The notes: generated by a model not told the origin, from the letters alone. Numbered from the stretch's first letter, positions 1 through 64,000 are shown. The stretch: 64,000 bases of DNA from a bacterium (GCA_965205865.1 CBDBHR010000029.1:256001-320000), one strand, 5' to 3'. A program made the numbers and translations.

Positions 1-576
1 TCGCATCTTTGTGTCCGTGGCTCCCGGTTCGACCAGGGTGGCTTTCACTCCATGTGAAAGACCCTCGCTGTTGGTCACCCCGGTGAATCCGCTCACGCCA
101 AACTTGGCAGCGCAGTAAGCGCCATACCTGGCACCCGGGTGCCTGCCGGCGAGAGAGGAGACGTTGACGATATGCCCATGTCCTTGCTCGCGCATGTGAC
201 TAAAAACGGCCTGCGTGCAGAGAAATACCCCTTTGAGATTAACGGCCATGTTGAGTTCCCAGAGCTCCTCGGTTATCTTCGGGATGGGCGAGGTACCAGC
301 CACCCCCGCGTTGTTAACGAGGATATCGACCTTTCCAAAGCGCTCCAGGGTCTTTTGCACCATTGACTGTACTTGCGACTTATTCGCTACATCCGTGGGA
401 ACCGCAAGCGCTTCCCGCCCTGTTTTTTGAATCTCTTCCGCGACGGCCTCGATCTCTGAGTCGGTCCTCGCCACCAGAACGACGTTCGCCCCCTCGTGGG
501 CAAAGGCGAGAGCTGTTGCCCGGCCAATTCCACGCCCGGCGCCGGTTACAATTGCGGTCTGATCTTTTAGTTTCAT
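1..576 (-). CDS. Short-chain dehydrogenase/reductase (SDR), runs off window start
   Basis: Not in ORF track (open at edge). Translates from ATG at 576 as MKLKDQTAIVTGAGRGIG (TGxxxGxG)...VDILVNNAG...NVSS...YCAAK (YxxxK); GAAGGAG RBS upstream. Confidence 0.9.
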   Translation of the reverse strand, partial: MKLKDQTAIVTGAGRGIGRATALAFAHEGANVVLVARTDSEIEAVAEEIQKTGREALAVPTDVANKSQVQSMVQKTLERFGKVDILVNNAGVAGTSPIPKITEELWELNMAVNLKGVFLCTQAVFSHMREQGHGHIVNVSSLAGRHPGARYGAYCAAKFGVSGFTGVTNSEGLSHGVKATLVEPGATDTKMR

Positions 577-878
577 GTTCAATTTCTCCTTCCTTTTTCA
601 AAATTTAATTGTTTTTGATTCATTTTTATTTGATCTTTCATCATTTCTCCTTTTCAGAAGGGAATGGTTTTTTAATTTTTCGTCTCATCGCGCCTCCTTC
701 ATTGGAATTGACTGCTACGCCGGTGCGGTTGAAAAAGATTTTTTGGGGAGGAAAAATCGGTTACCACATCGGATAATCAAAAATTTCACAAGATGTTAGC
801 ATCTGGAAATAGAGGTGTAAAGAGAATTTCAGGATTTTCCAACCAGTCAGTTAAAGATGGTTATTTTCAATTTTCTGA

Positions 879-1849
879 TTACCATTTGAAAGGGTTGATC
901 AGTCGGGTCAGGAATCCACGTTTGCGTTTTCCCGTCTCAGCGCCGTAACGGCCCTCACTGCCCCGCAACCGGGGATCGAGCAGATCGCGCATGGCATCGC
1001 CGAACATGTTGAAACTGTAGACGACAAGCGTCAGGAAAAGTCCCGGCCAGAGCGCCAGCCAGGGCGCTTGCTGCATGTACTCACTCCCTTCCCGGCTCAG
1101 CATACCGCCCCAACTGGGAATCTGGGTGGGCAGCCCGAATCCGAGAAAGCTCAGCGACGCCTCGGCAATGATGACCCCGCCAATGTTGATCGAGAAGATG
1201 ATGATGAGGGGCGCCATGATATTGGGCAGCACATGGCGGACCAGGATTTGGGTGGTGGGGACGCCCACGGCTTTGGCTGCCAGAAAATAGTCATTCTCTT
1301 TAATGCCGATCACCGCGCCGCGGACGACTCGGGAGCCGCCAATGCCACCGGTGATCCCCAGCACAACGATGATCTGGAGGAGCCCCTGTCCCACGATGGA
1401 CATGATGGTCAACAACAGCAGCAACCCCGGAAAAGCCATCCAGGCATCGACAAAGCGTTGCGCAGCCAGGTCTATTTTCCCTCCAAGGAATCCGGAAGTG
1501 ACGCCGATCAGGGCCGCGACGAGCACATTGAGCGTGGTCGCGGCCAAACCGACAATCAAGGAAAGACGCGCCCCGTAGATGACGCGGCTCAGGAGATCCC
1601 GCCCCAGATGGTCGGTCCCCAACAGATACTGGAGGGATGCGCCCTGCAGCCGGTCGGCCAGGTGTAATTTCATATAGCCATAAGGGGCCAGAACATCGGC
1701 AAAGATGGCCACGATAATCAAGAGCAAGATGACCATCCCACTGAAGGTCCCCAGCGGTTTCTCCCGCCACAGTCTGATGAAGAAATCCGCAAACCTGCTT
1801 CGACGTTAGGCTCATGGATGGAGGAGGTTGTTTCTTGGGTGATGTTCAT
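879..1849 (-). CDS. Peptide/nickel ABC transporter permease (DppC/OppC-like); one-base frameshift near 1807
   Basis: LGTDHLGRD, EASLSFLGFG and GDAMRDLLDPR motifs. The N-terminus MNITQETTSSIHEP(K)RRSRFADFF matches the paralogue at 16133 only if one A is restored at about 1807. Confidence 0.85.
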
Positions 1850-1934
1850 ATTCTTGATTTTTCTATAATTCAGTCCCTCCGGGACTTCCTCTGACAGACG
1901 AATCTCAAACCTATATTTACCAGAAGCATAAGGG

Positions 1935-2891
1935 CTATTCGTAACGAACCCGTGGATCCAAATAGGGATAAATCAGGTCGATGAGGAGATTGAACAGCAC
2001 CACGCCAGTGGCAAAAAACAGGTTGACTCCGGAGATCAGCGGGTAGTCCCGGTCCGTGAGGGCATTCACCATGAGACGTCCGAGCCCCGGCAGGTTAAAG
2101 ATGTTCTCCATGATCACCGCCCCCCCGATCAGGATCGGCAACTGCAAGCCGATCAGGGAGACCACCGGGATGAGGGCATTTTTGATGGTGTGGCGTATAA
2201 TCACGATCCGCTCCTTGAGCCCCTTGGACCAGGCGGTGCGGATATAGTCCTGCCTTAAGACCTCCAGCATCATCGTGCGCGTCAGCCGCATAGTGGCCGC
2301 CGCCATCGCCGTCCCCAGAATCAGGCTGGGAATGATGAGGATGCCTAGATTCTCCAGCGGATCTTCGGAGAAAGGAATCCACTCCATCGGAGGCGACCAG
2401 CCCCACCAGATGGACGGGTAGAGCATCACCATCATGGCCAGCCAGAAGTTCGGCGTGGCCAAGCCGATGACGGCGATGGAGCGCCCAGCGTAATCGGCAG
2501 CGGTATCCTGGCGCATCGCTGAGTAGATACCGACCGGCAGCGCGATCAGCAGCCCGATGACGATGGCCAGTAACCCCAGCTCAAGGGTGATGGGCAATCG
2601 ACGTAATATCTTCTCCTCTACCGCCTCCCTGCTGCCAACCATGGAGTGGCCCAGGTTGCCGTGCAGGAGAATCCCTGCCAACCAACGTCCATACTGCGCA
2701 TAGGCAGGCACGTCCAATCCCAGCATACGCTCCAGAGCCTCACGGTCTACGTCAACCAGGAATTCCGACTTACCCAACATGGCGTCTATGACATCGCCCG
2801 GGATAAAGCGCACCGAAAAAAAGACGATGAGGCTCAAGATGAACAGGGTGGGGATGATCAGCAATAAGCGCCTGATGATATAGGCTCTCAT
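1935..2891 (-). CDS. Peptide/nickel ABC transporter permease (DppB/OppB-like)
   Basis: MRAYIIRRLL start, EVLRQDYIRTAWSKGL EAA loop, ENIFNLPGLG and LDPRVRY end. Confidence 0.93.
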   Translation of the reverse strand: MRAYIIRRLLLIIPTLFILSLIVFFSVRFIPGDVIDAMLGKSEFLVDVDREALERMLGLDVPAYAQYGRWLAGILLHGNLGHSMVGSREAVEEKILRRLPITLELGLLAIVIGLLIALPVGIYSAMRQDTAADYAGRSIAVIGLATPNFWLAMMVMLYPSIWWGWSPPMEWIPFSEDPLENLGILIIPSLILGTAMAAATMRLTRTMMLEVLRQDYIRTAWSKGLKERIVIIRHTIKNALIPVVSLIGLQLPILIGGAVIMENIFNLPGLGRLMVNALTDRDYPLISGVNLFFATGVVLFNLLIDLIYPYLDPRVRYE

Positions 2892-2936
2892 CTCACACTC
2901 CTTATCAGTCGCAAGTTAAGCCCTATTCTAGTATGT

Positions 2937-3039
2937 TCCCCCCTTTCGCAAAGGTGGGCCGGGAGGGCAGGGACGAGGGGGGGATTTCATCGTACAAACC
3001 ACGTAAAATCCCCCTAAGTCCCCCTTTTTCAAAGGGGAA
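2937..3039. repeat. REP-like intergenic palindromic element
   Basis: CCCCCTTTcgcAAAGG and CCCCCTTTTTCAAAGGGG hairpins plus a GGGGGATTT...AAATCCCCC inverted pair between the SBP and permease genes. Confidence 0.5.
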
Positions 3040-3051
3040 CTTGTTCCAGCA

Positions 3052-4815
3052 CTAATGCCCCATTTCTTTCTTCAGGTCCTGATCGATCCAGAGGCGCGAG
3101 AGGATGAGACTATCCTCATTGGGTCCGAGATCGAATTCACCTTTGTAGCCTTTGATCCACGGATGGAGCGCCCACCACTGTGGACCTTTGGGACCCCATA
3201 TTTGCCAATGATTCTCGATCGTGTACATATCTGCCTCTGCAATCAGCCGCTTTTGCTCCTCAAAGGTGGTCGCGGCCAGGGCGGCGTCAACCTTGGCGTC
3301 CAACTCAGGCCACTGATGCAAGGGGCGGTTCCACTGGGCGTCCGAGCGATACCAGGTTACCGTCATGGAAGGGTTATAAGTGGTGCCCGCAATGCTGCCC
3401 ATGATGCCTTCATAATCACGCGCGAATAGATCCTCGTGATATTTGGCCCAGTCCGTAATTTCATCAATCTCAAGCTCGACGCCAATCTCAGCCCAGTAGG
3501 CGGCAGCGATTTCTGAATAGCCTCCTTGCAAGCCCCCGAGGACCCTCATGCGGGTCTTGAAGCCATTGGGATAGCCCGCTTCCGCCAGCAGCTGCTTCGC
3601 CCCTTCCGGGTCGTACCGATAGCCCTTCTTGACCTCTTCGGGCCACTCTTCAAAGGGGATGTAATATCCTTTCACGCCGATCATCCCCTGGGGGGTCGGA
3701 TCGGCCTCACCCTTAAAGTACGTAGCCGCAACGGTCTCAAGGTCCAGGGCCATCTGCAGAGCCTTGCGCACCCGCAGGTCGTCAAAGGGCGGCTTGCGCA
3801 CGTTTGCAGCAAAGGCATTACCCGACCGAAACCACTGCTTGTACAACACGATGTCGGGGTTGGTCTCCCGGAGGCTATCTGCCGTGTCGATAGAAGTGAT
3901 CGCACCCCCTGAAGGGCCTCTGAGATCAATCTTGCCTGAGCGCAGTGCCGACATACGAGTGGCTTCCTCCGGAATCATCAAATATTTTAACTCGTCAATA
4001 TAGGGCAAACGGTTCTGCGGGTACTTTTCGTCATGACCCCAGTAGTCCGGATTTCGGGTCCGTGTTTCTGAGCTGCCCTCGACCACATCAGTCAGCAGAA
4101 AGGGCCCGGTGCCAGACAGGTTCCTCCAGTCCTTTGAGTCCCCATATTGCTTGATGACCTCCGGCGGCATGATGTATGTGAAGAGGTCGAGGGTGATGAT
4201 GTGAAACGCGGAGAGGAAGGGCTTCTTCAGCTTCATCACAACCGTCGCATCGTCGGTGGCCGTGATCGACTCGAAGGGGATGCCATTGAGGAGGGCAGCG
4301 CCACCAAAGGGAGTCGGTCCGGCCTCGGTGAATTCGCCCATGCCCAGCATACGGTGAAAGGTAAACTCGACATCCTGCGCCGTCAGCAGACGGCCGTTCA
4401 TCGGGGGCTTATTGTGCCAGCGCACGCCTTGACGGATGTGGAAGATATAGGTTTTGTTGTCGGGCATTTCCCAACTTTCCGCCAGTCTCCCTGTGATGAC
4501 AGACATGGGGAACGGGTGTCCCGATTTCAAGTCCCATTCGTCTCTGGATACTCCCCAGTTGCCGATAGCCAGCTTCTCCAAAATTCCCGTGAGTTGAGGG
4601 TCTGTCCAGTTGTAAAAGGGGTCCCAATTCCACTGTTGACCTCCGGTAGCGAAGGTCAGTGTCCCGCCATATTGAGGAGCCTCCACCATTTCACCAGTGC
4701 TGGGGTCTTTGACCATCTCGGCCGCCATGGCCGAACTGACCCCGAGGGTGGTCACCATCAGGGTGAGGGTGAGCAATATTGATTGCATTTTACTTATTAT
4801 TTTGGTTATTTCCAT
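3052..4815 (-). CDS. ABC transporter substrate-binding protein, family 5
   Basis: Signal peptide ending SSAMA; YGGTLT, LAESWE, GVRWH, GTGPF, RVRKALQMALD and AKQLLAEAGYPNGF motifs. Start placed at ATG 4815 after AGAGG (track starts 4905). Confidence 0.92.
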   Translation of the reverse strand: MEITKIISKMQSILLTLTLMVTTLGVSSAMAAEMVKDPSTGEMVEAPQYGGTLTFATGGQQWNWDPFYNWTDPQLTGILEKLAIGNWGVSRDEWDLKSGHPFPMSVITGRLAESWEMPDNKTYIFHIRQGVRWHNKPPMNGRLLTAQDVEFTFHRMLGMGEFTEAGPTPFGGAALLNGIPFESITATDDATVVMKLKKPFLSAFHIITLDLFTYIMPPEVIKQYGDSKDWRNLSGTGPFLLTDVVEGSSETRTRNPDYWGHDEKYPQNRLPYIDELKYLMIPEEATRMSALRSGKIDLRGPSGGAITSIDTADSLRETNPDIVLYKQWFRSGNAFAANVRKPPFDDLRVRKALQMALDLETVAATYFKGEADPTPQGMIGVKGYYIPFEEWPEEVKKGYRYDPEGAKQLLAEAGYPNGFKTRMRVLGGLQGGYSEIAAAYWAEIGVELEIDEITDWAKYHEDLFARDYEGIMGSIAGTTYNPSMTVTWYRSDAQWNRPLHQWPELDAKVDAALAATTFEEQKRLIAEADMYTIENHWQIWGPKGPQWWALHPWIKGYKGEFDLGPNEDSLILSRLWIDQDLKKEMGH

Positions 4816-5345
4816 AATTCCTCTTACTATTGAGGTGAAATAAAAAGATTCGCCACACCATTGGGCGAATCGGGATTGCAGTTTTCTCGATTTTATTGTT
4901 ACCATTGTGTCCTCTTACGTTTGAGGTGCCATAAAAGATTCACCCGCCCCGGGGCGAATCGGATTTTCGCAGCAGACACCACGTCTGCCACGATCAGCCC
5001 CACGAATCGGGCCAGAAATTTTAAGAGACATAGGGTCCTTTCTTTACTGAGGGTTGAAATAAGGTGCGCTTGGACGCATGGATGAAGAAAAAACGGTTCC
5101 TGGAAAAGAGGATTTTTTTCTTTTTATCTCCCCTTCCAGCAATCCTAATGGTTGGTACAATATCTGCTATAAATTATATATCAAGACATATTTCGCCCTT
5201 TGGTCATTTTTTTGATTTTATTTTTTGGGTGGAATTCCAGAGACGGAAATTATGGAGGATCGGGTGAACCTCCTCCTCATGATCGCGTGAAAAGGTAAAC
5301 AGTGATAGACTGGGGGAGATTCAAGCAATTCTTTGGAGAAAATGG

Positions 5346-7028
5346 ATGAAACTGCCTTATGGGATCAGCAATTTTGCCCGTCTGATTGAAGATGGGTATG
5401 CTTATGTGGACAAGACAGGCTATATTGAACAATTGGAAAATGAACCGGCGCCCTATCTTTTTTTCTTGAGACCTCGTCGATTTGGCAAGTCGTTGTTTGT
5501 TTCCATGTTGAGCTACTACTATGGCCTGGAGCACCAGGAACGATTTGATGCTCTTTTTAGTAAGTTCTACATTGGGACCAACCCCACCCCTCGCGCCAAT
5601 ACCTATGCAGTCCTCAAGTTTGAATTCAGCCGGATTGATACCAGTACCCCGGAAGACACGCAACAGGGATTTCATGCCAATGTGTTGCTGGGAATAGAGA
5701 ATTTCGAGAAACGCTATCAACAGACGTTTATGGACTATAGTGCCTTTGATAATCCGGCTGAGGCGCTCAAACGTTTTTTTGAAACCCATCGGGATAAAAA
5801 GATTTACCTGTTGATTGATGAATATGATCATTTTGCCAATGAAATCTTGAGTTTTCATTTAGAACATTTCAGCGACATCATTAGTCGTAACGGCTTTGTC
5901 AGAAAATTCTATGAAGCCATTAAGGCGGCAACAGGTGATGGCATTGTGGATCGCTTATTTGTGACCGGAGTGACTCCCATCACCCTCGATAGTTTGACCA
6001 GCGGGTTCAATATCGCTCAGAATCTCTCAACCAGAAAAGCGACCAATGCGATGATGGGGTTTACCGAGCAGGAAGTAGTGGATTTGACGGAAGCGACGGG
6101 TTCATTCGGTCAAATGCGGGGAGACACCGCCATCATGTATTTACGTCAGTGGTATAATGGCTATTTGTTTCATGCTAAAGCGCCATCACGAATCTATAAT
6201 CCCGACATGGTCCTCTATTATCTTACCGAATGGCTTCAAGAGAAGGAATATCCCGAGAAGCTCATGGACCTCAATATTGCCAGTGATTATGGAAAAATCC
6301 GGCGTCTGTTTCAACTGAAAGATCCTGATCAGAATTATCGGGTCATCGATCAGCTGATTCACGATGGATTTGTCACCTCTCAATTGACCGGACAGTTTAG
6401 TTTTGAACGAGAGTTTACCCGCCAGGATTTTATCAGTCTGTTGTTTTACATGGGCTTCATCAGCATCAAAGAGGCCCAGTTCAATAATCTACACTTTGTC
6501 ATTCCCAACTTCGTAATCAGAGGATTGTACTGGGAGTTTTTTCTACAATGGATCAAAGAGCAAAACGCCCTGAGTTTTGAAGTGACCGATGTGCGTCAGG
6601 CGGTGATGGAATTAGCACAAAATAATGATCTTCAGCCCTTTCTCAACTTGATTGAAAACACGTTGCAAACCCTCTCCAACCGGGATTTTATCCAATTTGA
6701 TGAAATATACGTCAAGGTTTTGTTTGTCGCTTTTGCCAGTCTGGCCAATCTCTATTACATCCAAAGTGAACAGGAGAGCGAACAGAAGTATGTCGATGTC
6801 CTCTTCCTACACCGTCCTCCTTATTTCCCCACCTACCAGTTTGCCTTTGAGTTGAAGTATCTCAAAAAAAGCGAAAGCGCTCAATTGGAAACCACCGTCC
6901 AAGCAGCCACGGTTCAGTTACAGGGTTATTTACAAAGTGAAGCTTTACTACGGTTGGACAACCTGAAAGCCTATGTGATTGTCTTTGTGGGAAGCGAGGC
7001 AAAAGCAGTTGAAACCATGGAATTGTGA
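5346..7028 (+). CDS. AAA-ATPase-like + C-terminal PD-(D/E)XK nuclease protein (DUF1703-type)
   Basis: LPYGISNF, YVDKT, RPRRFGKS (Walker A), LIDEYD (Walker B), SGFN, YNGY; C-terminal YVD...FELKY...QLQGY. Confidence 0.88.
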   Translation: MKLPYGISNFARLIEDGYAYVDKTGYIEQLENEPAPYLFFLRPRRFGKSLFVSMLSYYYGLEHQERFDALFSKFYIGTNPTPRANTYAVLKFEFSRIDTSTPEDTQQGFHANVLLGIENFEKRYQQTFMDYSAFDNPAEALKRFFETHRDKKIYLLIDEYDHFANEILSFHLEHFSDIISRNGFVRKFYEAIKAATGDGIVDRLFVTGVTPITLDSLTSGFNIAQNLSTRKATNAMMGFTEQEVVDLTEATGSFGQMRGDTAIMYLRQWYNGYLFHAKAPSRIYNPDMVLYYLTEWLQEKEYPEKLMDLNIASDYGKIRRLFQLKDPDQNYRVIDQLIHDGFVTSQLTGQFSFEREFTRQDFISLLFYMGFISIKEAQFNNLHFVIPNFVIRGLYWEFFLQWIKEQNALSFEVTDVRQAVMELAQNNDLQPFLNLIENTLQTLSNRDFIQFDEIYVKVLFVAFASLANLYYIQSEQESEQKYVDVLFLHRPPYFPTYQFAFELKYLKKSESAQLETTVQAATVQLQGYLQSEALLRLDNLKAYVIVFVGSEAKAVETMEL

Positions 7029-7288
7029 GAACAAGCTATTGCGTGCTTACCATTTGAAAGTGGAGATCAGCTGGGCCAGGAGAACTTGGCAAGGATGACA
7101 TATACACTAGGATACTCATATTATTGAAGATTTATGTCGAACTCAGGTTTATTACCCATTCGAAGAGGCGTCATTCCTAACGAATGTGAGCAAGCTTAAA
7201 GATCTCTCCCAGTGGTCGAGATAACACGGGGGAATATAAGCTATAAGCAGTGCAGTTAGTGGGCAACAGAGATTGGAGTAGGATTGTT

Positions 7289-8512
7289 TCAGGAACTCGA
7301 GCAATGCTCGGCAAAGACGGCAACATGTTTTCGCGCCAATTGTTCGTCAGCAGGAATGCCCGTCACATTTTGCCGGCAACGTCCTTGCGAAAATACGGGA
7401 TAGAGGTGGGCATTGTAGATGTGTATCGCGGCATCGGATTTAGCAGGAGGATTGCGAAACATACCCGCATATTTGCTGGAATAAAGTGATTCGATAGCCG
7501 TGCTTTTAACAAGCTTGCGCCAGAGGGATTCTGCTTCATGCAAACGTTTCAGGGATTGATGGTGCTCAATCTCAATACGCGCAAAATCATAGACCATTGC
7601 TTTAGCAAAAGCGCGAGTAACCGGATTTTCAAATGCGGAACCGCGGGCACGGAGTATCATATTCAACAAATTGGTGACCTCTTGCTTTCGAGAACGCTCC
7701 GGGCAGAAATACAGCACCAATCCCCCGGGCCTCAATGCAAAGGTCACAAATGCTTTTGTAGGACTGATTGCCAGGACAAAGGGGACACCTGCTTCTAAGA
7801 AGGGTCGAATTTGAAGCTGATAGCTTTTGCTCATGATCTGGTCGAATGAATGGGTTTTGTACAGATGAGCAAATTCAAAGCCGGGATAGGCACGGTCGAG
7901 TACCACAGTGAGGTTTTTATCTGCAGCAGAGTTGACCCGCGCCCGGATCACGTCCGCTCCCCGCACACGTCCTGTTGTATTCATGGGACCTGCCTGGTAA
8001 ATCGGAAGGACTTTCTCTCCATCGCATACTGAGTCTTCATCAAACTCTTCGCATACTAAACGGGTTACCTTGGCAATGGCTTTGTATGCGGGCCATCCAT
8101 AGGCTTCGATACCAATTGTTTTGAGCTGAGGGTCGAGTTGTAATGATAACTCAATAGCGGTCTTTACTGCGCCAGTCCCCGCATCTGACGGCAAGGCCAG
8201 GATAAACTGATCCCAATACTGCCGGGGAATGCGTTGCCATTGCAACACGGCCGCTTTCATCTCACTGAGAATATTGGCGGAATTCATGTATTTGCCCTGG
8301 TGACTGGCTTGTAATTCTTGGGAAACATATTCCTGTAATAGTGAGGAACTGCCCAGAGCCTGCCCCTTTTTGTCGAGGAGGATACCAATCCCATAATTAT
8401 GTCCCTGAAGATCTTGATCGCATAATATTTTTGCAATTTGATTGGCGTCTTTTGCCTCTGTCGCAAGTTGCCGGGACTCTTCGTAAACTGATTTTCCGAA
8501 TTCAAGGTCCAT
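7289..8512 (-). CDS. PLP-dependent class I aminotransferase (divergent AspC/TyrB-like)
   Basis: NYGIG, GTGA, WPAY, DRAYPGF (cf. DxAYQGF), SPTK (PLP lysine)...RPG, GMF, GRCRQNVTG. ATG at 8512 after GGAAGGA. Confidence 0.72.
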   Translation of the reverse strand: MDLEFGKSVYEESRQLATEAKDANQIAKILCDQDLQGHNYGIGILLDKKGQALGSSSLLQEYVSQELQASHQGKYMNSANILSEMKAAVLQWQRIPRQYWDQFILALPSDAGTGAVKTAIELSLQLDPQLKTIGIEAYGWPAYKAIAKVTRLVCEEFDEDSVCDGEKVLPIYQAGPMNTTGRVRGADVIRARVNSAADKNLTVVLDRAYPGFEFAHLYKTHSFDQIMSKSYQLQIRPFLEAGVPFVLAISPTKAFVTFALRPGGLVLYFCPERSRKQEVTNLLNMILRARGSAFENPVTRAFAKAMVYDFARIEIEHHQSLKRLHEAESLWRKLVKSTAIESLYSSKYAGMFRNPPAKSDAAIHIYNAHLYPVFSQGRCRQNVTGIPADEQLARKHVAVFAEHCSSS

Positions 8513-8757
8513 TGATTGTCCTTCCAATCACATGATTTTTTTGAAGCCCAAGTGGTACGCTGTTCACTCATTTTACAAAAAAAATATATGTCCCCTTTTG
8601 ATTGTCAAGGAAAGAAACAGGTTTGATTGAATGTATGAAATTTCAAAAAATTCTCAAACAAAATTGAGGAAACATCTGGCATTAAATGAATAATTTTAGT
8701 AACGTGATCGAATGAGGAGGGATTTTCCCCACAGTTCCCAGAGAAAAAGTAATCACT

Positions 8758-8994
8758 GTGGAAGAACTTTGGCTTTTCTTACAAGGATGTGGAGAGATGT
8801 GGCGTAGATTGGACCAGCAGGAAGAAGTGGTACCAGTGAAGCCGGGAGTATGCATTTCCATTCCAGTAAAAACTCATTTTCAATTTCGATCCTTGGGTAA
8901 TGAGCCATTGACGGCAGTGGCGGTTACCATACCGCCCTGGCCAGGAGATGACGAAGCGTTCGTGGTAGCAGGCAAGTGGGAGTCCGTGTTGTAA
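8758..8994 (+). pseudogene. Cupin-domain protein, N-terminally truncated
   Basis: VEELW..GxGEMWR, ISIPVKTHFQFR and PPWPGDDEA match a cupin C-terminal half; no N-terminal part upstream. Confidence 0.6.
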
Positions 8995-9026
8995 GATGTT
9001 CTGGTGGCCCGTGATTTTCTAATTTT

Positions 9027-9098
9027 GTCATTTCTGGCTTGACCGGAAATCGAGGGGCATACCTCGTTTCATGATTCCCGGATCAAGTCCGCAATTAC
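9027..9098. repeat. GTCAT-type REP-like palindrome
   Basis: GTCATTTCTGGCTTGACCGGAAATC...GATTCCCGGATCAAGTCCGCAATTAC; related motifs at about 22069-22097 and 22355-22370. Confidence 0.55.
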
Positions 9099-9150
9099 AA
9101 ATCATGGAGATTGTAAAATATTCAATAAAATATCCATTTAATCGGAAGTC

Positions 9151-10821
9151 ATGAAAAGCGATCTGGAAATTGCGCAAAAAGCAAACATCAAACCCATTGG
9201 AGACATTGCGGCAAAACTGAATATCCCAGACGAAGCCTTGATTCCCTTTGGCCATAGCAAAGCCAAGGTCAGTTTGGATTATGCCAAGAGACTTCAAGAT
9301 CACCCTGATGGTAGATTGATCCTGATGACAGCCATCACGCCAACCCCTGCAGGCGAAGGAAAAACAACCACCTCCATCGGTTTGACCGATGGGCTCAACA
9401 AGATCGGAAAAAAAGCTGTCGTTTGCTTACGAGAACCTTCCCTCGGCCCGTGCTTTGGCGTGAAAGGAGGGGCGGCGGGAGGCGGATTCGCCCAAGTGAT
9501 TCCCATGGAAGATATCAATTTGCATTTCACTGGGGACATACATGCTATCGGTGTCGCGCACAATTTGTTATCAGCCTTGATTGATAACCATATCCATTGG
9601 GGCAATGCGGCAGGTATCGATCCCCGAAGGGTTGCATGGCCACGTGTCTTGGATATGAACGACCGCGCGCTTCGCCACATCACCGTAGCATTGGGGGGGG
9701 TGGCCAATGGTTTCCCTCGTGAAGATGGTTTTGACATCACAGTTGCCTCGGAAGTAATGGCGATTTTTTGCCTGGCAAATGATTTAACTGATTTACAAAA
9801 CCGATTGAGTAAAATCGTGATTGGCCAAAAAAGTAACGGAGAACCTGTAAGCTCTGAAACCATTAAAGCGTCCGGTCCCATGACGGTACTACTAAAAGAC
9901 GCGATTTCGCCAAACCTGGTGCAAACCCTGGAACATAATCCGGCCTTTATTCACGGCGGCCCCTTCGCCAATATTGCTCATGGTTGCAACTCGGTGATCG
10001 CAACCAAAACTGCGCTTAAATTAGCAGACTACGTGGTAACCGAAGCTGGATTCGGCGCGGATCTCGGAGCAGAAAAATTCTTCAACATAAAGTGTCGTAG
10101 CGCAAATCTTGTCCCAGACGTCGCAGTCATCGTGGCGACTGTACGCGCTTTGAAAATGCACGGGGGGATTGGCAAAGATGGTCTTGGAAAAGAAAATGTC
10201 AAAGCCGTGAAAGATGGTTGCGTGAATCTGCGCAGGCATATCGAGAATGTTCGATCATTTGGCGTTCCTGTGGTAGTTGCTATCAATCGTTTCGATGCGG
10301 ATACCGAGGCCGAAATGACTGTTGTACGTGAAATAGCAGCCAGTTACGATGTCAGGGCCATCAACGTCACTCATTGGGCAGACGGGAGCGAAGGCGCGGT
10401 CAAATTAGCGAAAATCGTGGCTGCGGAAGCCGATAGAGGGGCTGGTCGGTTTACTTTGCCATATCCGAATGAGATGCCAATCTGGGAAAAAATCGAAACA
10501 ATCGCCACCCGGATTTACCATGCGGAAGGGATTTCTGCCGATCAAAAAACCATCAATCAAATTAAAAATCTTCAAGATAGCGGCTTTGGCAACCTTCCCG
10601 TTTGTATTGCCAAAACACAATTCAGTTTCTCTACCAATCCCAATCAAAAAGGCGCTCCAACCGGATTCACGCTGCCAGTGCGGGAAATTCGACTTTCTGC
10701 GGGAGCAGGTTTCATTGTTGTGATTTGCGGAGATATCATGACGATGCCCGGGCTTCCCAGAATACCGGCTGCCAATCACATCATGATGAATGAAAAAGGA
10801 GAGGTTGAAGGATTATTTTGA
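9151..10821 (+). CDS. fhs: Formate--tetrahydrofolate ligase
   Basis: [47 protein letters not shown] and MTMPGLP motifs; 556 aa. Confidence 0.98.
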
Positions 10822-11354
10822 TAAATTTCGAACAAGGATTGCTTCTCCGTCTTTGCGCTTTATTCGGACTCCTTTGATTATGATACTCTCTTTGGTTCAA
10901 CAACGAGCTCGAACTGCAGGTGTTTACTGATTCTTAGAGGTTTTTTATGCATATTTTATTGGTATGAGCAGTGTTTGAAAGAAAATCTTTTCATTTTTAA
11001 AAATTAGGCTATAAGTGTATTCATTTAAAATGAGGGTCATATGTTAGACACTCAAAAATTGGTAAAGGGGCCGAGTGGTCCTCTAACCTGAACGGGACGC
11101 CCAGACTACTGTCAAATAAGTTGTTTGAATTACTGAAGCAACCCCATTTTATCAAGGGGGTACGGGTATTCGGTCAAACACTATGAAATTGCGCAAGTAA
11201 AAAATGTGGGGGTCCCGACGAATTTATTTTGATATTTTCGAGAAAGTCATCTATGAATATATCAGAATATCAAAGAAGCCGCCGAATAATAAATGAAAAA
11301 TGGTTATTCCGCAGCATCCTATTTTGCAAAACAATTTGAAGAGGCGAGTTTGTT

Positions 11355-11615
11355 ATGAATATTTATATAGGCAATTTACCTTATACGATCACTGAAGATG
11401 AATTAAAAGAATCTTTTAATTCATTTGGAGAAGTCTCCAGCGTAAACATCATCACCGATCGATTTTCCGGGCAGTCGAAAGGTTTTGGCTTTGTTGAAAT
11501 GCCCGAGGATTCGGAGGCTGAAGCTGCCATCAAGGCACTGGATGGGCAGGAGATTAAAGGACGTAACCTGAAAATCAACCAAGCCAGACCCCGCCGTGAA
11601 AATCAGCATCGATAA
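11355..11615 (+). CDS. RRM RNA-binding protein
   Basis: RNP2 IYIGNL and RNP1 KGFGFVEM; 86 aa. Confidence 0.95.
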   Translation: MNIYIGNLPYTITEDELKESFNSFGEVSSVNIITDRFSGQSKGFGFVEMPEDSEAEAAIKALDGQEIKGRNLKINQARPRRENQHR

Positions 11616-11712
11616 CCCACTTTTTGATATCTGACCCGAATGGCACTAAGATAAGAAATAATCGTAATGATTACAAAAGTTTAATCATAACGTTGATTAG
11701 AGGTAGAATCTG

Positions 11713-11781
11713 GTAGGGCCGGGTTAACCCCCGGCCGCTGCAAACCGCGCATTTCTTGGCCGGGACGTAACCCAGCTCTAC
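11713..11781. repeat. Inverted pair of GTAG-type REPs (REPIN/BIME-like)
   Basis: GTAGGGCCGGGTTAACCCCCGGCC and, on the other strand, GTAGAGCTGGGTTACGTCCCGGCC. Confidence 0.6.
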
Positions 11782-11945
11782 CGTTCTATTAATTCACTGT
11801 TATTATTGATGTTTTCCCTTATCTTAGTGCCATTCATATCTGACCCTGTTTCCTTCCGTTTCTGACCAGCGACAAAAGCGGATACTCTGGTAAATTCAAT
11901 ATGCCGGACGACGGCATATTGGGATCGTAAAGGGAATGTTTCAAA

Positions 11946-12392
11946 TTGATGAAGAGAAAAATGACGTGCAATTTTTTTGCATATGGGACTTTGATGTGTG
12001 AAGACATTCTTTCCGCAGTAATCGGATCTTGCTTGGCCGGTGCGAAAGGAAAACTGAAAGGTTACCGGAGAAAAACAATCAAGGGGGAAATTTTTCCCGG
12101 TATTGTTGCCAGTCCCGGAGAGGTGATCGAGGGGCGGATATATAAAAATTTGTCCGCGGTCGCATGGAAGCGGCTTGATTTGTTCGAAGGGCATCGCTAT
12201 CGCCGGGACTTCGTGGAAGTGGAGCTCTCGAGAGGAAGCGCCGAGCCGTCACAAACTTATGCGCTCAAACCAGAGTTTGCCGACCGGCTCAGTAACGAAG
12301 ATTGGAGTTTTGAAGAGTTTTTAAAATACAATAAGAAAAATTTTGAAGCAAAATACATTGGATTTGAAATACTCCATCAAACAAAAGTATGA
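11946..12392 (+). CDS. Gamma-glutamylcyclotransferase family (AIG2-like)
   Basis: FAYGTLM, FPGIV and LDLFEG..YRR motifs. Confidence 0.87.
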   Translation: MMKRKMTCNFFAYGTLMCEDILSAVIGSCLAGAKGKLKGYRRKTIKGEIFPGIVASPGEVIEGRIYKNLSAVAWKRLDLFEGHRYRRDFVEVELSRGSAEPSQTYALKPEFADRLSNEDWSFEEFLKYNKKNFEAKYIGFEILHQTKV

Positions 12393-12405
12393 ACCGAGTT
12401 GATAT

Positions 12406-12430
12406 CGTCCCTCCGGAAATCGGAGGGGCG
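12406..12430. terminator. Hairpin between convergent genes, probable terminator
   Basis: CGTCCCTCCG-gaaat-CGGAGGGGCG 10-bp stem; no clear U-tract. Confidence 0.45.
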
Positions 12431-12437
12431 GAACTCA

Positions 12438-13451
12438 TCACTCGTCTTCTGCCAGTTTAACGATCATTTTGCCGAAATTTTCCCCCTTGAATAGTCCAAG
12501 GAATGCATCTGGCGCCTGCTCCAGACCTTGCACCACCGTCTCCTTCCATTTTAGTTTTTCCTTTGAAATCCATTCCCCCATCTCTTTGAGAAATTGGGGG
12601 TACATGTCCCAGTAGGAAGAGACAATAAATCCTTGAATACGCAGTTGTCTTCCAATTGCCACGGCCAGATTCGGAGGTCCGGGGATGGGTTCATTGTACA
12701 TGGCAATCATGCCACACAAAGCAATTCGACCAAAAAGATTCATCAAATTCAAAGCTGCCACCAAATGGTCACCACCGACATTTTCAAAATAGACATCGAT
12801 GCCATCCGGACAGGCATCCGCAATCGCAGATTCCAGATCGTCCACGGACTTATAATTGATCGCCACATCCACGCCTGCTTCCTTTTCGAGCCAGGCTGCT
12901 TTTTCATGCGAGCCGGCACTTCCTACAACTCGACATCCCAGATTTTTTCCAATTTGACAAGCAACCGCACCCACAGCCCCGGAAGCTGCTGAGACTAAGA
13001 GGGTTTCTCCGGATTGAAGCTTTGCAATTTTCTTTAATCCGACATATGCGGTCATGCCAGGCATGCCCAGGGTTCCAAGAAAAGCAGACAGCGGTCCCAA
13101 AGAAGGATCGATTTTGGAGACTCCTGCTGCCGGACCCACCGAATGATCCCGCCATCCCAAATGAGTATTGACATAGTCTCCAACGGCAAAATCCGGAGAC
13201 TGGGACGCAATCACTTTACCAACTGCGCCACCGGTCATTGCTTCTCCAATTTTAAATGAGTCCGCATAACTCTTGGCATCTCGCATACGTCCTCGCATGT
13301 AGGGATCGACGGACATGTATAGATTTTTAACCAAGATCTCTCCAGGCTGAGGAACTGGAACCATAGTCTCCACCAATTCAAAATTTTCTGCAGAGGGTAA
13401 CTTTTCCGGTCGGCTCCTCAAACGAATTTCACGACTGTTGATTGTTGACAT
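12438..13451 (-). CDS. NADP-dependent oxidoreductase (MDR, prostaglandin reductase/CurA-like)
   Basis: SVDPYMRGRM, LGMPGMTAY, SAASGAVG, YFENVGG and GENFGK motifs. Confidence 0.93.
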   Translation of the reverse strand: MSTINSREIRLRSRPEKLPSAENFELVETMVPVPQPGEILVKNLYMSVDPYMRGRMRDAKSYADSFKIGEAMTGGAVGKVIASQSPDFAVGDYVNTHLGWRDHSVGPAAGVSKIDPSLGPLSAFLGTLGMPGMTAYVGLKKIAKLQSGETLLVSAASGAVGAVACQIGKNLGCRVVGSAGSHEKAAWLEKEAGVDVAINYKSVDDLESAIADACPDGIDVYFENVGGDHLVAALNLMNLFGRIALCGMIAMYNEPIPGPPNLAVAIGRQLRIQGFIVSSYWDMYPQFLKEMGEWISKEKLKWKETVVQGLEQAPDAFLGLFKGENFGKMIVKLAEDE

Positions 13452-13672
13452 TTTAATCTCCTTTATAGAATGGGTAGCCCTTTTGCGAAGGCCCTGAATG
13501 TGAACAAATTGAATGCAACTCTTATATCAAATTGAATTTTTTCTGCAAGGGGAAAAGGGCGCTGGTCATTGACCGGTTTTTATCTATGATGGCAAAATCC
13601 TGGTAGATTTCATTATCCCATTCAGTATCCTATCCATCTGACGATATTTCAAAACGTGTCTAAAATATGACT

Positions 13673-14041
13673 TTCGCTCCCAGAATAGCAAAGGCATCCT
13701 TCCAGCACAATATAATATTTAGAGGATGTCAATAGATTTTTTTACTCATCTTAACTCCTCAGTGGCGAGTGCTTGTCTCATCCTGGACTTGATCCTCGCT
13801 CTTCTCTATGTCAGTCCTTGAAAATACTGTGCAATCCTGCCCTTCTCGTCACGAAAAGCATGGGATTCAGAGCAAATCATTTCAAGGAGTGATGAGCACT
13901 CGGCACGCGTGAGATCTGAAAATAATCTGCATTAATTGTCAGTCAATCAATCCAATTATTGGAATAATTTTTGTGGTAAGTCAGGAATCTTCAGGATGTT
14001 TTTAAGTCCTTTTAGTAAATCCCTCCACTCTTGTTGATGTT
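13673..14041 (-). mobile_element. Partial copy of the 3' end and downstream flank of the transposon at 19.4-21.7 kb
   Basis: Near-identical to 19446-20066 apart from two indels; encodes the same C-terminus (EWRDL.KGLKNILKIPDLPQKLFQ*). Confidence 0.8.
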
Positions 14042-14349
14042 TTTGCATTATTATCTTGAAAATATCCTTTTTAGGATAAAAAGTGAAAAATGACCTGGAA
14101 TGGGGCATAAAATCACTTTTAATGAAAAAATACCCTCGAAAAATATTAGAAAAATTCTCACTCACACTGCCAACATCAAAAACTTTGAAATTCCTAAACG
14201 TTAAAAGTTTATCGCACATATCAGGATTTCCCGACTTGCAAATGCGAGGGCATAAAGGGGATTGTGCATGGATTTATGGAAATGGAATGTTCGAGGGCCA
14301 AAAACTGGGGAATGAATTCAGGCGGTTTTTGAGAGCTTAGACCAGACTA

Positions 14350-15201
14350 TTATGCGGGGTTCCGCCTCTCAAGGATGTTCTGCATGCGCTTTCGTATGGC
14401 GTCGTCGAATAGGGAGTCCTGCAAGATGTAGAAGCGCCCTTCGCGAATGCCCTGTAGTGTGATGTCGGCGACCTCGCTGGGTGGAGTACCGTCTTTGAAT
14501 TTCTGCTCAAGCCCCTCTCGCTCCGCTTCCGTCATTTCAGGCTCGCACTCGTTCTGTAGCTCTACCGGTCGATTCCTGGCCGAATCAACTATGGCGGTGT
14601 CGACAATGCTCGGGCACAGTACGGAAACCCCTACCTTCAACTCGTCGCGTCGTAGCTGCCGATACAGAGACTCGGATGTGGCCACGACGGCGTGTTTGCT
14701 GATGCCATAGAGTCGATTAGATGTGAACAGACCTGAGACAGAGGCGGTGTTGACGATGTGCACCTCTTCACCCTGCTCGATCATGACGGGCAAGAAGCTC
14801 AGAATACCGTGCACTACTCCCCAGAAGTTGACGCCAAGTACCCAGTCCCAATCTTTGGACGTCGCTCGTACGATGTCGCGCTGATCACCTACTCCTGCAT
14901 TGTTGCAGAGTATGTGTACCCCACCGTAGGCCTCCAAAGTCCGTTTCGCAAGATCGTTGACAGATTCGGCTTTGGAAACGTCGGTCAGTACACCGATGAC
15001 ATCATGTCCCTCATCCTTAAGCTCCTGTACCGACGCTTTCAGAGGGGCTTCTTCTACATCTGCCAGGACAACCTTCATGCCCTCATGAGCGAATCGGGTG
15101 GCTAGAGCACGCCCGATACCGCTGGCAGCCCCAGTTACCACCGCGACCTTGCCTTGAAATTCTCGTCTCTCTTTTCTCTCTCCTTTGCTCTTCCCATTCA
15201 T
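14350..15201 (-). CDS. Short-chain dehydrogenase/reductase (SDR)
   Basis: TGAASGIG, NNAG, NTAS and YGISK motifs. Confidence 0.93.
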   Translation of the reverse strand: MNGKSKGERKERREFQGKVAVVTGAASGIGRALATRFAHEGMKVVLADVEEAPLKASVQELKDEGHDVIGVLTDVSKAESVNDLAKRTLEAYGGVHILCNNAGVGDQRDIVRATSKDWDWVLGVNFWGVVHGILSFLPVMIEQGEEVHIVNTASVSGLFTSNRLYGISKHAVVATSESLYRQLRRDELKVGVSVLCPSIVDTAIVDSARNRPVELQNECEPEMTEAEREGLEQKFKDGTPPSEVADITLQGIREGRFYILQDSLFDDAIRKRMQNILERRNPA

Positions 15202-15230
15202 GGCATTTTTTCAAACCGAAGTGAACCGCT

Positions 15231-16133
15231 TCACCGATCACTACCCCTGAGCCTCGGGTCCAGCAGGTCCCTCATGGCGTCGCCGAACATGTTTAGACTG
15301 TAAATGACAATCGTCAGGCAAAGACCCGGCCAGAGAGCCAGGTGTGGCGCCATCTCCATGTACTGACGCCCTTCCTTGCTGAGCAGACCACCCCACTCAG
15401 GAATCCCGAGAGGCAGACCGTATCCGAGGAAGCTCAGAGCAGCGGCAGCCAGGATGTTGCCTCCTATGTTTACCGAGAAGATGATGATGACGACAGCGGC
15501 AATATTGGGGAGGACATGGCGGATAAATGTTCTCCATTTTGAGCAGCCAATCGCCTGCGCCGCCAGAAAGTAGTCATTCTCTTTAATGGCGATCACGGCG
15601 CCTCGGGGGACTCTGGAGCCGCCGATGCCTCCGGCGATCCCCAGGACCAGGATGATCTGTGGCACACCCCGCCCCACGAGGGACATGATGGTTAACAACA
15701 GCAGCAGTGCCGGGAAAGCCATCCAGGCATCGACAAAGCGCTGCACCACCAGGTCCACTTTCCCGCCAAGGAATCCTGAAATGCCGCCGATCAGGACAGC
15801 GACCAAAACATTCAATGTGGTCGCGGCCAGACCGACCGTTAACGAAATACGAGCCCCGTAGATCAGGCGGCTCAAGAAGTCTCGCCCCAAGTGGTCGGTA
15901 CCGAGGAGATACTGGGCTGATGAGCCAGTCAGCCTGTCTTCCAGGTGTGGTTCATCATAGGGATAAGGCGCCAAAACATCGGCAAAGATACTGACAAAAA
16001 TCAAGAGCAATGTGATCATCCCGCAGATCGTACCGAGGGGCTTCTCCTTGACCAGCCTGGTAAAGAAATCAGCCAGCCGGGTACGTCTCTTGGGCTCACT
16101 TACTGCTGATGGTATCTCTGTGGCATCACTCAT
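15231..16133 (-). CDS. Peptide/nickel ABC permease (DppC-like), paralogue 2
   Basis: LGTDHLGRD, LSFLGYG and GDAMRDLLDPR motifs. Confidence 0.93.
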   Translation of the reverse strand: MSDATEIPSAVSEPKRRTRLADFFTRLVKEKPLGTICGMITLLLIFVSIFADVLAPYPYDEPHLEDRLTGSSAQYLLGTDHLGRDFLSRLIYGARISLTVGLAATTLNVLVAVLIGGISGFLGGKVDLVVQRFVDAWMAFPALLLLLTIMSLVGRGVPQIILVLGIAGGIGGSRVPRGAVIAIKENDYFLAAQAIGCSKWRTFIRHVLPNIAAVVIIIFSVNIGGNILAAAALSFLGYGLPLGIPEWGGLLSKEGRQYMEMAPHLALWPGLCLTIVIYSLNMFGDAMRDLLDPRLRGSDR

Positions 16134-16148
16134 ACTCGTTTTTCCCCT

Positions 16149-17111
16149 TTATCGATAACGGACCCTGGGGTCTAAATAAGGATAAATCAGGTCAATCATG
16201 AGATTGCCCGCGATAACCGCGGTGGCGAAAAACAGGTTGACTCCGGAGACCACCGGGTAGTCTCTCTCTTCGAGTGCCGTCACCATGAGACGACCCAGCC
16301 CCGGCAGGTTAAAGATGTTCTCGATGATAACGGAGCCACCTACCAGGATCGGCAACTGCAGGCCTATTAGGGTAACTACCGGGATGAGCGCATTCTTGAT
16401 AGCGTGTCTCAGAACGACGACCTTCTCATTGAGACCCTTGGCCCAAGCCGTCCGGATATAGTCTTGCCGGAGCACCTCCAGCATCATGGTGCGCGTCATC
16501 CGCATGGTGGTTGCAGCCAGGGCCGTCCCCAGAATCAGGCTGGGAATGAGGAACACCCCGAGATTGCCCAGCGGGTCTTCGGAGAAAGGAATCCACTCCA
16601 TCGGTGGCGACCAACCCCACCAGATTGCCGGGTAGATCATGACCATCACTCCCAGCCAGAAGTTAGGCGTGGCCAGGCCGAGGATGGCGATGGTGCGCCC
16701 CGTGTAGTCGGCGGCCGTATCCTGGCGAATCGCCGAGTAGATGCCGACGGGCAGCGCGATCAAGAGCCCGATGACGATTGCCAGGACACCCAGCTCAAGG
16801 GTCACTGGCAATCTCCCGATGATCTTCTCCTCTATCGAAACAGTGCCGCCATGCAGTGATTCGCCAAGGGTGCCGTGCAGTAAAATATCTCCTATCCAGC
16901 GTCCATACTGCACGTAGAGCGGCACGTCTAATCCCAGCATACGCTCCAGAGCTTCACGGTCAACCCCCCCCTCAACATAGTGAATCATCCTCGCCACCAT
17001 GACGTCTATGACATCGCCGGGGATGAAGCGGACGGAGAGAAATACCAGGAGGCTCAAGATAAACAAGGTGGGAATGATCAGCAATAACCGCCTGATGATA
17101 TAGACTCTCAT
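16149..17111 (-). CDS. Peptide/nickel ABC permease (DppB-like), paralogue 2
   Basis: MRVYIIRRLL start, QDYIRTAWAKGL and LDPRVRY. Confidence 0.93.
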   Translation of the reverse strand: MRVYIIRRLLLIIPTLFILSLLVFLSVRFIPGDVIDVMVARMIHYVEGGVDREALERMLGLDVPLYVQYGRWIGDILLHGTLGESLHGGTVSIEEKIIGRLPVTLELGVLAIVIGLLIALPVGIYSAIRQDTAADYTGRTIAILGLATPNFWLGVMVMIYPAIWWGWSPPMEWIPFSEDPLGNLGVFLIPSLILGTALAATTMRMTRTMMLEVLRQDYIRTAWAKGLNEKVVVLRHAIKNALIPVVTLIGLQLPILVGGSVIIENIFNLPGLGRLMVTALEERDYPVVSGVNLFFATAVIAGNLMIDLIYPYLDPRVRYR

Positions 17112-17139
17112 GCCACACCCCTCCTCCTTCGTTGGAATC

Positions 17140-19020
17140 CTAATAACCCATCGACTCCTTCAGCTCCTGGTCAATCCAGACGCGGGCGGCGAGGACGGCG
17201 TCAAATCCCAGGTTTCCCAGCCAGTATTCTCCGTTAAGCCCTTTGACCCACGGCTGGTGCAGCGTGAACCACGGTGCTTCCACGCCCCACATTCTCCAGT
17301 GCTTCTCTATATTGTACATATTCAACTTTTCCACTATCCTCTCTTGCTCTTCTTCCGTGCTTGCCGCTGCTGCGGCTTTATACATGGCGTCATAATCTGG
17401 ATCCTCGACTGCGGAGGTGTTGGATTCATGATGAGATTGGTAGCGTGGGACCCCGTAGATAGGCGAAATCGACCTCATAGCCGTTTCCGTAGAGACCATT
17501 TCAAAAGTTCTAGCTTTTCTGATAGCGACGTTTTCCGGACCTGTCACTATCTGAAACTCTAGATCAATGCCAATTTTACCAAGGTATACTGCGACTAATT
17601 CTGCATAGCCCAAATCGTACCGTTCGTAGATGACCAACTTGGTCTTGAATCTGATGCCGTCGCTGCCGCGCTGGTACCCCGCCTCATCAAGGAGATTCTC
17701 GGCACCTTCCGGGTCATACATGTAGCCTTTCTTGAGCTCTTCGGGCCACTCTTCAAATGGGATGCCACCTGCTACATCGTTGGCTATCTGTCCCTGAGGT
17801 ATCCAGTTTCCCACCCCTATGTAGTAGGTCTTGTTAATGGTCTCAAGGTCCACTGCCATATTCATTGCCTGGCGCACCCGGATGTCGTTAAAGGGCGGCT
17901 TACTCACGTTCATGCCATAAGAATTGTTTGACCGGATATAATGCGTGTTTATCACGATTTCGGGGTCGGTCTGCTGCAGGCTCTCCATCTGGTCGATATT
18001 CTTTTGGACTGACCAGCCGCCGGAGCCGATCCAATCGAGCTTACCCGTGCGTAGTGCCGACAGAACTGTTGCGTCGTCAACTATAAACAGCATCCTTAAC
18101 TCGTCAGCATAGGGCAAGCGGTTCTCCGGGTATTTTTCGTCATAGCCCCAGTAGTTAGGATTTTTGGTATAGGTCCAAGAGCTGGCCTCGACAAAGTCAG
18201 TCAGCATCCAGGGTCCGGTGCCCACCAGGTTCTTCCAATCCTTAGAGTCGCCGTATTTCTTGATTACCTCAGGGGCGTATAGCCAACCCATAGCTTGAGG
18301 GTCGAGGAAAGACCGCAGCGCACGGACGTCTGGCTGCTTTAGCTTAACAACAACCGTATATTTGTCGGTGGCCGTTACCGATTCGACCTGCATCGTATCA
18401 AACCCGTCCCAACGGAGGTGGGGGCTACCTTCGGTGAAGCCGCTGCCCAGACCCAAATAGCGGTGATAGTTATACTCTACATCCTTGGCGGTTAGCTCAC
18501 GACCGTTCACAGGTGGTTTATCATGCCAGTGAACGCCCTTGCGGATGTGGAAGGTATAGGTGAGGCGGTCCGGGGAAATATCCCAGCTTTCAGCCAACGC
18601 CCCTGTTATGGCAGATAGAGGAATGGCTCCATTTGTCCAGCCCTGTTCGTCCCTATCTATTGCCCAGTTGCCGATGCCTAGCTTCTCCAGAAGACCATGG
18701 ACAAAGCCCATTGCCGTCCAGCCATAGTTATAATACGTGTCAGCAGTCGGAGGTTGGGAGCCCCGAGGCATGGTTAATGTCCCGCCATATTTTGGCGCTA
18801 CCACCACCTTGCCGGTACTGGGGTCCGTCACATACTTCTTCTCAGCAGCAACGGCTGCCAAACCAGTCCAAAGGACGATCAGACCCAGGATGAGGGCCAG
18901 CAGGGTTGCACTGAAGGTTGATTTGCTTTTTTGATTAAAAACAAGATTAAGAATTGATTTAAAGCCTGCTTTCTTTTCCGAAAGCACGTTGTCGAGGATT
19001 TCTCTAATAATTAGTTTCAT
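17140..19020 (-). CDS. ABC substrate-binding protein family 5, paralogue 2
   Basis: Hydrophobic signal segment; YGGTLT, LAESW, GVHWHD, GTGPW and RVRQAMNMAVD motifs. Confidence 0.92.
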   Translation of the reverse strand: MKLIIREILDNVLSEKKAGFKSILNLVFNQKSKSTFSATLLALILGLIVLWTGLAAVAAEKKYVTDPSTGKVVVAPKYGGTLTMPRGSQPPTADTYYNYGWTAMGFVHGLLEKLGIGNWAIDRDEQGWTNGAIPLSAITGALAESWDISPDRLTYTFHIRKGVHWHDKPPVNGRELTAKDVEYNYHRYLGLGSGFTEGSPHLRWDGFDTMQVESVTATDKYTVVVKLKQPDVRALRSFLDPQAMGWLYAPEVIKKYGDSKDWKNLVGTGPWMLTDFVEASSWTYTKNPNYWGYDEKYPENRLPYADELRMLFIVDDATVLSALRTGKLDWIGSGGWSVQKNIDQMESLQQTDPEIVINTHYIRSNNSYGMNVSKPPFNDIRVRQAMNMAVDLETINKTYYIGVGNWIPQGQIANDVAGGIPFEEWPEELKKGYMYDPEGAENLLDEAGYQRGSDGIRFKTKLVIYERYDLGYAELVAVYLGKIGIDLEFQIVTGPENVAIRKARTFEMVSTETAMRSISPIYGVPRYQSHHESNTSAVEDPDYDAMYKAAAAASTEEEQERIVEKLNMYNIEKHWRMWGVEAPWFTLHQPWVKGLNGEYWLGNLGFDAVLAARVWIDQELKESMGY

Positions 19021-19598
19021 TTTGACCTTTATTGTTATTTAGGTTGAAGAAATAATAATTCATTTTCGGCTGACGTGATTTCCTCATAGGCTGGCTCCTG
19101 ATAAGAAATGAATGAAAAAAGGACAGACGTCCATGATGTTCCAAATTCCCCCTTGACGTTCCGTTCCCGGAACGGGGAACGAAGGATCTTAAGGATCTCT
19201 CCCTGATGTCGAGATAATATAACATGACTTTCGGCTAAATAAATATTACATGACTTTCGGATATTTGAAAAATAATTTGCGTTTATATTAACAGGCGTAG
19301 AATATCAGTGAGATTGCAGACTAACTTGGTGACTAACCAGTTAAAACACTTCTTATAGCAATAAAGAAATTGACAGTTCATGGTTGTTGATTTAAATAAA
19401 AAATTCCTGGGCAGGCAAACTTATTTCCACTTTATTCACTTCTCCTTCGCTCCCAGAATAGCGAAAGCGTTCTTCCAGCACTACTACAACTTTGTTAAAT
19501 TAAGCAGCTTTTACGCAAAAATTTTCTTGAGCCTGCTTGTGTTTAGGATTATATAAAAATATTTAGAGGATGTCAATAGATTTTTTTTTGCTAATCTT

Positions 19599-19749
19599 TT
19601 GAAAACTCCGCAGATTTTTGAAGAGGATTGAAATAAATAAATGTTTTCAGTGGCTTAGCATTTTTTCCTTAGAAAACAATTAATTATCCATAACTAACTG
19701 ATAATATTATATTTTTTTCTGAAAGAGAAAAATTCTGCGGAGTTTTCAG
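19599..19749. mobile_element. MITE-like element with terminal inverted repeats and 7-bp target duplication
   Basis: TGAAAACTCCGCAGA...TCTGCGGAGTTTTCA, flanked by TAATCTT on both sides; absent from the paralogous copy near 13745. Confidence 0.65.
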
Positions 19750-19980
19750 TAATCTTAATTTTTTTTTTGCTCTTCTTAACTCCTCAGTTGCGAGTGCTCG
19801 TGTCATCCTGGACTTGATCCTCGCTCTTCTCTGTGTCAGTCCTTGAAAATACTGTGCAATCCTGCCCTTCTCGTCACGAAAAGCATGGGATTCAGAGCAA
19901 ATCATTTCAAGGACTGATGAGCACTCGGCACGCGTGAGATCTGAAAATAATCTGGATTAATTGTCAGTCAATCAATCCAA

Positions 19981-20996
19981 TTATTGGAATAATTTTTGTG
20001 GTAAGTCAGGAATCTTCAGGATGTTTTTAAGTCCTTTTGGTAAATCCCTCCACTCTTCTTGATGTTGTCCATTTCTTGACGCACGAGAGCAGCATCAATT
20101 TGAGCAAACCTCTCAACCAAGCTGCTTTTGCCTTTGAGCAAGATGTTCATCTATTGAGGATTGCTCAGGTTTTGGATGAGGGGTGTATCGGCGAGGATCG
20201 CTTTAAAGCTTTTCGTCAGGGAGGAGGTGCCACTTCTTTTACGTCCCTTACGTTTCTCTTCTCTAAAAAATTGCTCCATGGCATTGTTAGTGCGTTGTGG
20301 TTGGATCCATTGTTTGCTATGAGGGGTCTTCACTTCAATGGGATCGATGAAGAGTTTATCCCAATATTTGTCCATTTGCTGAGCCATTTTTTGGTAACCT
20401 TTGTCCTTTTCAGTGAAGGCGATGAACTCTTTTGATTGGCGAAATTCTTTCACTTTTTGTTCAATCTCCCGCAGATCGATAGTTTCGTCTCCCCGATCAT
20501 TGAGCCCTTGATCTGCTTGGGGCAATGCGATTCTCATGCGCCCTCTCAGTTGATCAAATACCGCACTCTTTTCGGTCACCTGCCGGGCCACATTGTGCAA
20601 TTCTGAGTCCCTGGCAATACTGCTGAAAATCCGCATCATTTGAGCAAATGCGGCCTTTTTAGGCAGATGCTTCTTGAGAGACTCAGCCAAAGGAATCACC
20701 ATTTTTATGCGTTGATAAAACAACAAGTGTTGTCGATCGAAGGGAAACCCTAATCCTTTCAGTTCTCTTTTGAATGCTAACATCCAGGCCACCATGAGGT
20801 AGGTTTTCACGACTGCTGAGAGTGATTCTTTGGGAACTCCCTGCTGATGTTGCTCCATAAAATGCGCGATCTCTTCCTGAAATTCAGGCCTTTGATTGAT
20901 GATCTGGAAGAGTTCTTTTTGAGCGGATCGAAAAAACGTGGCTCTCTCCAGCTCATCGAGATGCTGGCTTAAAGCGCCAAGGGCCTCAGAGCCCAA
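19981..20996 (-). pseudogene. Transposase of an unclassified IS (DDE-like C-terminus); internally deleted, with nonsense and frameshift lesions
   Basis: QPQRTNNAMEQFFREEKR resembles the RTNNxxExxxRxxK segment around the last DDE glutamate. TAG at 20151 interrupts an otherwise continuing frame; a frameshift near 20070 precedes the C-terminus shared with 13956-14041. Confidence 0.6.
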
Positions 20997-21646
20997 AATT
21001 TTTTAACAAACCATGGGAAAGCAATAAATTTCTGACTTCCTCTCCGGAGATGTTTATTCCACGCCGACGGACCCGCCGTGTTAATTGATCTAAAGTATCT
21101 GATGGATGCTGAATCAACTCTACTAAAATGATCACTGCATTAGCATGAGAGGGTAAGTGTTCTTTTGCCTGAGACTGTCGCCGCTCACTCTGCCTTTGTT
21201 TCTGAGCCGCATAAACCATTGGGTTGCTCGAAAAACAGATGTATCTGCCGGCTTCTCTTTCTCTCAATAATTCTGAATGCTCTTTATAAGGAGGAAAGTA
21301 TTTGCAGCAGTGAACCTCCAAAGGATTCACTTAAATCTTTTGCACTGAGGCCAGATGATGATTGCTCAACGAGAGCAATAATGCTAGATCTTAGACCACC
21401 GTGTTTGGAAAATCTCATCTCTTTGTATTTCCATATCCCCTCAGAATTAAACTCTGGGATCTCCGGTAAAACGTAATAACAGCCATTATGGTTATAACTA
21501 CGATAGGTTTTCCACTGTTTTAAACGCCTTTCGATGGTCCGTTGCGATAACTGGAAAAACTCTTTCAGTTCTGCAATTGTGAGCACTTTTCTCTTTTGGA
21601 AAAAGGCCACTATGTTTTTCTTTATTGGTTTGTCTGTTCGGTTCAT
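20986..21646 (-). pseudogene. HTH-type accessory ORF of the same element, frameshifted near 21290
   Basis: LTIAELKEFFQLSQRTIERRLK HTH-like segment. ORFs 21284-21646 and 20986-21330 join into one protein of about 220 aa that overlaps the transposase start. Confidence 0.55.
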
Positions 21647-21651
21647 TTTAT

Positions 21652-21706
21652 ATTTTGGCGGGGTATAGATAATTCAGTAAAAAAATTATCTATACCCCGC
21701 CAAAAT
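21652..21706. repeat. Perfect 23-bp inverted repeat
   Basis: ATTTTGGCGGGGTATAGATAATT - 9 nt loop - AATTATCTATACCCCGCCAAAAT, immediately upstream of the HTH ORF. Confidence 0.9.
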
Positions 21707-22231
21707 TTAACAAATGACAACTCCAATGGGGGATGATCCTCTGTTTTCCAAGTCAAAATACACTATCTACTCAATTTTTTGTCATAAAATGTATCTATTT
21801 CATTGATGGTCTCACACATTTTTAGACCATCGATTGCCCTTATTTTTCAAGGGATTGCAGGGAAATCTACCAGGATTTTGCCTTCATAGGTTTTTATAGC
21901 AAGTAGAGAAAGACGGATAACAATCTTTATCTCATGATAATCCGCCATCTTTCATTCCGGGGAGATTAAATTTCCATTTGAAGTAACAATTTTCCTGCTT
22001 GACATCTCCAGGGGCTATTGTTAGTCAATTTACTTTCCTTACTTTAGTAGCCTGTGATTGTCTGTTTTGTCATTCTTGGCTTGACCGGGAATCCGGAGCT
22101 TCAGCCACTTGTTGTTGGAAGGGATAAAGCCTATGGGCGGCTTGCTGGAGGCTAGCGTGGCCGCATTGAGCGGCTGGCCGAACAGATCCTCAAAAAATTG
22201 CTGGCATCGATCAAAGGGCAGAAACTGATAT

Positions 22232-22508
22232 TGTGGTTACTCGGACTCGGATGGAGTACGAGATGAAAAATTATTAAAATCACTGGCAGTTCTAAAATAC
22301 AACAGAGAAAATCACACCCAACCAATCAAACAGCGATGCAAACAAGGAGGGTCATGACCGGGAATCCGGAAGCGTGCCACGCTATGTGGTTACTCGGACT
22401 CGGATGGAGTACGAGATGAAAAATTATTAAAATCACTGGCAGTTCTAAAATACAACAGAGAAAATCACACCCAACCAATCAAACAGCGATGCAAACAAGG
22501 AGGGTCAT
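22232..22508. repeat. Tandem direct duplication of 124 bp
   Basis: 22232-22355 and 22385-22508 read identically (TGTGGTTACTCGG...AAGGAGGGTCAT). Confidence 0.9.
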
Positions 22509-22580
22509 TGTCATTGAAAAGGCGTTGTCACATTATTTCCAAGGCGCTTTGAAAATACGTATCATAGAGGGAGAGGAACC

Positions 22581-23810
22581 ATGAACAACCTGCAGATATC
22601 AGAAGAGTACAAACCTGTTTTAGAGAAAGTAAAGAACTTCATCCATGATGAAATAGAGCCACTGGAGGATGAATTTCACAGTGAAATCGGAAGAGACGGA
22701 GACCGCTGGCAATTTACCGCTCGCATGACCGAAATTTTGGATGGCTTGAAATCCAGGGCGAAAGAAGTAAGGCTCTGGAATTTTTTCTTACCCAATGCGA
22801 GCTTTCCTGGAGCCCCCAGGATTTCCAATCTGGACTATGCCTACTTAGCCGAGCAGATGGGAATGAGCAAACTTGCATCTGAAGTTTTCAATTGTGCCGC
22901 GCCGGATACCGGAAATATGGAAGTACTGGAGCGCTATGGAACTGAAGCGCAGAAAGAACAATGGCTGACACCCCTGATGAATGGGGAAATCCGCTCCAGT
23001 TTTGCCATGACGGAACCCGATGTGGCTTCCTCCGATGCCACTAATATTTCCACTAGTGCGGTACTGGAAAGAGATGAGTGGGTGATCAATGGAGAAAAAT
23101 ATTTTGCTTCAGGCGCCGGCGATCCCCGCTGCAAGATCATCATCTGCATGGTGCAGACCGATCCGGAAGCTCCGCGGCATTCCCGCCAATCTCAGATTTT
23201 GGTACCACGGCATACTCCGGGAATCGAAACGATGGGATGTATGCATGTTTTTGGCAGCGATGACGCTCCTCACGGACATATGCATTTACGCTTCAACAAT
23301 GTTCGCGTCCCCAAGGACAACATTATTCTTGGTCCGGGACGAGGGTTTGAAATATCCCAAGGTCGTTTGGGACCCGGTCGCATCCATCATTGCATGCGCT
23401 TGATCGGTCAGGCGGAAAAAGCATTGGAACTTCTTTGCAAACGAGGCCTGTCACGGTTTGGATTTGGTAAAGAATTGATCAAGCTGGGAGGGAATTACGA
23501 CATAGTGGCAGATTCAAGGATCGAAATCGAAACTGCCCGTTTACTTACTTTGAAAGCGGCTCGCATGATGGATTTGTATGGCAACAAAGAAGCAAGAACC
23601 TATATTTCTCAAATCAAAGTCTATGTGCCAAATATTACATTGAAAGTCATTGATCGCGCCATTCAAATGTATGGTGGAACGGGAGTCTCCCAATGGACCC
23701 CGCTCGCCCGTATGTGGGCCAGTGCCCGCACATTGAGACTGGCAGATGGTCCGGATGAAGTCCATCGCATGGTTGTCGCCAGGCAGGAATTACTCAAGTA
23801 TCAAAACTGA
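22581..23810 (+). CDS. Acyl-CoA dehydrogenase (ACAD10/11-like bacterial group)
   Basis: FNCAAPDTGNMEVL, MTEPDVASSDATN, QGRLGPGRIHHCMR and LRLADGPDEVH motifs. Confidence 0.95.
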   Translation: MNNLQISEEYKPVLEKVKNFIHDEIEPLEDEFHSEIGRDGDRWQFTARMTEILDGLKSRAKEVRLWNFFLPNASFPGAPRISNLDYAYLAEQMGMSKLASEVFNCAAPDTGNMEVLERYGTEAQKEQWLTPLMNGEIRSSFAMTEPDVASSDATNISTSAVLERDEWVINGEKYFASGAGDPRCKIIICMVQTDPEAPRHSRQSQILVPRHTPGIETMGCMHVFGSDDAPHGHMHLRFNNVRVPKDNIILGPGRGFEISQGRLGPGRIHHCMRLIGQAEKALELLCKRGLSRFGFGKELIKLGGNYDIVADSRIEIETARLLTLKAARMMDLYGNKEARTYISQIKVYVPNITLKVIDRAIQMYGGTGVSQWTPLARMWASARTLRLADGPDEVHRMVVARQELLKYQN

Positions 23811-23816
23811 TCCTTC

Positions 23817-24593
23817 ATGAGGAAACTCACCTTTTCCGCCATTCCCGGTATTCCCCTCATTAAACCGGGTGATGATTTGATCGCCATAATTGTAGATGCT
23901 CTCCGTCAAATTGGCGAAACGTTGCAGGACCATGATGTGCTGGTAGTTGCTCAGAAGATTGTTTCCAAGGCGGAAAATCGATATGTTTCTCTAACGGAAA
24001 TCAAACCTTCTGCAGAAGCAATCGTATTAGCTGAAGAAGTGCGCAAGGACCCACGCCACGTACAAGTCATTCTTTCTGAGTCAAAAGAAGTGATCCGTAA
24101 AAAACCTGGCGTATTGATCGTGGAACATCGATTGGGATTTGTCCATGCCAATGCCGGTGTCGACCGTTCCAATATCGAATACGATCATGAAAAGGAACAA
24201 GTGCTGCTGCTACCTCGTGATCCGGATGCCAGTGCTCGAAAACTGAGGGAGGGTTTGGAATGCTTTTATGGGAGCCGCTTGGGCGTGCTCATCAATGATA
24301 CGAGTGGACGAGCATGGCGTAATGGTCTGCAAGGCCTGGCCATTGGAGTGACCGGTTTCACCGCCCTGGAAAATCATATTGGCAGCCGGGATATTTTTAA
24401 TCGAAAATTGGAAGTAACGGAGGTTGCAACTGCGGATGAAATGGCTGCAGGCGCTTCGTTACTGATGGGACAGAAAGACGAGAAAACTCCAGTCGTAGTG
24501 GTGCGGGGTTATCATCCTTCCGAGCCTGTAGAGGAAACCCTGAGGGGTATCAAACCTTTGCTGCGTCCCAAAGATCAAGATTTATTCAGGTGA
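23817..24593 (+). CDS. cofE: Coenzyme F420-0:L-glutamate ligase
   Basis: PLIKPGDDL, AQKIVSKAE, ANAGVDRSN, LLPRDPDASA, DTSGRAWRNG and ADEMA motifs; no nitroreductase fusion. Confidence 0.93.
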   Translation: MRKLTFSAIPGIPLIKPGDDLIAIIVDALRQIGETLQDHDVLVVAQKIVSKAENRYVSLTEIKPSAEAIVLAEEVRKDPRHVQVILSESKEVIRKKPGVLIVEHRLGFVHANAGVDRSNIEYDHEKEQVLLLPRDPDASARKLREGLECFYGSRLGVLINDTSGRAWRNGLQGLAIGVTGFTALENHIGSRDIFNRKLEVTEVATADEMAAGASLLMGQKDEKTPVVVVRGYHPSEPVEETLRGIKPLLRPKDQDLFR

Positions 24594-25573
24594 TTCTCGT
24601 GGGCGGACCTTTTGAAAAAAAATACCTCGCCATTTCAGGAGGCGTGGGAGGAGCCAAACTGGCCTTGGGATTGTCGAAAATCCTGGCCCCGGATCAACTG
24701 ATGGTTGTCGCCAATACCGGGGATGATTTCGAGCACTTGGGTTTGCGGATCTCACCGGATTTGGATACGTTGATGTACACGTTGGCGAAACTCAACAACC
24801 CGGAGCAGGGATGGGGCTTGGCGGGAGAAAGTTGGAATTTCCTGGAAGCCTTGGAATCCTTGGGAGGCGAGAGTTGGTTTCAACTTGGCGACCGGGATAT
24901 GGCCACTCACGTAATACGCACCCGTCTTCTCTCAGAAGGTCGGAGTTTGACGGAAGTCACCCGGTATCTCTGTCTGCAATTGGGAATTCAGCATCCCATT
25001 GTTCCCATGACGGACGACATCGTAGCCACGGTAGTCGAGATTGCCGGTGGTGAACAACTCACTTTTCAGCACTATTTTGTAAGGGAGCGCTGTCAACCAG
25101 TTGTCACCGGTTTTCATTTTGAAGGCATCGATCAAGCTCGAATCAGTCCACTTTTTCAAAAAATGTTAAAGGATCCCCATCTGGCTGCTATCGTGATCTG
25201 TCCTTCCAATCCATGCATCAGCATAGATCCGGTATTGTTCCTCCCCTGCGTACGGCAGGCGCTGCAAAACGCTTCGGCCCCTGTTGTTGCAGTTTCTCCG
25301 ATTGCGCAAGCAAAAGCCGTCAAAGGCCCAACTGCTAAGATATTGAAAGAACTTGGAATGTCAGTTTCGGCAACAACTGTGGCCCGGTATTATCAGGATT
25401 TCCTGGACGGGTTTGTCTTGGACACTCAGGATCAAACCCTTGCTGAAGAAATTGAAATGCTTGGAATGGAGGTGACAGTCACCAATATTATTATGAAGAC
25501 TCTTGAAGATCGGATAAAACTGGCCAGGGAGACTTTAGAGTTTGCTGGTCAATTGCTTGAGAATTCCGGGTAA
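24590..25573 (+). CDS. cofD: 2-phospho-L-lactate transferase (FbiA)
   Basis: SGGVGGAKL, NTGDDF, SPDLDT, WFQLGDRD, PSNP and KGPTAK motifs; GTGA overlap with cofE. Confidence 0.95.
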   Translation: MILVGGPFEKKYLAISGGVGGAKLALGLSKILAPDQLMVVANTGDDFEHLGLRISPDLDTLMYTLAKLNNPEQGWGLAGESWNFLEALESLGGESWFQLGDRDMATHVIRTRLLSEGRSLTEVTRYLCLQLGIQHPIVPMTDDIVATVVEIAGGEQLTFQHYFVRERCQPVVTGFHFEGIDQARISPLFQKMLKDPHLAAIVICPSNPCISIDPVLFLPCVRQALQNASAPVVAVSPIAQAKAVKGPTAKILKELGMSVSATTVARYYQDFLDGFVLDTQDQTLAEEIEMLGMEVTVTNIIMKTLEDRIKLARETLEFAGQLLENSG

Positions 25574-25703
25574 ATAAATTAATGTCGACGATAATTTTTG
25601 TCATTATGAAAGAATGATTCCGGATGACTTGTGAAAAGTCGTGTCATTCTACCAAACTGAAAGAAACCTGGTGACACCAGTTTCATTGAATGAAAGGAAA
25701 GGG

Positions 25704-28211
25704 ATGGATCATGATCTGAATTCACTGCTGGAAAATGCAGTTTCCGGCAAAATGTTGAGCGATACGGAAGGAATACAACTATCTTTTGCTGTGCTGTCCC
25801 CGCTCTTACTCGAAACCGCAACGGCGTTGAGAGACCAAAAACACCACGATCAAGTTTCCTATTCACGCAAGGTTTTCATCCCTCTCACCCATTTGTGCCG
25901 CGATTTTTGCCATTATTGTACATTTGCCCAAAAACCCCGAAATGTGAAATCTCCCTACCTCACTCCCGAGGAAGTTCTCAAAATTGCGGAAGATGGAAGA
26001 GAGGCAGGATGCAAAGAAGCGCTTTTCACTCTGGGAGACAAACCGGAACTCCAATACAAGGCGGCACGAGACGGTTTGGCAAATCTGGGACACGAAACCA
26101 CGCTTTCCTACCTCGCGGATATGGCGGAAATGGTTTTTAAGGAAACCGGTTTGTTACCACATTTGAATCCCGGATTGATGAATGTCGAAGATCTGGCAAG
26201 CTTGAGACGTTGCTCCGTTTCCATGGGAATCATGCTTGAAACTTCTTCAAATCGTCTCGGTAAAAAGGGGGGGCCTCACTATGGCTCTCCCGACAAAATT
26301 CCTGCCCGACGTCTCGAAACCATTCGCTTGGCGGGAGAAGCAGCCATACCTTTTACTTCCGGGATCCTGATCGGGATTGGGGAAACCCGGCAAGAACGTA
26401 TTGAATCACTACTGGTATTGAGAAATCTGCATCGGAAATATGGGCATATCCAGGAAATTATTATCCAGAATTTTCGTGCCAAACCCAACACCAGAATGGC
26501 TCAGGCTCCTGAACCTGATTTGTCGGATATGCTTTGGACTCTGGCGGTGGCGAGAATCCTATTTGGCGCGGAAATGAACATCCAGGCCCCACCCAATTTG
26601 AATCCCGGAGCGCTCCCGCAAATCATTGGGGCAGGCATCAATGATTGGGGAGGCGTATCCCCGGTGACCCCGGACTTCGTTAATCCGGAAGCCCCTTGGC
26701 CTCATTTGAAGACCTTGGAGAATGAAACGCTTCAAGCCGGGAAAATTTTATTGGAGCGTCTTGCTATTTATCCCGAATACGCGAAAGCTGCGGAGCAATG
26801 GCTGGATCCTGAATTGATTGCTCCCGTATTGCAAATGAGTGACGGGCAGGGATTTGCTCGTACTGAAGATTGGTCGGCAGGGGTGGTCGTCGATCCTCCT
26901 CGATACGATCTGGAGCGATTGAAACGGACCATTTTGTCCCCGCCCAATGAACGCGTACAATCCATTCTTGATAAGGCAACTCGTGGAGAGGATTTAACAG
27001 AAATAGAAATCGTCCATCTTTTTCAAGCAAGGAGTTGGGACTTTGCGCATATCTGCAATGCGGCAGACCAACTACGAAAGCAGGTAATGGGAGAGAAAGT
27101 GACTTACGTCGTTAACCGCAATATCAATTACACCAATGTCTGTTATTTTCGCTGTCAGTTTTGCGCCTTTTCCAAGGGAAAGATGAGCGAAAACTTAAGG
27201 GGCCGTCCTTACAATCTGACTTCCGAAGAGATCATGCGCCGAACCCGTGAAGCCTGGGAACGAGGAGCAACGGAGGTTTGCTTACAAGGCGGGATTCACC
27301 CGGAGTATACAGGACAATCCTACCTCGATATCTGTCATGCGATCAAAGAGGCAGTTCCGGAAATTCACATTCATGCATTCTCTCCCTTGGAAGTCTGGCA
27401 GGGAGCGCATACCCTCGGGATTGGTATTGATGAATTTTTAATCCGCCTGCGCGATGCCGGATTGGGAACGTTACCAGGGACGGCTGCGGAAATATTGGAT
27501 GATGAAGTGAGAGCCACTTTGTGCCCCGATAAAATTAAAACCGATCAATGGTTCAAAGTGGTTGAAACGGCACACGATCTGGGAATCAAAACCACCTCCA
27601 CCATCATGTTTGGACACATTGAGAATTATGTCCATTGGGCCCGTCATTTGCTACGGGTGCGAGCCTTGCAGAAACGAACCGGTGGATTTACGGAATTCGT
27701 GCCATTGCCTTTCATTCACATGGAAGCACCGATTTATCTCAAAGGTCGAGCCAGAAAAGGTCCGACATTTCGGGAAGCAGTTTTGATCCACGCCGTGGCT
27801 CGACTGGCATTGCATCCTCACGTCAAAAGTATCCAAGCCTCGTGGACCAAACTGGGGCATAAGGGGGCTCAGATCTGTTTGCGGGCGGGAGTCAATGATT
27901 TGGGAGGGACATTGATGAATGAAACGATCACACGCGCTGCCGGAGCAAGCCATGGCCAAGAGACTTTGCCGCAACGGATGGAAGAATTGATTCGCTCGAT
28001 CGGGCGTATTCCGGAGCAGCGCACCACCGACTATAGCGAGGCGCCATCAGGACAAGTTATTCGCTCCTTCAATGCTCCGGTATTGGAAGAAGCGCTTTAT
28101 GCTTCTGCAAAACGTTTTGAACGTAGAGAGAAAAAGCCTCTTTATCGACCCGGATTGGATGAGGAAACATCGCTACTGCGAACTGAGATCACCAGCGCCG
28201 ATATTGTATAG
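25704..28211 (+). CDS. fbiC: FO synthase, fused CofG-CofH radical SAM enzyme
   Basis: Two CxxxCxxC motifs (CRDFCHYC, CYFRCQFC), GINDWGGVSP, PGTAAEIL and NDLGGTLMNE. Start placed at ATG 25704 after AGGAAAGGG. Confidence 0.95.
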   Translation: MDHDLNSLLENAVSGKMLSDTEGIQLSFAVLSPLLLETATALRDQKHHDQVSYSRKVFIPLTHLCRDFCHYCTFAQKPRNVKSPYLTPEEVLKIAEDGREAGCKEALFTLGDKPELQYKAARDGLANLGHETTLSYLADMAEMVFKETGLLPHLNPGLMNVEDLASLRRCSVSMGIMLETSSNRLGKKGGPHYGSPDKIPARRLETIRLAGEAAIPFTSGILIGIGETRQERIESLLVLRNLHRKYGHIQEIIIQNFRAKPNTRMAQAPEPDLSDMLWTLAVARILFGAEMNIQAPPNLNPGALPQIIGAGINDWGGVSPVTPDFVNPEAPWPHLKTLENETLQAGKILLERLAIYPEYAKAAEQWLDPELIAPVLQMSDGQGFARTEDWSAGVVVDPPRYDLERLKRTILSPPNERVQSILDKATRGEDLTEIEIVHLFQARSWDFAHICNAADQLRKQVMGEKVTYVVNRNINYTNVCYFRCQFCAFSKGKMSENLRGRPYNLTSEEIMRRTREAWERGATEVCLQGGIHPEYTGQSYLDICHAIKEAVPEIHIHAFSPLEVWQGAHTLGIGIDEFLIRLRDAGLGTLPGTAAEILDDEVRATLCPDKIKTDQWFKVVETAHDLGIKTTSTIMFGHIENYVHWARHLLRVRALQKRTGGFTEFVPLPFIHMEAPIYLKGRARKGPTFREAVLIHAVARLALHPHVKSIQASWTKLGHKGAQICLRAGVNDLGGTLMNETITRAAGASHGQETLPQRMEELIRSIGRIPEQRTTDYSEAPSGQVIRSFNAPVLEEALYASAKRFERREKKPLYRPGLDEETSLLRTEITSADIV

Positions 28212-28304
28212 TAAGAAGCGGTTTTGGGCTGGCAAAAACATTTTTAAAAAACTGTCCTTATCAATTAACGTAACAACCATCCCCGACTCTTTTTGGAGAT
28301 CAAA

Positions 28305-30662
28305 ATGGAAACACTACGTGTTGCAGGTCTCGAGGCGCCTGTCGACATCTTGACCGATTGTTGGGGCATCGCGCATATCTATGCCGAAAACCAGCACGAC
28401 CTGTTCTTCGCCCAGGGCTTTAACGCAGCCCACGATCGCCTCTTTCAGCTCGAGATCTGGCGGCGGCGCGTGCTGGGACGCATGGCTGAAATTCAGGGTC
28501 CCAAGGCTTTAAAGCGCGACGTTGGCGCCCGGCTGTTGAGTTTCCGCGGTGATTTGGAAAATGAATATGCCTGCTACCACCCGGATGGAAAGACGATCAT
28601 CACCTCTTTCGTAGACGGCGTAAACGCCTATATCCGGCAGGCGCTGGAAGATCCGGATACACTCCCGCTCGAGTTCCGGCTACTCGGTATCACCCCCGAA
28701 CCTTGGACGCCTGAAATTGTATTGGGCCGTATTGGCGGCATCTTTCACAATCTGGAAACCGAAGTGTTGATTGCCAGAGCGCTCAAGACCATGTCGCCCG
28801 ATACGATTCGGATGTTGCTGCACCTCCATCCCGGCCAGCCTGAGGTGAAAGTTCCGGACGGGATCGAGCTCGATGCAATTCCCGACGACGTACTCATGTA
28901 TTATCTGGCCGCGCGAGAGGCTGTCGAATTTTCGCCGGAAGACATCGTGAATCCGAATGATCGAGCTCCGCAGACGCAAACCGACGGCACAGGAAATTCG
29001 AGCGGTTTGAACAAATCCCGAGACGAGGGCAGCAACAACTGGGTCATCAGCGGCGTCAAAACGTTGTCACGACAGCCATTTATGGTCAACGACCCTCACC
29101 GGTTGATCAAGGCGCCGTCGTTGCGGTACTGGGTGCATCTGGTTGCGCCGGGTTGGAACGTGATCGGTGGTGGCGAACCTCATTTACCCGGCGTCTCAAT
29201 CGGACACAACCAATACGGCGCATGGGGGCTCACAATTTTCCCTACCGACTGCGAAGATCTGTATGTCTACCGCACCAATCCCGACAACTCCAACCAATAT
29301 TGGTATCAGGACGGCTGGGAGGAGATGTCTGTCGAGCGCGAAACGATCCCCCTCAAGGACCAAGCTGACGCTGAAGTCGAACTCAAATATACCCGACATG
29401 GCCCGGTATTGGCCGAAGATCGCGAGCGACGGTATGCTTTCGGTCTGCGCGCGGCGTGGCTGGACGTCGGCGGGGCGCCCTATTTGGCCAGCCTTCGCAT
29501 GGACCAAGCCAAGACGTGGCAGGAATTTCGTGACTCCTGCGCCTATTCCCACGCGCCGTCGTTGAACATGGTCTGGGCGGATCTTGCAGGCAATATCGGC
29601 TGGCAGGCGGTCGGGTTTGTGCCACGGAGACCCAATTGGAACGGTCTTACCCCCGTCCCTGGCGACGGTCGCTTTGAGTGGGACGGCTATCTGCCTGTCC
29701 ACGACCTGCCGCACCGCGTCAATCCGACCGAAGGGTTTATTGCGACTGCAAACCAGGAGAATCTCCCCCCCGGTTACAAAGAGCGGATCAGCTTCAACTG
29801 GATCGAGCCTTTCCGTTATGCGCGGATTGTGGAGGTGCTATTCGCTGGAAAGCAGCTGACTGCCCACGACATGATGCAACTACAGAATGACGAGTATTCG
29901 ATCCCGGCACGCGAACTCGTGCCGCTGTTGGAGAATCCGGATTTGCCGGATTCCAACGACACGCTGTTGCAAACGGCGGTCGAACTGTTGCGGAACTGGG
30001 ATTTCGTTTTAGACAAGGCCTCGGTTGGCGCGGGTATCTACGCGGCCTGGCAGCGGCAACTATGGGCGGCGTTTTTGGAAATCCATGTGCCTGAAGAACT
30101 ACGCGAGTCCTTCACCGACATAGTCATAACCCCACTGATTCAGAATCTGCTTGCCCCGGACGGTAGCTTTGGCCCCAATCCGACAATCGGCCGGGATCGT
30201 TTCGTTCGAGAGAGTTTTGCCGCAGCGGTCCAGGATCTCACTGCGCGCTTCGGGCCTAGTCCCGACAAGTGGACGTACGGGCGGATCGACTATCACTCAT
30301 TCACCATCAGACACATGCTGGGCAACGCGGTGAATGCCGAACTGCGCGGTCTACTCGAGGTGGGTCCGTTCCCGCGTGGCGGCGACAGCTTTACCGTCAA
30401 CAAAACTGGTAATGACGACGAGCAAACCGTTGGCGCCTCGTTCCGGCTGATCGCCGACCTCGGTGACTGGGACCGCTGTTTGGGCATCAATACGCCAGGA
30501 CAGGCCGGTGATCCGGCCAACGAGCACTATCGCGACTTGTCCGGCCTGTGGACCGATGGCAAGTATTTCTCGCTGCTGTATTCCCACGATAAAATCGCGG
30601 CGGTCTCAGAACGGAAGACCGTGCTCCCTCAGGAGGTGAAAGTTACCGGGCAACATCGCTAA
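28305..30662 (+). CDS. Penicillin acylase family Ntn-hydrolase
   Basis: WGIAHIYA, FAQG..AHDRLFQ, GSNNW (catalytic Ser), NDPH, TRHGP and PGQAG motifs; no evident signal peptide. Confidence 0.93.
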   Translation: METLRVAGLEAPVDILTDCWGIAHIYAENQHDLFFAQGFNAAHDRLFQLEIWRRRVLGRMAEIQGPKALKRDVGARLLSFRGDLENEYACYHPDGKTIITSFVDGVNAYIRQALEDPDTLPLEFRLLGITPEPWTPEIVLGRIGGIFHNLETEVLIARALKTMSPDTIRMLLHLHPGQPEVKVPDGIELDAIPDDVLMYYLAAREAVEFSPEDIVNPNDRAPQTQTDGTGNSSGLNKSRDEGSNNWVISGVKTLSRQPFMVNDPHRLIKAPSLRYWVHLVAPGWNVIGGGEPHLPGVSIGHNQYGAWGLTIFPTDCEDLYVYRTNPDNSNQYWYQDGWEEMSVERETIPLKDQADAEVELKYTRHGPVLAEDRERRYAFGLRAAWLDVGGAPYLASLRMDQAKTWQEFRDSCAYSHAPSLNMVWADLAGNIGWQAVGFVPRRPNWNGLTPVPGDGRFEWDGYLPVHDLPHRVNPTEGFIATANQENLPPGYKERISFNWIEPFRYARIVEVLFAGKQLTAHDMMQLQNDEYSIPARELVPLLENPDLPDSNDTLLQTAVELLRNWDFVLDKASVGAGIYAAWQRQLWAAFLEIHVPEELRESFTDIVITPLIQNLLAPDGSFGPNPTIGRDRFVRESFAAAVQDLTARFGPSPDKWTYGRIDYHSFTIRHMLGNAVNAELRGLLEVGPFPRGGDSFTVNKTGNDDEQTVGASFRLIADLGDWDRCLGINTPGQAGDPANEHYRDLSGLWTDGKYFSLLYSHDKIAAVSERKTVLPQEVKVTGQHR

Positions 30663-31920
30663 CCGCGTCATCCGTCTGTTCGACGGCGAGATGAGCACCC
30701 CGGCTGCTGCGGAAAGCGATTTCACGACCCGGGGCGGGATGGGACGGTATCAACAGGCTCAGCCCCAGTGACACGACGGCCATGGCGGCTCCGATGAGGA
30801 AGACCGCGGTACGTCCCGTCTCGTCCGCCACCCAGATAAGACCCAATATCCACGGCATGGTGACCGCCGCGATGTGGTTGATGGTGAAGGACACCCCCGC
30901 CGTCGAGGCGATGTCCGCCGGATCAGCAATCTTACGGAAGTAGCTCTTGATCGCGATAGCGAGGGCGAAGAAGAGGTGATCGAGGATGTACAGCATGGCA
31001 GCGATCCACGCCGTCTCGACGAAAGCGTAGGCCATGAAGATGCCGATCAGACCGGTGTACTCCAGGATCAACGCAGGTCGCTCACCCCACCTGATGATGA
31101 GCCGGCCCACGCGCGGCGCGAGCCAGATCGCGATAACATGATTGAGCGCGAAGAGCGCTACCACCATCTCCGGACGGTATCCAAACTCGGCGACTATCAG
31201 GAAGGCCGCGAATCCGACGAAGATCTGGCGCCTGCCGCCGGACATGAACTCGAGCGCGTAATAGAGCCCGTAGCGACGGCGCAGGACCACGCTCATCGCC
31301 TGGAAGCTGTCGGCTTTGAATCGCGGAAAGAAAGTCCAACAGAAAAAGCCGAGCCCCATGCTCAGACTCCCCGCGATCAGGTAGACAACCCAATAGGGCG
31401 ACGCCAGGAACTCGAAAGCGGCATAGACGAGACCATAAGCAAGAAGCGAGGCCACCGACGCCGCAGCCGCCATGCGGCCAAGCACCAGCGGCAGCTCCTG
31501 CTTCGTCGACCATTGCATGGAGAGTGACTGCTCCATGGTGGCGAGGAAGTGGAAGCCGATCGACATCAGGAGCGTCGTGAAATAGATACCCCAAACCACA
31601 GGTAGGAGGCCGGTCAGGGCCACGCCGAGCCCCATCAGCGTTAGCGCGAGGATGGTGAAGGTCTGCTGGCGCCAGATCAGCAGCAGGTAGACCACGGTGA
31701 AGGCGAGGAATCCCGGGATCTCGCGCACTGATTCCAAGATCCCTCGTTCCAGACCGGTGAACGCGACTTTCTCCACGGCAAAATTGTTGATGATCACCAT
31801 CCACGGTTCGAAAGCGATGGGGATCGCGGCGGCAAGGATGAGGAGCAGAATTTGTGGACTGCGCCAGCCGTCTTTCAGGACCCCGTGCCAATCAGCATGG
31901 AGTGGGTTCCATCCCACCAT
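30643..31920 (-). CDS. MFS transporter
   Basis: About 12 hydrophobic segments; SVREIPGFLAF, GGRRQIF and FTINHIAAV motifs. Confidence 0.85.
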   Translation of the reverse strand: MVGWNPLHADWHGVLKDGWRSPQILLLILAAAIPIAFEPWMVIINNFAVEKVAFTGLERGILESVREIPGFLAFTVVYLLLIWRQQTFTILALTLMGLGVALTGLLPVVWGIYFTTLLMSIGFHFLATMEQSLSMQWSTKQELPLVLGRMAAAASVASLLAYGLVYAAFEFLASPYWVVYLIAGSLSMGLGFFCWTFFPRFKADSFQAMSVVLRRRYGLYYALEFMSGGRRQIFVGFAAFLIVAEFGYRPEMVVALFALNHVIAIWLAPRVGRLIIRWGERPALILEYTGLIGIFMAYAFVETAWIAAMLYILDHLFFALAIAIKSYFRKIADPADIASTAGVSFTINHIAAVTMPWILGLIWVADETGRTAVFLIGAAMAVVSLGLSLLIPSHPAPGREIAFRSSRGAHLAVEQTDDAVSDVAR

Positions 31921-32109
31921 TGTTCTCTATTTCAGTCGGTTTGTTGCATCAACGCGCCAGGCAAAGGCGCCTGGATGTTTGCAGTTTAAAGGCATGCAAG
32001 CGAATACGTATGCGGGCATATCCTGAAGATACGTCGAGCACGTTTTTCGAGCAAAACTTTGTCAAGAAGGTATCGTACTCTCGTTTCAAGAACTGGATGC
32101 GATTTCTTA

Positions 32110-32304
32110 TCAGTTTTGTGGTTGCCATGTATTAATTATAATATATTCACTAAAAATTGCAAAATATAAGTGAACATATTGGAAAATTTGGTTCAATTTG
32201 ACTAAACAATCGCGTTTAACTGTGTTTGAGCCTTTCAAGTTCATCGGCGCAGACGTCGGGAAAACATCGCATACCTCACCGATGCGCTTCATTTCCCAAC
32301 TCAT
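32110..32304 (-). pseudogene. Type I RM specificity subunit, 5' remnant
   Basis: MSWEMKRIGEVCD is a typical HsdS start and lies downstream of an hsdM remnant; similarity is lost after about 20 codons. Confidence 0.45.
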
Positions 32305-32374
32305 TCCTACAGCCCCTTAAATCAGCCTGCAAGTTCATTTTGTTCATTTCCTGATTCGAGCAGCAACTCACTGA

Positions 32375-32578
32375 CTATTTCTCCTGTTCTTCCCCGTACA
32401 TCTTGGGATCCGGATCAATCTCGATGACCTCGCCATCTCGTAGAACCACCACCCCGGTTTTGTGCTGATGCGCAACTTTATGAGCACGCTTGACGGCACG
32501 GTGTAACGCGTTAAGGATGTCCTGCGTTTCCTTGTCGCCATGTTGCGAGGTGGGGATATCTCGATTTCGTTCAGTCAC
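32375..32578 (-). CDS. Small protein coupled to the zeta-toxin-like gene (putative antitoxin partner)
   Basis: GTGA start/stop overlap with the upstream kinase gene; ALHRAVKRA...VVVLRDGEVIEI is typical of such partners. Confidence 0.6.
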   Translation of the reverse strand: MTERNRDIPTSQHGDKETQDILNALHRAVKRAHKVAHQHKTGVVVLRDGEVIEIDPDPKMYGEEQEK

Positions 32579-33099
32579 GGGTTTTCTCCCTTTTCAATTA
32601 ATGTGGGAATACGGCCGCTAGTATCGAACCACTGCCAATAATCGACGATGTGACGGTACTTTTTCTGAAAATTCTTCAAACCGCTTGCAAAGCGGCGGCG
32701 AATGACATCCGGTGGGACATAGTGGCCGCCTTGCCTTACGCGCGATTCGACCCGCTTGATCGCTTCTTCCGGATTTGCCAGCGACAGAAATATCAGCTTG
32801 ACCGTGTAACCGTCACTGCGCCAGCGCGGGATCATTCTGGCATAGGTGAGACCGGACAAGGAAGTTTCAAAGGCAAAACTCCTTCGCTGCTGCACGTGTT
32901 TTTTAATTTCCTCCAACATCAACCGGGCAGCTCGAAAAAGAGCGGCTTCCGGCTGAAAGGGGGACAGGCCCGCTCCGATCAGGTCAGCGTTGACAAAGGA
33001 TGGACATTTTGCCTCGTGCGGTAAATGCTCCAGTGCGAAAGTTGTCTTTCCAGCGCCGTTGGGTCCGGCGATGATAATGATTTTCCGGTCGACGTCCAT
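32575..33099 (-). CDS. Zeta toxin family P-loop kinase
   Basis: IAGPNGAGKTT, FVNADLI, FAFETSLSG and RVRQGGH motifs; ATG 33099 after GAGGAG. Confidence 0.87.
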   Translation of the reverse strand: MDVDRKIIIIAGPNGAGKTTFALEHLPHEAKCPSFVNADLIGAGLSPFQPEAALFRAARLMLEEIKKHVQQRRSFAFETSLSGLTYARMIPRWRSDGYTVKLIFLSLANPEEAIKRVESRVRQGGHYVPPDVIRRRFASGLKNFQKKYRHIVDYWQWFDTSGRIPTLIEKGENP

Positions 33100-33103
33100 C
33101 TCC

Positions 33104-33373
33104 TCATGTCCCCAACGCCTCAAAGTTTTTCTCAATGGTCACCGCCAGCGTCGCCGCCTCTGCGTTCATTTCGTCCATTTCCTCGTGAATCACGCGCAGG
33201 GACTCCCTGAAATCGAAGTTCTCGTCCTCCACTTCGGGAGCGACGCCTACGTAGCAGCCCGGCGTCAAGCTCCAGTCATTGGTTGCCAATTCCGTTTTTT
33301 CGACCAGCTTCGCCAGCCCTTCGACAATGCGAAGTTCCGCATCGGGAAAGCGTTTTTGCAGCCAGCGCGCCTG
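33104..33373 (-). pseudogene. Type I RM methyltransferase, C-terminal remnant
   Basis: WLQKRFPDAELRIVEGLAKLV...NDWSLTPGCYVGVAPE...LRVIHEEM...IEKNFEALG is an HsdM C-terminus; the 5' part is missing. Confidence 0.75.
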
Positions 33374-33813
33374 TCACCAGATAAAACATTGCATTAAAAC
33401 CAGATGCGAGACTAGCTTAGACATTGTGAATAGTCAACGCGCCTCGAGTTGGGAATCGTCGATTTCAGGGAGCTGTGTCCGGGCTTCCAACTAAGGCGAG
33501 ATGTTAAATTGAGAGTGGAAGAATCCAAACGTTTTACTTGGATTGGACCTGCATAACCCCCTTTGGATAAAGTCGGTCCGGTTGAAGGCGGAAACAAAAA
33601 TGCGCTTGATTCCACTACCAGCATGCGGTAATTGTCTTTCGACCTGCTTACGTACCAGACACTCATGACGGTGAAGAAAAAAGTCGCGGTCATCTTTGCA
33701 ATTACGAAGGGCAGCCCGCGGGTACAATCGACACTGGCTGTTTGGTGGGGTTGACTGGACAGCCTGTTTAGAAATCAAATCAGGAAGAAATTTCCAATGA
33801 AAGGAAGGAGATT

Positions 33814-34209
33814 ATGGATCTAGGCGTATTTTCGATCAGTCTTGCAGTCAAGGATATTACCAAATCGCGGGATTTTTATGAAAAACTCGACTTCAAGGTC
33901 ATCGGCGGAGATTTAGCAGAGAATTGGCTTATCCTACAGAACGGCACGAGCACGATTGGGCTCTTTCAGGGGATGTTCGATACGAACACGTTAACCTTCA
34001 ATCCTGGTTGGTGCGCCTCGGGCAACCACCCGTCGGAATTCGACGACGTGCGTGACATCCAAGGCATGCTCAAGGAGCGCGGAATTGAGATCGTGCAAGA
34101 GGCTGATGAAACGGGGACTGGCGTGGCGCACTTGTTCTTCATGGACCCCGACGGAAACCCTATCCTGATCGATCAACACGTCCCGCGACCGGGTGATTCC
34201 GAAGAATAA
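33814..34209 (+). CDS. VOC/glyoxalase family protein
   Basis: FSISLAVKDI..SRDFYEKL, IGLFQGMF and DPDGNPILIDQH motifs; AGGAG RBS. Confidence 0.9.
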   Translation: MDLGVFSISLAVKDITKSRDFYEKLDFKVIGGDLAENWLILQNGTSTIGLFQGMFDTNTLTFNPGWCASGNHPSEFDDVRDIQGMLKERGIEIVQEADETGTGVAHLFFMDPDGNPILIDQHVPRPGDSEE

Positions 34210-34227
34210 ACAGGAATGCAAGCTGGG

Positions 34228-34350
34228 GCGACTCGATCGAGACGGATTACCCTGACCGATGTCGAGCGTAGAAAGTTCGGGGACTTAACCGGGTTCTTCC
34301 CACTTGAGAGTCTCTTCCAGCTTTTTGACGCCCTCGGTCTCCTCTGCAGT
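34228..34350 (-). pseudogene. Possible DUF1801-like fragment
   Basis: AEETEGVKKLEETLKWEEP* resembles the ETLKWGEP motif; disrupted and short. Confidence 0.35.
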
Positions 34351-34521
34351 GCGCACTTGGTTCTGCTCGCCTTGCGGTGAGTTTCCGTTGTGCGCTCGAC
34401 TTCCAACGCGTTGGATTCGTCGACATTCACGGCGCCGGCTACTCCGCCAGGTTTCCGTTCAGAAGACGAACAATGCTCATGGGGTTGAAAGGACACTGCA
34501 CTTAGGGCTGTCGTTGAATGT

Positions 34522-35706
34522 TTATGCGGTTTGGGACGCAGTGTCAAAAGAAAGTGTAGCAAGAGCCCCCGCTACTAAGCGTGCCGCGTGCTCGATATCC
34601 TCGTAGGAGGTGAAGCGGCCAAAGCTGAAGCGAATGGAAGAATCGCTCTGAGTTGAGCTCAATCCGAGTGCGCGAAGTACATGCGATGGTTCGGGAATAC
34701 CAGACGCGCAAGCAGCGCCTGTGGATGCGGCAAGTCGTGGCTGAAGGACACCGAGGATGTCCTGCGCATGGAAGCCGTCAAAGCGGATGTTGGCGTTACC
34801 CGGATGACGTCGTGGGCCAATTGTTCCGTTGACGGTGATCGGAGAATTTCCGGCTTGTAGCAAGTGAACAAACGAATCACGCTGCTGAGCGACCCGTGTG
34901 CGTTCCTCGATCGATTTTTCGTCAGCCATGATCCCGGCTGCCGTCGCCATACCCACGCAAAGCGGCATCGGGACGGTGCCGGAACGCAGACCCTCTTGCT
35001 GCCCACCACCATAAATCAATGGCTCGACCGACTCTTTGAGATCACGGCGAACGTACAACGCGCCGATGCCTTGTGGCCCATACATTTTGTGCGCTGAAAG
35101 GCTGATCAAGTCTGTATGCGTGGCAAGATCACCAACTTCCATTCCACAGGGAGCTTGCGCCGCATCACAATGAAACAGGATACCATAGGGCGTGAGCAGT
35201 TTGGCAATCCTTGGGATGTCCTGAATTGTCCCGACTTCGTTGTTCACCGCCATTAGTGAAAGAAGGAGAACATCTCTATCTACGCGTTCTTCCAACACAT
35301 CAAAGTCAACAAATCCTTCGCTGTCGACTGCAATAGTCTCGACGGTGATTCCTTCACGTTCGGACAGCGCCCGCGCTGCCCCTAAGACGCACTTGTGCTC
35401 GATTGCGCTGACCAAAATCCGGCGACGGCCGCCCGGTGCTCGTCGTGCAAGACCGAGTAATGCGAGATTGTTGGCTTCTGTGGCTCCGGAGGTGAAGACC
35501 ACCTCATCGGCATCGGCTCCTATCAAGGCCGCTACGGATGCCGCCGCTTCGCGAACGGCTTCCTCAGCTCGCCACCCGATGACGTGATCGCTCGAGTGAG
35601 GATTGCCGAATGAATTCTCCCAACAGGGAGTCATCTTTTTCAAGACCCGCGGATCAACCGGCGTGGTCGCCTGATAATCCGCGTAAATGGTCTTTCGGTT
35701 GTCCAT
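34522..35706 (-). CDS. sspA: Cysteine desulfurase (IscS/DndA-type), SspA by context
   Basis: YADYQATTP, FGNPHS, FTSGATEANN, SAHKMYGP (PLP Lys) and STGAACASG (catalytic Cys); divergent from DUF4007-ATPase-PAPS reductase genes. Confidence 0.9.
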   Translation of the reverse strand: MDNRKTIYADYQATTPVDPRVLKKMTPCWENSFGNPHSSDHVIGWRAEEAVREAAASVAALIGADADEVVFTSGATEANNLALLGLARRAPGGRRRILVSAIEHKCVLGAARALSEREGITVETIAVDSEGFVDFDVLEERVDRDVLLLSLMAVNNEVGTIQDIPRIAKLLTPYGILFHCDAAQAPCGMEVGDLATHTDLISLSAHKMYGPQGIGALYVRRDLKESVEPLIYGGGQQEGLRSGTVPMPLCVGMATAAGIMADEKSIEERTRVAQQRDSFVHLLQAGNSPITVNGTIGPRRHPGNANIRFDGFHAQDILGVLQPRLAASTGAACASGIPEPSHVLRALGLSSTQSDSSIRFSFGRFTSYEDIEHAARLVAGALATLSFDTASQTA

Positions 35707-35739
35707 GCGTTGCTCCTGGGAATTGCCGTAAGTTTGTCA

Positions 35740-35771
35740 TTGACACTACGAAAATATATCCGTATTGTCAA
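35740..35771. promoter_or_regulatory. Overlapping divergent sigma70 promoters for sspA and sspBCD
   Basis: Plus strand: TTGACA(35740-45)-17 nt-TATTGT. Minus strand: TTGACA(35771-66)-17 nt-TAGTGT. Confidence 0.7.
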
Positions 35772-35799
35772 ATTGGACGTTTTAACTGATGGAGAGACA

Positions 35800-36735
35800 A
35801 TGCTGCGAGGTCCCCTCTACAAAGACAACTACCAACCACAGCTGTCGGGGCACGAGACGTTTCCGCTCAGATACGGATGGCTCAAGAAAGCCTTCGACGC
35901 CGTTCGAGAAACCGAAAGCGACCAGAACAACAAATCGGTTTTCTCGGCAGACGATGCCATCGCACGGTTCGGCGTCGGTAAGAACATGGTGGCCTCTATC
36001 CGGCATTGGGCGATTGCGACAGGCGTCATCAAGGATGCGTCGGGTGGAACGGTCACCACGTCAATTGGCCGATGCTTATTTGCTGAAGGTGGTCTCGACC
36101 CTTACATGGAGCACCCGGACACTGCATGGCTCATTCACTGGCAACTCTGCGGCCAACCGCACAAGACCACGTGGTTTTGGGCATTCAATTATTTTCCAGC
36201 ACCATCATTCGATCGCGAGATGCTTGCCAGGAGCTTGCAAAAACTTGCGAAAGATCGTGGATGGCCACGCACGTCTACCGCTACGATTAAAAAGGACGTT
36301 GCATGTTTTGTGCGCACCTATGTATCGTCTTTACCATCAGCAAAGACGAGTTACGAAGATACTTTGGAGTCCCCACTCACGGAACTCGGTTTGATCAAAC
36401 CTATCGGGAAGCGAGACGGATTCCGCTTCATTCGAGGGCGTAAGCCTTCACTCGGGCCTGGCGTGTTTTGCCACGCAGTCACCCATTTCTGGTCACGTTA
36501 TTCGAAAGCGCGAACCCTCTCCTTCGAGGCGCTTGCCCATGAGCCCGGATCTCCGGGAAGGGTTTTTCTGCTGGACGAGAACGACTTGATGGATCGTCTT
36601 TCTACGCTCGAAAGCGTTAGTAACGCCCTTTACAGGTGGTCGGAAACGAGTGGGCTGAAGCAACTTATACGAAACCGCGATTTGGATGATAAAGACACAA
36701 TCCGCTTGATTGAGGGGGACTATGTTGGAGCATGA
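35800..36735 (+). CDS. sspB: DUF4007 family protein (SspB, nicking endonuclease of Ssp PT systems)
   Basis: SGHETFPLRYGWLKK, FGVGKNMVASIRHW, DPYME..TAWLIHW, SPLTELGL and SPGRVF motifs; ATG 35800 after GGAGAG. Confidence 0.88.
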   Translation: MLRGPLYKDNYQPQLSGHETFPLRYGWLKKAFDAVRETESDQNNKSVFSADDAIARFGVGKNMVASIRHWAIATGVIKDASGGTVTTSIGRCLFAEGGLDPYMEHPDTAWLIHWQLCGQPHKTTWFWAFNYFPAPSFDREMLARSLQKLAKDRGWPRTSTATIKKDVACFVRTYVSSLPSAKTSYEDTLESPLTELGLIKPIGKRDGFRFIRGRKPSLGPGVFCHAVTHFWSRYSKARTLSFEALAHEPGSPGRVFLLDENDLMDRLSTLESVSNALYRWSETSGLKQLIRNRDLDDKDTIRLIEGDYVGA

Positions 36736-36753
36736 CGGAAAGGACAAAACCTG

Positions 36754-39700
36754 ATGGCGCTCGCCGACCGAATCCGGATCACCCGGCGTTTTCAACGCGC
36801 GGTCCGCATAGATAGTGATCTTGGTAATCCTGCGACTTTGGATGGATTTATCTGTCCTCGATCCTCCGCCGAGGTTCTCGAGACAATGGCGCGGCATGTA
36901 GCTGAGAACGGCCAGGGCGCATTCACATGGACGGGTCCCTACGGCAGCGGAAAATCAAGTTTAGCCATTGCCCTGTGCGCCCTGCTCAATGGAGACAAGA
37001 AGCTCGCGCGCAATGCGGAATCGGTTCTGGGGCGGGAAACGGCATCGATCATATGGGAGGCATTACCGCCCAGGACGAGAGGCTGGCATTTTCTGCCTGT
37101 GGTTGGCCGGCGGGATCGTCCCGCGCAAGTTATGGGTGAAGCCATTATCGATTACGATTTCCTGACAGGTCGGCGACCCAAGTCCTGGACCGACAAGCGC
37201 GTTCTCGACACCATTGACGAGATTGAGGCGCGCAATCCACATAGCAGCGGTGGTTTGCTGATGTTCATCGATGAGATGGGTAAATTCCTGGAAGCCACGG
37301 CGAACGACGGATCGGATATATACTTCTTTCAAGAACTCGCGGAGCGGGCTTCGCGTAGTGACAAGCGACTCATTTTAGTTGGTATCCTCCATCAAGCTTT
37401 CGAGGAGTACGCCCATCGTTTGTCACGTGAAATGCGAGACGAATGGTCGAAGATCCAGGGTCGTTTCGTGGACCTTGCCGTCAACACTGGCGGAGATGAG
37501 CAAATCGACGTGATCGGACGTGCAATCGAAAGCGATCACGGTCTGGAAATACCGGGTCCGTTGGCCGAAAACGTGGCTCGACAAACGCAACGAAAGACCT
37601 CTCCTCACTTTGCAGACATGTTGGAAGATTGCTGGCCGCTTCACCCGATCGTCGCCTGTCTGCTGGGTCCTGTTTCACGACGCCGGTTCGGTCAGAACCA
37701 ACGGAGTATTTTCGGATTCCTCAACTCGGCCGAGCCGCAGGGGTTCCAGGATTTTCTCAGACACGCCAGTGACGATGACATTTATGCTCCCGATCGCCTG
37801 TGGGATTACCTGCGGATCAACCTGGAACCGTCTATCCTGGCCTCCCCTGACGGGCACCGCTGGGCGTTGGCTATGGAAGTTCTGCAGCGATGCGAAGCTA
37901 TGGGTGGGGAGGATATACATCTCCGGCTGCTCAAGGTAATTGCAGTGGTCGATATGTTCAAGGACCGCTCCGGCCTTGGAGCGAGTCACGATCTGTTGAA
38001 ACTCGCCTTTCCAGGCTATGATTTTGAAGATATCGGGCGTGCTTTGGATGATTTGCAACGTCGGTCGTTCATTATCTATCGGAAGTTTGTCGATGCATAC
38101 TCGATCTTCGAAGGCAGTGACTTCAATATCGACCACGCGGTAGAACAGGCAATGGGGAGCAAGGATGAGTTGGACTTCACCGCGCTCAACGCGCTGTCCG
38201 GCTTCCAGCCCATCTTGGCGAAGCGACATTATCATGAAACAGGCGCGATGCGCTGGTTCGACGTCGTTGTTGTTCCCCTGGCGGAGATCGAAAATGTAGC
38301 AGCCGACTATGCACCGCTCCATGGTGCTATTGGGAGTTTCTTTCTCACGATTCCCACACAGGGTGAATCGGAAGAGGTGGCGGTGGAAATATGCAGTCGG
38401 GTTGCGCAGATGAGTAGTAATTGGGATATTGTAATTGGCCTGTCGCAGCGAGTCTGGGGAATTCAGGATCTGGTACGTGAACTGTTGGCGCTGGGCAGGT
38501 GCGCGATGAAACTCCGGAGCTACAAGGTGATAGAATTGCCCGCATTGAGGTCCATGCGCGCATCGGTGTGATACAAGAGCAATTGGAGGGTGAGTTCAGT
38601 CGAGCCTTCAACAGCGCGTTCTGGTATCACAAACGATTTAAATCCAAGTTACTTCCGCATGCGGAACTCAATCGTCTGGCCTCCGACATCGCCGATGCTC
38701 GGTTTGGGAGCGCGCCACGGCTCCACAATGAGCTTCTGGGACACGTAAAGCCTTCAAGCAATGCAGTCGCCGCGCGAAATGCTCTCCTGCGACTGATGGT
38801 GCTCAATGAAGGGGAGACACGTCTCGGCATCAAGGGATTTCCTGCCGAAGGCGGTCTCTTCGCATCGTTGTTGCAGGCAACCGGGTTGTACCGCGAAACA
38901 GAGGAGGGATGGCGTTTCATGGCTCCCGAACCAGGGGCGAATGATCCCCGCGACCTGGAACCTACCTGGCAGGCGGCCATGGATTTGCTGAAAGTCAACT
39001 CGCACCGAGCTGTTCCGGTCGCTGAGATTTACGATGTCTGGCGCCAAGCACCGTTCGGGATAAAGGACGGTCTGCTTCCGGTATTGGCAGTGGCGTTTCT
39101 GCTATCGCAGCGTACGAAACTGGCCTTCTACCGTCAGGGGATTTTTCAGGCAAGCGTGTCTGATCTGGATATGGACTATCTCGCCAGGGATCCGGCCGAC
39201 ATTCAGCTTCGATGGATGAACCTCACTGAGACCTCGCGCCAACTCTTGTCCGAAATGGCCGATATCGTGCGTGAATTGCAAGAAGACAATACATTGGCTC
39301 ACATGGAGCCGATAGACGTTGCTAAAGGTTTAGTGGCGATTTATGACCAGCTGCCAGCTTGGGTCAGACGAACGCAGTGCCTTTCAGGCAATTCCAAGCG
39401 TATTCGTCAACTGTTCAAGCAAGCCAACGATCCGAACAGGTTGATCTTCGACGATATCCCGGAAGTGATAAAAGACTGTCCGGTTGCTGGTGAATCAGTA
39501 GCCATACAGCAGGTTGCGAACTACGTTCGCGAGGGTTTGACGGAGCTACAACAGGCCTATCCCACGATGCTCAACCGTATGAGAGATTCACTGCTCACCG
39601 AACTACAGGTACCGAATACCTCACCATCGATAATGGCCGAGTTGCGCGCTCGCGCCAGCAACGTCCGCGATCTTGGTGGAGATTATCGTCTGGAGGCGTT

Positions 39701-40145
39701 TATCATGCGTCTCTCGCAATTTGAAGGACAAGCAAAAGAAATAGAGGATTTGGCCAGCATGTCTGTCAACAAACCACCACGGGACTGGATCGATCCGGAT
39801 ATCGATCGCGCGATGGTGGAACTTGCCGAACTTGCCCAAAAGTTTCTACGCGCCGAGGCATTCGCCCACGTCAAGGGACGCAAAGACAAGAGACACGCCA
39901 TGGCAGTGGTGATAGGCATAGGTGGCCGGCCGACGCCGGCTCATGACGAGTTCGATATCACCGATCCGGAACGCGAGGAGGTGAATGCGCTGATTGACCA
40001 GATAGACACAGTTCTGAAACACAGCGGTGAAAAGCGGCGTAACGTAATCCTGGCTGCCCTGGCTGAGTTGAGTGCCCGCCATCTTCGTGACACGGACATA
40101 GTCAAACCTGAAAAGCTCGGTGGTAAGAAATGGAACGCATGGTGA
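36754..40145 (+). CDS. sspC: Large P-loop ATPase (SspC), split by a one-base frameshift at about 38494
   Basis: RRFQRAVRIDSD, GPYGSGKSS (Walker A), FIDEMGKFLE (Walker B), PLHP, FGQNQRSIF and PFGIKDG motifs. Restoring one base gives about 1130 aa. Confidence 0.85.
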
Positions 40146-40156
40146 GGAACGCAGGC

Positions 40157-40984
40157 ATGGAACGACATGTGTTGGGGCTCTCCGGTGGTCGCGACAGCGC
40201 GGCGTTAGCCGTTTACGTGCGCCAGATTCATCCCGAACTGGATATCGACTACTTCTTTACGGATACCGGCAAAGAGCTACCGGAGGTCTATGAATTTCTG
40301 GTCAAGCTCGAAGGGTTTCTGGGTAAACCCATCGTGCGGTTGAATCCCGACCGGAATTTTGACTATTGGCTGAAGCAGTACAACAACTTTCTGCCGTCGC
40401 CACAGGCACGTTGGTGTACAAGGCAGCTGAAATTGCGACCATTTGAGCAATGGATTCGGCCAATTCTCGATAGTGGCAAAACCGTTTACAGCTACGTCGC
40501 CATTCGCGCGGACGAAGAGTACCGTGAAGGTTACGCGTCCAAACACGACGCTCTCGTCGTGCAGCTCCCTTTCAAAGATGCCGGCATCGACAAAGCAGGT
40601 GTTCTGGAAATTCTGGAAGGCGCGGGATTGGGGTTGCCGAAATACTATGAGTGGCGCACTCGTAGTGGATGCACCTTTTGCTTCTTCCAGCAGAAAATCG
40701 AATGGGTGCGTCTCAAAGAAAAGCACCCGGACTATTTTGAAGAAGCCAAGGCTTATGAAAAAGACGCTGTGGAGCACGGATCGCCTTTCACATGGAGCCA
40801 AGGCGAGTCATTAGCGGAGTTGGAGCAGTCGGAGCGCATCGAGCAGATCAGACAAGATCATGAAAGACGACTCGCTCGCATGCGTTCGAAAGTAAAACCC
40901 AACCCGCTGAGACCAGATAGTGACCCTCTTGATATAGATGACCTGTATGGCCAAGCGAAGGTTTGCTTGGTGTGCCATAAATAG
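40157..40984 (+). CDS. sspD: PAPS reductase family protein (SspD)
   Basis: LSGGRDS PP-loop, DTGKELPE, RWCT, RSGCTFCFFQ and C-terminal CLVCHK. Confidence 0.9.
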   Translation: MERHVLGLSGGRDSAALAVYVRQIHPELDIDYFFTDTGKELPEVYEFLVKLEGFLGKPIVRLNPDRNFDYWLKQYNNFLPSPQARWCTRQLKLRPFEQWIRPILDSGKTVYSYVAIRADEEYREGYASKHDALVVQLPFKDAGIDKAGVLEILEGAGLGLPKYYEWRTRSGCTFCFFQQKIEWVRLKEKHPDYFEEAKAYEKDAVEHGSPFTWSQGESLAELEQSERIEQIRQDHERRLARMRSKVKPNPLRPDSDPLDIDDLYGQAKVCLVCHK

Positions 40985-41008
40985 AAACAGGAAAATCAAG
41001 ACAGTTCA

Positions 41009-41500
41009 ATGACAAAAAACGAATCAAGGCAGTCTTCGCCGGTGGATATGGTGGCAGCACAAGATGAATACTGGACTCACGTTTGGGATATATGCCTGTG
41101 GCCACGACAGTGGCTGACTTGCAACCCGGATCTAAGTTTGTCATGGCAAAGCGTTGAACTCAACAATAGTCAGAGAAGCGAAGTCCCTCAGTATGCCGGT
41201 GTCTATTCGCTGGTGATTCAACCTGGAATTGCTGGTCACCCAGCTTGTTCTTATCTCATGTATCTCGGCAAAGCCAAAGACCTTCGTCAGCGTTTTATTG
41301 ATTATTTGACTGTCGAACGTAACAAGCGTCCAAAAATCGTACGGCTTCTCGAAAAGTATCGCGGTTACATACAGTTCTTCTATTCCGGTATTGACGAAAG
41401 GAAGCTTGATAAGATGGAAGAACAGTTGATTAATGCTTTCGTTCCTCACTGTAATTCAAGGTTCACCGGGGAGATAAACATGATAGTTGGAGCATTCTGA
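41009..41500 (+). CDS. GIY-YIG nuclease family protein
   Basis: GVY...YLGKAKDLRQRFIDY...MEEQLI...PHCN supplies the Tyr/Arg/Glu/Asn pattern. Confidence 0.75.
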   Translation: MTKNESRQSSPVDMVAAQDEYWTHVWDICLWPRQWLTCNPDLSLSWQSVELNNSQRSEVPQYAGVYSLVIQPGIAGHPACSYLMYLGKAKDLRQRFIDYLTVERNKRPKIVRLLEKYRGYIQFFYSGIDERKLDKMEEQLINAFVPHCNSRFTGEINMIVGAF

Positions 41501-42798
41501 TGACCACCAACCGAAATCCGCTGTTTCTACCTGCCCTACGCGCAAAAATGGGGGATTGGATCTACTACATAGCTTTCATTAGTATGAAGGAAGTCGCCTC
41601 CCGAGTCAGCGTCGTCGATGATATCCATACAAGTACGTCACTCAAGGAAATGCTACAGAGAATGCTCACGAATGATTCTAAAAAGATTACCGAGTATTTG
41701 CTTGGCCAAGAACAGAGGTTTTTCAATGCGATCGTAATTGGCAGTTACAGCGGCAGTCCGAACTGGCACGACCTGTCCGTCAAGGGAAGAGAGGGAGTTG
41801 CCGACGTTCCGGTACACCCTGAAGGCTCCATAGGCTTTCTCGAACTCAGTGGGGACGAAACGTTGTTCGCGATTGACGGACAGCATCGTGTACAGGGGAT
41901 AAAGGAAGCCGTAGTGCAAAACAGCTCACTCGAAGAAGAAGAGGTGTGCGCAATCTTTGTTAAAGGAGTCACGGCCAGTGAACGCGATAAGGACCCTGAC
42001 GGCTTTGAGCGCACACGGCGCCTTTTTTCGACACTGAACCGGTATGCCAGGCCTGTAAATAAGCGGGATATCATCGCGCTCGACGAAGACGATGTCGTTG
42101 CTGTTGTCACGCGGAGGCTCTTGGAAGAGCATCCCCTGTTACGCAACAAGGTAGACACGGGTCCGAAGAACTCCATCAAGGCCGATGACCGTACCAATTT
42201 GACAACAATTGCAACGTTGTATGACACGATGGACGTTGTCTTGCGCGATCGAAAAAACGGTTGGAACGACTACAAACGTTGGCGTCCGCCTGATGAAGAA
42301 GTCGACGAATTTTACTCGAAGGCCGTGCAGTTTTGGGATGGCTTGAGTAGTCAGGCTCCACCGCTTAAGGAATTACAGGAAAGCTCCGCAGAAGAAGAAA
42401 TTGCGGGCAAGTACCGGGGCTCCTATGGCGGGCATTTACTGTTTCGACCGGTCGGTCTGCTTATGGTCACCCGCGTTGCTATGGACCTTCGTTCCAGTAT
42501 GGACCTGAACGATAACTCTGCTTTGGAACGGATTTGTCACACTCCCACTGAATTATCGGAATATCCATGGACAGGTCTGCTTTGGGACTGCACCAACAAG
42601 CGGATGATAACTGCGAAAGAGAATCAGAAAGTCGCCCGCCGATTGCTCTTCAACGCACTGGGAGGTGACCTGACCAAATATCCTTACAGAACAACAGCGG
42701 AAGATTTGAGAAAGGAACTCGCAGGGATAATGAATCGGGAATTGAGTGATGTCAATCTACCCAGCTACCAACTAAGCATGAAAGACGACATCAAGTAA
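41500..42798 (+). CDS. DGQHR-domain (DndB-like, ParB/Srx fold) protein
   Basis: LQR, FFNAIV, FAIDGQHR and RRLFSTLN motifs; TGATG overlap with the GIY-YIG gene. Confidence 0.85.
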   Translation: MTTNRNPLFLPALRAKMGDWIYYIAFISMKEVASRVSVVDDIHTSTSLKEMLQRMLTNDSKKITEYLLGQEQRFFNAIVIGSYSGSPNWHDLSVKGREGVADVPVHPEGSIGFLELSGDETLFAIDGQHRVQGIKEAVVQNSSLEEEEVCAIFVKGVTASERDKDPDGFERTRRLFSTLNRYARPVNKRDIIALDEDDVVAVVTRRLLEEHPLLRNKVDTGPKNSIKADDRTNLTTIATLYDTMDVVLRDRKNGWNDYKRWRPPDEEVDEFYSKAVQFWDGLSSQAPPLKELQESSAEEEIAGKYRGSYGGHLLFRPVGLLMVTRVAMDLRSSMDLNDNSALERICHTPTELSEYPWTGLLWDCTNKRMITAKENQKVARRLLFNALGGDLTKYPYRTTAEDLRKELAGIMNRELSDVNLPSYQLSMKDDIK

Positions 42799-42824
42799 CC
42801 CGCCGAGTTCGCTGTATCGCTATC

Positions 42825-43667
42825 CTACGCATCCAGCGCCGCGACTAGTTCCTGCGTATCAAAGTTGAGGAGGAATTGCGCGTAGAACGTTTGGAAAAGA
42901 TCGGCGATATACTCCGTTATCTCAACGTTACATTCCCCCTCAGGTTCACGCTCCCCCTTGATACTGTATTGGAAAGAAGGAATTTGTTGGTCAACAATCA
43001 GGTATTCGTACCAAGTCGCTTTCTTCCTTTTTTCTTCATCATGCGTAAGGGAGTGGCGACGAATCAAGGTGTATCCGAAAGACGCGCTATTCTCGAACCG
43101 CTTGGAACCGATAAGTTGGTATCGTTTCTTACCACAGAACGCCACCGCACCGGCTCCACCCATGTTGTATTTGCCATGAACGAAGTGAATCTCGTTTTTG
43201 TTGCCGTGCAAGATTGAGAGAAACGTCTTCTCGAAGTCCTCGGGTGACTGTCCTTCTCCGTCGTCATAGACTATCAATGAGGTGTTCATTTTTGGTCCGT
43301 CTGCCAGAATCTGCAGTCGCTCAGCTTGAACTCTCCGCATCGTTCCCAAGTCCCAGTTTTTATTGTCCGGGAAAAAGCGACCAACGGCAGTCTCGATCGA
43401 TCTCGGAGCTTCTTCGGACCGAGGGTCGGTACCCTCTTCGAGACACCTGCGCATGAGAATAGCGTCGATACCGTTGGTGATCTTTTCAATCAGTGCAGGA
43501 ATCGGAGAGGCCTGCTGGTTTTCAACCACGCTGAAGTTGCTCTCGTTCTGCCCATAGGGTCGCCAGTTCGATGAACTGTTCAGGAGTAAATAACGTTCAA
43601 GGATCTTTTCGACTTCTGCTTCCACGGGTGCTCTGTAAAGATCCCAGAAAAGTTGTTCGATGTTCAT
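42825..43667 (-). CDS. GHKL (HATPase_c/MORC-like) ATPase, probably shortened
   Basis: EKITNGID (N box), DDGEG (G1) and GKYNMGG (G2). Only 280 aa, with an abrupt switch to a short tail. Confidence 0.65.
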   Translation of the reverse strand: MNIEQLFWDLYRAPVEAEVEKILERYLLLNSSSNWRPYGQNESNFSVVENQQASPIPALIEKITNGIDAILMRRCLEEGTDPRSEEAPRSIETAVGRFFPDNKNWDLGTMRRVQAERLQILADGPKMNTSLIVYDDGEGQSPEDFEKTFLSILHGNKNEIHFVHGKYNMGGAGAVAFCGKKRYQLIGSKRFENSASFGYTLIRRHSLTHDEEKRKKATWYEYLIVDQQIPSFQYSIKGEREPEGECNVEITEYIADLFQTFYAQFLLNFDTQELVAALDA

Positions 43668-43896
43668 TTTACGACCCTACTTAACAAATGAGTACGCTTG
43701 TCCTGGCGATTCGGATTCTCGTCCAGGAAAACGAATCTAACAAAAAAACACATGAGACTGCAAGGCAAAATTTGTGAACGGAGGAGGCCAGCACTATTGC
43801 CGGTATCCACTGCCCCCAAAGGAAGAATTCGAGGGAAACGTACCTTGCATTCAGTCTTTTTTATGGTCTGAATTCAGATCAATCTGGGGAAGGTTC

Positions 43897-44196
43897 ATGA
43901 AATTATCAAGTCAGATGAAGCCGATCAGTTATCTCAAAGCGCACGCCGCGAAAATCGTGCGCACGCTCTGTGAACAACATGAGCCCTTGATAATTACCCG
44001 GAACAGGGAAGCCAAGGTGGTCATTCAGGATATCGACGCCTACGAGCAAACGCAGGAGACAGTTGCGCTACTGAAGATTCTCGCGCTTGGCAGCCACCAA
44101 ATTGAAGTGAGTCACAACCGGCCGACAACGTCATCGCAAGACTCCGGCAGGGTCGCAGGACTTGCTGATGCCCTTCCTGGTTCAACTGACAGATGA
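43897..44196 (+). pseudogene. Phd/YefM antitoxin, C-terminus degenerate
   Basis: KPISYLKAHAA...PLIITRN.EAKVVIQD..YEQTQET.ALLKILALG; the frame drifts after this. Confidence 0.75.
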
Positions 44197-44275
44197 CGCG
44201 ACAGGCGACTTGGACGAAATCTACGATTTTATCGAACGCATCAATTCCGAAACCACGTTTGTATCTGTAAGGTAA
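44168..44275 (+). pseudogene. ParE/RelE toxin, 5' remnant (35 codons)
   Basis: MPFLVQLTDDATGDLDEIYDFI, then a premature stop; directly after the antitoxin. Confidence 0.65.
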
Positions 44276-44343
44276 AAAGGCCTAATCCATGAGCGAAGCA
44301 GTGGTCTGCCGGACGAGATTGTCTTCGGTATAGGGTGAAAGGT

Positions 44344-45837
44344 TCATGGAGTCTTCTTCAAACGATTCTGCAACTCGCCACCTTTGTCCGTCAGCTGGTA
44401 TTTCTGCTTGCTGCTGGTCGGCTTGTCCGGGACCGTCATTTCCAGCCATCCGCTATCAAGCAGAGGTTGGAGGTAGTTTCCTCGGAAAGTCTTCCAGTGC
44501 TTCAAGCCTAGCAGGGCCATGATTTCCTTCGCCGGCCGGGGCACGCGGCAATACCAGACAACTTGCGCAGTAACTTGTGCGGTAACTTGTGTGGTCAGGT
44601 CCTCCAAGCTGTTCTCGAGTTGCTGCAGCATGCTGTTCGATAAGGCTTCAGAGTCTTCCTGAGATTTTCTTCCAGTTGGAGCGGTGCCCTGGTCCCGACT
44701 GAGTCCCGACTTGGTCCCGACTTGCGCAGTCTGTCTGGGAAACGTGGTTGTAACCCACGACTCCGACACCGCGATCACCGGCTCGGCGACCCCGTGCTCG
44801 CGGCACAGATCACGAATGCGCCGGATACCGGAACCAATTCTCTCGACCGCCTCCATCCGGTGCAGGATGCCAAACAACAGCGGGTTGCGTGGAATGCTCT
44901 TGAAACCAAGGTCCGCTTCAGTCATATCGGCGGGCAACCCACCCGGGCTGGTAATTTCAAGCCGGTCCGTGAAAAGGCATATCTGCGCATTCGCGGTGGA
45001 GCGGTAGTCACGATGGGCCAAGGCGTTGACGACCGCTTCGCGAATAGCTTCTTCCGGCAGTTCCGGCCACTCCTCCCGCCTCAGGCGCTTGATGATGTAC
45101 TCGACGTTGATCTTGGAGAGAATCCAGACCATCACCTCCTCCATCATCGAATAGACGTCGCCGTGGAAATCACGCCTATCGAGAATGCGCACCTTGTCGG
45201 TTCCCATAAACAGAGCGCAGGCAACATCGGCGCTAATATTGAACTTGCGGATGTCCCGGGCCAGCAACCAGGCGCCTGCATGTGTCATCCGGTCGTCCTC
45301 ACCGATCAGGTGCAGGTTGCGTAGTGCGATCGTCGGTTTCATCTCGGTGGGAATTTTGGCGCGGCGCTGAAACAGGGACCAGTTCTCTTCATTGAGGTCT
45401 ATCTCCAATGAAAATTTGTCGCACGCGGTTTCGTCGAAGTGGATCAGCCCTTCCGCGTAGAAGAACTCACGGATCTCCTCACGCGACATCTGCTGGCTGC
45501 TCGACCCCTCGCGGATGAAGAACTTGCCCCCGAACGAGTAGGGCTTGCTCTGCTGGGCCGGCACTCTCACGCAGAGCACTCCATCAATGCTTTCGATCTC
45601 CACCGCGATTGGAGGATCGGCGGAACGGGCGATGGACTGCACCTCGGATTTCAACCGATTATGGTTGGCAACCCCGCATACCTGTCCGTCATCCGTCACG
45701 CCAAGCAGAATCGTCCCCCCCGTGGCGTTGGCAAAGGCGCATATCTCACGCCCGAGCCCGGACGTACCGGAGCGCTTGAAATCCGTCGTGAAACCTTCGC
45801 CGAGGGAGAGGAGGTCGGAGAGTGTCTTTTTGTTCAT
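44344..45837 (-). CDS. Schlafen/AlbA_2 + HATPase_c_4 + C-terminal HTH protein
   Basis: EGFTTDFKRS, ICAFANATGGTILLGVTDDG, REAVVNALAHRDY, SPGGL, RNPLL, ERIGSGI and PDKPTSSKQKY motifs. Confidence 0.85.
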   Translation of the reverse strand: MNKKTLSDLLSLGEGFTTDFKRSGTSGLGREICAFANATGGTILLGVTDDGQVCGVANHNRLKSEVQSIARSADPPIAVEIESIDGVLCVRVPAQQSKPYSFGGKFFIREGSSSQQMSREEIREFFYAEGLIHFDETACDKFSLEIDLNEENWSLFQRRAKIPTEMKPTIALRNLHLIGEDDRMTHAGAWLLARDIRKFNISADVACALFMGTDKVRILDRRDFHGDVYSMMEEVMVWILSKINVEYIIKRLRREEWPELPEEAIREAVVNALAHRDYRSTANAQICLFTDRLEITSPGGLPADMTEADLGFKSIPRNPLLFGILHRMEAVERIGSGIRRIRDLCREHGVAEPVIAVSESWVTTTFPRQTAQVGTKSGLSRDQGTAPTGRKSQEDSEALSNSMLQQLENSLEDLTTQVTAQVTAQVVWYCRVPRPAKEIMALLGLKHWKTFRGNYLQPLLDSGWLEMTVPDKPTSSKQKYQLTDKGGELQNRLKKTP

Positions 45838-45884
45838 ACTGCTATTTATCTTCTCATCTACCAATTCAGAATTCATTTTGCTCT

Positions 45885-46220
45885 TCAAGAAAAACGGAGT
45901 GGATATTTACCAATCTCCACAAGAATTTCCGGTTTCCCGATCTTTTGCGCAAAGATGTTACAAGTTGTCGCTTCCTTGACAGACCGCATAGTGGTTCGAC
46001 CAAGCTTGCTTATACTATTCAGATTCTTTCGTGCCGCTTCAAATCCATTGATAACCATCAACTTTATGCAGTACTCGGTCGCCTTGTCTGTGTCCAACCC
46101 CGATTGCTCGAGCTTCTCCTTGGAAGGGATGTAGAAAATCTCCACACAATTCGGTTGGCACTTCTTCAAGACGAGCTTGCCGTGACGATATTCATCGATA
46201 TTTTCGTATATGCGAGCCAT
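45885..46220 (-). pseudogene. Hypothetical, probably a truncated N-terminal fragment
   Basis: The first approximately 60 aa look protein-like; the remainder looks out of frame. Lies next to an ISAzo13 end. Confidence 0.3.
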
Positions 46221-46254
46221 AAATGTTTACTACCTATTATTCGACCATTGCTTA

Positions 46255-47541
46255 GGGCTTGTTACAAAATAAGTTGAACATCTTTGAGTTTCATATAGGG
46301 TGAATGGTGTAGTTCCATTGAGGAAACTTTTTTGCAAATTTTAGATTTATGTTATCAAATTCTTCGTCGGATACTTTCACACCAGTTTTGTATTGCTTGC
46401 GATCAAGTCGAGCCTTGATATTTAGACCGTTTTTGGTCGTAGTCGAGGCGATCAATCTCACCACGGACTCATAGTTTTCTAGTGGCCTGCCTTTCCAATT
46501 CATGCTGATGAATGAAAACATACGATGCTCAATCTTGTTCCACTTGCTTGTCCCTAGTGGATAATGCGCGACTGTAATTGGTATCCCAAGCTTGTTTGCT
46601 AATTCTTGTAAGTAAAACTTCCATGCCCGAGCTCTACTGCCATTGCTCCCTCCGCCATCGGCACACACAAGAATCTCAGTTGCGTTGGGATAGCGCTTTT
46701 TTCCAAAGTGTCTCCACCACTGCCAAAGGCTATTGACAGCAAACTCAGAGGTATCTGAGGACATGCCAACGTTTACAAAACCTTCGTTGCGATTTATGTC
46801 ATATGTCCCATAAGGTATCGCCTTCCCCTCTCCGTAAGATTTGAAATCATGATCAAGAACTTTCTTGTCTTCCTTTGACCACACTCGACCCTCATTCTTG
46901 AAATTTCCGACAAGCTCCTTTTTTTTCGTATCAACCGATACCACTGGATTTCCGTATCTTGAAAACCGATGGACGGATCGATTAATGTGTCTGAATTGCT
47001 TGTCGCGGTTTGGGTGATTTATTCCTGAAAGCATCTTTTTGTTCGATCTCAGGGAATAGCCAAGCTCCTTTAAAAGCCTCATTACCGTGACATAAGATAC
47101 ATCAAATCCGGATTTTCTTAGCTGATCTGCGATAGATCTGGTCGATTTGCATGTCCACCGTAAGCGGCTCATCGGATCTCCTGCAGAAGACTCTTCAAGA
47201 ATGCCCTCAATTGCTTTGAGCAGCTCAGGACTCTTGTGCGTCAAGTACTTTCGTCCTCCACCCTCACGACGGAGACGATCGCTGTCAAGTGATAACGATC
47301 CGTCTTCTTCTAAATCACGGAGGCCCTGAGTTACCGTCGTTCTGGATAGTCCGGTCGTGCGACTTACTTGTGAAACACCTCCGTAGCCAAGCTCTTTTGC
47401 TTTTACTGCTGCAAACCACCTTTTCTGTGGCTCGTTGAGGTAGCCGAACGCCTTAATCCACTCTTTACTGATCTCATGGTTAGTCATGAAATCAGTAGAT
47501 CACAAAAGATCTAGTTGTTCAACTTATTTTGTAACAAGCCC
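46255..47541 (-). mobile_element. ISAzo13 family insertion sequence, complete
   Basis: Perfect 26-bp terminal inverted repeats GGGCTTGTTACAAAATAAGTTGAACA and a TTA target duplication on both sides. Confidence 0.92.
46291..47487 (-). CDS. ISAzo13 family transposase
   Basis: GDPMS.LRWT.KS, SVDTKKKELVG, DGGGSN and SKWNKIEHRMFS motifs. Confidence 0.95.
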   Translation of the reverse strand: MTNHEISKEWIKAFGYLNEPQKRWFAAVKAKELGYGGVSQVSRTTGLSRTTVTQGLRDLEEDGSLSLDSDRLRREGGGRKYLTHKSPELLKAIEGILEESSAGDPMSRLRWTCKSTRSIADQLRKSGFDVSYVTVMRLLKELGYSLRSNKKMLSGINHPNRDKQFRHINRSVHRFSRYGNPVVSVDTKKKELVGNFKNEGRVWSKEDKKVLDHDFKSYGEGKAIPYGTYDINRNEGFVNVGMSSDTSEFAVNSLWQWWRHFGKKRYPNATEILVCADGGGSNGSRARAWKFYLQELANKLGIPITVAHYPLGTSKWNKIEHRMFSFISMNWKGRPLENYESVVRLIASTTTKNGLNIKARLDRKQYKTGVKVSDEEFDNINLKFAKKFPQWNYTIHPI

Positions 47542-47586
47542 TTAGGAACAAACCTTAAATAACCTGTAATTCTTCCAATGGTGTGA

Positions 47587-47660
47587 GCAAAATTGGGGGA
47601 CATGTACAGCGGCATCCCAACTCTACTGTTTTCCTGCTGTTACCTGTCCCCTAATTTTGC
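47587..47660. repeat. REP-like inverted repeat
   Basis: GCAAAATTGGGGGACATGTACAGC ... GCTGTTACCTGTCCCCTAATTTTGC. Confidence 0.6.
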
Positions 47661-47672
47661 GTATCCATACTT

Positions 47673-47866
47673 CTCGACTTTGAACATTTTATTCAACTTT
47701 TGGGTTTAATAAAATCAATGTCTTACGAATCTGTATTGGAATTAATACAGGTCGTATCATCAAAAATGTAAAACAGTAACCTGTATTAATTTTTAACAGA
47801 ATTTCAACTAATTGATATTATTGAATAATGAAAATTAAAAGAATAAATCGAATGTCCAAAGTCCAG
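47673..47866. mobile_element. AT-rich MITE-like element
   Basis: Ends CTCGACTTTGAACATT / AATGTCCAAAGTCCAG (14/16 inverted match), flanked by CATACTT direct repeats; internal ATTAATACAGGT/ACCTGTATTAAT palindrome. Confidence 0.6.
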
Positions 47867-47897
47867 CATACTTCTAACTTATTTAAATTTCATTCCT

Positions 47898-49080
47898 TAG
47901 TGTATTGCCTGTTTAATACATTGTATTATTGGTCATTTGGTAGACAGGTTTGAGTTTGTTGATAATTTCTTCGGCAGTTTTAGTCCAGACATAGGGTTTT
48001 GGGTTGCGATTGTGTGTCTCGATGTAACTATGGATGGCTTCGGTCAACTCGAGCACGCTTTTGAAGGCGCCTCGTCGAATCCGTTCTGCAGTGATCTTGC
48101 CAAAAAAGCGTTCCACCATGTTCAGCCATGAGGAGGAAGTAGGAATGAAATGCGGGTGAAATCGCGGGTGTTTTTTGAGCCATTCTTTCACCTTAAGATG
48201 TTTGTGGGTGGCGTAATTGTCCAGGATCAAGTGTACCTGCAGTTGCTTCGAGGTAGTCTTGTCAATAAGACGCAGGAAGCGCAGATACTCTTGGTGTCGG
48301 TGCCGTTTTTCACAGCGAGCGAGCACTTCCCCTGTCTGCGTATTCAAAGCAGTAAACAGACAGCAGGTGCCATGACGGATATAATCATGAGTTCTGGTGC
48401 CATTGCGCCCTGGTTTCAGTGGCAGACCTGGCTGGGTGCGATCGAGTGCCTGGATTTGTGATTTCTCATCGACGCTCAAGACCAGCGCTTTCTCAGGAGG
48501 ATTCATGTACAAACCGATGACATCTTTCAGTTTCGCAGTGAAATGCTTATCATGCGACAACTTAAATGTTTTTTCCAGATGAGGCTTGAGGCGATGGGCC
48601 TTCCATACTTTACCGACGGTTGTCTTGCCTACGCCAACTGCCTTGGCCATCGATCGCGTGCTCCAATGGGTACGGTCCTCAGGCTTCTCTTCAATGGTTT
48701 TCTTCACAATCTCCTCGATTTTATCCGCTCCATAAATGCGTGTCCTGCCAGGCCGCGGATCATCATTGAGACCTGTTATTCCTTTTTCAACAAAGCGCCG
48801 TCGCCACTTTCCAACGGCATTACCGCTGGTTCCAAGCGTTTTGGCAATTTCTTGATTCTTAAGGCCATCAGCAGCCAACAGGATGATGCGCGCACGACGA
48901 GTGTCTCGCATCGCTCCGGTATGACGGCGTGCGGTTTTGCCCAATTCATCCCGTTCTTCCCGGGTCAGTTTTATACTTGGTGCTTTTCTCATGCTGTCTC
49001 CATATATGCAAAAAAAAGGACAGCTCGTAGTATAGCAAACCAAGGATTTTTTTACACATTAATAAAAGAGCGACACATTA
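47898..49080 (-). mobile_element. IS630 family insertion sequence
   Basis: Transposase bounded by TAGTGT... and ...ACACATTA ends (TA target); inverted repeats imperfect. Confidence 0.8.
47913..48992 (-). CDS. IS630 family transposase
   Basis: RARIILL, HWSTRSMA, VDEKSQIQALDR, HLILDNYATHK and SSWLNMVERFF motifs. Confidence 0.95.
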   Translation of the reverse strand: MRKAPSIKLTREERDELGKTARRHTGAMRDTRRARIILLAADGLKNQEIAKTLGTSGNAVGKWRRRFVEKGITGLNDDPRPGRTRIYGADKIEEIVKKTIEEKPEDRTHWSTRSMAKAVGVGKTTVGKVWKAHRLKPHLEKTFKLSHDKHFTAKLKDVIGLYMNPPEKALVLSVDEKSQIQALDRTQPGLPLKPGRNGTRTHDYIRHGTCCLFTALNTQTGEVLARCEKRHRHQEYLRFLRLIDKTTSKQLQVHLILDNYATHKHLKVKEWLKKHPRFHPHFIPTSSSWLNMVERFFGKITAERIRRGAFKSVLELTEAIHSYIETHNRNPKPYVWTKTAEEIINKLKPVYQMTNNTMY

Positions 49081-50565
49081 GCGTGTCCCCAATCCGGCGA
49101 GAACCTCACGGAAGCTGTTGAGTCCGGCTTCGAGGTTTTCGATTATCTCTTCGGCGAGGTCTTCAGGTTCGGGCAGGTTGTCCAGGTCCGTCAGGCTCTT
49201 GTCTTTGAGCCAGAAGATGTCGAGGCTGGTTTTGTCCCGCGCCTTGATCTCGTCATAGCTGTAGCTGCGCCAACGTCCTTCCGGAGTGTTCCGCTCATCC
49301 CACGTCGCCTTACGTTTGTAACGGTTTTGCGGGTTATAGCAATTGACAAAGTCCGTCATATCCTCGAAACGCATCGGCTTTTTCTTGAGCGTGTGGTGAA
49401 TATTGGTGCGGTAGTCGTAATACCAGACCTGCTTGCTCCAGGGATACGGACTGGCTTCGCGATTATCGAAAAAGATTACGTTGGCTTTGACTCCTTGCGC
49501 GTAGAAAACGCCGGTCGGCAATCGCAGGATGGTGTGCAGGTCTGTACTGTCCAGCAGCTTTTTACGGATCGTCTCACCAGCGCCACCTTCGAATAGCACG
49601 TTATCCGGTACAACAACGGCAGCGCGTCCGGTGGTTTTCAGCATCGTGCGAATATGCTGAACGAAATTGAGTTGCTTGTTCGAGGTGGTCGCCCAGAAGT
49701 CCTGCCGGTTGTAGGTCAGGTCGTCGGTTTCATGTTCACCCTTCTCGTTCGTGAAGTTCATGGAACTCTTCTTACCAAAAGGCGGATTAGCGAGCACATA
49801 GTCAAAGCGCTTACCGGCATCAGCTACGAGCGAATCATTAGGCGATATGGAAACGCCCCCGTCGATCTCACCGATGTTGTGCAAAAACATGTTCATCAGG
49901 CACAAGCGGCGCGTGTTGGCGACGATTTCGCTGCCGTGAAACGCTTTGTGCTTCAGGAACGTCTTTTGACTCTTATCGAGACTGAAGTTGACCGGGTTGG
50001 TGATGAAGTCGTAAGCAGCCAAAAAGAAACCGCCCGTTCCACAGGCCGGGTCGGCGATGAGGGTGCCCGGTTCGGGCCGTACGCATTCGACCATAGCGCG
50101 GATGAGGGCGCGCGGCGTGAAATACTGGCCCGCGCCCGACTTGGTATCTTCGGCGTTTTTCTCGAGAAGTCCTTCGTAGATGTCCCCCTTTACGTCGGCA
50201 CCCATGGTGACCCATTCGGTGTCGTCCACCATGTCGATGAGGCGAAACAGCTTTGCCGGGTCCTGGATTTTGTTCTGGGACTTGGTAAAGATCTGACCCA
50301 ACATGCCCGCCTTGCTCCCGAGCTCACGTAGCAATGTGACGTAATGGCCTTCGAGGTCTGCGCCTTTTTTAGACTTCAGGTTCTGCCAGTTGAATTCGAC
50401 CGGGATACCAACATCGCGGTTGTAGGGCGGTTTGGCATATTCATCCGCCATCTTGAGGAAAATCAGATAGGTGAGTTGCTCCAGGTAGTCGCCATAGCTC
50501 ACCCCGTCATCGCGCAGGGTGGTGCAGAAGCTCCAGACTCTGGAGACGATGGGGGCAGTGTTCAT
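49078..50565 (-). CDS. hsdM: Type I RM N6-adenine methyltransferase
   Basis: GQYFTPR, DPACGTGGF and NPPF motifs; overlaps the hsdS stop. Confidence 0.95.
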   Translation of the reverse strand: MNTAPIVSRVWSFCTTLRDDGVSYGDYLEQLTYLIFLKMADEYAKPPYNRDVGIPVEFNWQNLKSKKGADLEGHYVTLLRELGSKAGMLGQIFTKSQNKIQDPAKLFRLIDMVDDTEWVTMGADVKGDIYEGLLEKNAEDTKSGAGQYFTPRALIRAMVECVRPEPGTLIADPACGTGGFFLAAYDFITNPVNFSLDKSQKTFLKHKAFHGSEIVANTRRLCLMNMFLHNIGEIDGGVSISPNDSLVADAGKRFDYVLANPPFGKKSSMNFTNEKGEHETDDLTYNRQDFWATTSNKQLNFVQHIRTMLKTTGRAAVVVPDNVLFEGGAGETIRKKLLDSTDLHTILRLPTGVFYAQGVKANVIFFDNREASPYPWSKQVWYYDYRTNIHHTLKKKPMRFEDMTDFVNCYNPQNRYKRKATWDERNTPEGRWRSYSYDEIKARDKTSLDIFWLKDKSLTDLDNLPEPEDLAEEIIENLEAGLNSFREVLAGLGTR

Positions 50566-52085
50566 ACGGCTGTCTTTCTCTTTTTTGTTTTCTTGGAGTA
50601 GTTGAACTGCATCGCTTTCTCTCTTTCGATCCTGATCCGGTCCAGAAGAATTGAGGCGGGTTCATCATGCGAGTCCTGCACGACAAGCTTCCCGGAAAAA
50701 GCCTTCTTGAGGATTGACTGACGCAATATCTCCGCTTGCTCCAATGCCGAGTCGATTCCCCGCTCCTGCTGCTCGACCGCCACGAATCGTCTTTCCAACA
50801 GACGAACAATTTCCTGCTGTTCAGTCAAGGTGCAGAGAATGAACGGCAATTCTTCGAACTTAGATTTATTCAAGATCGGAAGAGTTGTCGCAGACGCCTC
50901 AGATTTCACCTTGGAATTAAAGAAAGGCGCCAGCGCCTGGAGATAGACAAATTTAGAATCGAACCCGGCGTCGGGACTAACCGAATTGATCTGCTGGTTG
51001 GTTGCACAACTCAATCTTGTAAATCCCGTTTTGCCGATGGTCGCACCTATACATGTCACCAAAATCGAGTCGGCAGGAAGGACACGTGCAGATTCGGCAC
51101 CTATTTCGGAAAGATACTCGCGTGCGGTTTGAACATTGTCTCCTTGGTCCAAATCCGTCGGTTTAAAAAATGGAAGCTTTCCTCCGTAGTTTCCAGGATA
51201 CTTCGTTGACGGTGTCGTACCTGTTTCAATCCTTCCAATTTGCTTCAAGCGAACCCATACCCAACGATCCGTGATTGTAGGCAACTTCTTGCATAACACT
51301 TCTTCAATTGACTCTACTGGGTTTGACTCCCTTGGTCTCACAGGCTTCTTACCTTTCTTCTCGTTTTTCTCCCATTCTTTGACGGCCGTTTCCCACTCCC
51401 TGAGTTGCCTTTGGTAGCTCACCGCCCGCTCCTGCTTGATGCGAGTTAGCAATTGTTCGGGTTTCTCGAGTTTGTCGTTGTTTTCTTCGCGCCATTGCGT
51501 CGTGAGCTTGCCTTCGAAGGCGTGCTTGAGCACGGTCTGACGGTAGACATTGAGCTTCGCCCGCGCCGTCTTCAGGCTTTCGACGCCCTTGTCCAGTTCG
51601 GAAAACAGTTCCTCGATCTTGGCGACGATACGACGTTGTTCGTTCTGAGGGGCAATAGGAACTTTACTTTTCTTGAGAAATGCGTAATGCCTTGAATACC
51701 CTCTATCCGGTATGTGTAATACCTTACATGCGTAGTACGCAAAACGCTCGTCGACGATAATCGGCTTGAGTACCTTTACTCCGTCTGCGCCTGGTGCGAA
51801 TAAAAAACTGACCAGCTTGAAGCATTTCGTATGATCACCAAAAACTATCAGGATACGATCTGATTGAATGCTCTTTGATAAGTCATTCGTAAATCCTCCA
51901 ATTAAATTGGCTCCTTGATCAACTATCGGGATCGTGCCCGAGGAAAGGTAATCCTTTTGTGGCACCTTGAGATGTGCGAGAGAAATGATCTCGAACACAT
52001 CTTCGAAGTCTACTTGCTCCCAATGCGGTGGGATATTCAGAGGCGGTGGTGTCCATTCATCTATGCCGAAAGAAGCACTATTCAT
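50562..52085 (-). CDS. hsdS: Type I RM specificity subunit
   Basis: Two TRDs, each followed by a conserved helix (EQRRIVAKIEELF, EQQEIV); LRQSILKKAFSGKL. Confidence 0.93.
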   Translation of the reverse strand: MNSASFGIDEWTPPPLNIPPHWEQVDFEDVFEIISLAHLKVPQKDYLSSGTIPIVDQGANLIGGFTNDLSKSIQSDRILIVFGDHTKCFKLVSFLFAPGADGVKVLKPIIVDERFAYYACKVLHIPDRGYSRHYAFLKKSKVPIAPQNEQRRIVAKIEELFSELDKGVESLKTARAKLNVYRQTVLKHAFEGKLTTQWREENNDKLEKPEQLLTRIKQERAVSYQRQLREWETAVKEWEKNEKKGKKPVRPRESNPVESIEEVLCKKLPTITDRWVWVRLKQIGRIETGTTPSTKYPGNYGGKLPFFKPTDLDQGDNVQTAREYLSEIGAESARVLPADSILVTCIGATIGKTGFTRLSCATNQQINSVSPDAGFDSKFVYLQALAPFFNSKVKSEASATTLPILNKSKFEELPFILCTLTEQQEIVRLLERRFVAVEQQERGIDSALEQAEILRQSILKKAFSGKLVVQDSHDEPASILLDRIRIEREKAMQFNYSKKTKKRKTAV

Positions 52086-52086
52086 G

Positions 52087-54852
52087 TTATGCTACTAAAG
52101 CTTCATTCAGTTCGTAAATAACTCTATCCATCCTATCACCAAATAGCTTGTACATCCGCCCAAGTCCGCCTTTACCATCGAAGGGAGCCATGTCCAGGTC
52201 GTCTCGCTCCAGATGAAAGGAGGTGATGATGTGGTCACGAATCATGCGCAGCCACTCCATCTGCTCCTCATTGAATTTCTCTCCGCTGCCACTGTGGCGC
52301 GTCATGATCCAATTCTGAAAGTTGCGGCGCACAGTTTGCGAATAGGACGAGAGTTTCCTGTCAATTCCGCAGACGCGACGGATCAATGCCACGAGCGCAG
52401 TCAATTCACCAACGGGTTTGGCGCCTTTGTATTCATCAAGCAGTTTATACGCCTGCCAGACCTGCAAGGGAGACAGGCGTGGTTTGTCGTTTTTCAGTCT
52501 GTCGAATACCTCCCGGATCATCGCATAAGTCAACTCGCTGCGCCTGTGCGGTTGAGCGAAGAAGATAGTCAAGGCTTCGATCTCGTCTCGGTTGGCTTCC
52601 AGATATTGCCGGAAGTCCAGCACCATAGCCTCCGCATTTTCATGCGCGTCACCTTCCCATCCGGCTTGGAGCACGGTGTCCAGGCTGTCATGGTCGATGG
52701 TTTGTTCCTTGTCACGGCGAATCGAGTCGATCAGTTCAATCAGTTCACCGTTGAAGACGCCAGCTGCGTCACGGACTAATCGCTCCTGAACCTTTTCACA
52801 GGCTTCAGGTGACGGTTCGGCCCCATCAGTCACAGACTCGGTCTCGCGGGCCTTCGCTTCGACCCGGTCCGAATCGATGGCTGCCAACAGATTACCAGCA
52901 ATGCTGGTGAGTTCGATCCCTCCTGTCTGTTCTTTGATACGCGCTCGCTCCTGGGGGTTAAGTTGCCGGTTGAGACGAGCGAGGCGTCCGGCAAGAGAAC
53001 TCACCGTGTCTTCGTCGTGGGCACCCATCATCACTCCCATGGCGAGGTCTTTTAACGGAATGGAGGGTTTAATGATGAGCGGTTGGCTATCAGTCTTGAG
53101 GGATTTCGTGACGGCGACGGCATCCACGATCACGTAATGGGTCTTCGCGCTGACGGCGGAGGGTGAAACTTTTTTGAGATCATCATAGTCGAGGGTGCGG
53201 GTACCGCGGCCTTTCATCTGCTCGAAATAGTTACGGCTTTTTACGTCGCGCATGAAGAGCAGGCATTCGAGCGGTTTGACGTCGGTGCCCGTAGAAATCA
53301 TATCCACGGTCACGGCGATACGTGGGTAATAGTCATTGCGGAACTGAGCGAGGACGGATTTCGGGTCTTCATCGACCTTGTAGGTGATCTTCTTACAGAA
53401 TTCATTGCCCTCGGCGAATTCCTCGCGTATGGTCTGGATGACGTCGTCGGCATGGCTGTCGGTCTTGGCAAAAACCAGCGTCTTCGGCACTTCCTCGCGA
53501 CCGGGGAATATCTCCTGCAGCTTGTCGCGGAAGGTGCGTACGACCGTGCGAATCTGGTCGGGATTTACGACGGAACGGTCCAGTTCCCATCCGGTATAAG
53601 TGAGGTCTTCGTCCTGGATATCCCAACGCTTGCGACGCGTCAGACTCTGTCGCTTCTCGACCTGCTGGTGGGCTTTGAGTTGACCACCATGCCGCGTTCT
53701 TTCAGTTTCTATGACGTAGATTTCGTTGCCGACGTTGACACCATCGGCAACGGCTTGCTCATGGTTGTATTCACTGACGACGTTCTTTTTGAAGAATCCA
53801 AAAGTGCGTTTGTCCGGCGTGGCCGTGAGACCGACGAGATAGGCGTCGAAATATTCCAGCACTTGGCGCCAGAGGTTGTAAATCGAGCGGTGGCATTCGT
53901 CGATGATGATAAAGTCAAAGAACTCGGGTGGAATTTTGCCGTTGTAGACGACCGGCACCGGTTGTCTGGATTGTAGTATCTCCTCCGGATTAATCTCCTC
54001 AGCGGCTTCGTCCAATTCCTGACCCTTCAGGAGCGAGTACATGCGCTGGATGGTACTGATGCAGACCTGGCTGTCCTTGGCGACGAAGGACGATTTGAGG
54101 CGCTGGACGTTATAGAGTTCGGTGAATTTGCGGTTGTCATCACTGGGTACGTAGGTCATGAACTCCTGCTCGGCCTGTTCACCCAGATTCCTGGTGTCCA
54201 CGAGAAAGAGGATGCGCTTGGCGTCCGCATATTTGAGCAAGCGGTATATCGAGGTGATGGCGGCATAGGTCTTTCCTGAGCCGGTAGCCATCTGAATGAG
54301 AGCACGTGGGCGATCATCTTTGAAGGATGCTTCGAGCTTCTCGATGGCGTTGATCTGACACGCTCTCAGACCCGTCGGATCCAAATTCGGAAGCCATTGG
54401 AGCCTCGATCGAAGCGATGCGGGCTGGGAAAGCCACTCCTGCATCGTCTCCGGATGAGGAAAGTTGAACACTTCGCGGGAACGGGGTTTTGGATCGCGTG
54501 CGTCGGTGAAGCGCGTGAGTACCCCGGTACTCTCATAAACGAATGGCAGAGGATTTATATTGTTCAACCACTTGAGTTTGGCAACGGCATACTCTGCAGA
54601 TTGCTCTTCGACCGTCGTGATGTTCTGGCCCCGCTCCTTTGGCTTGGCCTCCACCACGCCGACTGGTTTCTTGTCAATGAAAAGAACGTAGTCGGCCGGA
54701 CCGACATCGGTCTGGTATTCACGAATGGCAATTCCAAGGCCGGCGCTGAAGTCGATCTTCTTTTTTGATTGCACCTTCCAGCCGGCTTGATCCAACAACG
54801 CATCGATGTTGTCGCGCGCTTCCTGTTCCGGAGTGCGGTGCGCAAAAGCCAT
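52087..54852 (-). CDS. hsdR: Type I RM restriction subunit (EcoEI-like C-terminus)
   Basis: ADY...VEAK nuclease motif, MATGSGKT, DECH, LTATP and QMKGRGTR motifs. Confidence 0.95.
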   Translation of the reverse strand: MAFAHRTPEQEARDNIDALLDQAGWKVQSKKKIDFSAGLGIAIREYQTDVGPADYVLFIDKKPVGVVEAKPKERGQNITTVEEQSAEYAVAKLKWLNNINPLPFVYESTGVLTRFTDARDPKPRSREVFNFPHPETMQEWLSQPASLRSRLQWLPNLDPTGLRACQINAIEKLEASFKDDRPRALIQMATGSGKTYAAITSIYRLLKYADAKRILFLVDTRNLGEQAEQEFMTYVPSDDNRKFTELYNVQRLKSSFVAKDSQVCISTIQRMYSLLKGQELDEAAEEINPEEILQSRQPVPVVYNGKIPPEFFDFIIIDECHRSIYNLWRQVLEYFDAYLVGLTATPDKRTFGFFKKNVVSEYNHEQAVADGVNVGNEIYVIETERTRHGGQLKAHQQVEKRQSLTRRKRWDIQDEDLTYTGWELDRSVVNPDQIRTVVRTFRDKLQEIFPGREEVPKTLVFAKTDSHADDVIQTIREEFAEGNEFCKKITYKVDEDPKSVLAQFRNDYYPRIAVTVDMISTGTDVKPLECLLFMRDVKSRNYFEQMKGRGTRTLDYDDLKKVSPSAVSAKTHYVIVDAVAVTKSLKTDSQPLIIKPSIPLKDLAMGVMMGAHDEDTVSSLAGRLARLNRQLNPQERARIKEQTGGIELTSIAGNLLAAIDSDRVEAKARETESVTDGAEPSPEACEKVQERLVRDAAGVFNGELIELIDSIRRDKEQTIDHDSLDTVLQAGWEGDAHENAEAMVLDFRQYLEANRDEIEALTIFFAQPHRRSELTYAMIREVFDRLKNDKPRLSPLQVWQAYKLLDEYKGAKPVGELTALVALIRRVCGIDRKLSSYSQTVRRNFQNWIMTRHSGSGEKFNEEQMEWLRMIRDHIITSFHLERDDLDMAPFDGKGGLGRMYKLFGDRMDRVIYELNEALVA

Positions 54853-55131
54853 AGCCTCAATCCTTTATATCAATTCGCCAGTCTCTACCTGTCCAGTTTT
54901 CTTTAGTAGCCATCTACCACTCGCCTTTCTTCCATGAAAAACAAGAAAATACCAAAAGAATATATGAAAAAAAGACTATTCCATCAACTTCAAGCAGTTT
55001 GTTGGGTAGTCTAAACCTCGATGATTTGGAAGAAACAAGTGGTTCATAGTTATCCACTTCTTATTCTAATAATTTCGAAACCATCAGAGATTGGTAGGGT
55101 CCTTGTCGATCCCTGTGTTCTCTTGATTATT

Positions 55132-56199
55132 TCAATTCGCTGCTGTTCTTCTATTCAAAACAGCTTGAAGTTTATACTTTAGATTTCGGATTTTAACAGA
55201 CCACAGTTTTTCTTTTGGATACGCCCCGGTATCTGACATTCGTAGTAAATCACTCTCGGTTGGATGTCGATAACCTGAAGAATTGCAATGATCATTAAGC
55301 CAAACCTGCGTTTCTTGAACAAATGTATTTAACTGATCACATTTGTAGTGACCATCAACACTTTTCCACCACAATATAGTTAAAGCAGAGATTCTTCGTT
55401 GAATATCGTCAAGATACTCTTGTTTAGTAGGAGCTATGGTTGCAATGATATGCTCAGTGATTTGATGAGTGTAAAAAAGTAAATATGGCAAGCGACTGTA
55501 AAGATAATGCCACTGTGTATTTTTTGAGTACGAATCAGAGAAAATAAAATTTATATTTAAATTCTCAGTGCGGATAGCCATATGTTCGGTGAATAAATGC
55601 ATTGCCTTATTACACACCCCATCGAAACTATCATACTCATTTTTATCATACCTGAGTTGTGCAATATAACTTGCATCAAGACGCGAGGTTTCACCAATAA
55701 CATCTAGAACTTTTTGTATCCTTTTTCTATGGTTCTCTACATCTCCTGTGTTTTTTGGGCGAAGCTTGAGAGGATCAGCAGCCAGTTTATTTGAAAAATC
55801 AAGTTCATCAAGCACTATAGACTCAATCAGGTATAGGTTCTCTTGTAAAGGCTTTCGTATAAGCATGTAGGAGATACCGAGCTTTGCTTTTCTTGAGTTT
55901 TCCAAACATGCAAACACAGAATGCATCATGTCTGACAAAACAGCAGGAAAAACCAAATTTTTTACAACCTGCGCTCGATCTTGCAAACGTTCTTTGTTTT
56001 CAAGCCATGTAAAAACATCATCGGTTTTTTCTAAGGAGGAATAATCGTCATCATTCATCGTGATAGTTGTAGTAAAGAACTGCCCTTCTTCTCCAGATTT
56101 TATCATTTGCACCATAATATCATGAATCACAAAACATAGCTTATGGGCTATTTCAAACGCTTCAGGCAATAATTTTCTATATTTAGACTTTGGACGCAT
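55132..56199 (-). CDS. Hypothetical helical protein, possible HEPN-like fold
   Basis: AT-rich ORF of about 355 aa with RKPLQE and a later NKAMH; no canonical RxxxxH. Confidence 0.6.
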   Translation of the reverse strand: MRPKSKYRKLLPEAFEIAHKLCFVIHDIMVQMIKSGEEGQFFTTTITMNDDDYSSLEKTDDVFTWLENKERLQDRAQVVKNLVFPAVLSDMMHSVFACLENSRKAKLGISYMLIRKPLQENLYLIESIVLDELDFSNKLAADPLKLRPKNTGDVENHRKRIQKVLDVIGETSRLDASYIAQLRYDKNEYDSFDGVCNKAMHLFTEHMAIRTENLNINFIFSDSYSKNTQWHYLYSRLPYLLFYTHQITEHIIATIAPTKQEYLDDIQRRISALTILWWKSVDGHYKCDQLNTFVQETQVWLNDHCNSSGYRHPTESDLLRMSDTGAYPKEKLWSVKIRNLKYKLQAVLNRRTAAN

Positions 56200-56211
56200 C
56201 AATTTTTAAAT

Positions 56212-56859
56212 TCATTTTGTTCGCGCGTGCACCTCAGTCTTTAGTTTTATGGACTGCATATGTGTGACTTGGACATCTCCATCACTTTGAGTTTGCATCA
56301 AAACCGCGAGTGCAATTTGGTCAGAAATATGAATCCAGTGATGATTTAGAAGTCGCACTGTTTTCTTGTGATAGTCCATAATTTTCTCGAAGTGACTTTC
56401 AATACACCCAATATATACATTTTGTCGACTTGCATGAAGATATTTTCCACAAATCTTGTCATACAGTGTGCAAAAATCAGATTCTGTCAGGTAGCCATGG
56501 CTAATTTTGTCTACCTTTCTGATACCGTCTGGATAACCCAAATCCTCGACTGGTTCCGGATAGTATTTGGGATTTATGCGTTGGATTTGTCGGAGAATTT
56601 TCGAGGCACTGAACTCTTTGTCTTGCAAGTGCTTGCTCAACTTAATCGCGAACGCACTATGTGCTGTAACTGCCGAAAACATAATTAGCTCAAGAATCTT
56701 CCTAAACTGCAAATAACAGAGTTCTATGTCGGTTTCCCGATAGCCTGTTACAGAACCGCCGGCTACGTAAGTATCAATACACTTGGAGATTACAGCGGTA
56801 CGGTACTTTATCTGCCTCATATTATCACGATATCGTGCGATGGCTGTTTCGACTTTCAT
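56212..56859 (-). CDS. Hypothetical protein, possible HEPN-like fold
   Basis: 215 aa with LQFRKILE and LY..ICGKYLH; ends 12 bp before the next gene. Confidence 0.6.
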   Translation of the reverse strand: MKVETAIARYRDNMRQIKYRTAVISKCIDTYVAGGSVTGYRETDIELCYLQFRKILELIMFSAVTAHSAFAIKLSKHLQDKEFSASKILRQIQRINPKYYPEPVEDLGYPDGIRKVDKISHGYLTESDFCTLYDKICGKYLHASRQNVYIGCIESHFEKIMDYHKKTVRLLNHHWIHISDQIALAVLMQTQSDGDVQVTHMQSIKLKTEVHARTK

Positions 56860-57374
56860 TTGCCAATTGCTTCAAACAATGACATCAAACAATGCTTTGT
56901 ATAAGTTCGGTTTCCGCTTTGTTAAATTTTGGATTCTCGTCCTTTTGAAATAAGTAAAAATTTAGTAGACAGGCAATCATTTTACAAAACAATTTTATTG
57001 ATGCACAATTTTTTCCGGGATCAAGTGGTAGCCCAGTTTTTGCTGTTTGGGACAGTAAGTATGCATTACTTGGTGTTGTTTCTCTTACAATGATTCGACA
57101 TTCACTGATTCAAACTTGATCTGCGAATGTGCCACCGATTGAAGTCGAATAGATATTTGTTCTTGGAACTATAGCAAAGCAGAAATTTGTATAGGAGCTT
57201 ATAGATAATACTGTTAATGAGGTTTTACGAAGTGTATCTCCAAGGTCATAATTATTGGATCTTCTAGTGAAATTGACTAAAACGTATCTCATAAACATCT
57301 ATCGGTTTGATCACAAAGGAGGAAAGGTAGAATAGATTTGAAGGAAGGTTTTTAATGGACATCGGGAGGAAGAT

Positions 57375-57450
<76 letters not shown>

Positions 57451-58186
57451 GTGTCTTGGTAGGTTGATTGCAAGCCTATCGAAAAAAAGGGTCATTTCAA
57501 GAAAAAATTATGACTCTTTGTCGGTTTCGTAAAATTCTGGTCAATTTCATGCGCATGCCGTTTTGATCTTCTCTTGTAAACGCCGGATCCACTTCCAATT
57601 CGTGGTTATTTCGCGTCTGACCGAACCCCCTTTCCTCCTTCAGCAAAAAGGAGCTCGTGTATTGCTCGGTAAATACATTTCTAAGTTGAGCGATTTATAA
57701 TAATAATAGCTCTCAACCTTTTGGAAAAAGTGTGATATTTCAGTGTGTAACGCTAAAAATATCCACAATTTCCAACACGACCCAACAGGTAGAGAGATTC
57801 ATGGAAAAAGATACAACAATTCAGGGAAAAAATAAACAGAAAATTGATGTAATTGAGCCAAGCGATGAACACTTGACAAGTCGTACCGGATTGGCCGGGT
57901 TCCCCGGCTGAGTAAGTCACCTCCTCTTGCATAATTTCCTCTACTACCGTCTGTTTCAATGGAATCAGTGGTTGGATCTATAACAGCCGAATGAAAAACA
58001 CAAACTCACTGGAATGTAATCCTTTACTCGTTCTTTCGCATTGCTTCTTTTCAGGGGTTTGCTTACCCTTTCCACGACCTTCCTTCGTCGGGTCGGGTTT
58101 TGTGTGGTCAATGAAACCACAACATATCGGATGGGAGGCCATCTTTCAATTTTCAACTGATTTTAGGACATTTCTGGGGAAACACC

Positions 58187-58618
58187 ATGAATATCACTAA
58201 TATCAAAGTAGAATTATTCAAGTTTATATCCGAACCGTGGAAATTGGGATCCAAGCTGGCGTTTGGTCAGACCATTCCTGGAATGGTGACGGCAGATACC
58301 GGTAAATGGGTCAGCAGCAATGCGTTCCCTGGATTTTCCCATGCGGGCGCAAACCAATTTATTCCAAGGCTGATCGAGTTCATAAAACCCGGAATCTTGG
58401 GATGCGATCCCCTGGATATTGGCAAAGTCCGGGAGGAACTGTGGAAGCTAAATCGGTGGGTATCCACGGATACCATTGGGGCTAGCGACATCTGCCTGTG
58501 GGATATCAACTGCAAGCTTGCAGGACGACCCATACACAGGTTAACCGGGACTTGTAAAGACGCAGTCCGGGTCTACTCGCTTTCAGAGGTGCTGACCCGC
58601 GCATTCGGAGTACGATAA
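58187..58618 (+). pseudogene. Mandelate racemase/enolase superfamily, N-terminal domain only
   Basis: LGCDPLDI...IGASDICLWDINCKLAGRPIHRL.G...VRVY; the catalytic barrel is missing. Confidence 0.75.
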
Positions 58619-61539
58619 TGTCTGCGTCCGCCCTGAATCGACGTGCACGCCTAGAATTTCGCAGTTGGCGTTTCGTAGTCGCCGGATTCGTGCTGGCCCT
58701 ATTTGTGTGCGGAATCGAGGGTTCACCCGTTGTCGCTCACGAAAACCCGCCCGTCGACCATTTGGTCGACGACCACGTCCACTGGGACGGGACAGTCGAG
58801 GTGAGACCCGCTTCGTTGACCCTAACTAAGGGTAAAAGTGTCACCTACGAATTGAGGTTGACCGAGCCACCCGAAAACCATGGCGTACTGGAAGACGGAT
58901 GGTGGGTCATGATAAGGGTCAACGTCGAATACGAAGGTATCAGTTGGGTGCCATCTGTCGGGAGGGAGTTCAATCAGAAAAAATGGGATACGTGGCGGAG
59001 CGTCACCATCTATGCGGACCGCGATACGAATGTGAAAGATATCGTTATTTCCCACGAAGTTTGGGCCAACAACACATATTGCCCTGTACACGATGTGGGT
59101 AAAGTGAAGGTGACAATTGCGGACAATGGTGACGGGAATGGCAACGGCGATAGAGATGGAAATGGCAACGGGAATGGCGACGGTGATGGCGACGGAAATG
59201 GAGATGGCAACGGCGATGGAAATGGAGATGGCAACGGCGATGGAAATGGAGATGGCAACGGCGATGGAAATGGAGATGGAGATGGAAATGGCAACGGAAA
59301 TGGAGATGGCGACGGGAATGGAAACGGTGACGTGGATGGAGATGACGACGGGGACGGGATGGGGGACAGCGATGACGGTCTGCCGACCCTTCGCATCAAT
59401 GATGTGGCAGTGTCCGAGGTCAACGAGCACGCAGTGTTCACGGTGAAATTGAGTAGACCGAGCAAGATGGATGTGAAGGTGGGCTACGCGACGTCCAACG
59501 GGACGGCTCGGGCAGGACAAGACTACACGGGCACGAGGGGGACGCTGACTATCGCCTCCGGCGACACCGCGGGAACGATTCCTGTTCGGGTGTTGGACGA
59601 TGACCTGGGTGAAGGCGACGAGACGTTCATCATGACGTTGAGTGCAGCGGCCAACGCGACGATTTCGGATGCCAGGGGAATCGGCACCATCAAGGACGAT
59701 GAATTCCCTCAGGTCAGGGTGTCCTACGGCTCGGCGTCATACACCGTCAGAGAGGCTGAGTTCGTTGAAGTGAGCGTGGTTCTCAACACGCTTCCAGGTC
59801 GCCCGATCACGATTCCACTGACTCACACAGGCTCCGGCGGCGCAGTTGAGACGGATTATTCGGGGATTCCCGACAGCGTGCATTTCGACGCTACCGAGAT
59901 GCGGGAAACTTTCCGGGTATTGGCCCGTCGGGATTTAGAGCAAGACGACGGAGAGCGAGTCATTCTTGGATTCGGGACACTCACCGCAGGCGTGACGACA
60001 GCCTCTCCCGATTCATCTACGGTGACAATCCAAGACGTCCGTATCTTGAGACGCCAGGCGCCAAAACGCTGGCTCCAGAGATTCGCAGAAACGGCGATGG
60101 TACACCTGTTGGAAGCGATCGACGAACGGATACGGTGTGCGCCAGTTCATCGACTCGTTCCGGGACGCCTGGAATCCCAGCCAACCCGCCGGGGGTGCGA
60201 TCCGCGGCTTGAGGAGCATCTGTCATATTTGGTTTCCGTTCGCCGGTTTCCGGCCATGCAAGCCACGTTCGATGGGACCGCGCTGTCGCTTCCGGTCGAT
60301 GGGTCCGCCAGTGCACGGCCGATCGATCAGACTTTCAGCAGTTTGGAACCACTCGAACCTCGCAGCTTTTCTGCCAGGGAGGCACTGGCCCGGAGCGCTT
60401 TCCGGGTCTCGTCTCAGGTACGCGAATACGGACAGAGGATCAGTTTCTGGGGACGAGGAGCTCTTTCCCTCTTCAACGAGGATGATAACGGATACGACCT
60501 CGACGGTGACGTCGCGAGCGCGATCTTCGGCATGGACTATGCTGACCATCGCGTATTAGCAGGAATCGCGTTGTCACAAAGCCGGGGAGACGGATCGTAC
60601 TTCGACCACGGCCACGACGGCGAGGCGGAGGCGATCCTGACCGGACTCTATCCGTACGTGTACCTCGGTGTAAACGAACGTATTTCTGTCTGGGGTGCGG
60701 CGGGGCTCGGCTCCGGAACACTCAATCTCAGATTGTCGGACCTGGAACCGGTCACTAATATCGCAACGAGAATGGGAGTCATCGGCACGCGTATTGAAAT
60801 TCTACACCCTGAAGAGACATGGGGCGTCTCGCTGGCGCTCAAGGCCGATGCGATGCTCATGCGGATCACTTCCAATGAAACCCTCGACCTGTTTGCCGCT
60901 CGGGCGACGACAAGTCGGCAACGCCTTGCGCTTGAACTCTCGCAGGAATTTACCTTCATGCCGGGAGAGTGGGTCACCCCGTTCGTAGCGATCGGCGCGC
61001 GGCGTGATGATGGCGACGGCGAGACCACATTCGCAGCGGAGGTCGGCGGCGGATTCCGCTTCGAGAGCTCCGCGCTCGGTTTGACGACGGAACTCAACGC
61101 GCGTGGAATAATTCCGCACGCTGCCGGTGACTTCGAGGAGTACGGTGTGTCGGGATCTCTGCGATACGACTCGATAACTAATTCAACCCTGGGACCATAC
61201 GCGACGTTGTCCATCGTCGATGGCTTCGCAAGATGGGCCGAGTCCGATTCGCTGTGGGGATACGACGTTTTGAGCAACCGGGAATCGAATGATGGCGACC
61301 CATTCGGGACGCGCATCAATGCCGGGTTCGGCTACGGATTCCCAGTCTCGCATGGCACCGGCGTAGGGACTCCGTGGGTCGGCGCGTCGTTGTCCGAACG
61401 ATGGCGGGACTGGCGTCTCGGTTACCGACTCCGATTCGGTCCGGCATTGAGTCTGGGCATCGATGGCTCACTCCGTGAGCGATTCGACGTTGACCCGACT
61501 CCAGACCACTCGATCATGCTGCGCCTCTCGCTACGATGA
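58618..61539 (+). CDS. Autotransporter-like surface protein with Gly-Asp/Asn repeat and Calx-beta domains
   Basis: Signal-like N-terminus; GNGDG repeat; [16 protein letters not shown]...[11 protein letters not shown] (Calx-beta); C-terminal beta-barrel-type [19 protein letters not shown] and GYGF segments. Confidence 0.8.
59128..59376 (+). repeat. In-gene tandem repeat encoding (GD/GN)n
   Basis: Repeated GATGGCAACGGCGATGGAAATGGA units and variants. Confidence 0.9.
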
Positions 61540-61943
61540 TGAAGCTGCTTGTAAATTATGAAAGATTTTTTCTGCCAAACACTAATTTGGACTGTTCTCA
61601 TGTAATTCAATGTGGAAGTTAAATGTTCATTGCAGTATTGACTTATATATACTGGAGCGCCATATAACTTGCATTCTTGAGCAAGTTATAAAGTTTTGGG
61701 AAACTGCGAACGTGGGAAGTATATCCGTATTGTTTGCGAAGTCTTGCTTGTTGGAACGAGAGAATCATGGTGTGATAAGTAAGTGAATTTTGGCATGGCG
61801 TTTGATGGTCTTTTTTTTAACCTTTTGTCGGCCGTCAGCGTCATGCCATTTTGTAATGGTTCACCAGGTTGTACTCCAGGATGAAGTATGATGGGGATAG
61901 TGTTTTGATCCAGGTACGCTTTAATCGGATGAACCCGAAAAAA

Positions 61944-63026
61944 CTATGATTCCCTGGTTTTTTCACGCAAAAGCCGGATCAATTTAACATGGGCGGATGG
62001 GAAAGAAAACTGATCCAGTTGGTCCAAAGCGACCCATTTGATAGATGCAGACTCTTCAGGTGGGTCATAGTCGTTGCAAACGCATAAAAAGCAGTGCAGG
62101 GTCACTTTGAAGGAGGTGTAGCCATGTTTGATGGTCGACAAGCGTCGCTCGATGGTGATGCCAACCTGGTGCTGCTTTCGCATGCCGGTGATCAAGGTCT
62201 GTTGCATATCCCGCTTTCCATTCAGACGGATATTGGGGAATTCCCACAATCCTGCCATCAATCCTTCTGCAGGACGTTTACGAATCAAAAACCGCTTCTC
62301 TTTTTGAATGACTGCCAGGGCGGTGGTGATGGACTGCAAAGGACGGCGTTGGATCTTGACGGGGACTTGTTCTGAGGTACCATGCCGGAATGCATGACAA
62401 AAATTTTGCAGCGGACACAACAGGCAGTTGGGAGATTGCGGAAGACAGATCAAGGCACCCAACTCCATCAACGCCTGGTTGAAGAAACGCGCCTGCCCCC
62501 GGGGAATCCAGGATTCAGCGAGGTGCCATAAAGTTTTTCGCATTGCAGCGGACTTGGGGTTCTCCCGGAAATTCATCAAACGGCATATCACTCGTTCCAC
62601 GTTGCCATCGACGACGGGTTTGTCTTGATTGAAAGCGACGCTGGCAATGGCTCCTGCAGTGTATCGTCCGATGCCGGGAAGCGCCAGTATTTCCTCGAAG
62701 TCAGTAGGAAAATTGCCTTGGTGCTGCTTGCGGATCCGTTGCGCGGCTTTCCGAATGTTTTGCGCGCGAGAGTAATATCCCAATCCTTCCCAAAGCTTGA
62801 GAATCGTTTCTTCAGACGCTTCCGCCACCGTCTCAATGGTGGGAAGCGTTGTCATCCATCGTGAAAAATAAGGCAAGACGGTGGTCACTTGAGTCTGCTG
62901 CAGCATGATTTCGGAAATCCACACCGCATAGGGATCGTACGACCGGCGCCAGGGCAAATCCCGTTGATGCCGGGCAAACCAATGCAAGAGTTTTTCTTGG
63001 AATGCAGGAAGATCGGAAGGAAGCAT
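61944..63026 (-). CDS. mutY: A/G-specific adenine glycosylase
   Basis: RDLPWR, WISEIMLQQTQV, WEGLGYYSRA, LPGIGRYTA, VDGNVERV, Cx6Cx2Cx5C Fe-S motif and a NUDIX-like C-terminus. Start placed at ATG 63026. Confidence 0.96.
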   Translation of the reverse strand: MLPSDLPAFQEKLLHWFARHQRDLPWRRSYDPYAVWISEIMLQQTQVTTVLPYFSRWMTTLPTIETVAEASEETILKLWEGLGYYSRAQNIRKAAQRIRKQHQGNFPTDFEEILALPGIGRYTAGAIASVAFNQDKPVVDGNVERVICRLMNFRENPKSAAMRKTLWHLAESWIPRGQARFFNQALMELGALICLPQSPNCLLCPLQNFCHAFRHGTSEQVPVKIQRRPLQSITTALAVIQKEKRFLIRKRPAEGLMAGLWEFPNIRLNGKRDMQQTLITGMRKQHQVGITIERRLSTIKHGYTSFKVTLHCFLCVCNDYDPPEESASIKWVALDQLDQFSFPSAHVKLIRLLREKTRES

Positions 63027-63090
63027 GGAAGCGTTCGCCACAGTAAAAGTGATAAGAAATGAGATGCTTTGGCATGCCAATATATGCCTT

Positions 63091-63275
63091 GCTTCGATCT
63101 CGTCGCGGTTGGCTTCCAGATATTGCCGGAAGTCCAGCGCCATGGCTTCCGCATTCTCGTGAGCATCGCCCTCCCAGTCTGCGCGGAGCACGGTGTCCAG
63201 GCCGTCATGGTCGATGGTTTGTTCCTTACCACGGCGAATGGAGTCGATCAGCTCGATCAGCTCACCGTTGAAGAC
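63091..63275 (-). pseudogene. 185-bp internal fragment of an hsdR paralogue
   Basis: Gap-free alignment to 52574-52758 with about 22 mismatches by hand count. Confidence 0.9.
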
Positions 63276-63556
63276 ACTGGTGAAGAAGCCCGGCGAATTT
63301 TAGAAAAATTAGAGATTAACTACACGCCGAAGCATGCCAGTTGGTTAAACACGGCTGAAATTGAACTGAGTGTTTTAAGCAGACAGCGCCTCGATCGTCA
63401 GATACCCGATCAAGAAACTTTGAAAAAAGAAGTTCAGTCCTGGATGGAAAAACGGAATAACTACTCTTCCCCGATGAATTGGCGTTTTACAACAAAGAAT
63501 GCCCGGATCAAACTCAAAAAACTTTACCCGACATTAGTTGAGTGACAAGGTTCTAG
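63276..63556 (+). mobile_element. IS630 family remnant (transposase C-terminus and right end)
   Basis: YTPKHASWLN.AEIELSVL...WRFTTKNARIKLKKLYP*, followed by GTGACAAGGTTCTAG. Confidence 0.85.
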
Positions 63557-64000
63557 TCCTTGCCTACAGGATGGGGGACTGCTTCAGCGGTCACCCGTCT
63601 TCTCTCTCGAAACTTCCATCTTGAAGGCTTGCTTTGTAGACCACGCGTAACTCACTGCGTTCACGGCGACGCAAGAAAACTTCTCCGCTTCCACCCCGAC
63701 CTGGACGAATAGACATAGGCTTTTAAATGGATAATTGGTTAATCATGCTTTACACAAAACATATATGCTTGACGGTGAGGAAGATGTCAAGTAAATGTAG
63801 TGATTAACTCGGATGGGGGCAGGACAGTTTTCTCTAATTTAACCTGAGTTCGAGATAAGAATTTAATAAATTCAATATGTTATGGAATCTTCATATCTTA
63901 GAGAAACCTCAAGCAGGGAATTTAATCATTGTGAGGGTGATGCCTAAATAAATCATTATGCCGAGGACATCATTGGTTGTTGTGATGAAGGGACCCGTTG

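Follow-up and report, generated by a model that had tools for sequence, protein, structure and literature searches.

The SspABCD proteins together with SspE are reportedly a defence system that senses phosphorothioate (PT) modification of DNA. According to the accessible part of PMC9646914, the DGQQR motif in the N-terminal DUF262 domain of SspE is required for GTP hydrolysis, and the C-terminal domain is a DUF1524 HNH nickase. SspFGH is described as toxic to cells without PT in the available text of PMC8092258, where it is also stated that 2,211 of 2,678 sspBCD clusters carry neither SspE nor SspFGH, and where the authors suggest further restriction partners of sspBCD.

In this article we describe an ssp locus in a 64,000-nucleotide stretch of bacterial DNA (the window), in which a GIY-YIG gene and a DGQHR gene follow sspD. 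The sequence-only reading of the window had proposed a divergent sspA, then sspB, sspC and sspD and, after a 24-nt spacer, the GIY-YIG and DGQHR genes; every gene was confirmed at the place claimed:

34522-35706, minus strand: sspA, cysteine desulfurase, divergent from sspB (PADLOC SspA 8e-127, DndA 1.1e-123; Pfam Aminotran_5 6.3e-76)
35710-36735, plus strand: sspB, DUF4007 (Pfam DUF4007 4.4e-88; PADLOC SspB 5.9e-106)
36754-38571, plus strand: N-terminal part of sspC, up to the frameshift (PADLOC SspC PDLC02780 positions 1-584, 6.4e-232)
38499-40145, plus strand: C-terminal part of sspC, in another frame (PADLOC SspC PDLC02780 positions 586-1044, 1.3e-155)
40130-40984, plus strand: sspD, PAPS-reductase-type sulfur transferase (PADLOC SspD 5.4e-137; Pfam PAPS_reduct 3.5e-07)
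41009-41500, plus strand: stand-alone GIY-YIG gene, 163 aa, predicted effector nuclease (family alignment, Foldseek, profile)
41500-42798, plus strand: DGQHR gene, 432 aa, predicted NTP-dependent sensor or switch (TIGR03187; Pfam DndB)
42825-43667, minus strand: GHKL-ATPase-like remnant, internally deleted, convergent on the pair (tblastn; Pfam HATPase_c_3)

Both SspB and SspD of the SspABCD module are present and intact, as judged by the DUF4007 match and the PADLOC models, and the true start of sspB may be located downstream, because the models match only from about residue 44. The stop codon of the GIY-YIG gene and the ATG of the DGQHR gene share one nucleotide (TGATG), as is typical of translationally coupled genes. 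As a whole the window forms a variable defence island, in which a Phd/YefM antitoxin, a Schlafen-AlbA gene, two transposases and type I R-M genes are encoded. The GHKL-ATPase-like gene is occasionally found next to the cassette: full-length homologs were found at four loci (L033, L069, L070, L075) and directly downstream of sspD at another (L095). The window matches only residues 1-233 and 774-811 of the 811-aa homolog of L075 in tblastn, and the Pfam HATPase_c_3 match of the remnant (2.6e-5) stays just under the cut-off.

The position of the pair could be compared with a sister genome of the same genus (G038), where sspABCD is syntenic with 84% nucleotide identity over window positions 34551-40986 and synteny comes back at 43597-44239. 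Between these blocks the sister genome encodes a canonical 807-aa SspE (PADLOC 1.7e-256) where the window has the pair, and no GIY-YIG/DGQHR pair was found in that whole genome; on this alignment the two loci are a natural cassette swap, with SspE and the pair in one slot. In a second sample of 67 usable sspD-anchored metagenome loci the slot after sspD held SspE in 11 cases, SspH in 4, the pair in 4 and diverged pairs in 4 (hhalign probability 93%); PbeA/C-type modules also occupy it. Our main reading, to which we give a probability of about 60%, is that the pair would be a modular, PT-linked effector cassette, analogous to SspE but made of two proteins.

The location in the same operon, straight after sspD, might also be understood if the pair were part of the modification machinery, nicking or loading DNA for sulfur insertion, or setting motif choice or density, instead of restricting. 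Proteins with the ParB fold are able to load onto DNA and slide along it, an ability that would suit such a role. We nevertheless regard this explanation as very improbable: 59 of the 67 sampled sspD loci have no pair, the same pair is found beside Ssp, Dnd and BrxP-type writers, which are mechanistically different, and in the available text of PMC8092258 sspBCD with a cysteine desulfurase (sspA or IscS) are the PT-modifying components, without genes of this kind.

The linkage proved not to be unique to this genome. In a sample of 80 DGQHR-anchored genome loci, which come from many phyla of bacteria and archaea, 76 have the GIY gene immediately upstream of the DGQHR gene. At least one of SspB, SspC and SspD is encoded no more than 10 kb away at 58 loci, with the full set of three at 46, and at 32 loci sspD immediately precedes the pair on the same strand. 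A strong SspD is present at 56 loci, and at 24 of these sspD does not directly adjoin the pair. Since the sspBCD-GIY-YIG-DGQHR arrangement recurs across the loci of so many genomes, it is far beyond chance. The correlation of distance matrices (rho) was 0.85 between GIY and DGQHR, 0.78 between SspB and SspD and 0.42 between DGQHR and SspD; by this measure GIY and DGQHR co-evolve as one unit and their tie to the writer is loose. The earlier idea of a hybrid six-gene PT variant has therefore to be modified: the pair is indeed linked to PT writers, but it is widespread rather than one-off, and stands beside Dnd, BrxP and other PAPS-reductase systems as well.

For 17 loci that have the pair but no flanking ssp gene, the genome was checked for a writer, in two batches (7 + 10). 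DndC was detected at E<=1e-99 in all seven genomes of the first batch, once with an internal TGA, and in 3/10 of the second, where one more genome has a canonical SspD elsewhere. Full Dnd clusters adjoin the pair at two loci (L032, L058), and at two others (L045, L078) DndC is 0.4 to 1.8 Mb distant from it. Six of the 17 loci have weak or distant PAPS-reductase matches at best: four of them lie at 1e-11 to 1e-16 (L014, L064, L084, L085), and L016 and L029 gave no PAPS-reductase match at <=1e-10, a level at which the SspD model also matches in 2 of 14 control genomes. The two orphan DGQHR genomes without SspD or DndC (E<=1e-10) have both lost the GIY gene, with remnants only in L007 and no trace found in L010. 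Overall these genomes point to a dependence of the pair on a writer; the six loci with weak or no matches, the remote DndC of L045 and L078 and the 24 loci with a non-adjacent sspD count against our main reading.

The writer of the present locus is damaged. The sspC gene is split at model position 584/586, so that no intact SspC ATPase (about 1050-1130 aa) is encoded here, and an alignment with the intact sspC of G038 (1129 aa) revealed a 1-nt deletion after window position 38492. Across studies both alleles were seen, the intact one with an extra G behind 38492 in contigs of two studies (X6 and X7), and the deletion in contigs of two others (X1 and X3); the deletion is real, and the lineage does carry a frameshifted sspC. 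Because the assembly yielded no second writer either, the system is probably non-functional in this lineage. The GIY-YIG and DGQHR genes have remained intact despite the broken sspC. Such persistence is compatible with an effector that is switched on by PT, as in the logic of SspE, but no less with a pair that works independently of PT; it argues weakly against a toxicity logic of the SspFGH type.

The same observation bears on another explanation, namely that the pair works on its own as a defence or selfish nuclease module (type IV-like or abortive-infection, for example) which accumulates in the defence islands where PT systems are found and does not read PT. The surrounding island of antitoxin, Schlafen-AlbA, transposase and type I R-M genes would be in line with this, as would the 22 of 80 loci without any ssp gene in the flank and the two loci whose sole writer is far from the pair. 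We consider it quite unlikely, given that sspD directly precedes the pair in 32/80 loci, that neither writer-less genome kept an intact GIY gene, and that the cassette is found in the same slot as SspE, SspH and PbeA/C-type modules. Furthermore, the presence of DndC in 7/7 genomes of the first batch stands against a background of about 4% dndCD and 3% sspBCD among representative genomes, as given in the accessible portion of PMC12914056.

The search for a known restriction partner, which the sequence-only reading had not found in the window, was extended to the genome. There are five DUF262 matches in the genome, none of them inside the window, and its sole protein with both DUF262 and DUF1524, on contig C30, is HEC-06/Orf5-like (7.7e-203) and matches the SspE model at 2.3e-14 with its N-terminus only. 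This partial hit was all that the SspE model found in the assembly (91.9% complete), where the DndC model had no match. The SspF model PDLC02793 did not match in the whole genome, though it was silent in every control genome too, and the PADLOC models of SspF, SspG and SspH gave no match among the scanned window ORFs (28293-45888). SspE was also considered as the identity of the pair itself and was rejected, as neither protein matches the PADLOC SspE models at E<=0.001. No model of PADLOC 2.0 covers the GIY-YIG/DGQHR pair and our literature search found no description of it. Taken with the recurrence and the slot swap in the sister genome, the lack of SspE and DndC matches in the assembly and of a PADLOC model for the pair supports the proposal that the pair serves as an undescribed effector arm of SspABCD, and it is probably an anti-phage effector.

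The smaller protein is only weakly recognized by Pfam: PF01541 matched it at E 0.0072 with 17 bits, under the cut-off of 22.6, and no PADLOC model matched. The GIY-YIG assignment holds despite this score, because 12 of 18 family members match PF01541 at E<=0.01 (best 2.3e-5), the family profile matches the GIY-YIG domain of UvrC in the PDB (E 0.0039), and Foldseek recovers the fold of UvrC with 1yd2 (E 2.8e-4, TM by target 0.62), the matches to 1yd2/1ycz being at E about 3e-4 with probability 1.00. In the alignment of 77 family sequences G64, Y66, Y85, G87, R95 and E137 never vary, and at least 90% of the sequences have N149; we take the positions Y66, Y85, R95, E137 and N149 to be the catalytic Y, Y, R, E and N of the GIY-YIG family. 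The family members listed are all stand-alone proteins, of 107-245 aa among the best 150.

The 432-aa protein belongs to the DGQHR family (TIGR03187, 109.5 bits against a cut-off of 58.85, 2.4e-31) and matches Pfam DndB (PF14072, 3e-24, 86.2 bits against 29.1), and 29% identity over 206 aa was found with a canonical DndB. D126, G127, Q128, R130, R171, R173 and R174 are shared by all of 78 family sequences, and H129 by at least 90% of them. The predicted structure (pLDDT 88) consists of an N-terminal domain in the ParB/sulfiredoxin (Srx) fold and a helical C-terminal half. The five best VIA-align matches all have the ParB/Srx fold and cover residues about 16-185 with modest Z-scores of 5.6-6.7; PadC (6.7), KorB (6.6), pNOB8 ParB-N (6.2) and sulfiredoxin (5.9) are found here. 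The N-terminal domain of SspE (6jiv) was also matched (Z 4.2), and more weakly BrxU (Z 3.9), while BLASTP revealed no similarity to the SspE of G038. A DndB-like protein bound ATP and GTP, as reported in the accessible text of bioRxiv 10.1101/2025.10.10.680097.

The DndB family membership suggests a further possibility, which we judge rather unlikely: the DGQHR protein could be a DndB-like regulator limiting ssp expression or PT density, with the GIY-YIG protein as an accessory nickase or back-up suicide nuclease and not as a PT-guided restriction enzyme. DndB, the closest relative with a name, is described as an ATP-modulated repressor of dndBCDE (PMC4507180, PMC6459918, in the parts available), a role that counts against our main reading, Ssp systems are without a known regulator, and URI/GIY-YIG nucleases with a proposed suicide-effector role are located at the edges of Dnd clusters (PMC10853773, same restriction). 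However, the score for the DndB equivalog TIGR03233, which was rejected, is 55.5 bits against a cut-off of 328, and the DGQHR gene is not at the head of the operon but at its end, overlapping the stop of the nuclease gene. One pair coexists with a canonical DndB (2e-161, L058) and another with a second, weaker DGQHR-family match (2e-11) beside a Dnd cluster (L032); the protein is therefore not simply the DndB regulator. In the sister genome the DGQHR slot is occupied by SspE, which is an effector, and an operon regulator would be expected to track its operator, whereas DGQHR follows GIY (rho 0.85) rather than the writer (0.42).

The sequence-only reading had also named Pbe proteins as carriers of DGQHR domains, which is not borne out by the accessible portions of PMC6459918 and PMC10853773: PbeB and PbeD are proteins of 66 and 152 aa with unknown function in the former, and PbeD is read as a cognate of DndE in the latter. 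PbeABCD membership (PbeA HKD nuclease with SF2 helicase, PbeC CxC ABC ATPase) was rejected, as no Pbe model matched any of the 14 window ORFs around the operon (28293-45888).

In the preferred reading of the pair as a two-protein SspE analogue, SspABCD would be the single-strand PT writer and the GIY-YIG/DGQHR cassette would occupy the slot of its downstream partner module. The DGQHR protein may be a sensor or switch that binds DNA and depends on NTP, corresponding to the GTPase domain (DUF262, DGQQR) in SspE; it would read the PT status of DNA and license the GIY-YIG nuclease, by which invading DNA would be nicked or cut. The two proteins would jointly do the work of the single SspE (DUF262 with HNH nickase), and the cassette would be inherited as a unit that recombines freely with Ssp, Dnd and BrxP-type PT writers. 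A more far-reaching version is tentative and in our view doubtful: the dyad might be a universal PT-reader effector that can be attached to any PT writer (Ssp, Dnd, BREX-4 BrxP, PDC-M33-type PAPS reductases), with DGQHR as a nucleotide-gated clamp that senses the backbone sulfur and not a sequence motif, and switches a trans-acting GIY-YIG nuclease. If true, this would add a new class to the modification readers and would explain part of the 84% of sspBCD clusters without a known partner.

Compared to SspABCD-SspE, the writer genes are common to both systems and the effector is encoded directly after sspD in both; both combine a ParB/Srx-fold NTPase-type domain with a DGQxR motif and a nuclease, a combination that is predicted for the pair. 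SspE is one protein with DUF262 and an HNH (DUF1524) domain, whereas the pair consists of two proteins with a GIY-YIG nuclease and a sensor of the DndB/DGQHR family. SspFGH is likewise a multi-gene partner encoded alongside sspBCD, but no homology to it was found. The window protein agrees with DndB, the regulator in dndBCDE, in Pfam family, DGQHR motif and ParB/Srx fold; it is longer, has a distinct C-terminal half, is encoded at the operon end, and its gene is paired with a GIY-YIG gene. The nuclease has the fold and the Y, Y, R, E, N positions of the UvrC N-terminal domain, T4 EndoII, R.Eco29kI and Hpy188I, and differs from the known GIY-YIG nucleases in a conserved N-terminal extension (LWPxxW and additional Trp residues), predicted with low confidence, and in having no DNA-binding domain of its own. 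Finally, the type IV enzymes of the GmrSD/BrxU type (DUF262+DUF1524), represented in this genome by the HEC-06-like protein on contig C30, follow the same logic of a ParB-like NTPase with a nuclease and modification-dependent action on DNA, but unlike the pair each is a single fused polypeptide whose nuclease is of the HNH kind and which has no tie to a PT writer.

The gene content that the sequence-only reading had described for the locus was confirmed by an ORF listing and three HMM libraries.

Features of the window (coordinates, strand, assignment)
5346-7028, plus strand: 560-aa fusion of AAA-ATPase_like and PDDEXK_9 nuclease domains, among transport and metabolic genes
23817-28211, plus strand: three consecutive F420 cofactor genes, namely a CofE-type ligase, CofD and an 856-aa radical-SAM protein with CofH_C, whose Radical_SAM match lies in two stretches
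32575-33135, minus strand: 186-aa zeta-toxin/AAA_33-like P-loop kinase ORF, left of sspA
34522-35706, minus strand: sspA, facing sspB (PADLOC SspA 8e-127)
35710-36735, plus strand: sspB (DUF4007 4.4e-88)
36754-38571 and 38499-40145, plus strand: sspC as two overlapping ORFs, matching positions 1-584 and 586-1044 of one PADLOC SspC model
40130-40984, plus strand: sspD (PADLOC SspD 5.4e-137)
41009-41500, plus strand: putative GIY-YIG ORF of 163 aa, after a 24-nt spacer behind sspD
41500-42798, plus strand: DGQHR-domain ORF of 432 aa, its ATG sharing one base with the TGA of the GIY ORF
42825-43667, minus strand: 280-aa ORF, an internally deleted GHKL (HATPase_c_3-like) gene of originally about 811 aa, with residues 1-233 and 774-811 kept
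43774-44196, strand not given: Phd/YefM-type antitoxin, right flank
44344-45888, strand not given: Schlafen-AlbA_2/HATPase_c_4 protein, right flank
46291-47487 and 47913-49043, strand not given: two DDE transposases, right flank
49078-54852, strand not given: type I R-M genes hsdM, hsdS and hsdR, right flank

Scans of 34000-44500 for promoters and terminators gave 6 and 13 matches, in line with the 7.4 and 10.9 to be expected by chance. The right flank (43774-56859) is a variable defence island; in G038, a genome of the same genus with sspABCD and SspE, the segment from SspE to hsdM contains a UvrD/GajB-like helicase instead. Full-length copies of the GHKL-like gene stand beside Ssp-pair loci (L033, L069, L070, L075) and directly 3' of sspD in the metagenome locus L095; the full-length protein has no Pfam match at <=1e-6, and the gene may be another Ssp partner.

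The 163-aa protein alone matched Pfam weakly and below the cut-off (E 0.0072), and PF01541 was matched by 12 of 18 of its homologs. The family profile hit the UvrC N-terminal domain at E 0.0039, and the structure model of the protein matched the GIY-YIG domain of UvrC in Foldseek (E 2.8e-4, probability 1.00). Furthermore, G64, Y66, Y85, G87, R95 and E137 are invariant in 77 aligned members and N149 is nearly so, a set which we take to be the catalytic residues of the GIY-YIG superfamily. By profile and structure model the protein is thus assigned as a GIY-YIG nuclease. Among clusters at 50% identity its profile found 1,153 at E<=0.001, of which 526 reach <=1e-10 and 130 reach <=1e-30; the best 150 clusters are all 107-245 aa long. 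The cassette as such occurs in Chloroflexota, Acidobacteriota, Latescibacterota, Gemmatimonadota, Proteobacteria, Cyanobacteria and two archaeal groups. A search for fused GIY-DGQHR forms detected no longer relatives of the GIY protein, which is weak evidence by the design of the search, and the GIY protein is covered by no PADLOC-DB 2.0 model.

The 432-aa protein scored 109.5 bits against TIGR03187 (DGQHR; cut-off 58.85) and matched DndB in Pfam (3e-24) and, weakly, as its sole match in PADLOC-DB 2.0 (1e-14). Its assignment as a DndB equivalog was rejected at 55.5 bits versus a cut-off of 328. In the AlphaFold model (pLDDT 88) the N-terminal domain has a ParB/Srx fold, with VIA-align Z scores of 6.7 for PadC, 6.6 for KorB, 6.2 for pNOB8 ParB-N and 5.9 for sulfiredoxin, and lower ones for SspE 6jiv (4.2) and BrxU (3.9); the C-terminal half is helical, without clear structural match. 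These ParB/Srx matches come from VIA-align only, Foldseek with the same model having given none against the PDB at E<=0.001. A profile search of the PDB with the DGQHR alignment returned 0 matches at E<=1, and in viral contigs 0 relatives were confirmed among 35 pattern matches. The predicted complex of the two proteins scored 0.28 against a mark of 0.32, which is uninformative either way.

In order to follow the pair across genomes, one genome per species was scanned with the DGQHR alignment, and the ORFs of the best 80 loci of 122 relatives were searched with the window proteins by phmmer. By record title these best 80 include Chloroflexota, Acidobacteriota, Latescibacterota, Gemmatimonadota, Proteobacteria, Cyanobacteria, Planctomycetota, Thaumarchaeota and Bathyarchaeia, and the closest relatives among them (82% and 78% identity) lie in MAGs titled Candidatus Entotheonella. 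GIY is found immediately upstream of DGQHR in 76 of these best 80 of 122 loci, the exceptions being L007, L010, L082 and L017, which ends 449 nt upstream. All three of SspB, SspC and SspD occur in the examined flank of 46 loci; strong SspD is present in 56 of the 80, on the same strand and immediately upstream of GIY in 32 of those. The sspBCD-GIY-YIG-DGQHR neighbourhood, which the sequence-only reading had singled out, therefore recurs, at least one of the three ssp genes being in the flank of 58 of 80 loci. One Dehalococcoidia MAG chromosome (L051) has two different GIY-DGQHR pairs flanking a single sspABCD, one directly 3' of sspD and the other beyond sspA, and chromosome OZ243971.1 carries two complete Ssp-plus-pair loci (L018 and L020).

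For pair-bearing loci without ssp genes in the flank, the neighbours of 18 loci were analyzed by PADLOC (107 of 159 ORFs). Complete Dnd clusters accompany the pair in L032, where PbeA and PbeC are present too, and in L058. In L013 its neighbours form a BrxP-SspB-SspC-SspA hybrid, and in L064, L084 and L085 they are PDC-M33 ABC genes, the C gene of L064 and of L085 carrying a fused SspD-like PAPS reductase. L016 and L029 have distant PAPS reductases next to the pair. By whole-genome search DndC was detected at E<=1e-99 in 7 of 7 genomes of a first batch without ssp in the flank, one copy having an internal TGA and several lying just beyond the annotated flank; in a second batch DndC was present in 3 of 10 genomes, and canonical SspD was on another contig in one more. 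Six pair loci gave weak SspD-like matches or none at <=1e-10, a level at which the model also matches 2 of 14 control genomes, and are therefore counted neither for nor against a phosphorothioate (PT) writer. That the pair is an autonomous island module is the second most probable of three rival explanations. In the Entotheonella-titled genomes of L007 and L010 (G095 and G096), where DGQHR is an orphan, neither SspD nor DndC was found at E<=1e-10. An SspD remnant (residues 2-44) and a GIY remnant (131-163) precede the intact DGQHR gene in L007, and a shorter SspD remnant, with no trace of GIY, lies upstream of it in L010.

Pairwise-distance matrices were compared for 46 loci and the window; the permutation test ignores relatedness, so only the sizes of the correlations are used (rho 0.85 for GIY versus DGQHR, 0.78 for SspB versus SspD, 0.42 for DGQHR versus SspD). 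The nearest relatives of the window's pair, at 64-65% identity, are in Latescibacterota loci, where SspD identity to the window is just 50%, and in loci with SspD 76-85% identical to that of the window GIY is 23-45% and DGQHR 35-49% identical. These distances indicate that GIY and DGQHR are inherited as a unit.

G038 was the only same-genus genome compared. Its sspA, sspB, intact sspC and sspD align to window 34551-40986 at 84% nucleotide identity, and synteny is regained at 43597-44239 and once more at 49087-50001. The interval from sspD to the first of these stretches is occupied in G038 by a convergent 807-aa canonical SspE (PADLOC 1.7e-256; DUF262 plus DUF1524) and in the window by GIY, DGQHR and the gene remnant; no GIY or DGQHR relative exists anywhere in the G038 genome. 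Two close relatives thus share their writer and its chromosomal slot and differ in the module that stands downstream.

Additionally, metagenome contigs were scanned from sspD, taking the best 80 of 526 relatives; 13 with less than 1.2 kb downstream were left out and 67 classified, and the PADLOC scan of their downstream ORFs left out 8 of 98, among them both from L144 and both from L160. SspE follows sspD in 11 of the 67 loci, strong PbeA or PbeC in 9, GIY plus DGQHR in 4, SspH in 4, a small ORF with a diverged DGQHR-like gene in 4, a full-length GHKL-like gene in 1 and Avs1b in 1; the remainder, including recurrent modules without annotation, had no PADLOC match at <=1e-20. The small ORFs of the four diverged cases keep a GIY...YIG...R...N pattern, and their alignment to the GIY profile has a probability of 93% (E 2.6e-7). 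Even where SspD is 76-85% identical to that of the window the modules differ, with the pair in L092 and L100, SspH in L093, PbeA in L094 and L098, and GHKL in L095. The position 3' of sspD is shown by these data to be a general plug-in slot.

Two unannotated sets recur there and are candidates for further Ssp partners: a two-gene module of about 785-800 plus 640-700 aa directly 3' of sspD (L099, L124, L132, L138, L150, also L091, L129, L151), without PADLOC match at <=1e-20, and an opposite-strand set of about 300-360 plus 590-630 aa (L114, L115, L135, L139, L165). In L097, L104, L117, L136 and L158 two genes follow sspD, one for a product of about 545-575 aa that matches the PbeA helicase weakly (1e-21 to 1e-30) and one for an unannotated product of about 600-650 aa; this Pbe-like module is reduced or of a different kind.

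Compared with the intact 1129-aa sspC of the same-genus genome, the sspC of the window is one base short in a run of G near 38492, and public contigs from four studies were aligned over the locus. X1, possibly from the source sample, and X3, from another study and with 7 differences in 539 nt, have the same deletion; X6 and X7, more diverged strains from two further studies, carry an extra G behind 38492 (one contig per run), which restores the frame. The frameshift is real, and since X3, X6 and X7 span sspD-GIY-DGQHR, the arrangement is common to those strains. A programmed frameshift was judged unlikely, the site being a GGG/GGGG length difference without recognised slippery motif. In the own assembly of the window (91.9% complete) SspD, GIY and the DndB family are each represented by a single gene, and DndC was not found; because of the frameshift and this lack of DndC, PT writing is probably off in the lineage, with the pair intact. 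That the pair is a helper of modification is the least likely of the three rivals. Split sspC was also seen in two pair-bearing loci, L053 (Dokdonella MAG) and L081 (Nitrospinales MAG), where it could be decay or assembly error.

The absence of DUF262/DUF1524 (SspE) from the window, claimed from the sequence alone, held, none of the five DUF262 proteins of the genome lying there. Its sole DUF262 plus DUF1524 protein is HEC-06/Orf5-like (7.7e-203) and gave the only match to SspE in the genome, limited to the N-terminus (2.3e-14). One SspF model found nothing in the own genome, and it matched no control genome either.

To our knowledge the restriction partners of PT defence are few, namely DndFGH, PbeABCD, SspE, SspFGH and DndI. 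According to the available part of PMC8092258, 2,211 of 2,678 sspBCD clusters have neither SspE nor SspFGH, and further partners were suggested. The available text of PMC10853773 treats SspE as the DndB equivalent of Ssp systems and proposes URI/GIY-YIG nucleases at Dnd-cluster edges as back-up effectors; the GIY-DGQHR dyad and its Ssp link are not described in that text. In the corresponding part of PMC3226654 a 'DGQHR domain protein' is confined to Dnd genomes (7/7). The earlier statement that DGQHR domains occur in Pbe proteins was not borne out by the portions at hand of PMC6459918 and PMC10853773. A DndB-like regulator with an accessory nuclease is the likeliest of the three rivals; the DndB relationship of the 432-aa protein and the Dnd-edge nucleases are in line with it, and the exchange with SspE speaks for an effector. 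We found no GIY-YIG plus DGQHR partner of Ssp described in the open-access literature of PMC and bioRxiv, where the supplementary tables of PMC10853773 and PMC8092258 might list such neighbourhoods.

In four respects the behaviour of the cassette is that of an effector module linked to PT writers. It stands in the slot that SspE, SspFGH and Pbe-type modules use, it is inherited as a unit, it occurs in genomes with a writer (six loci having weak SspD-like matches or none), and where there is no longer a writer (genomes of L007 and L010) the nuclease gene is lost too. It is a concrete, widely distributed candidate for one missing sspBCD partner, and with two genes, 1.8 kb and obvious mutational targets it is directly testable in E. 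coli.

Based on this behaviour and on a domain logic mirroring SspE, we favour, with a probability of about 0.6, that the cassette is a two-protein analogue of SspE. PT would either activate the pair, as it does SspE, or inhibit it in the manner of SspFGH and DndFGH; that the pair is intact next to a frameshifted sspC weakly favours the SspE-like logic. The DGQHR and GIY proteins may bind each other, and the DGQHR protein may hydrolyse NTP. In SspE the DGQQR motif of the N-terminal DUF262 is essential for GTP hydrolysis and the C-terminal DUF1524 is an HNH nickase, as given in the accessible part of PMC9646914. Like SspE, the cassette combines a ParB-fold protein bearing a DGQxR motif with a nuclease; unlike SspE, it has sensor and nuclease as separate proteins, with a nuclease of another fold. 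Such a division would make it possible to examine sensing and cutting in PT-dependent immunity apart from each other.
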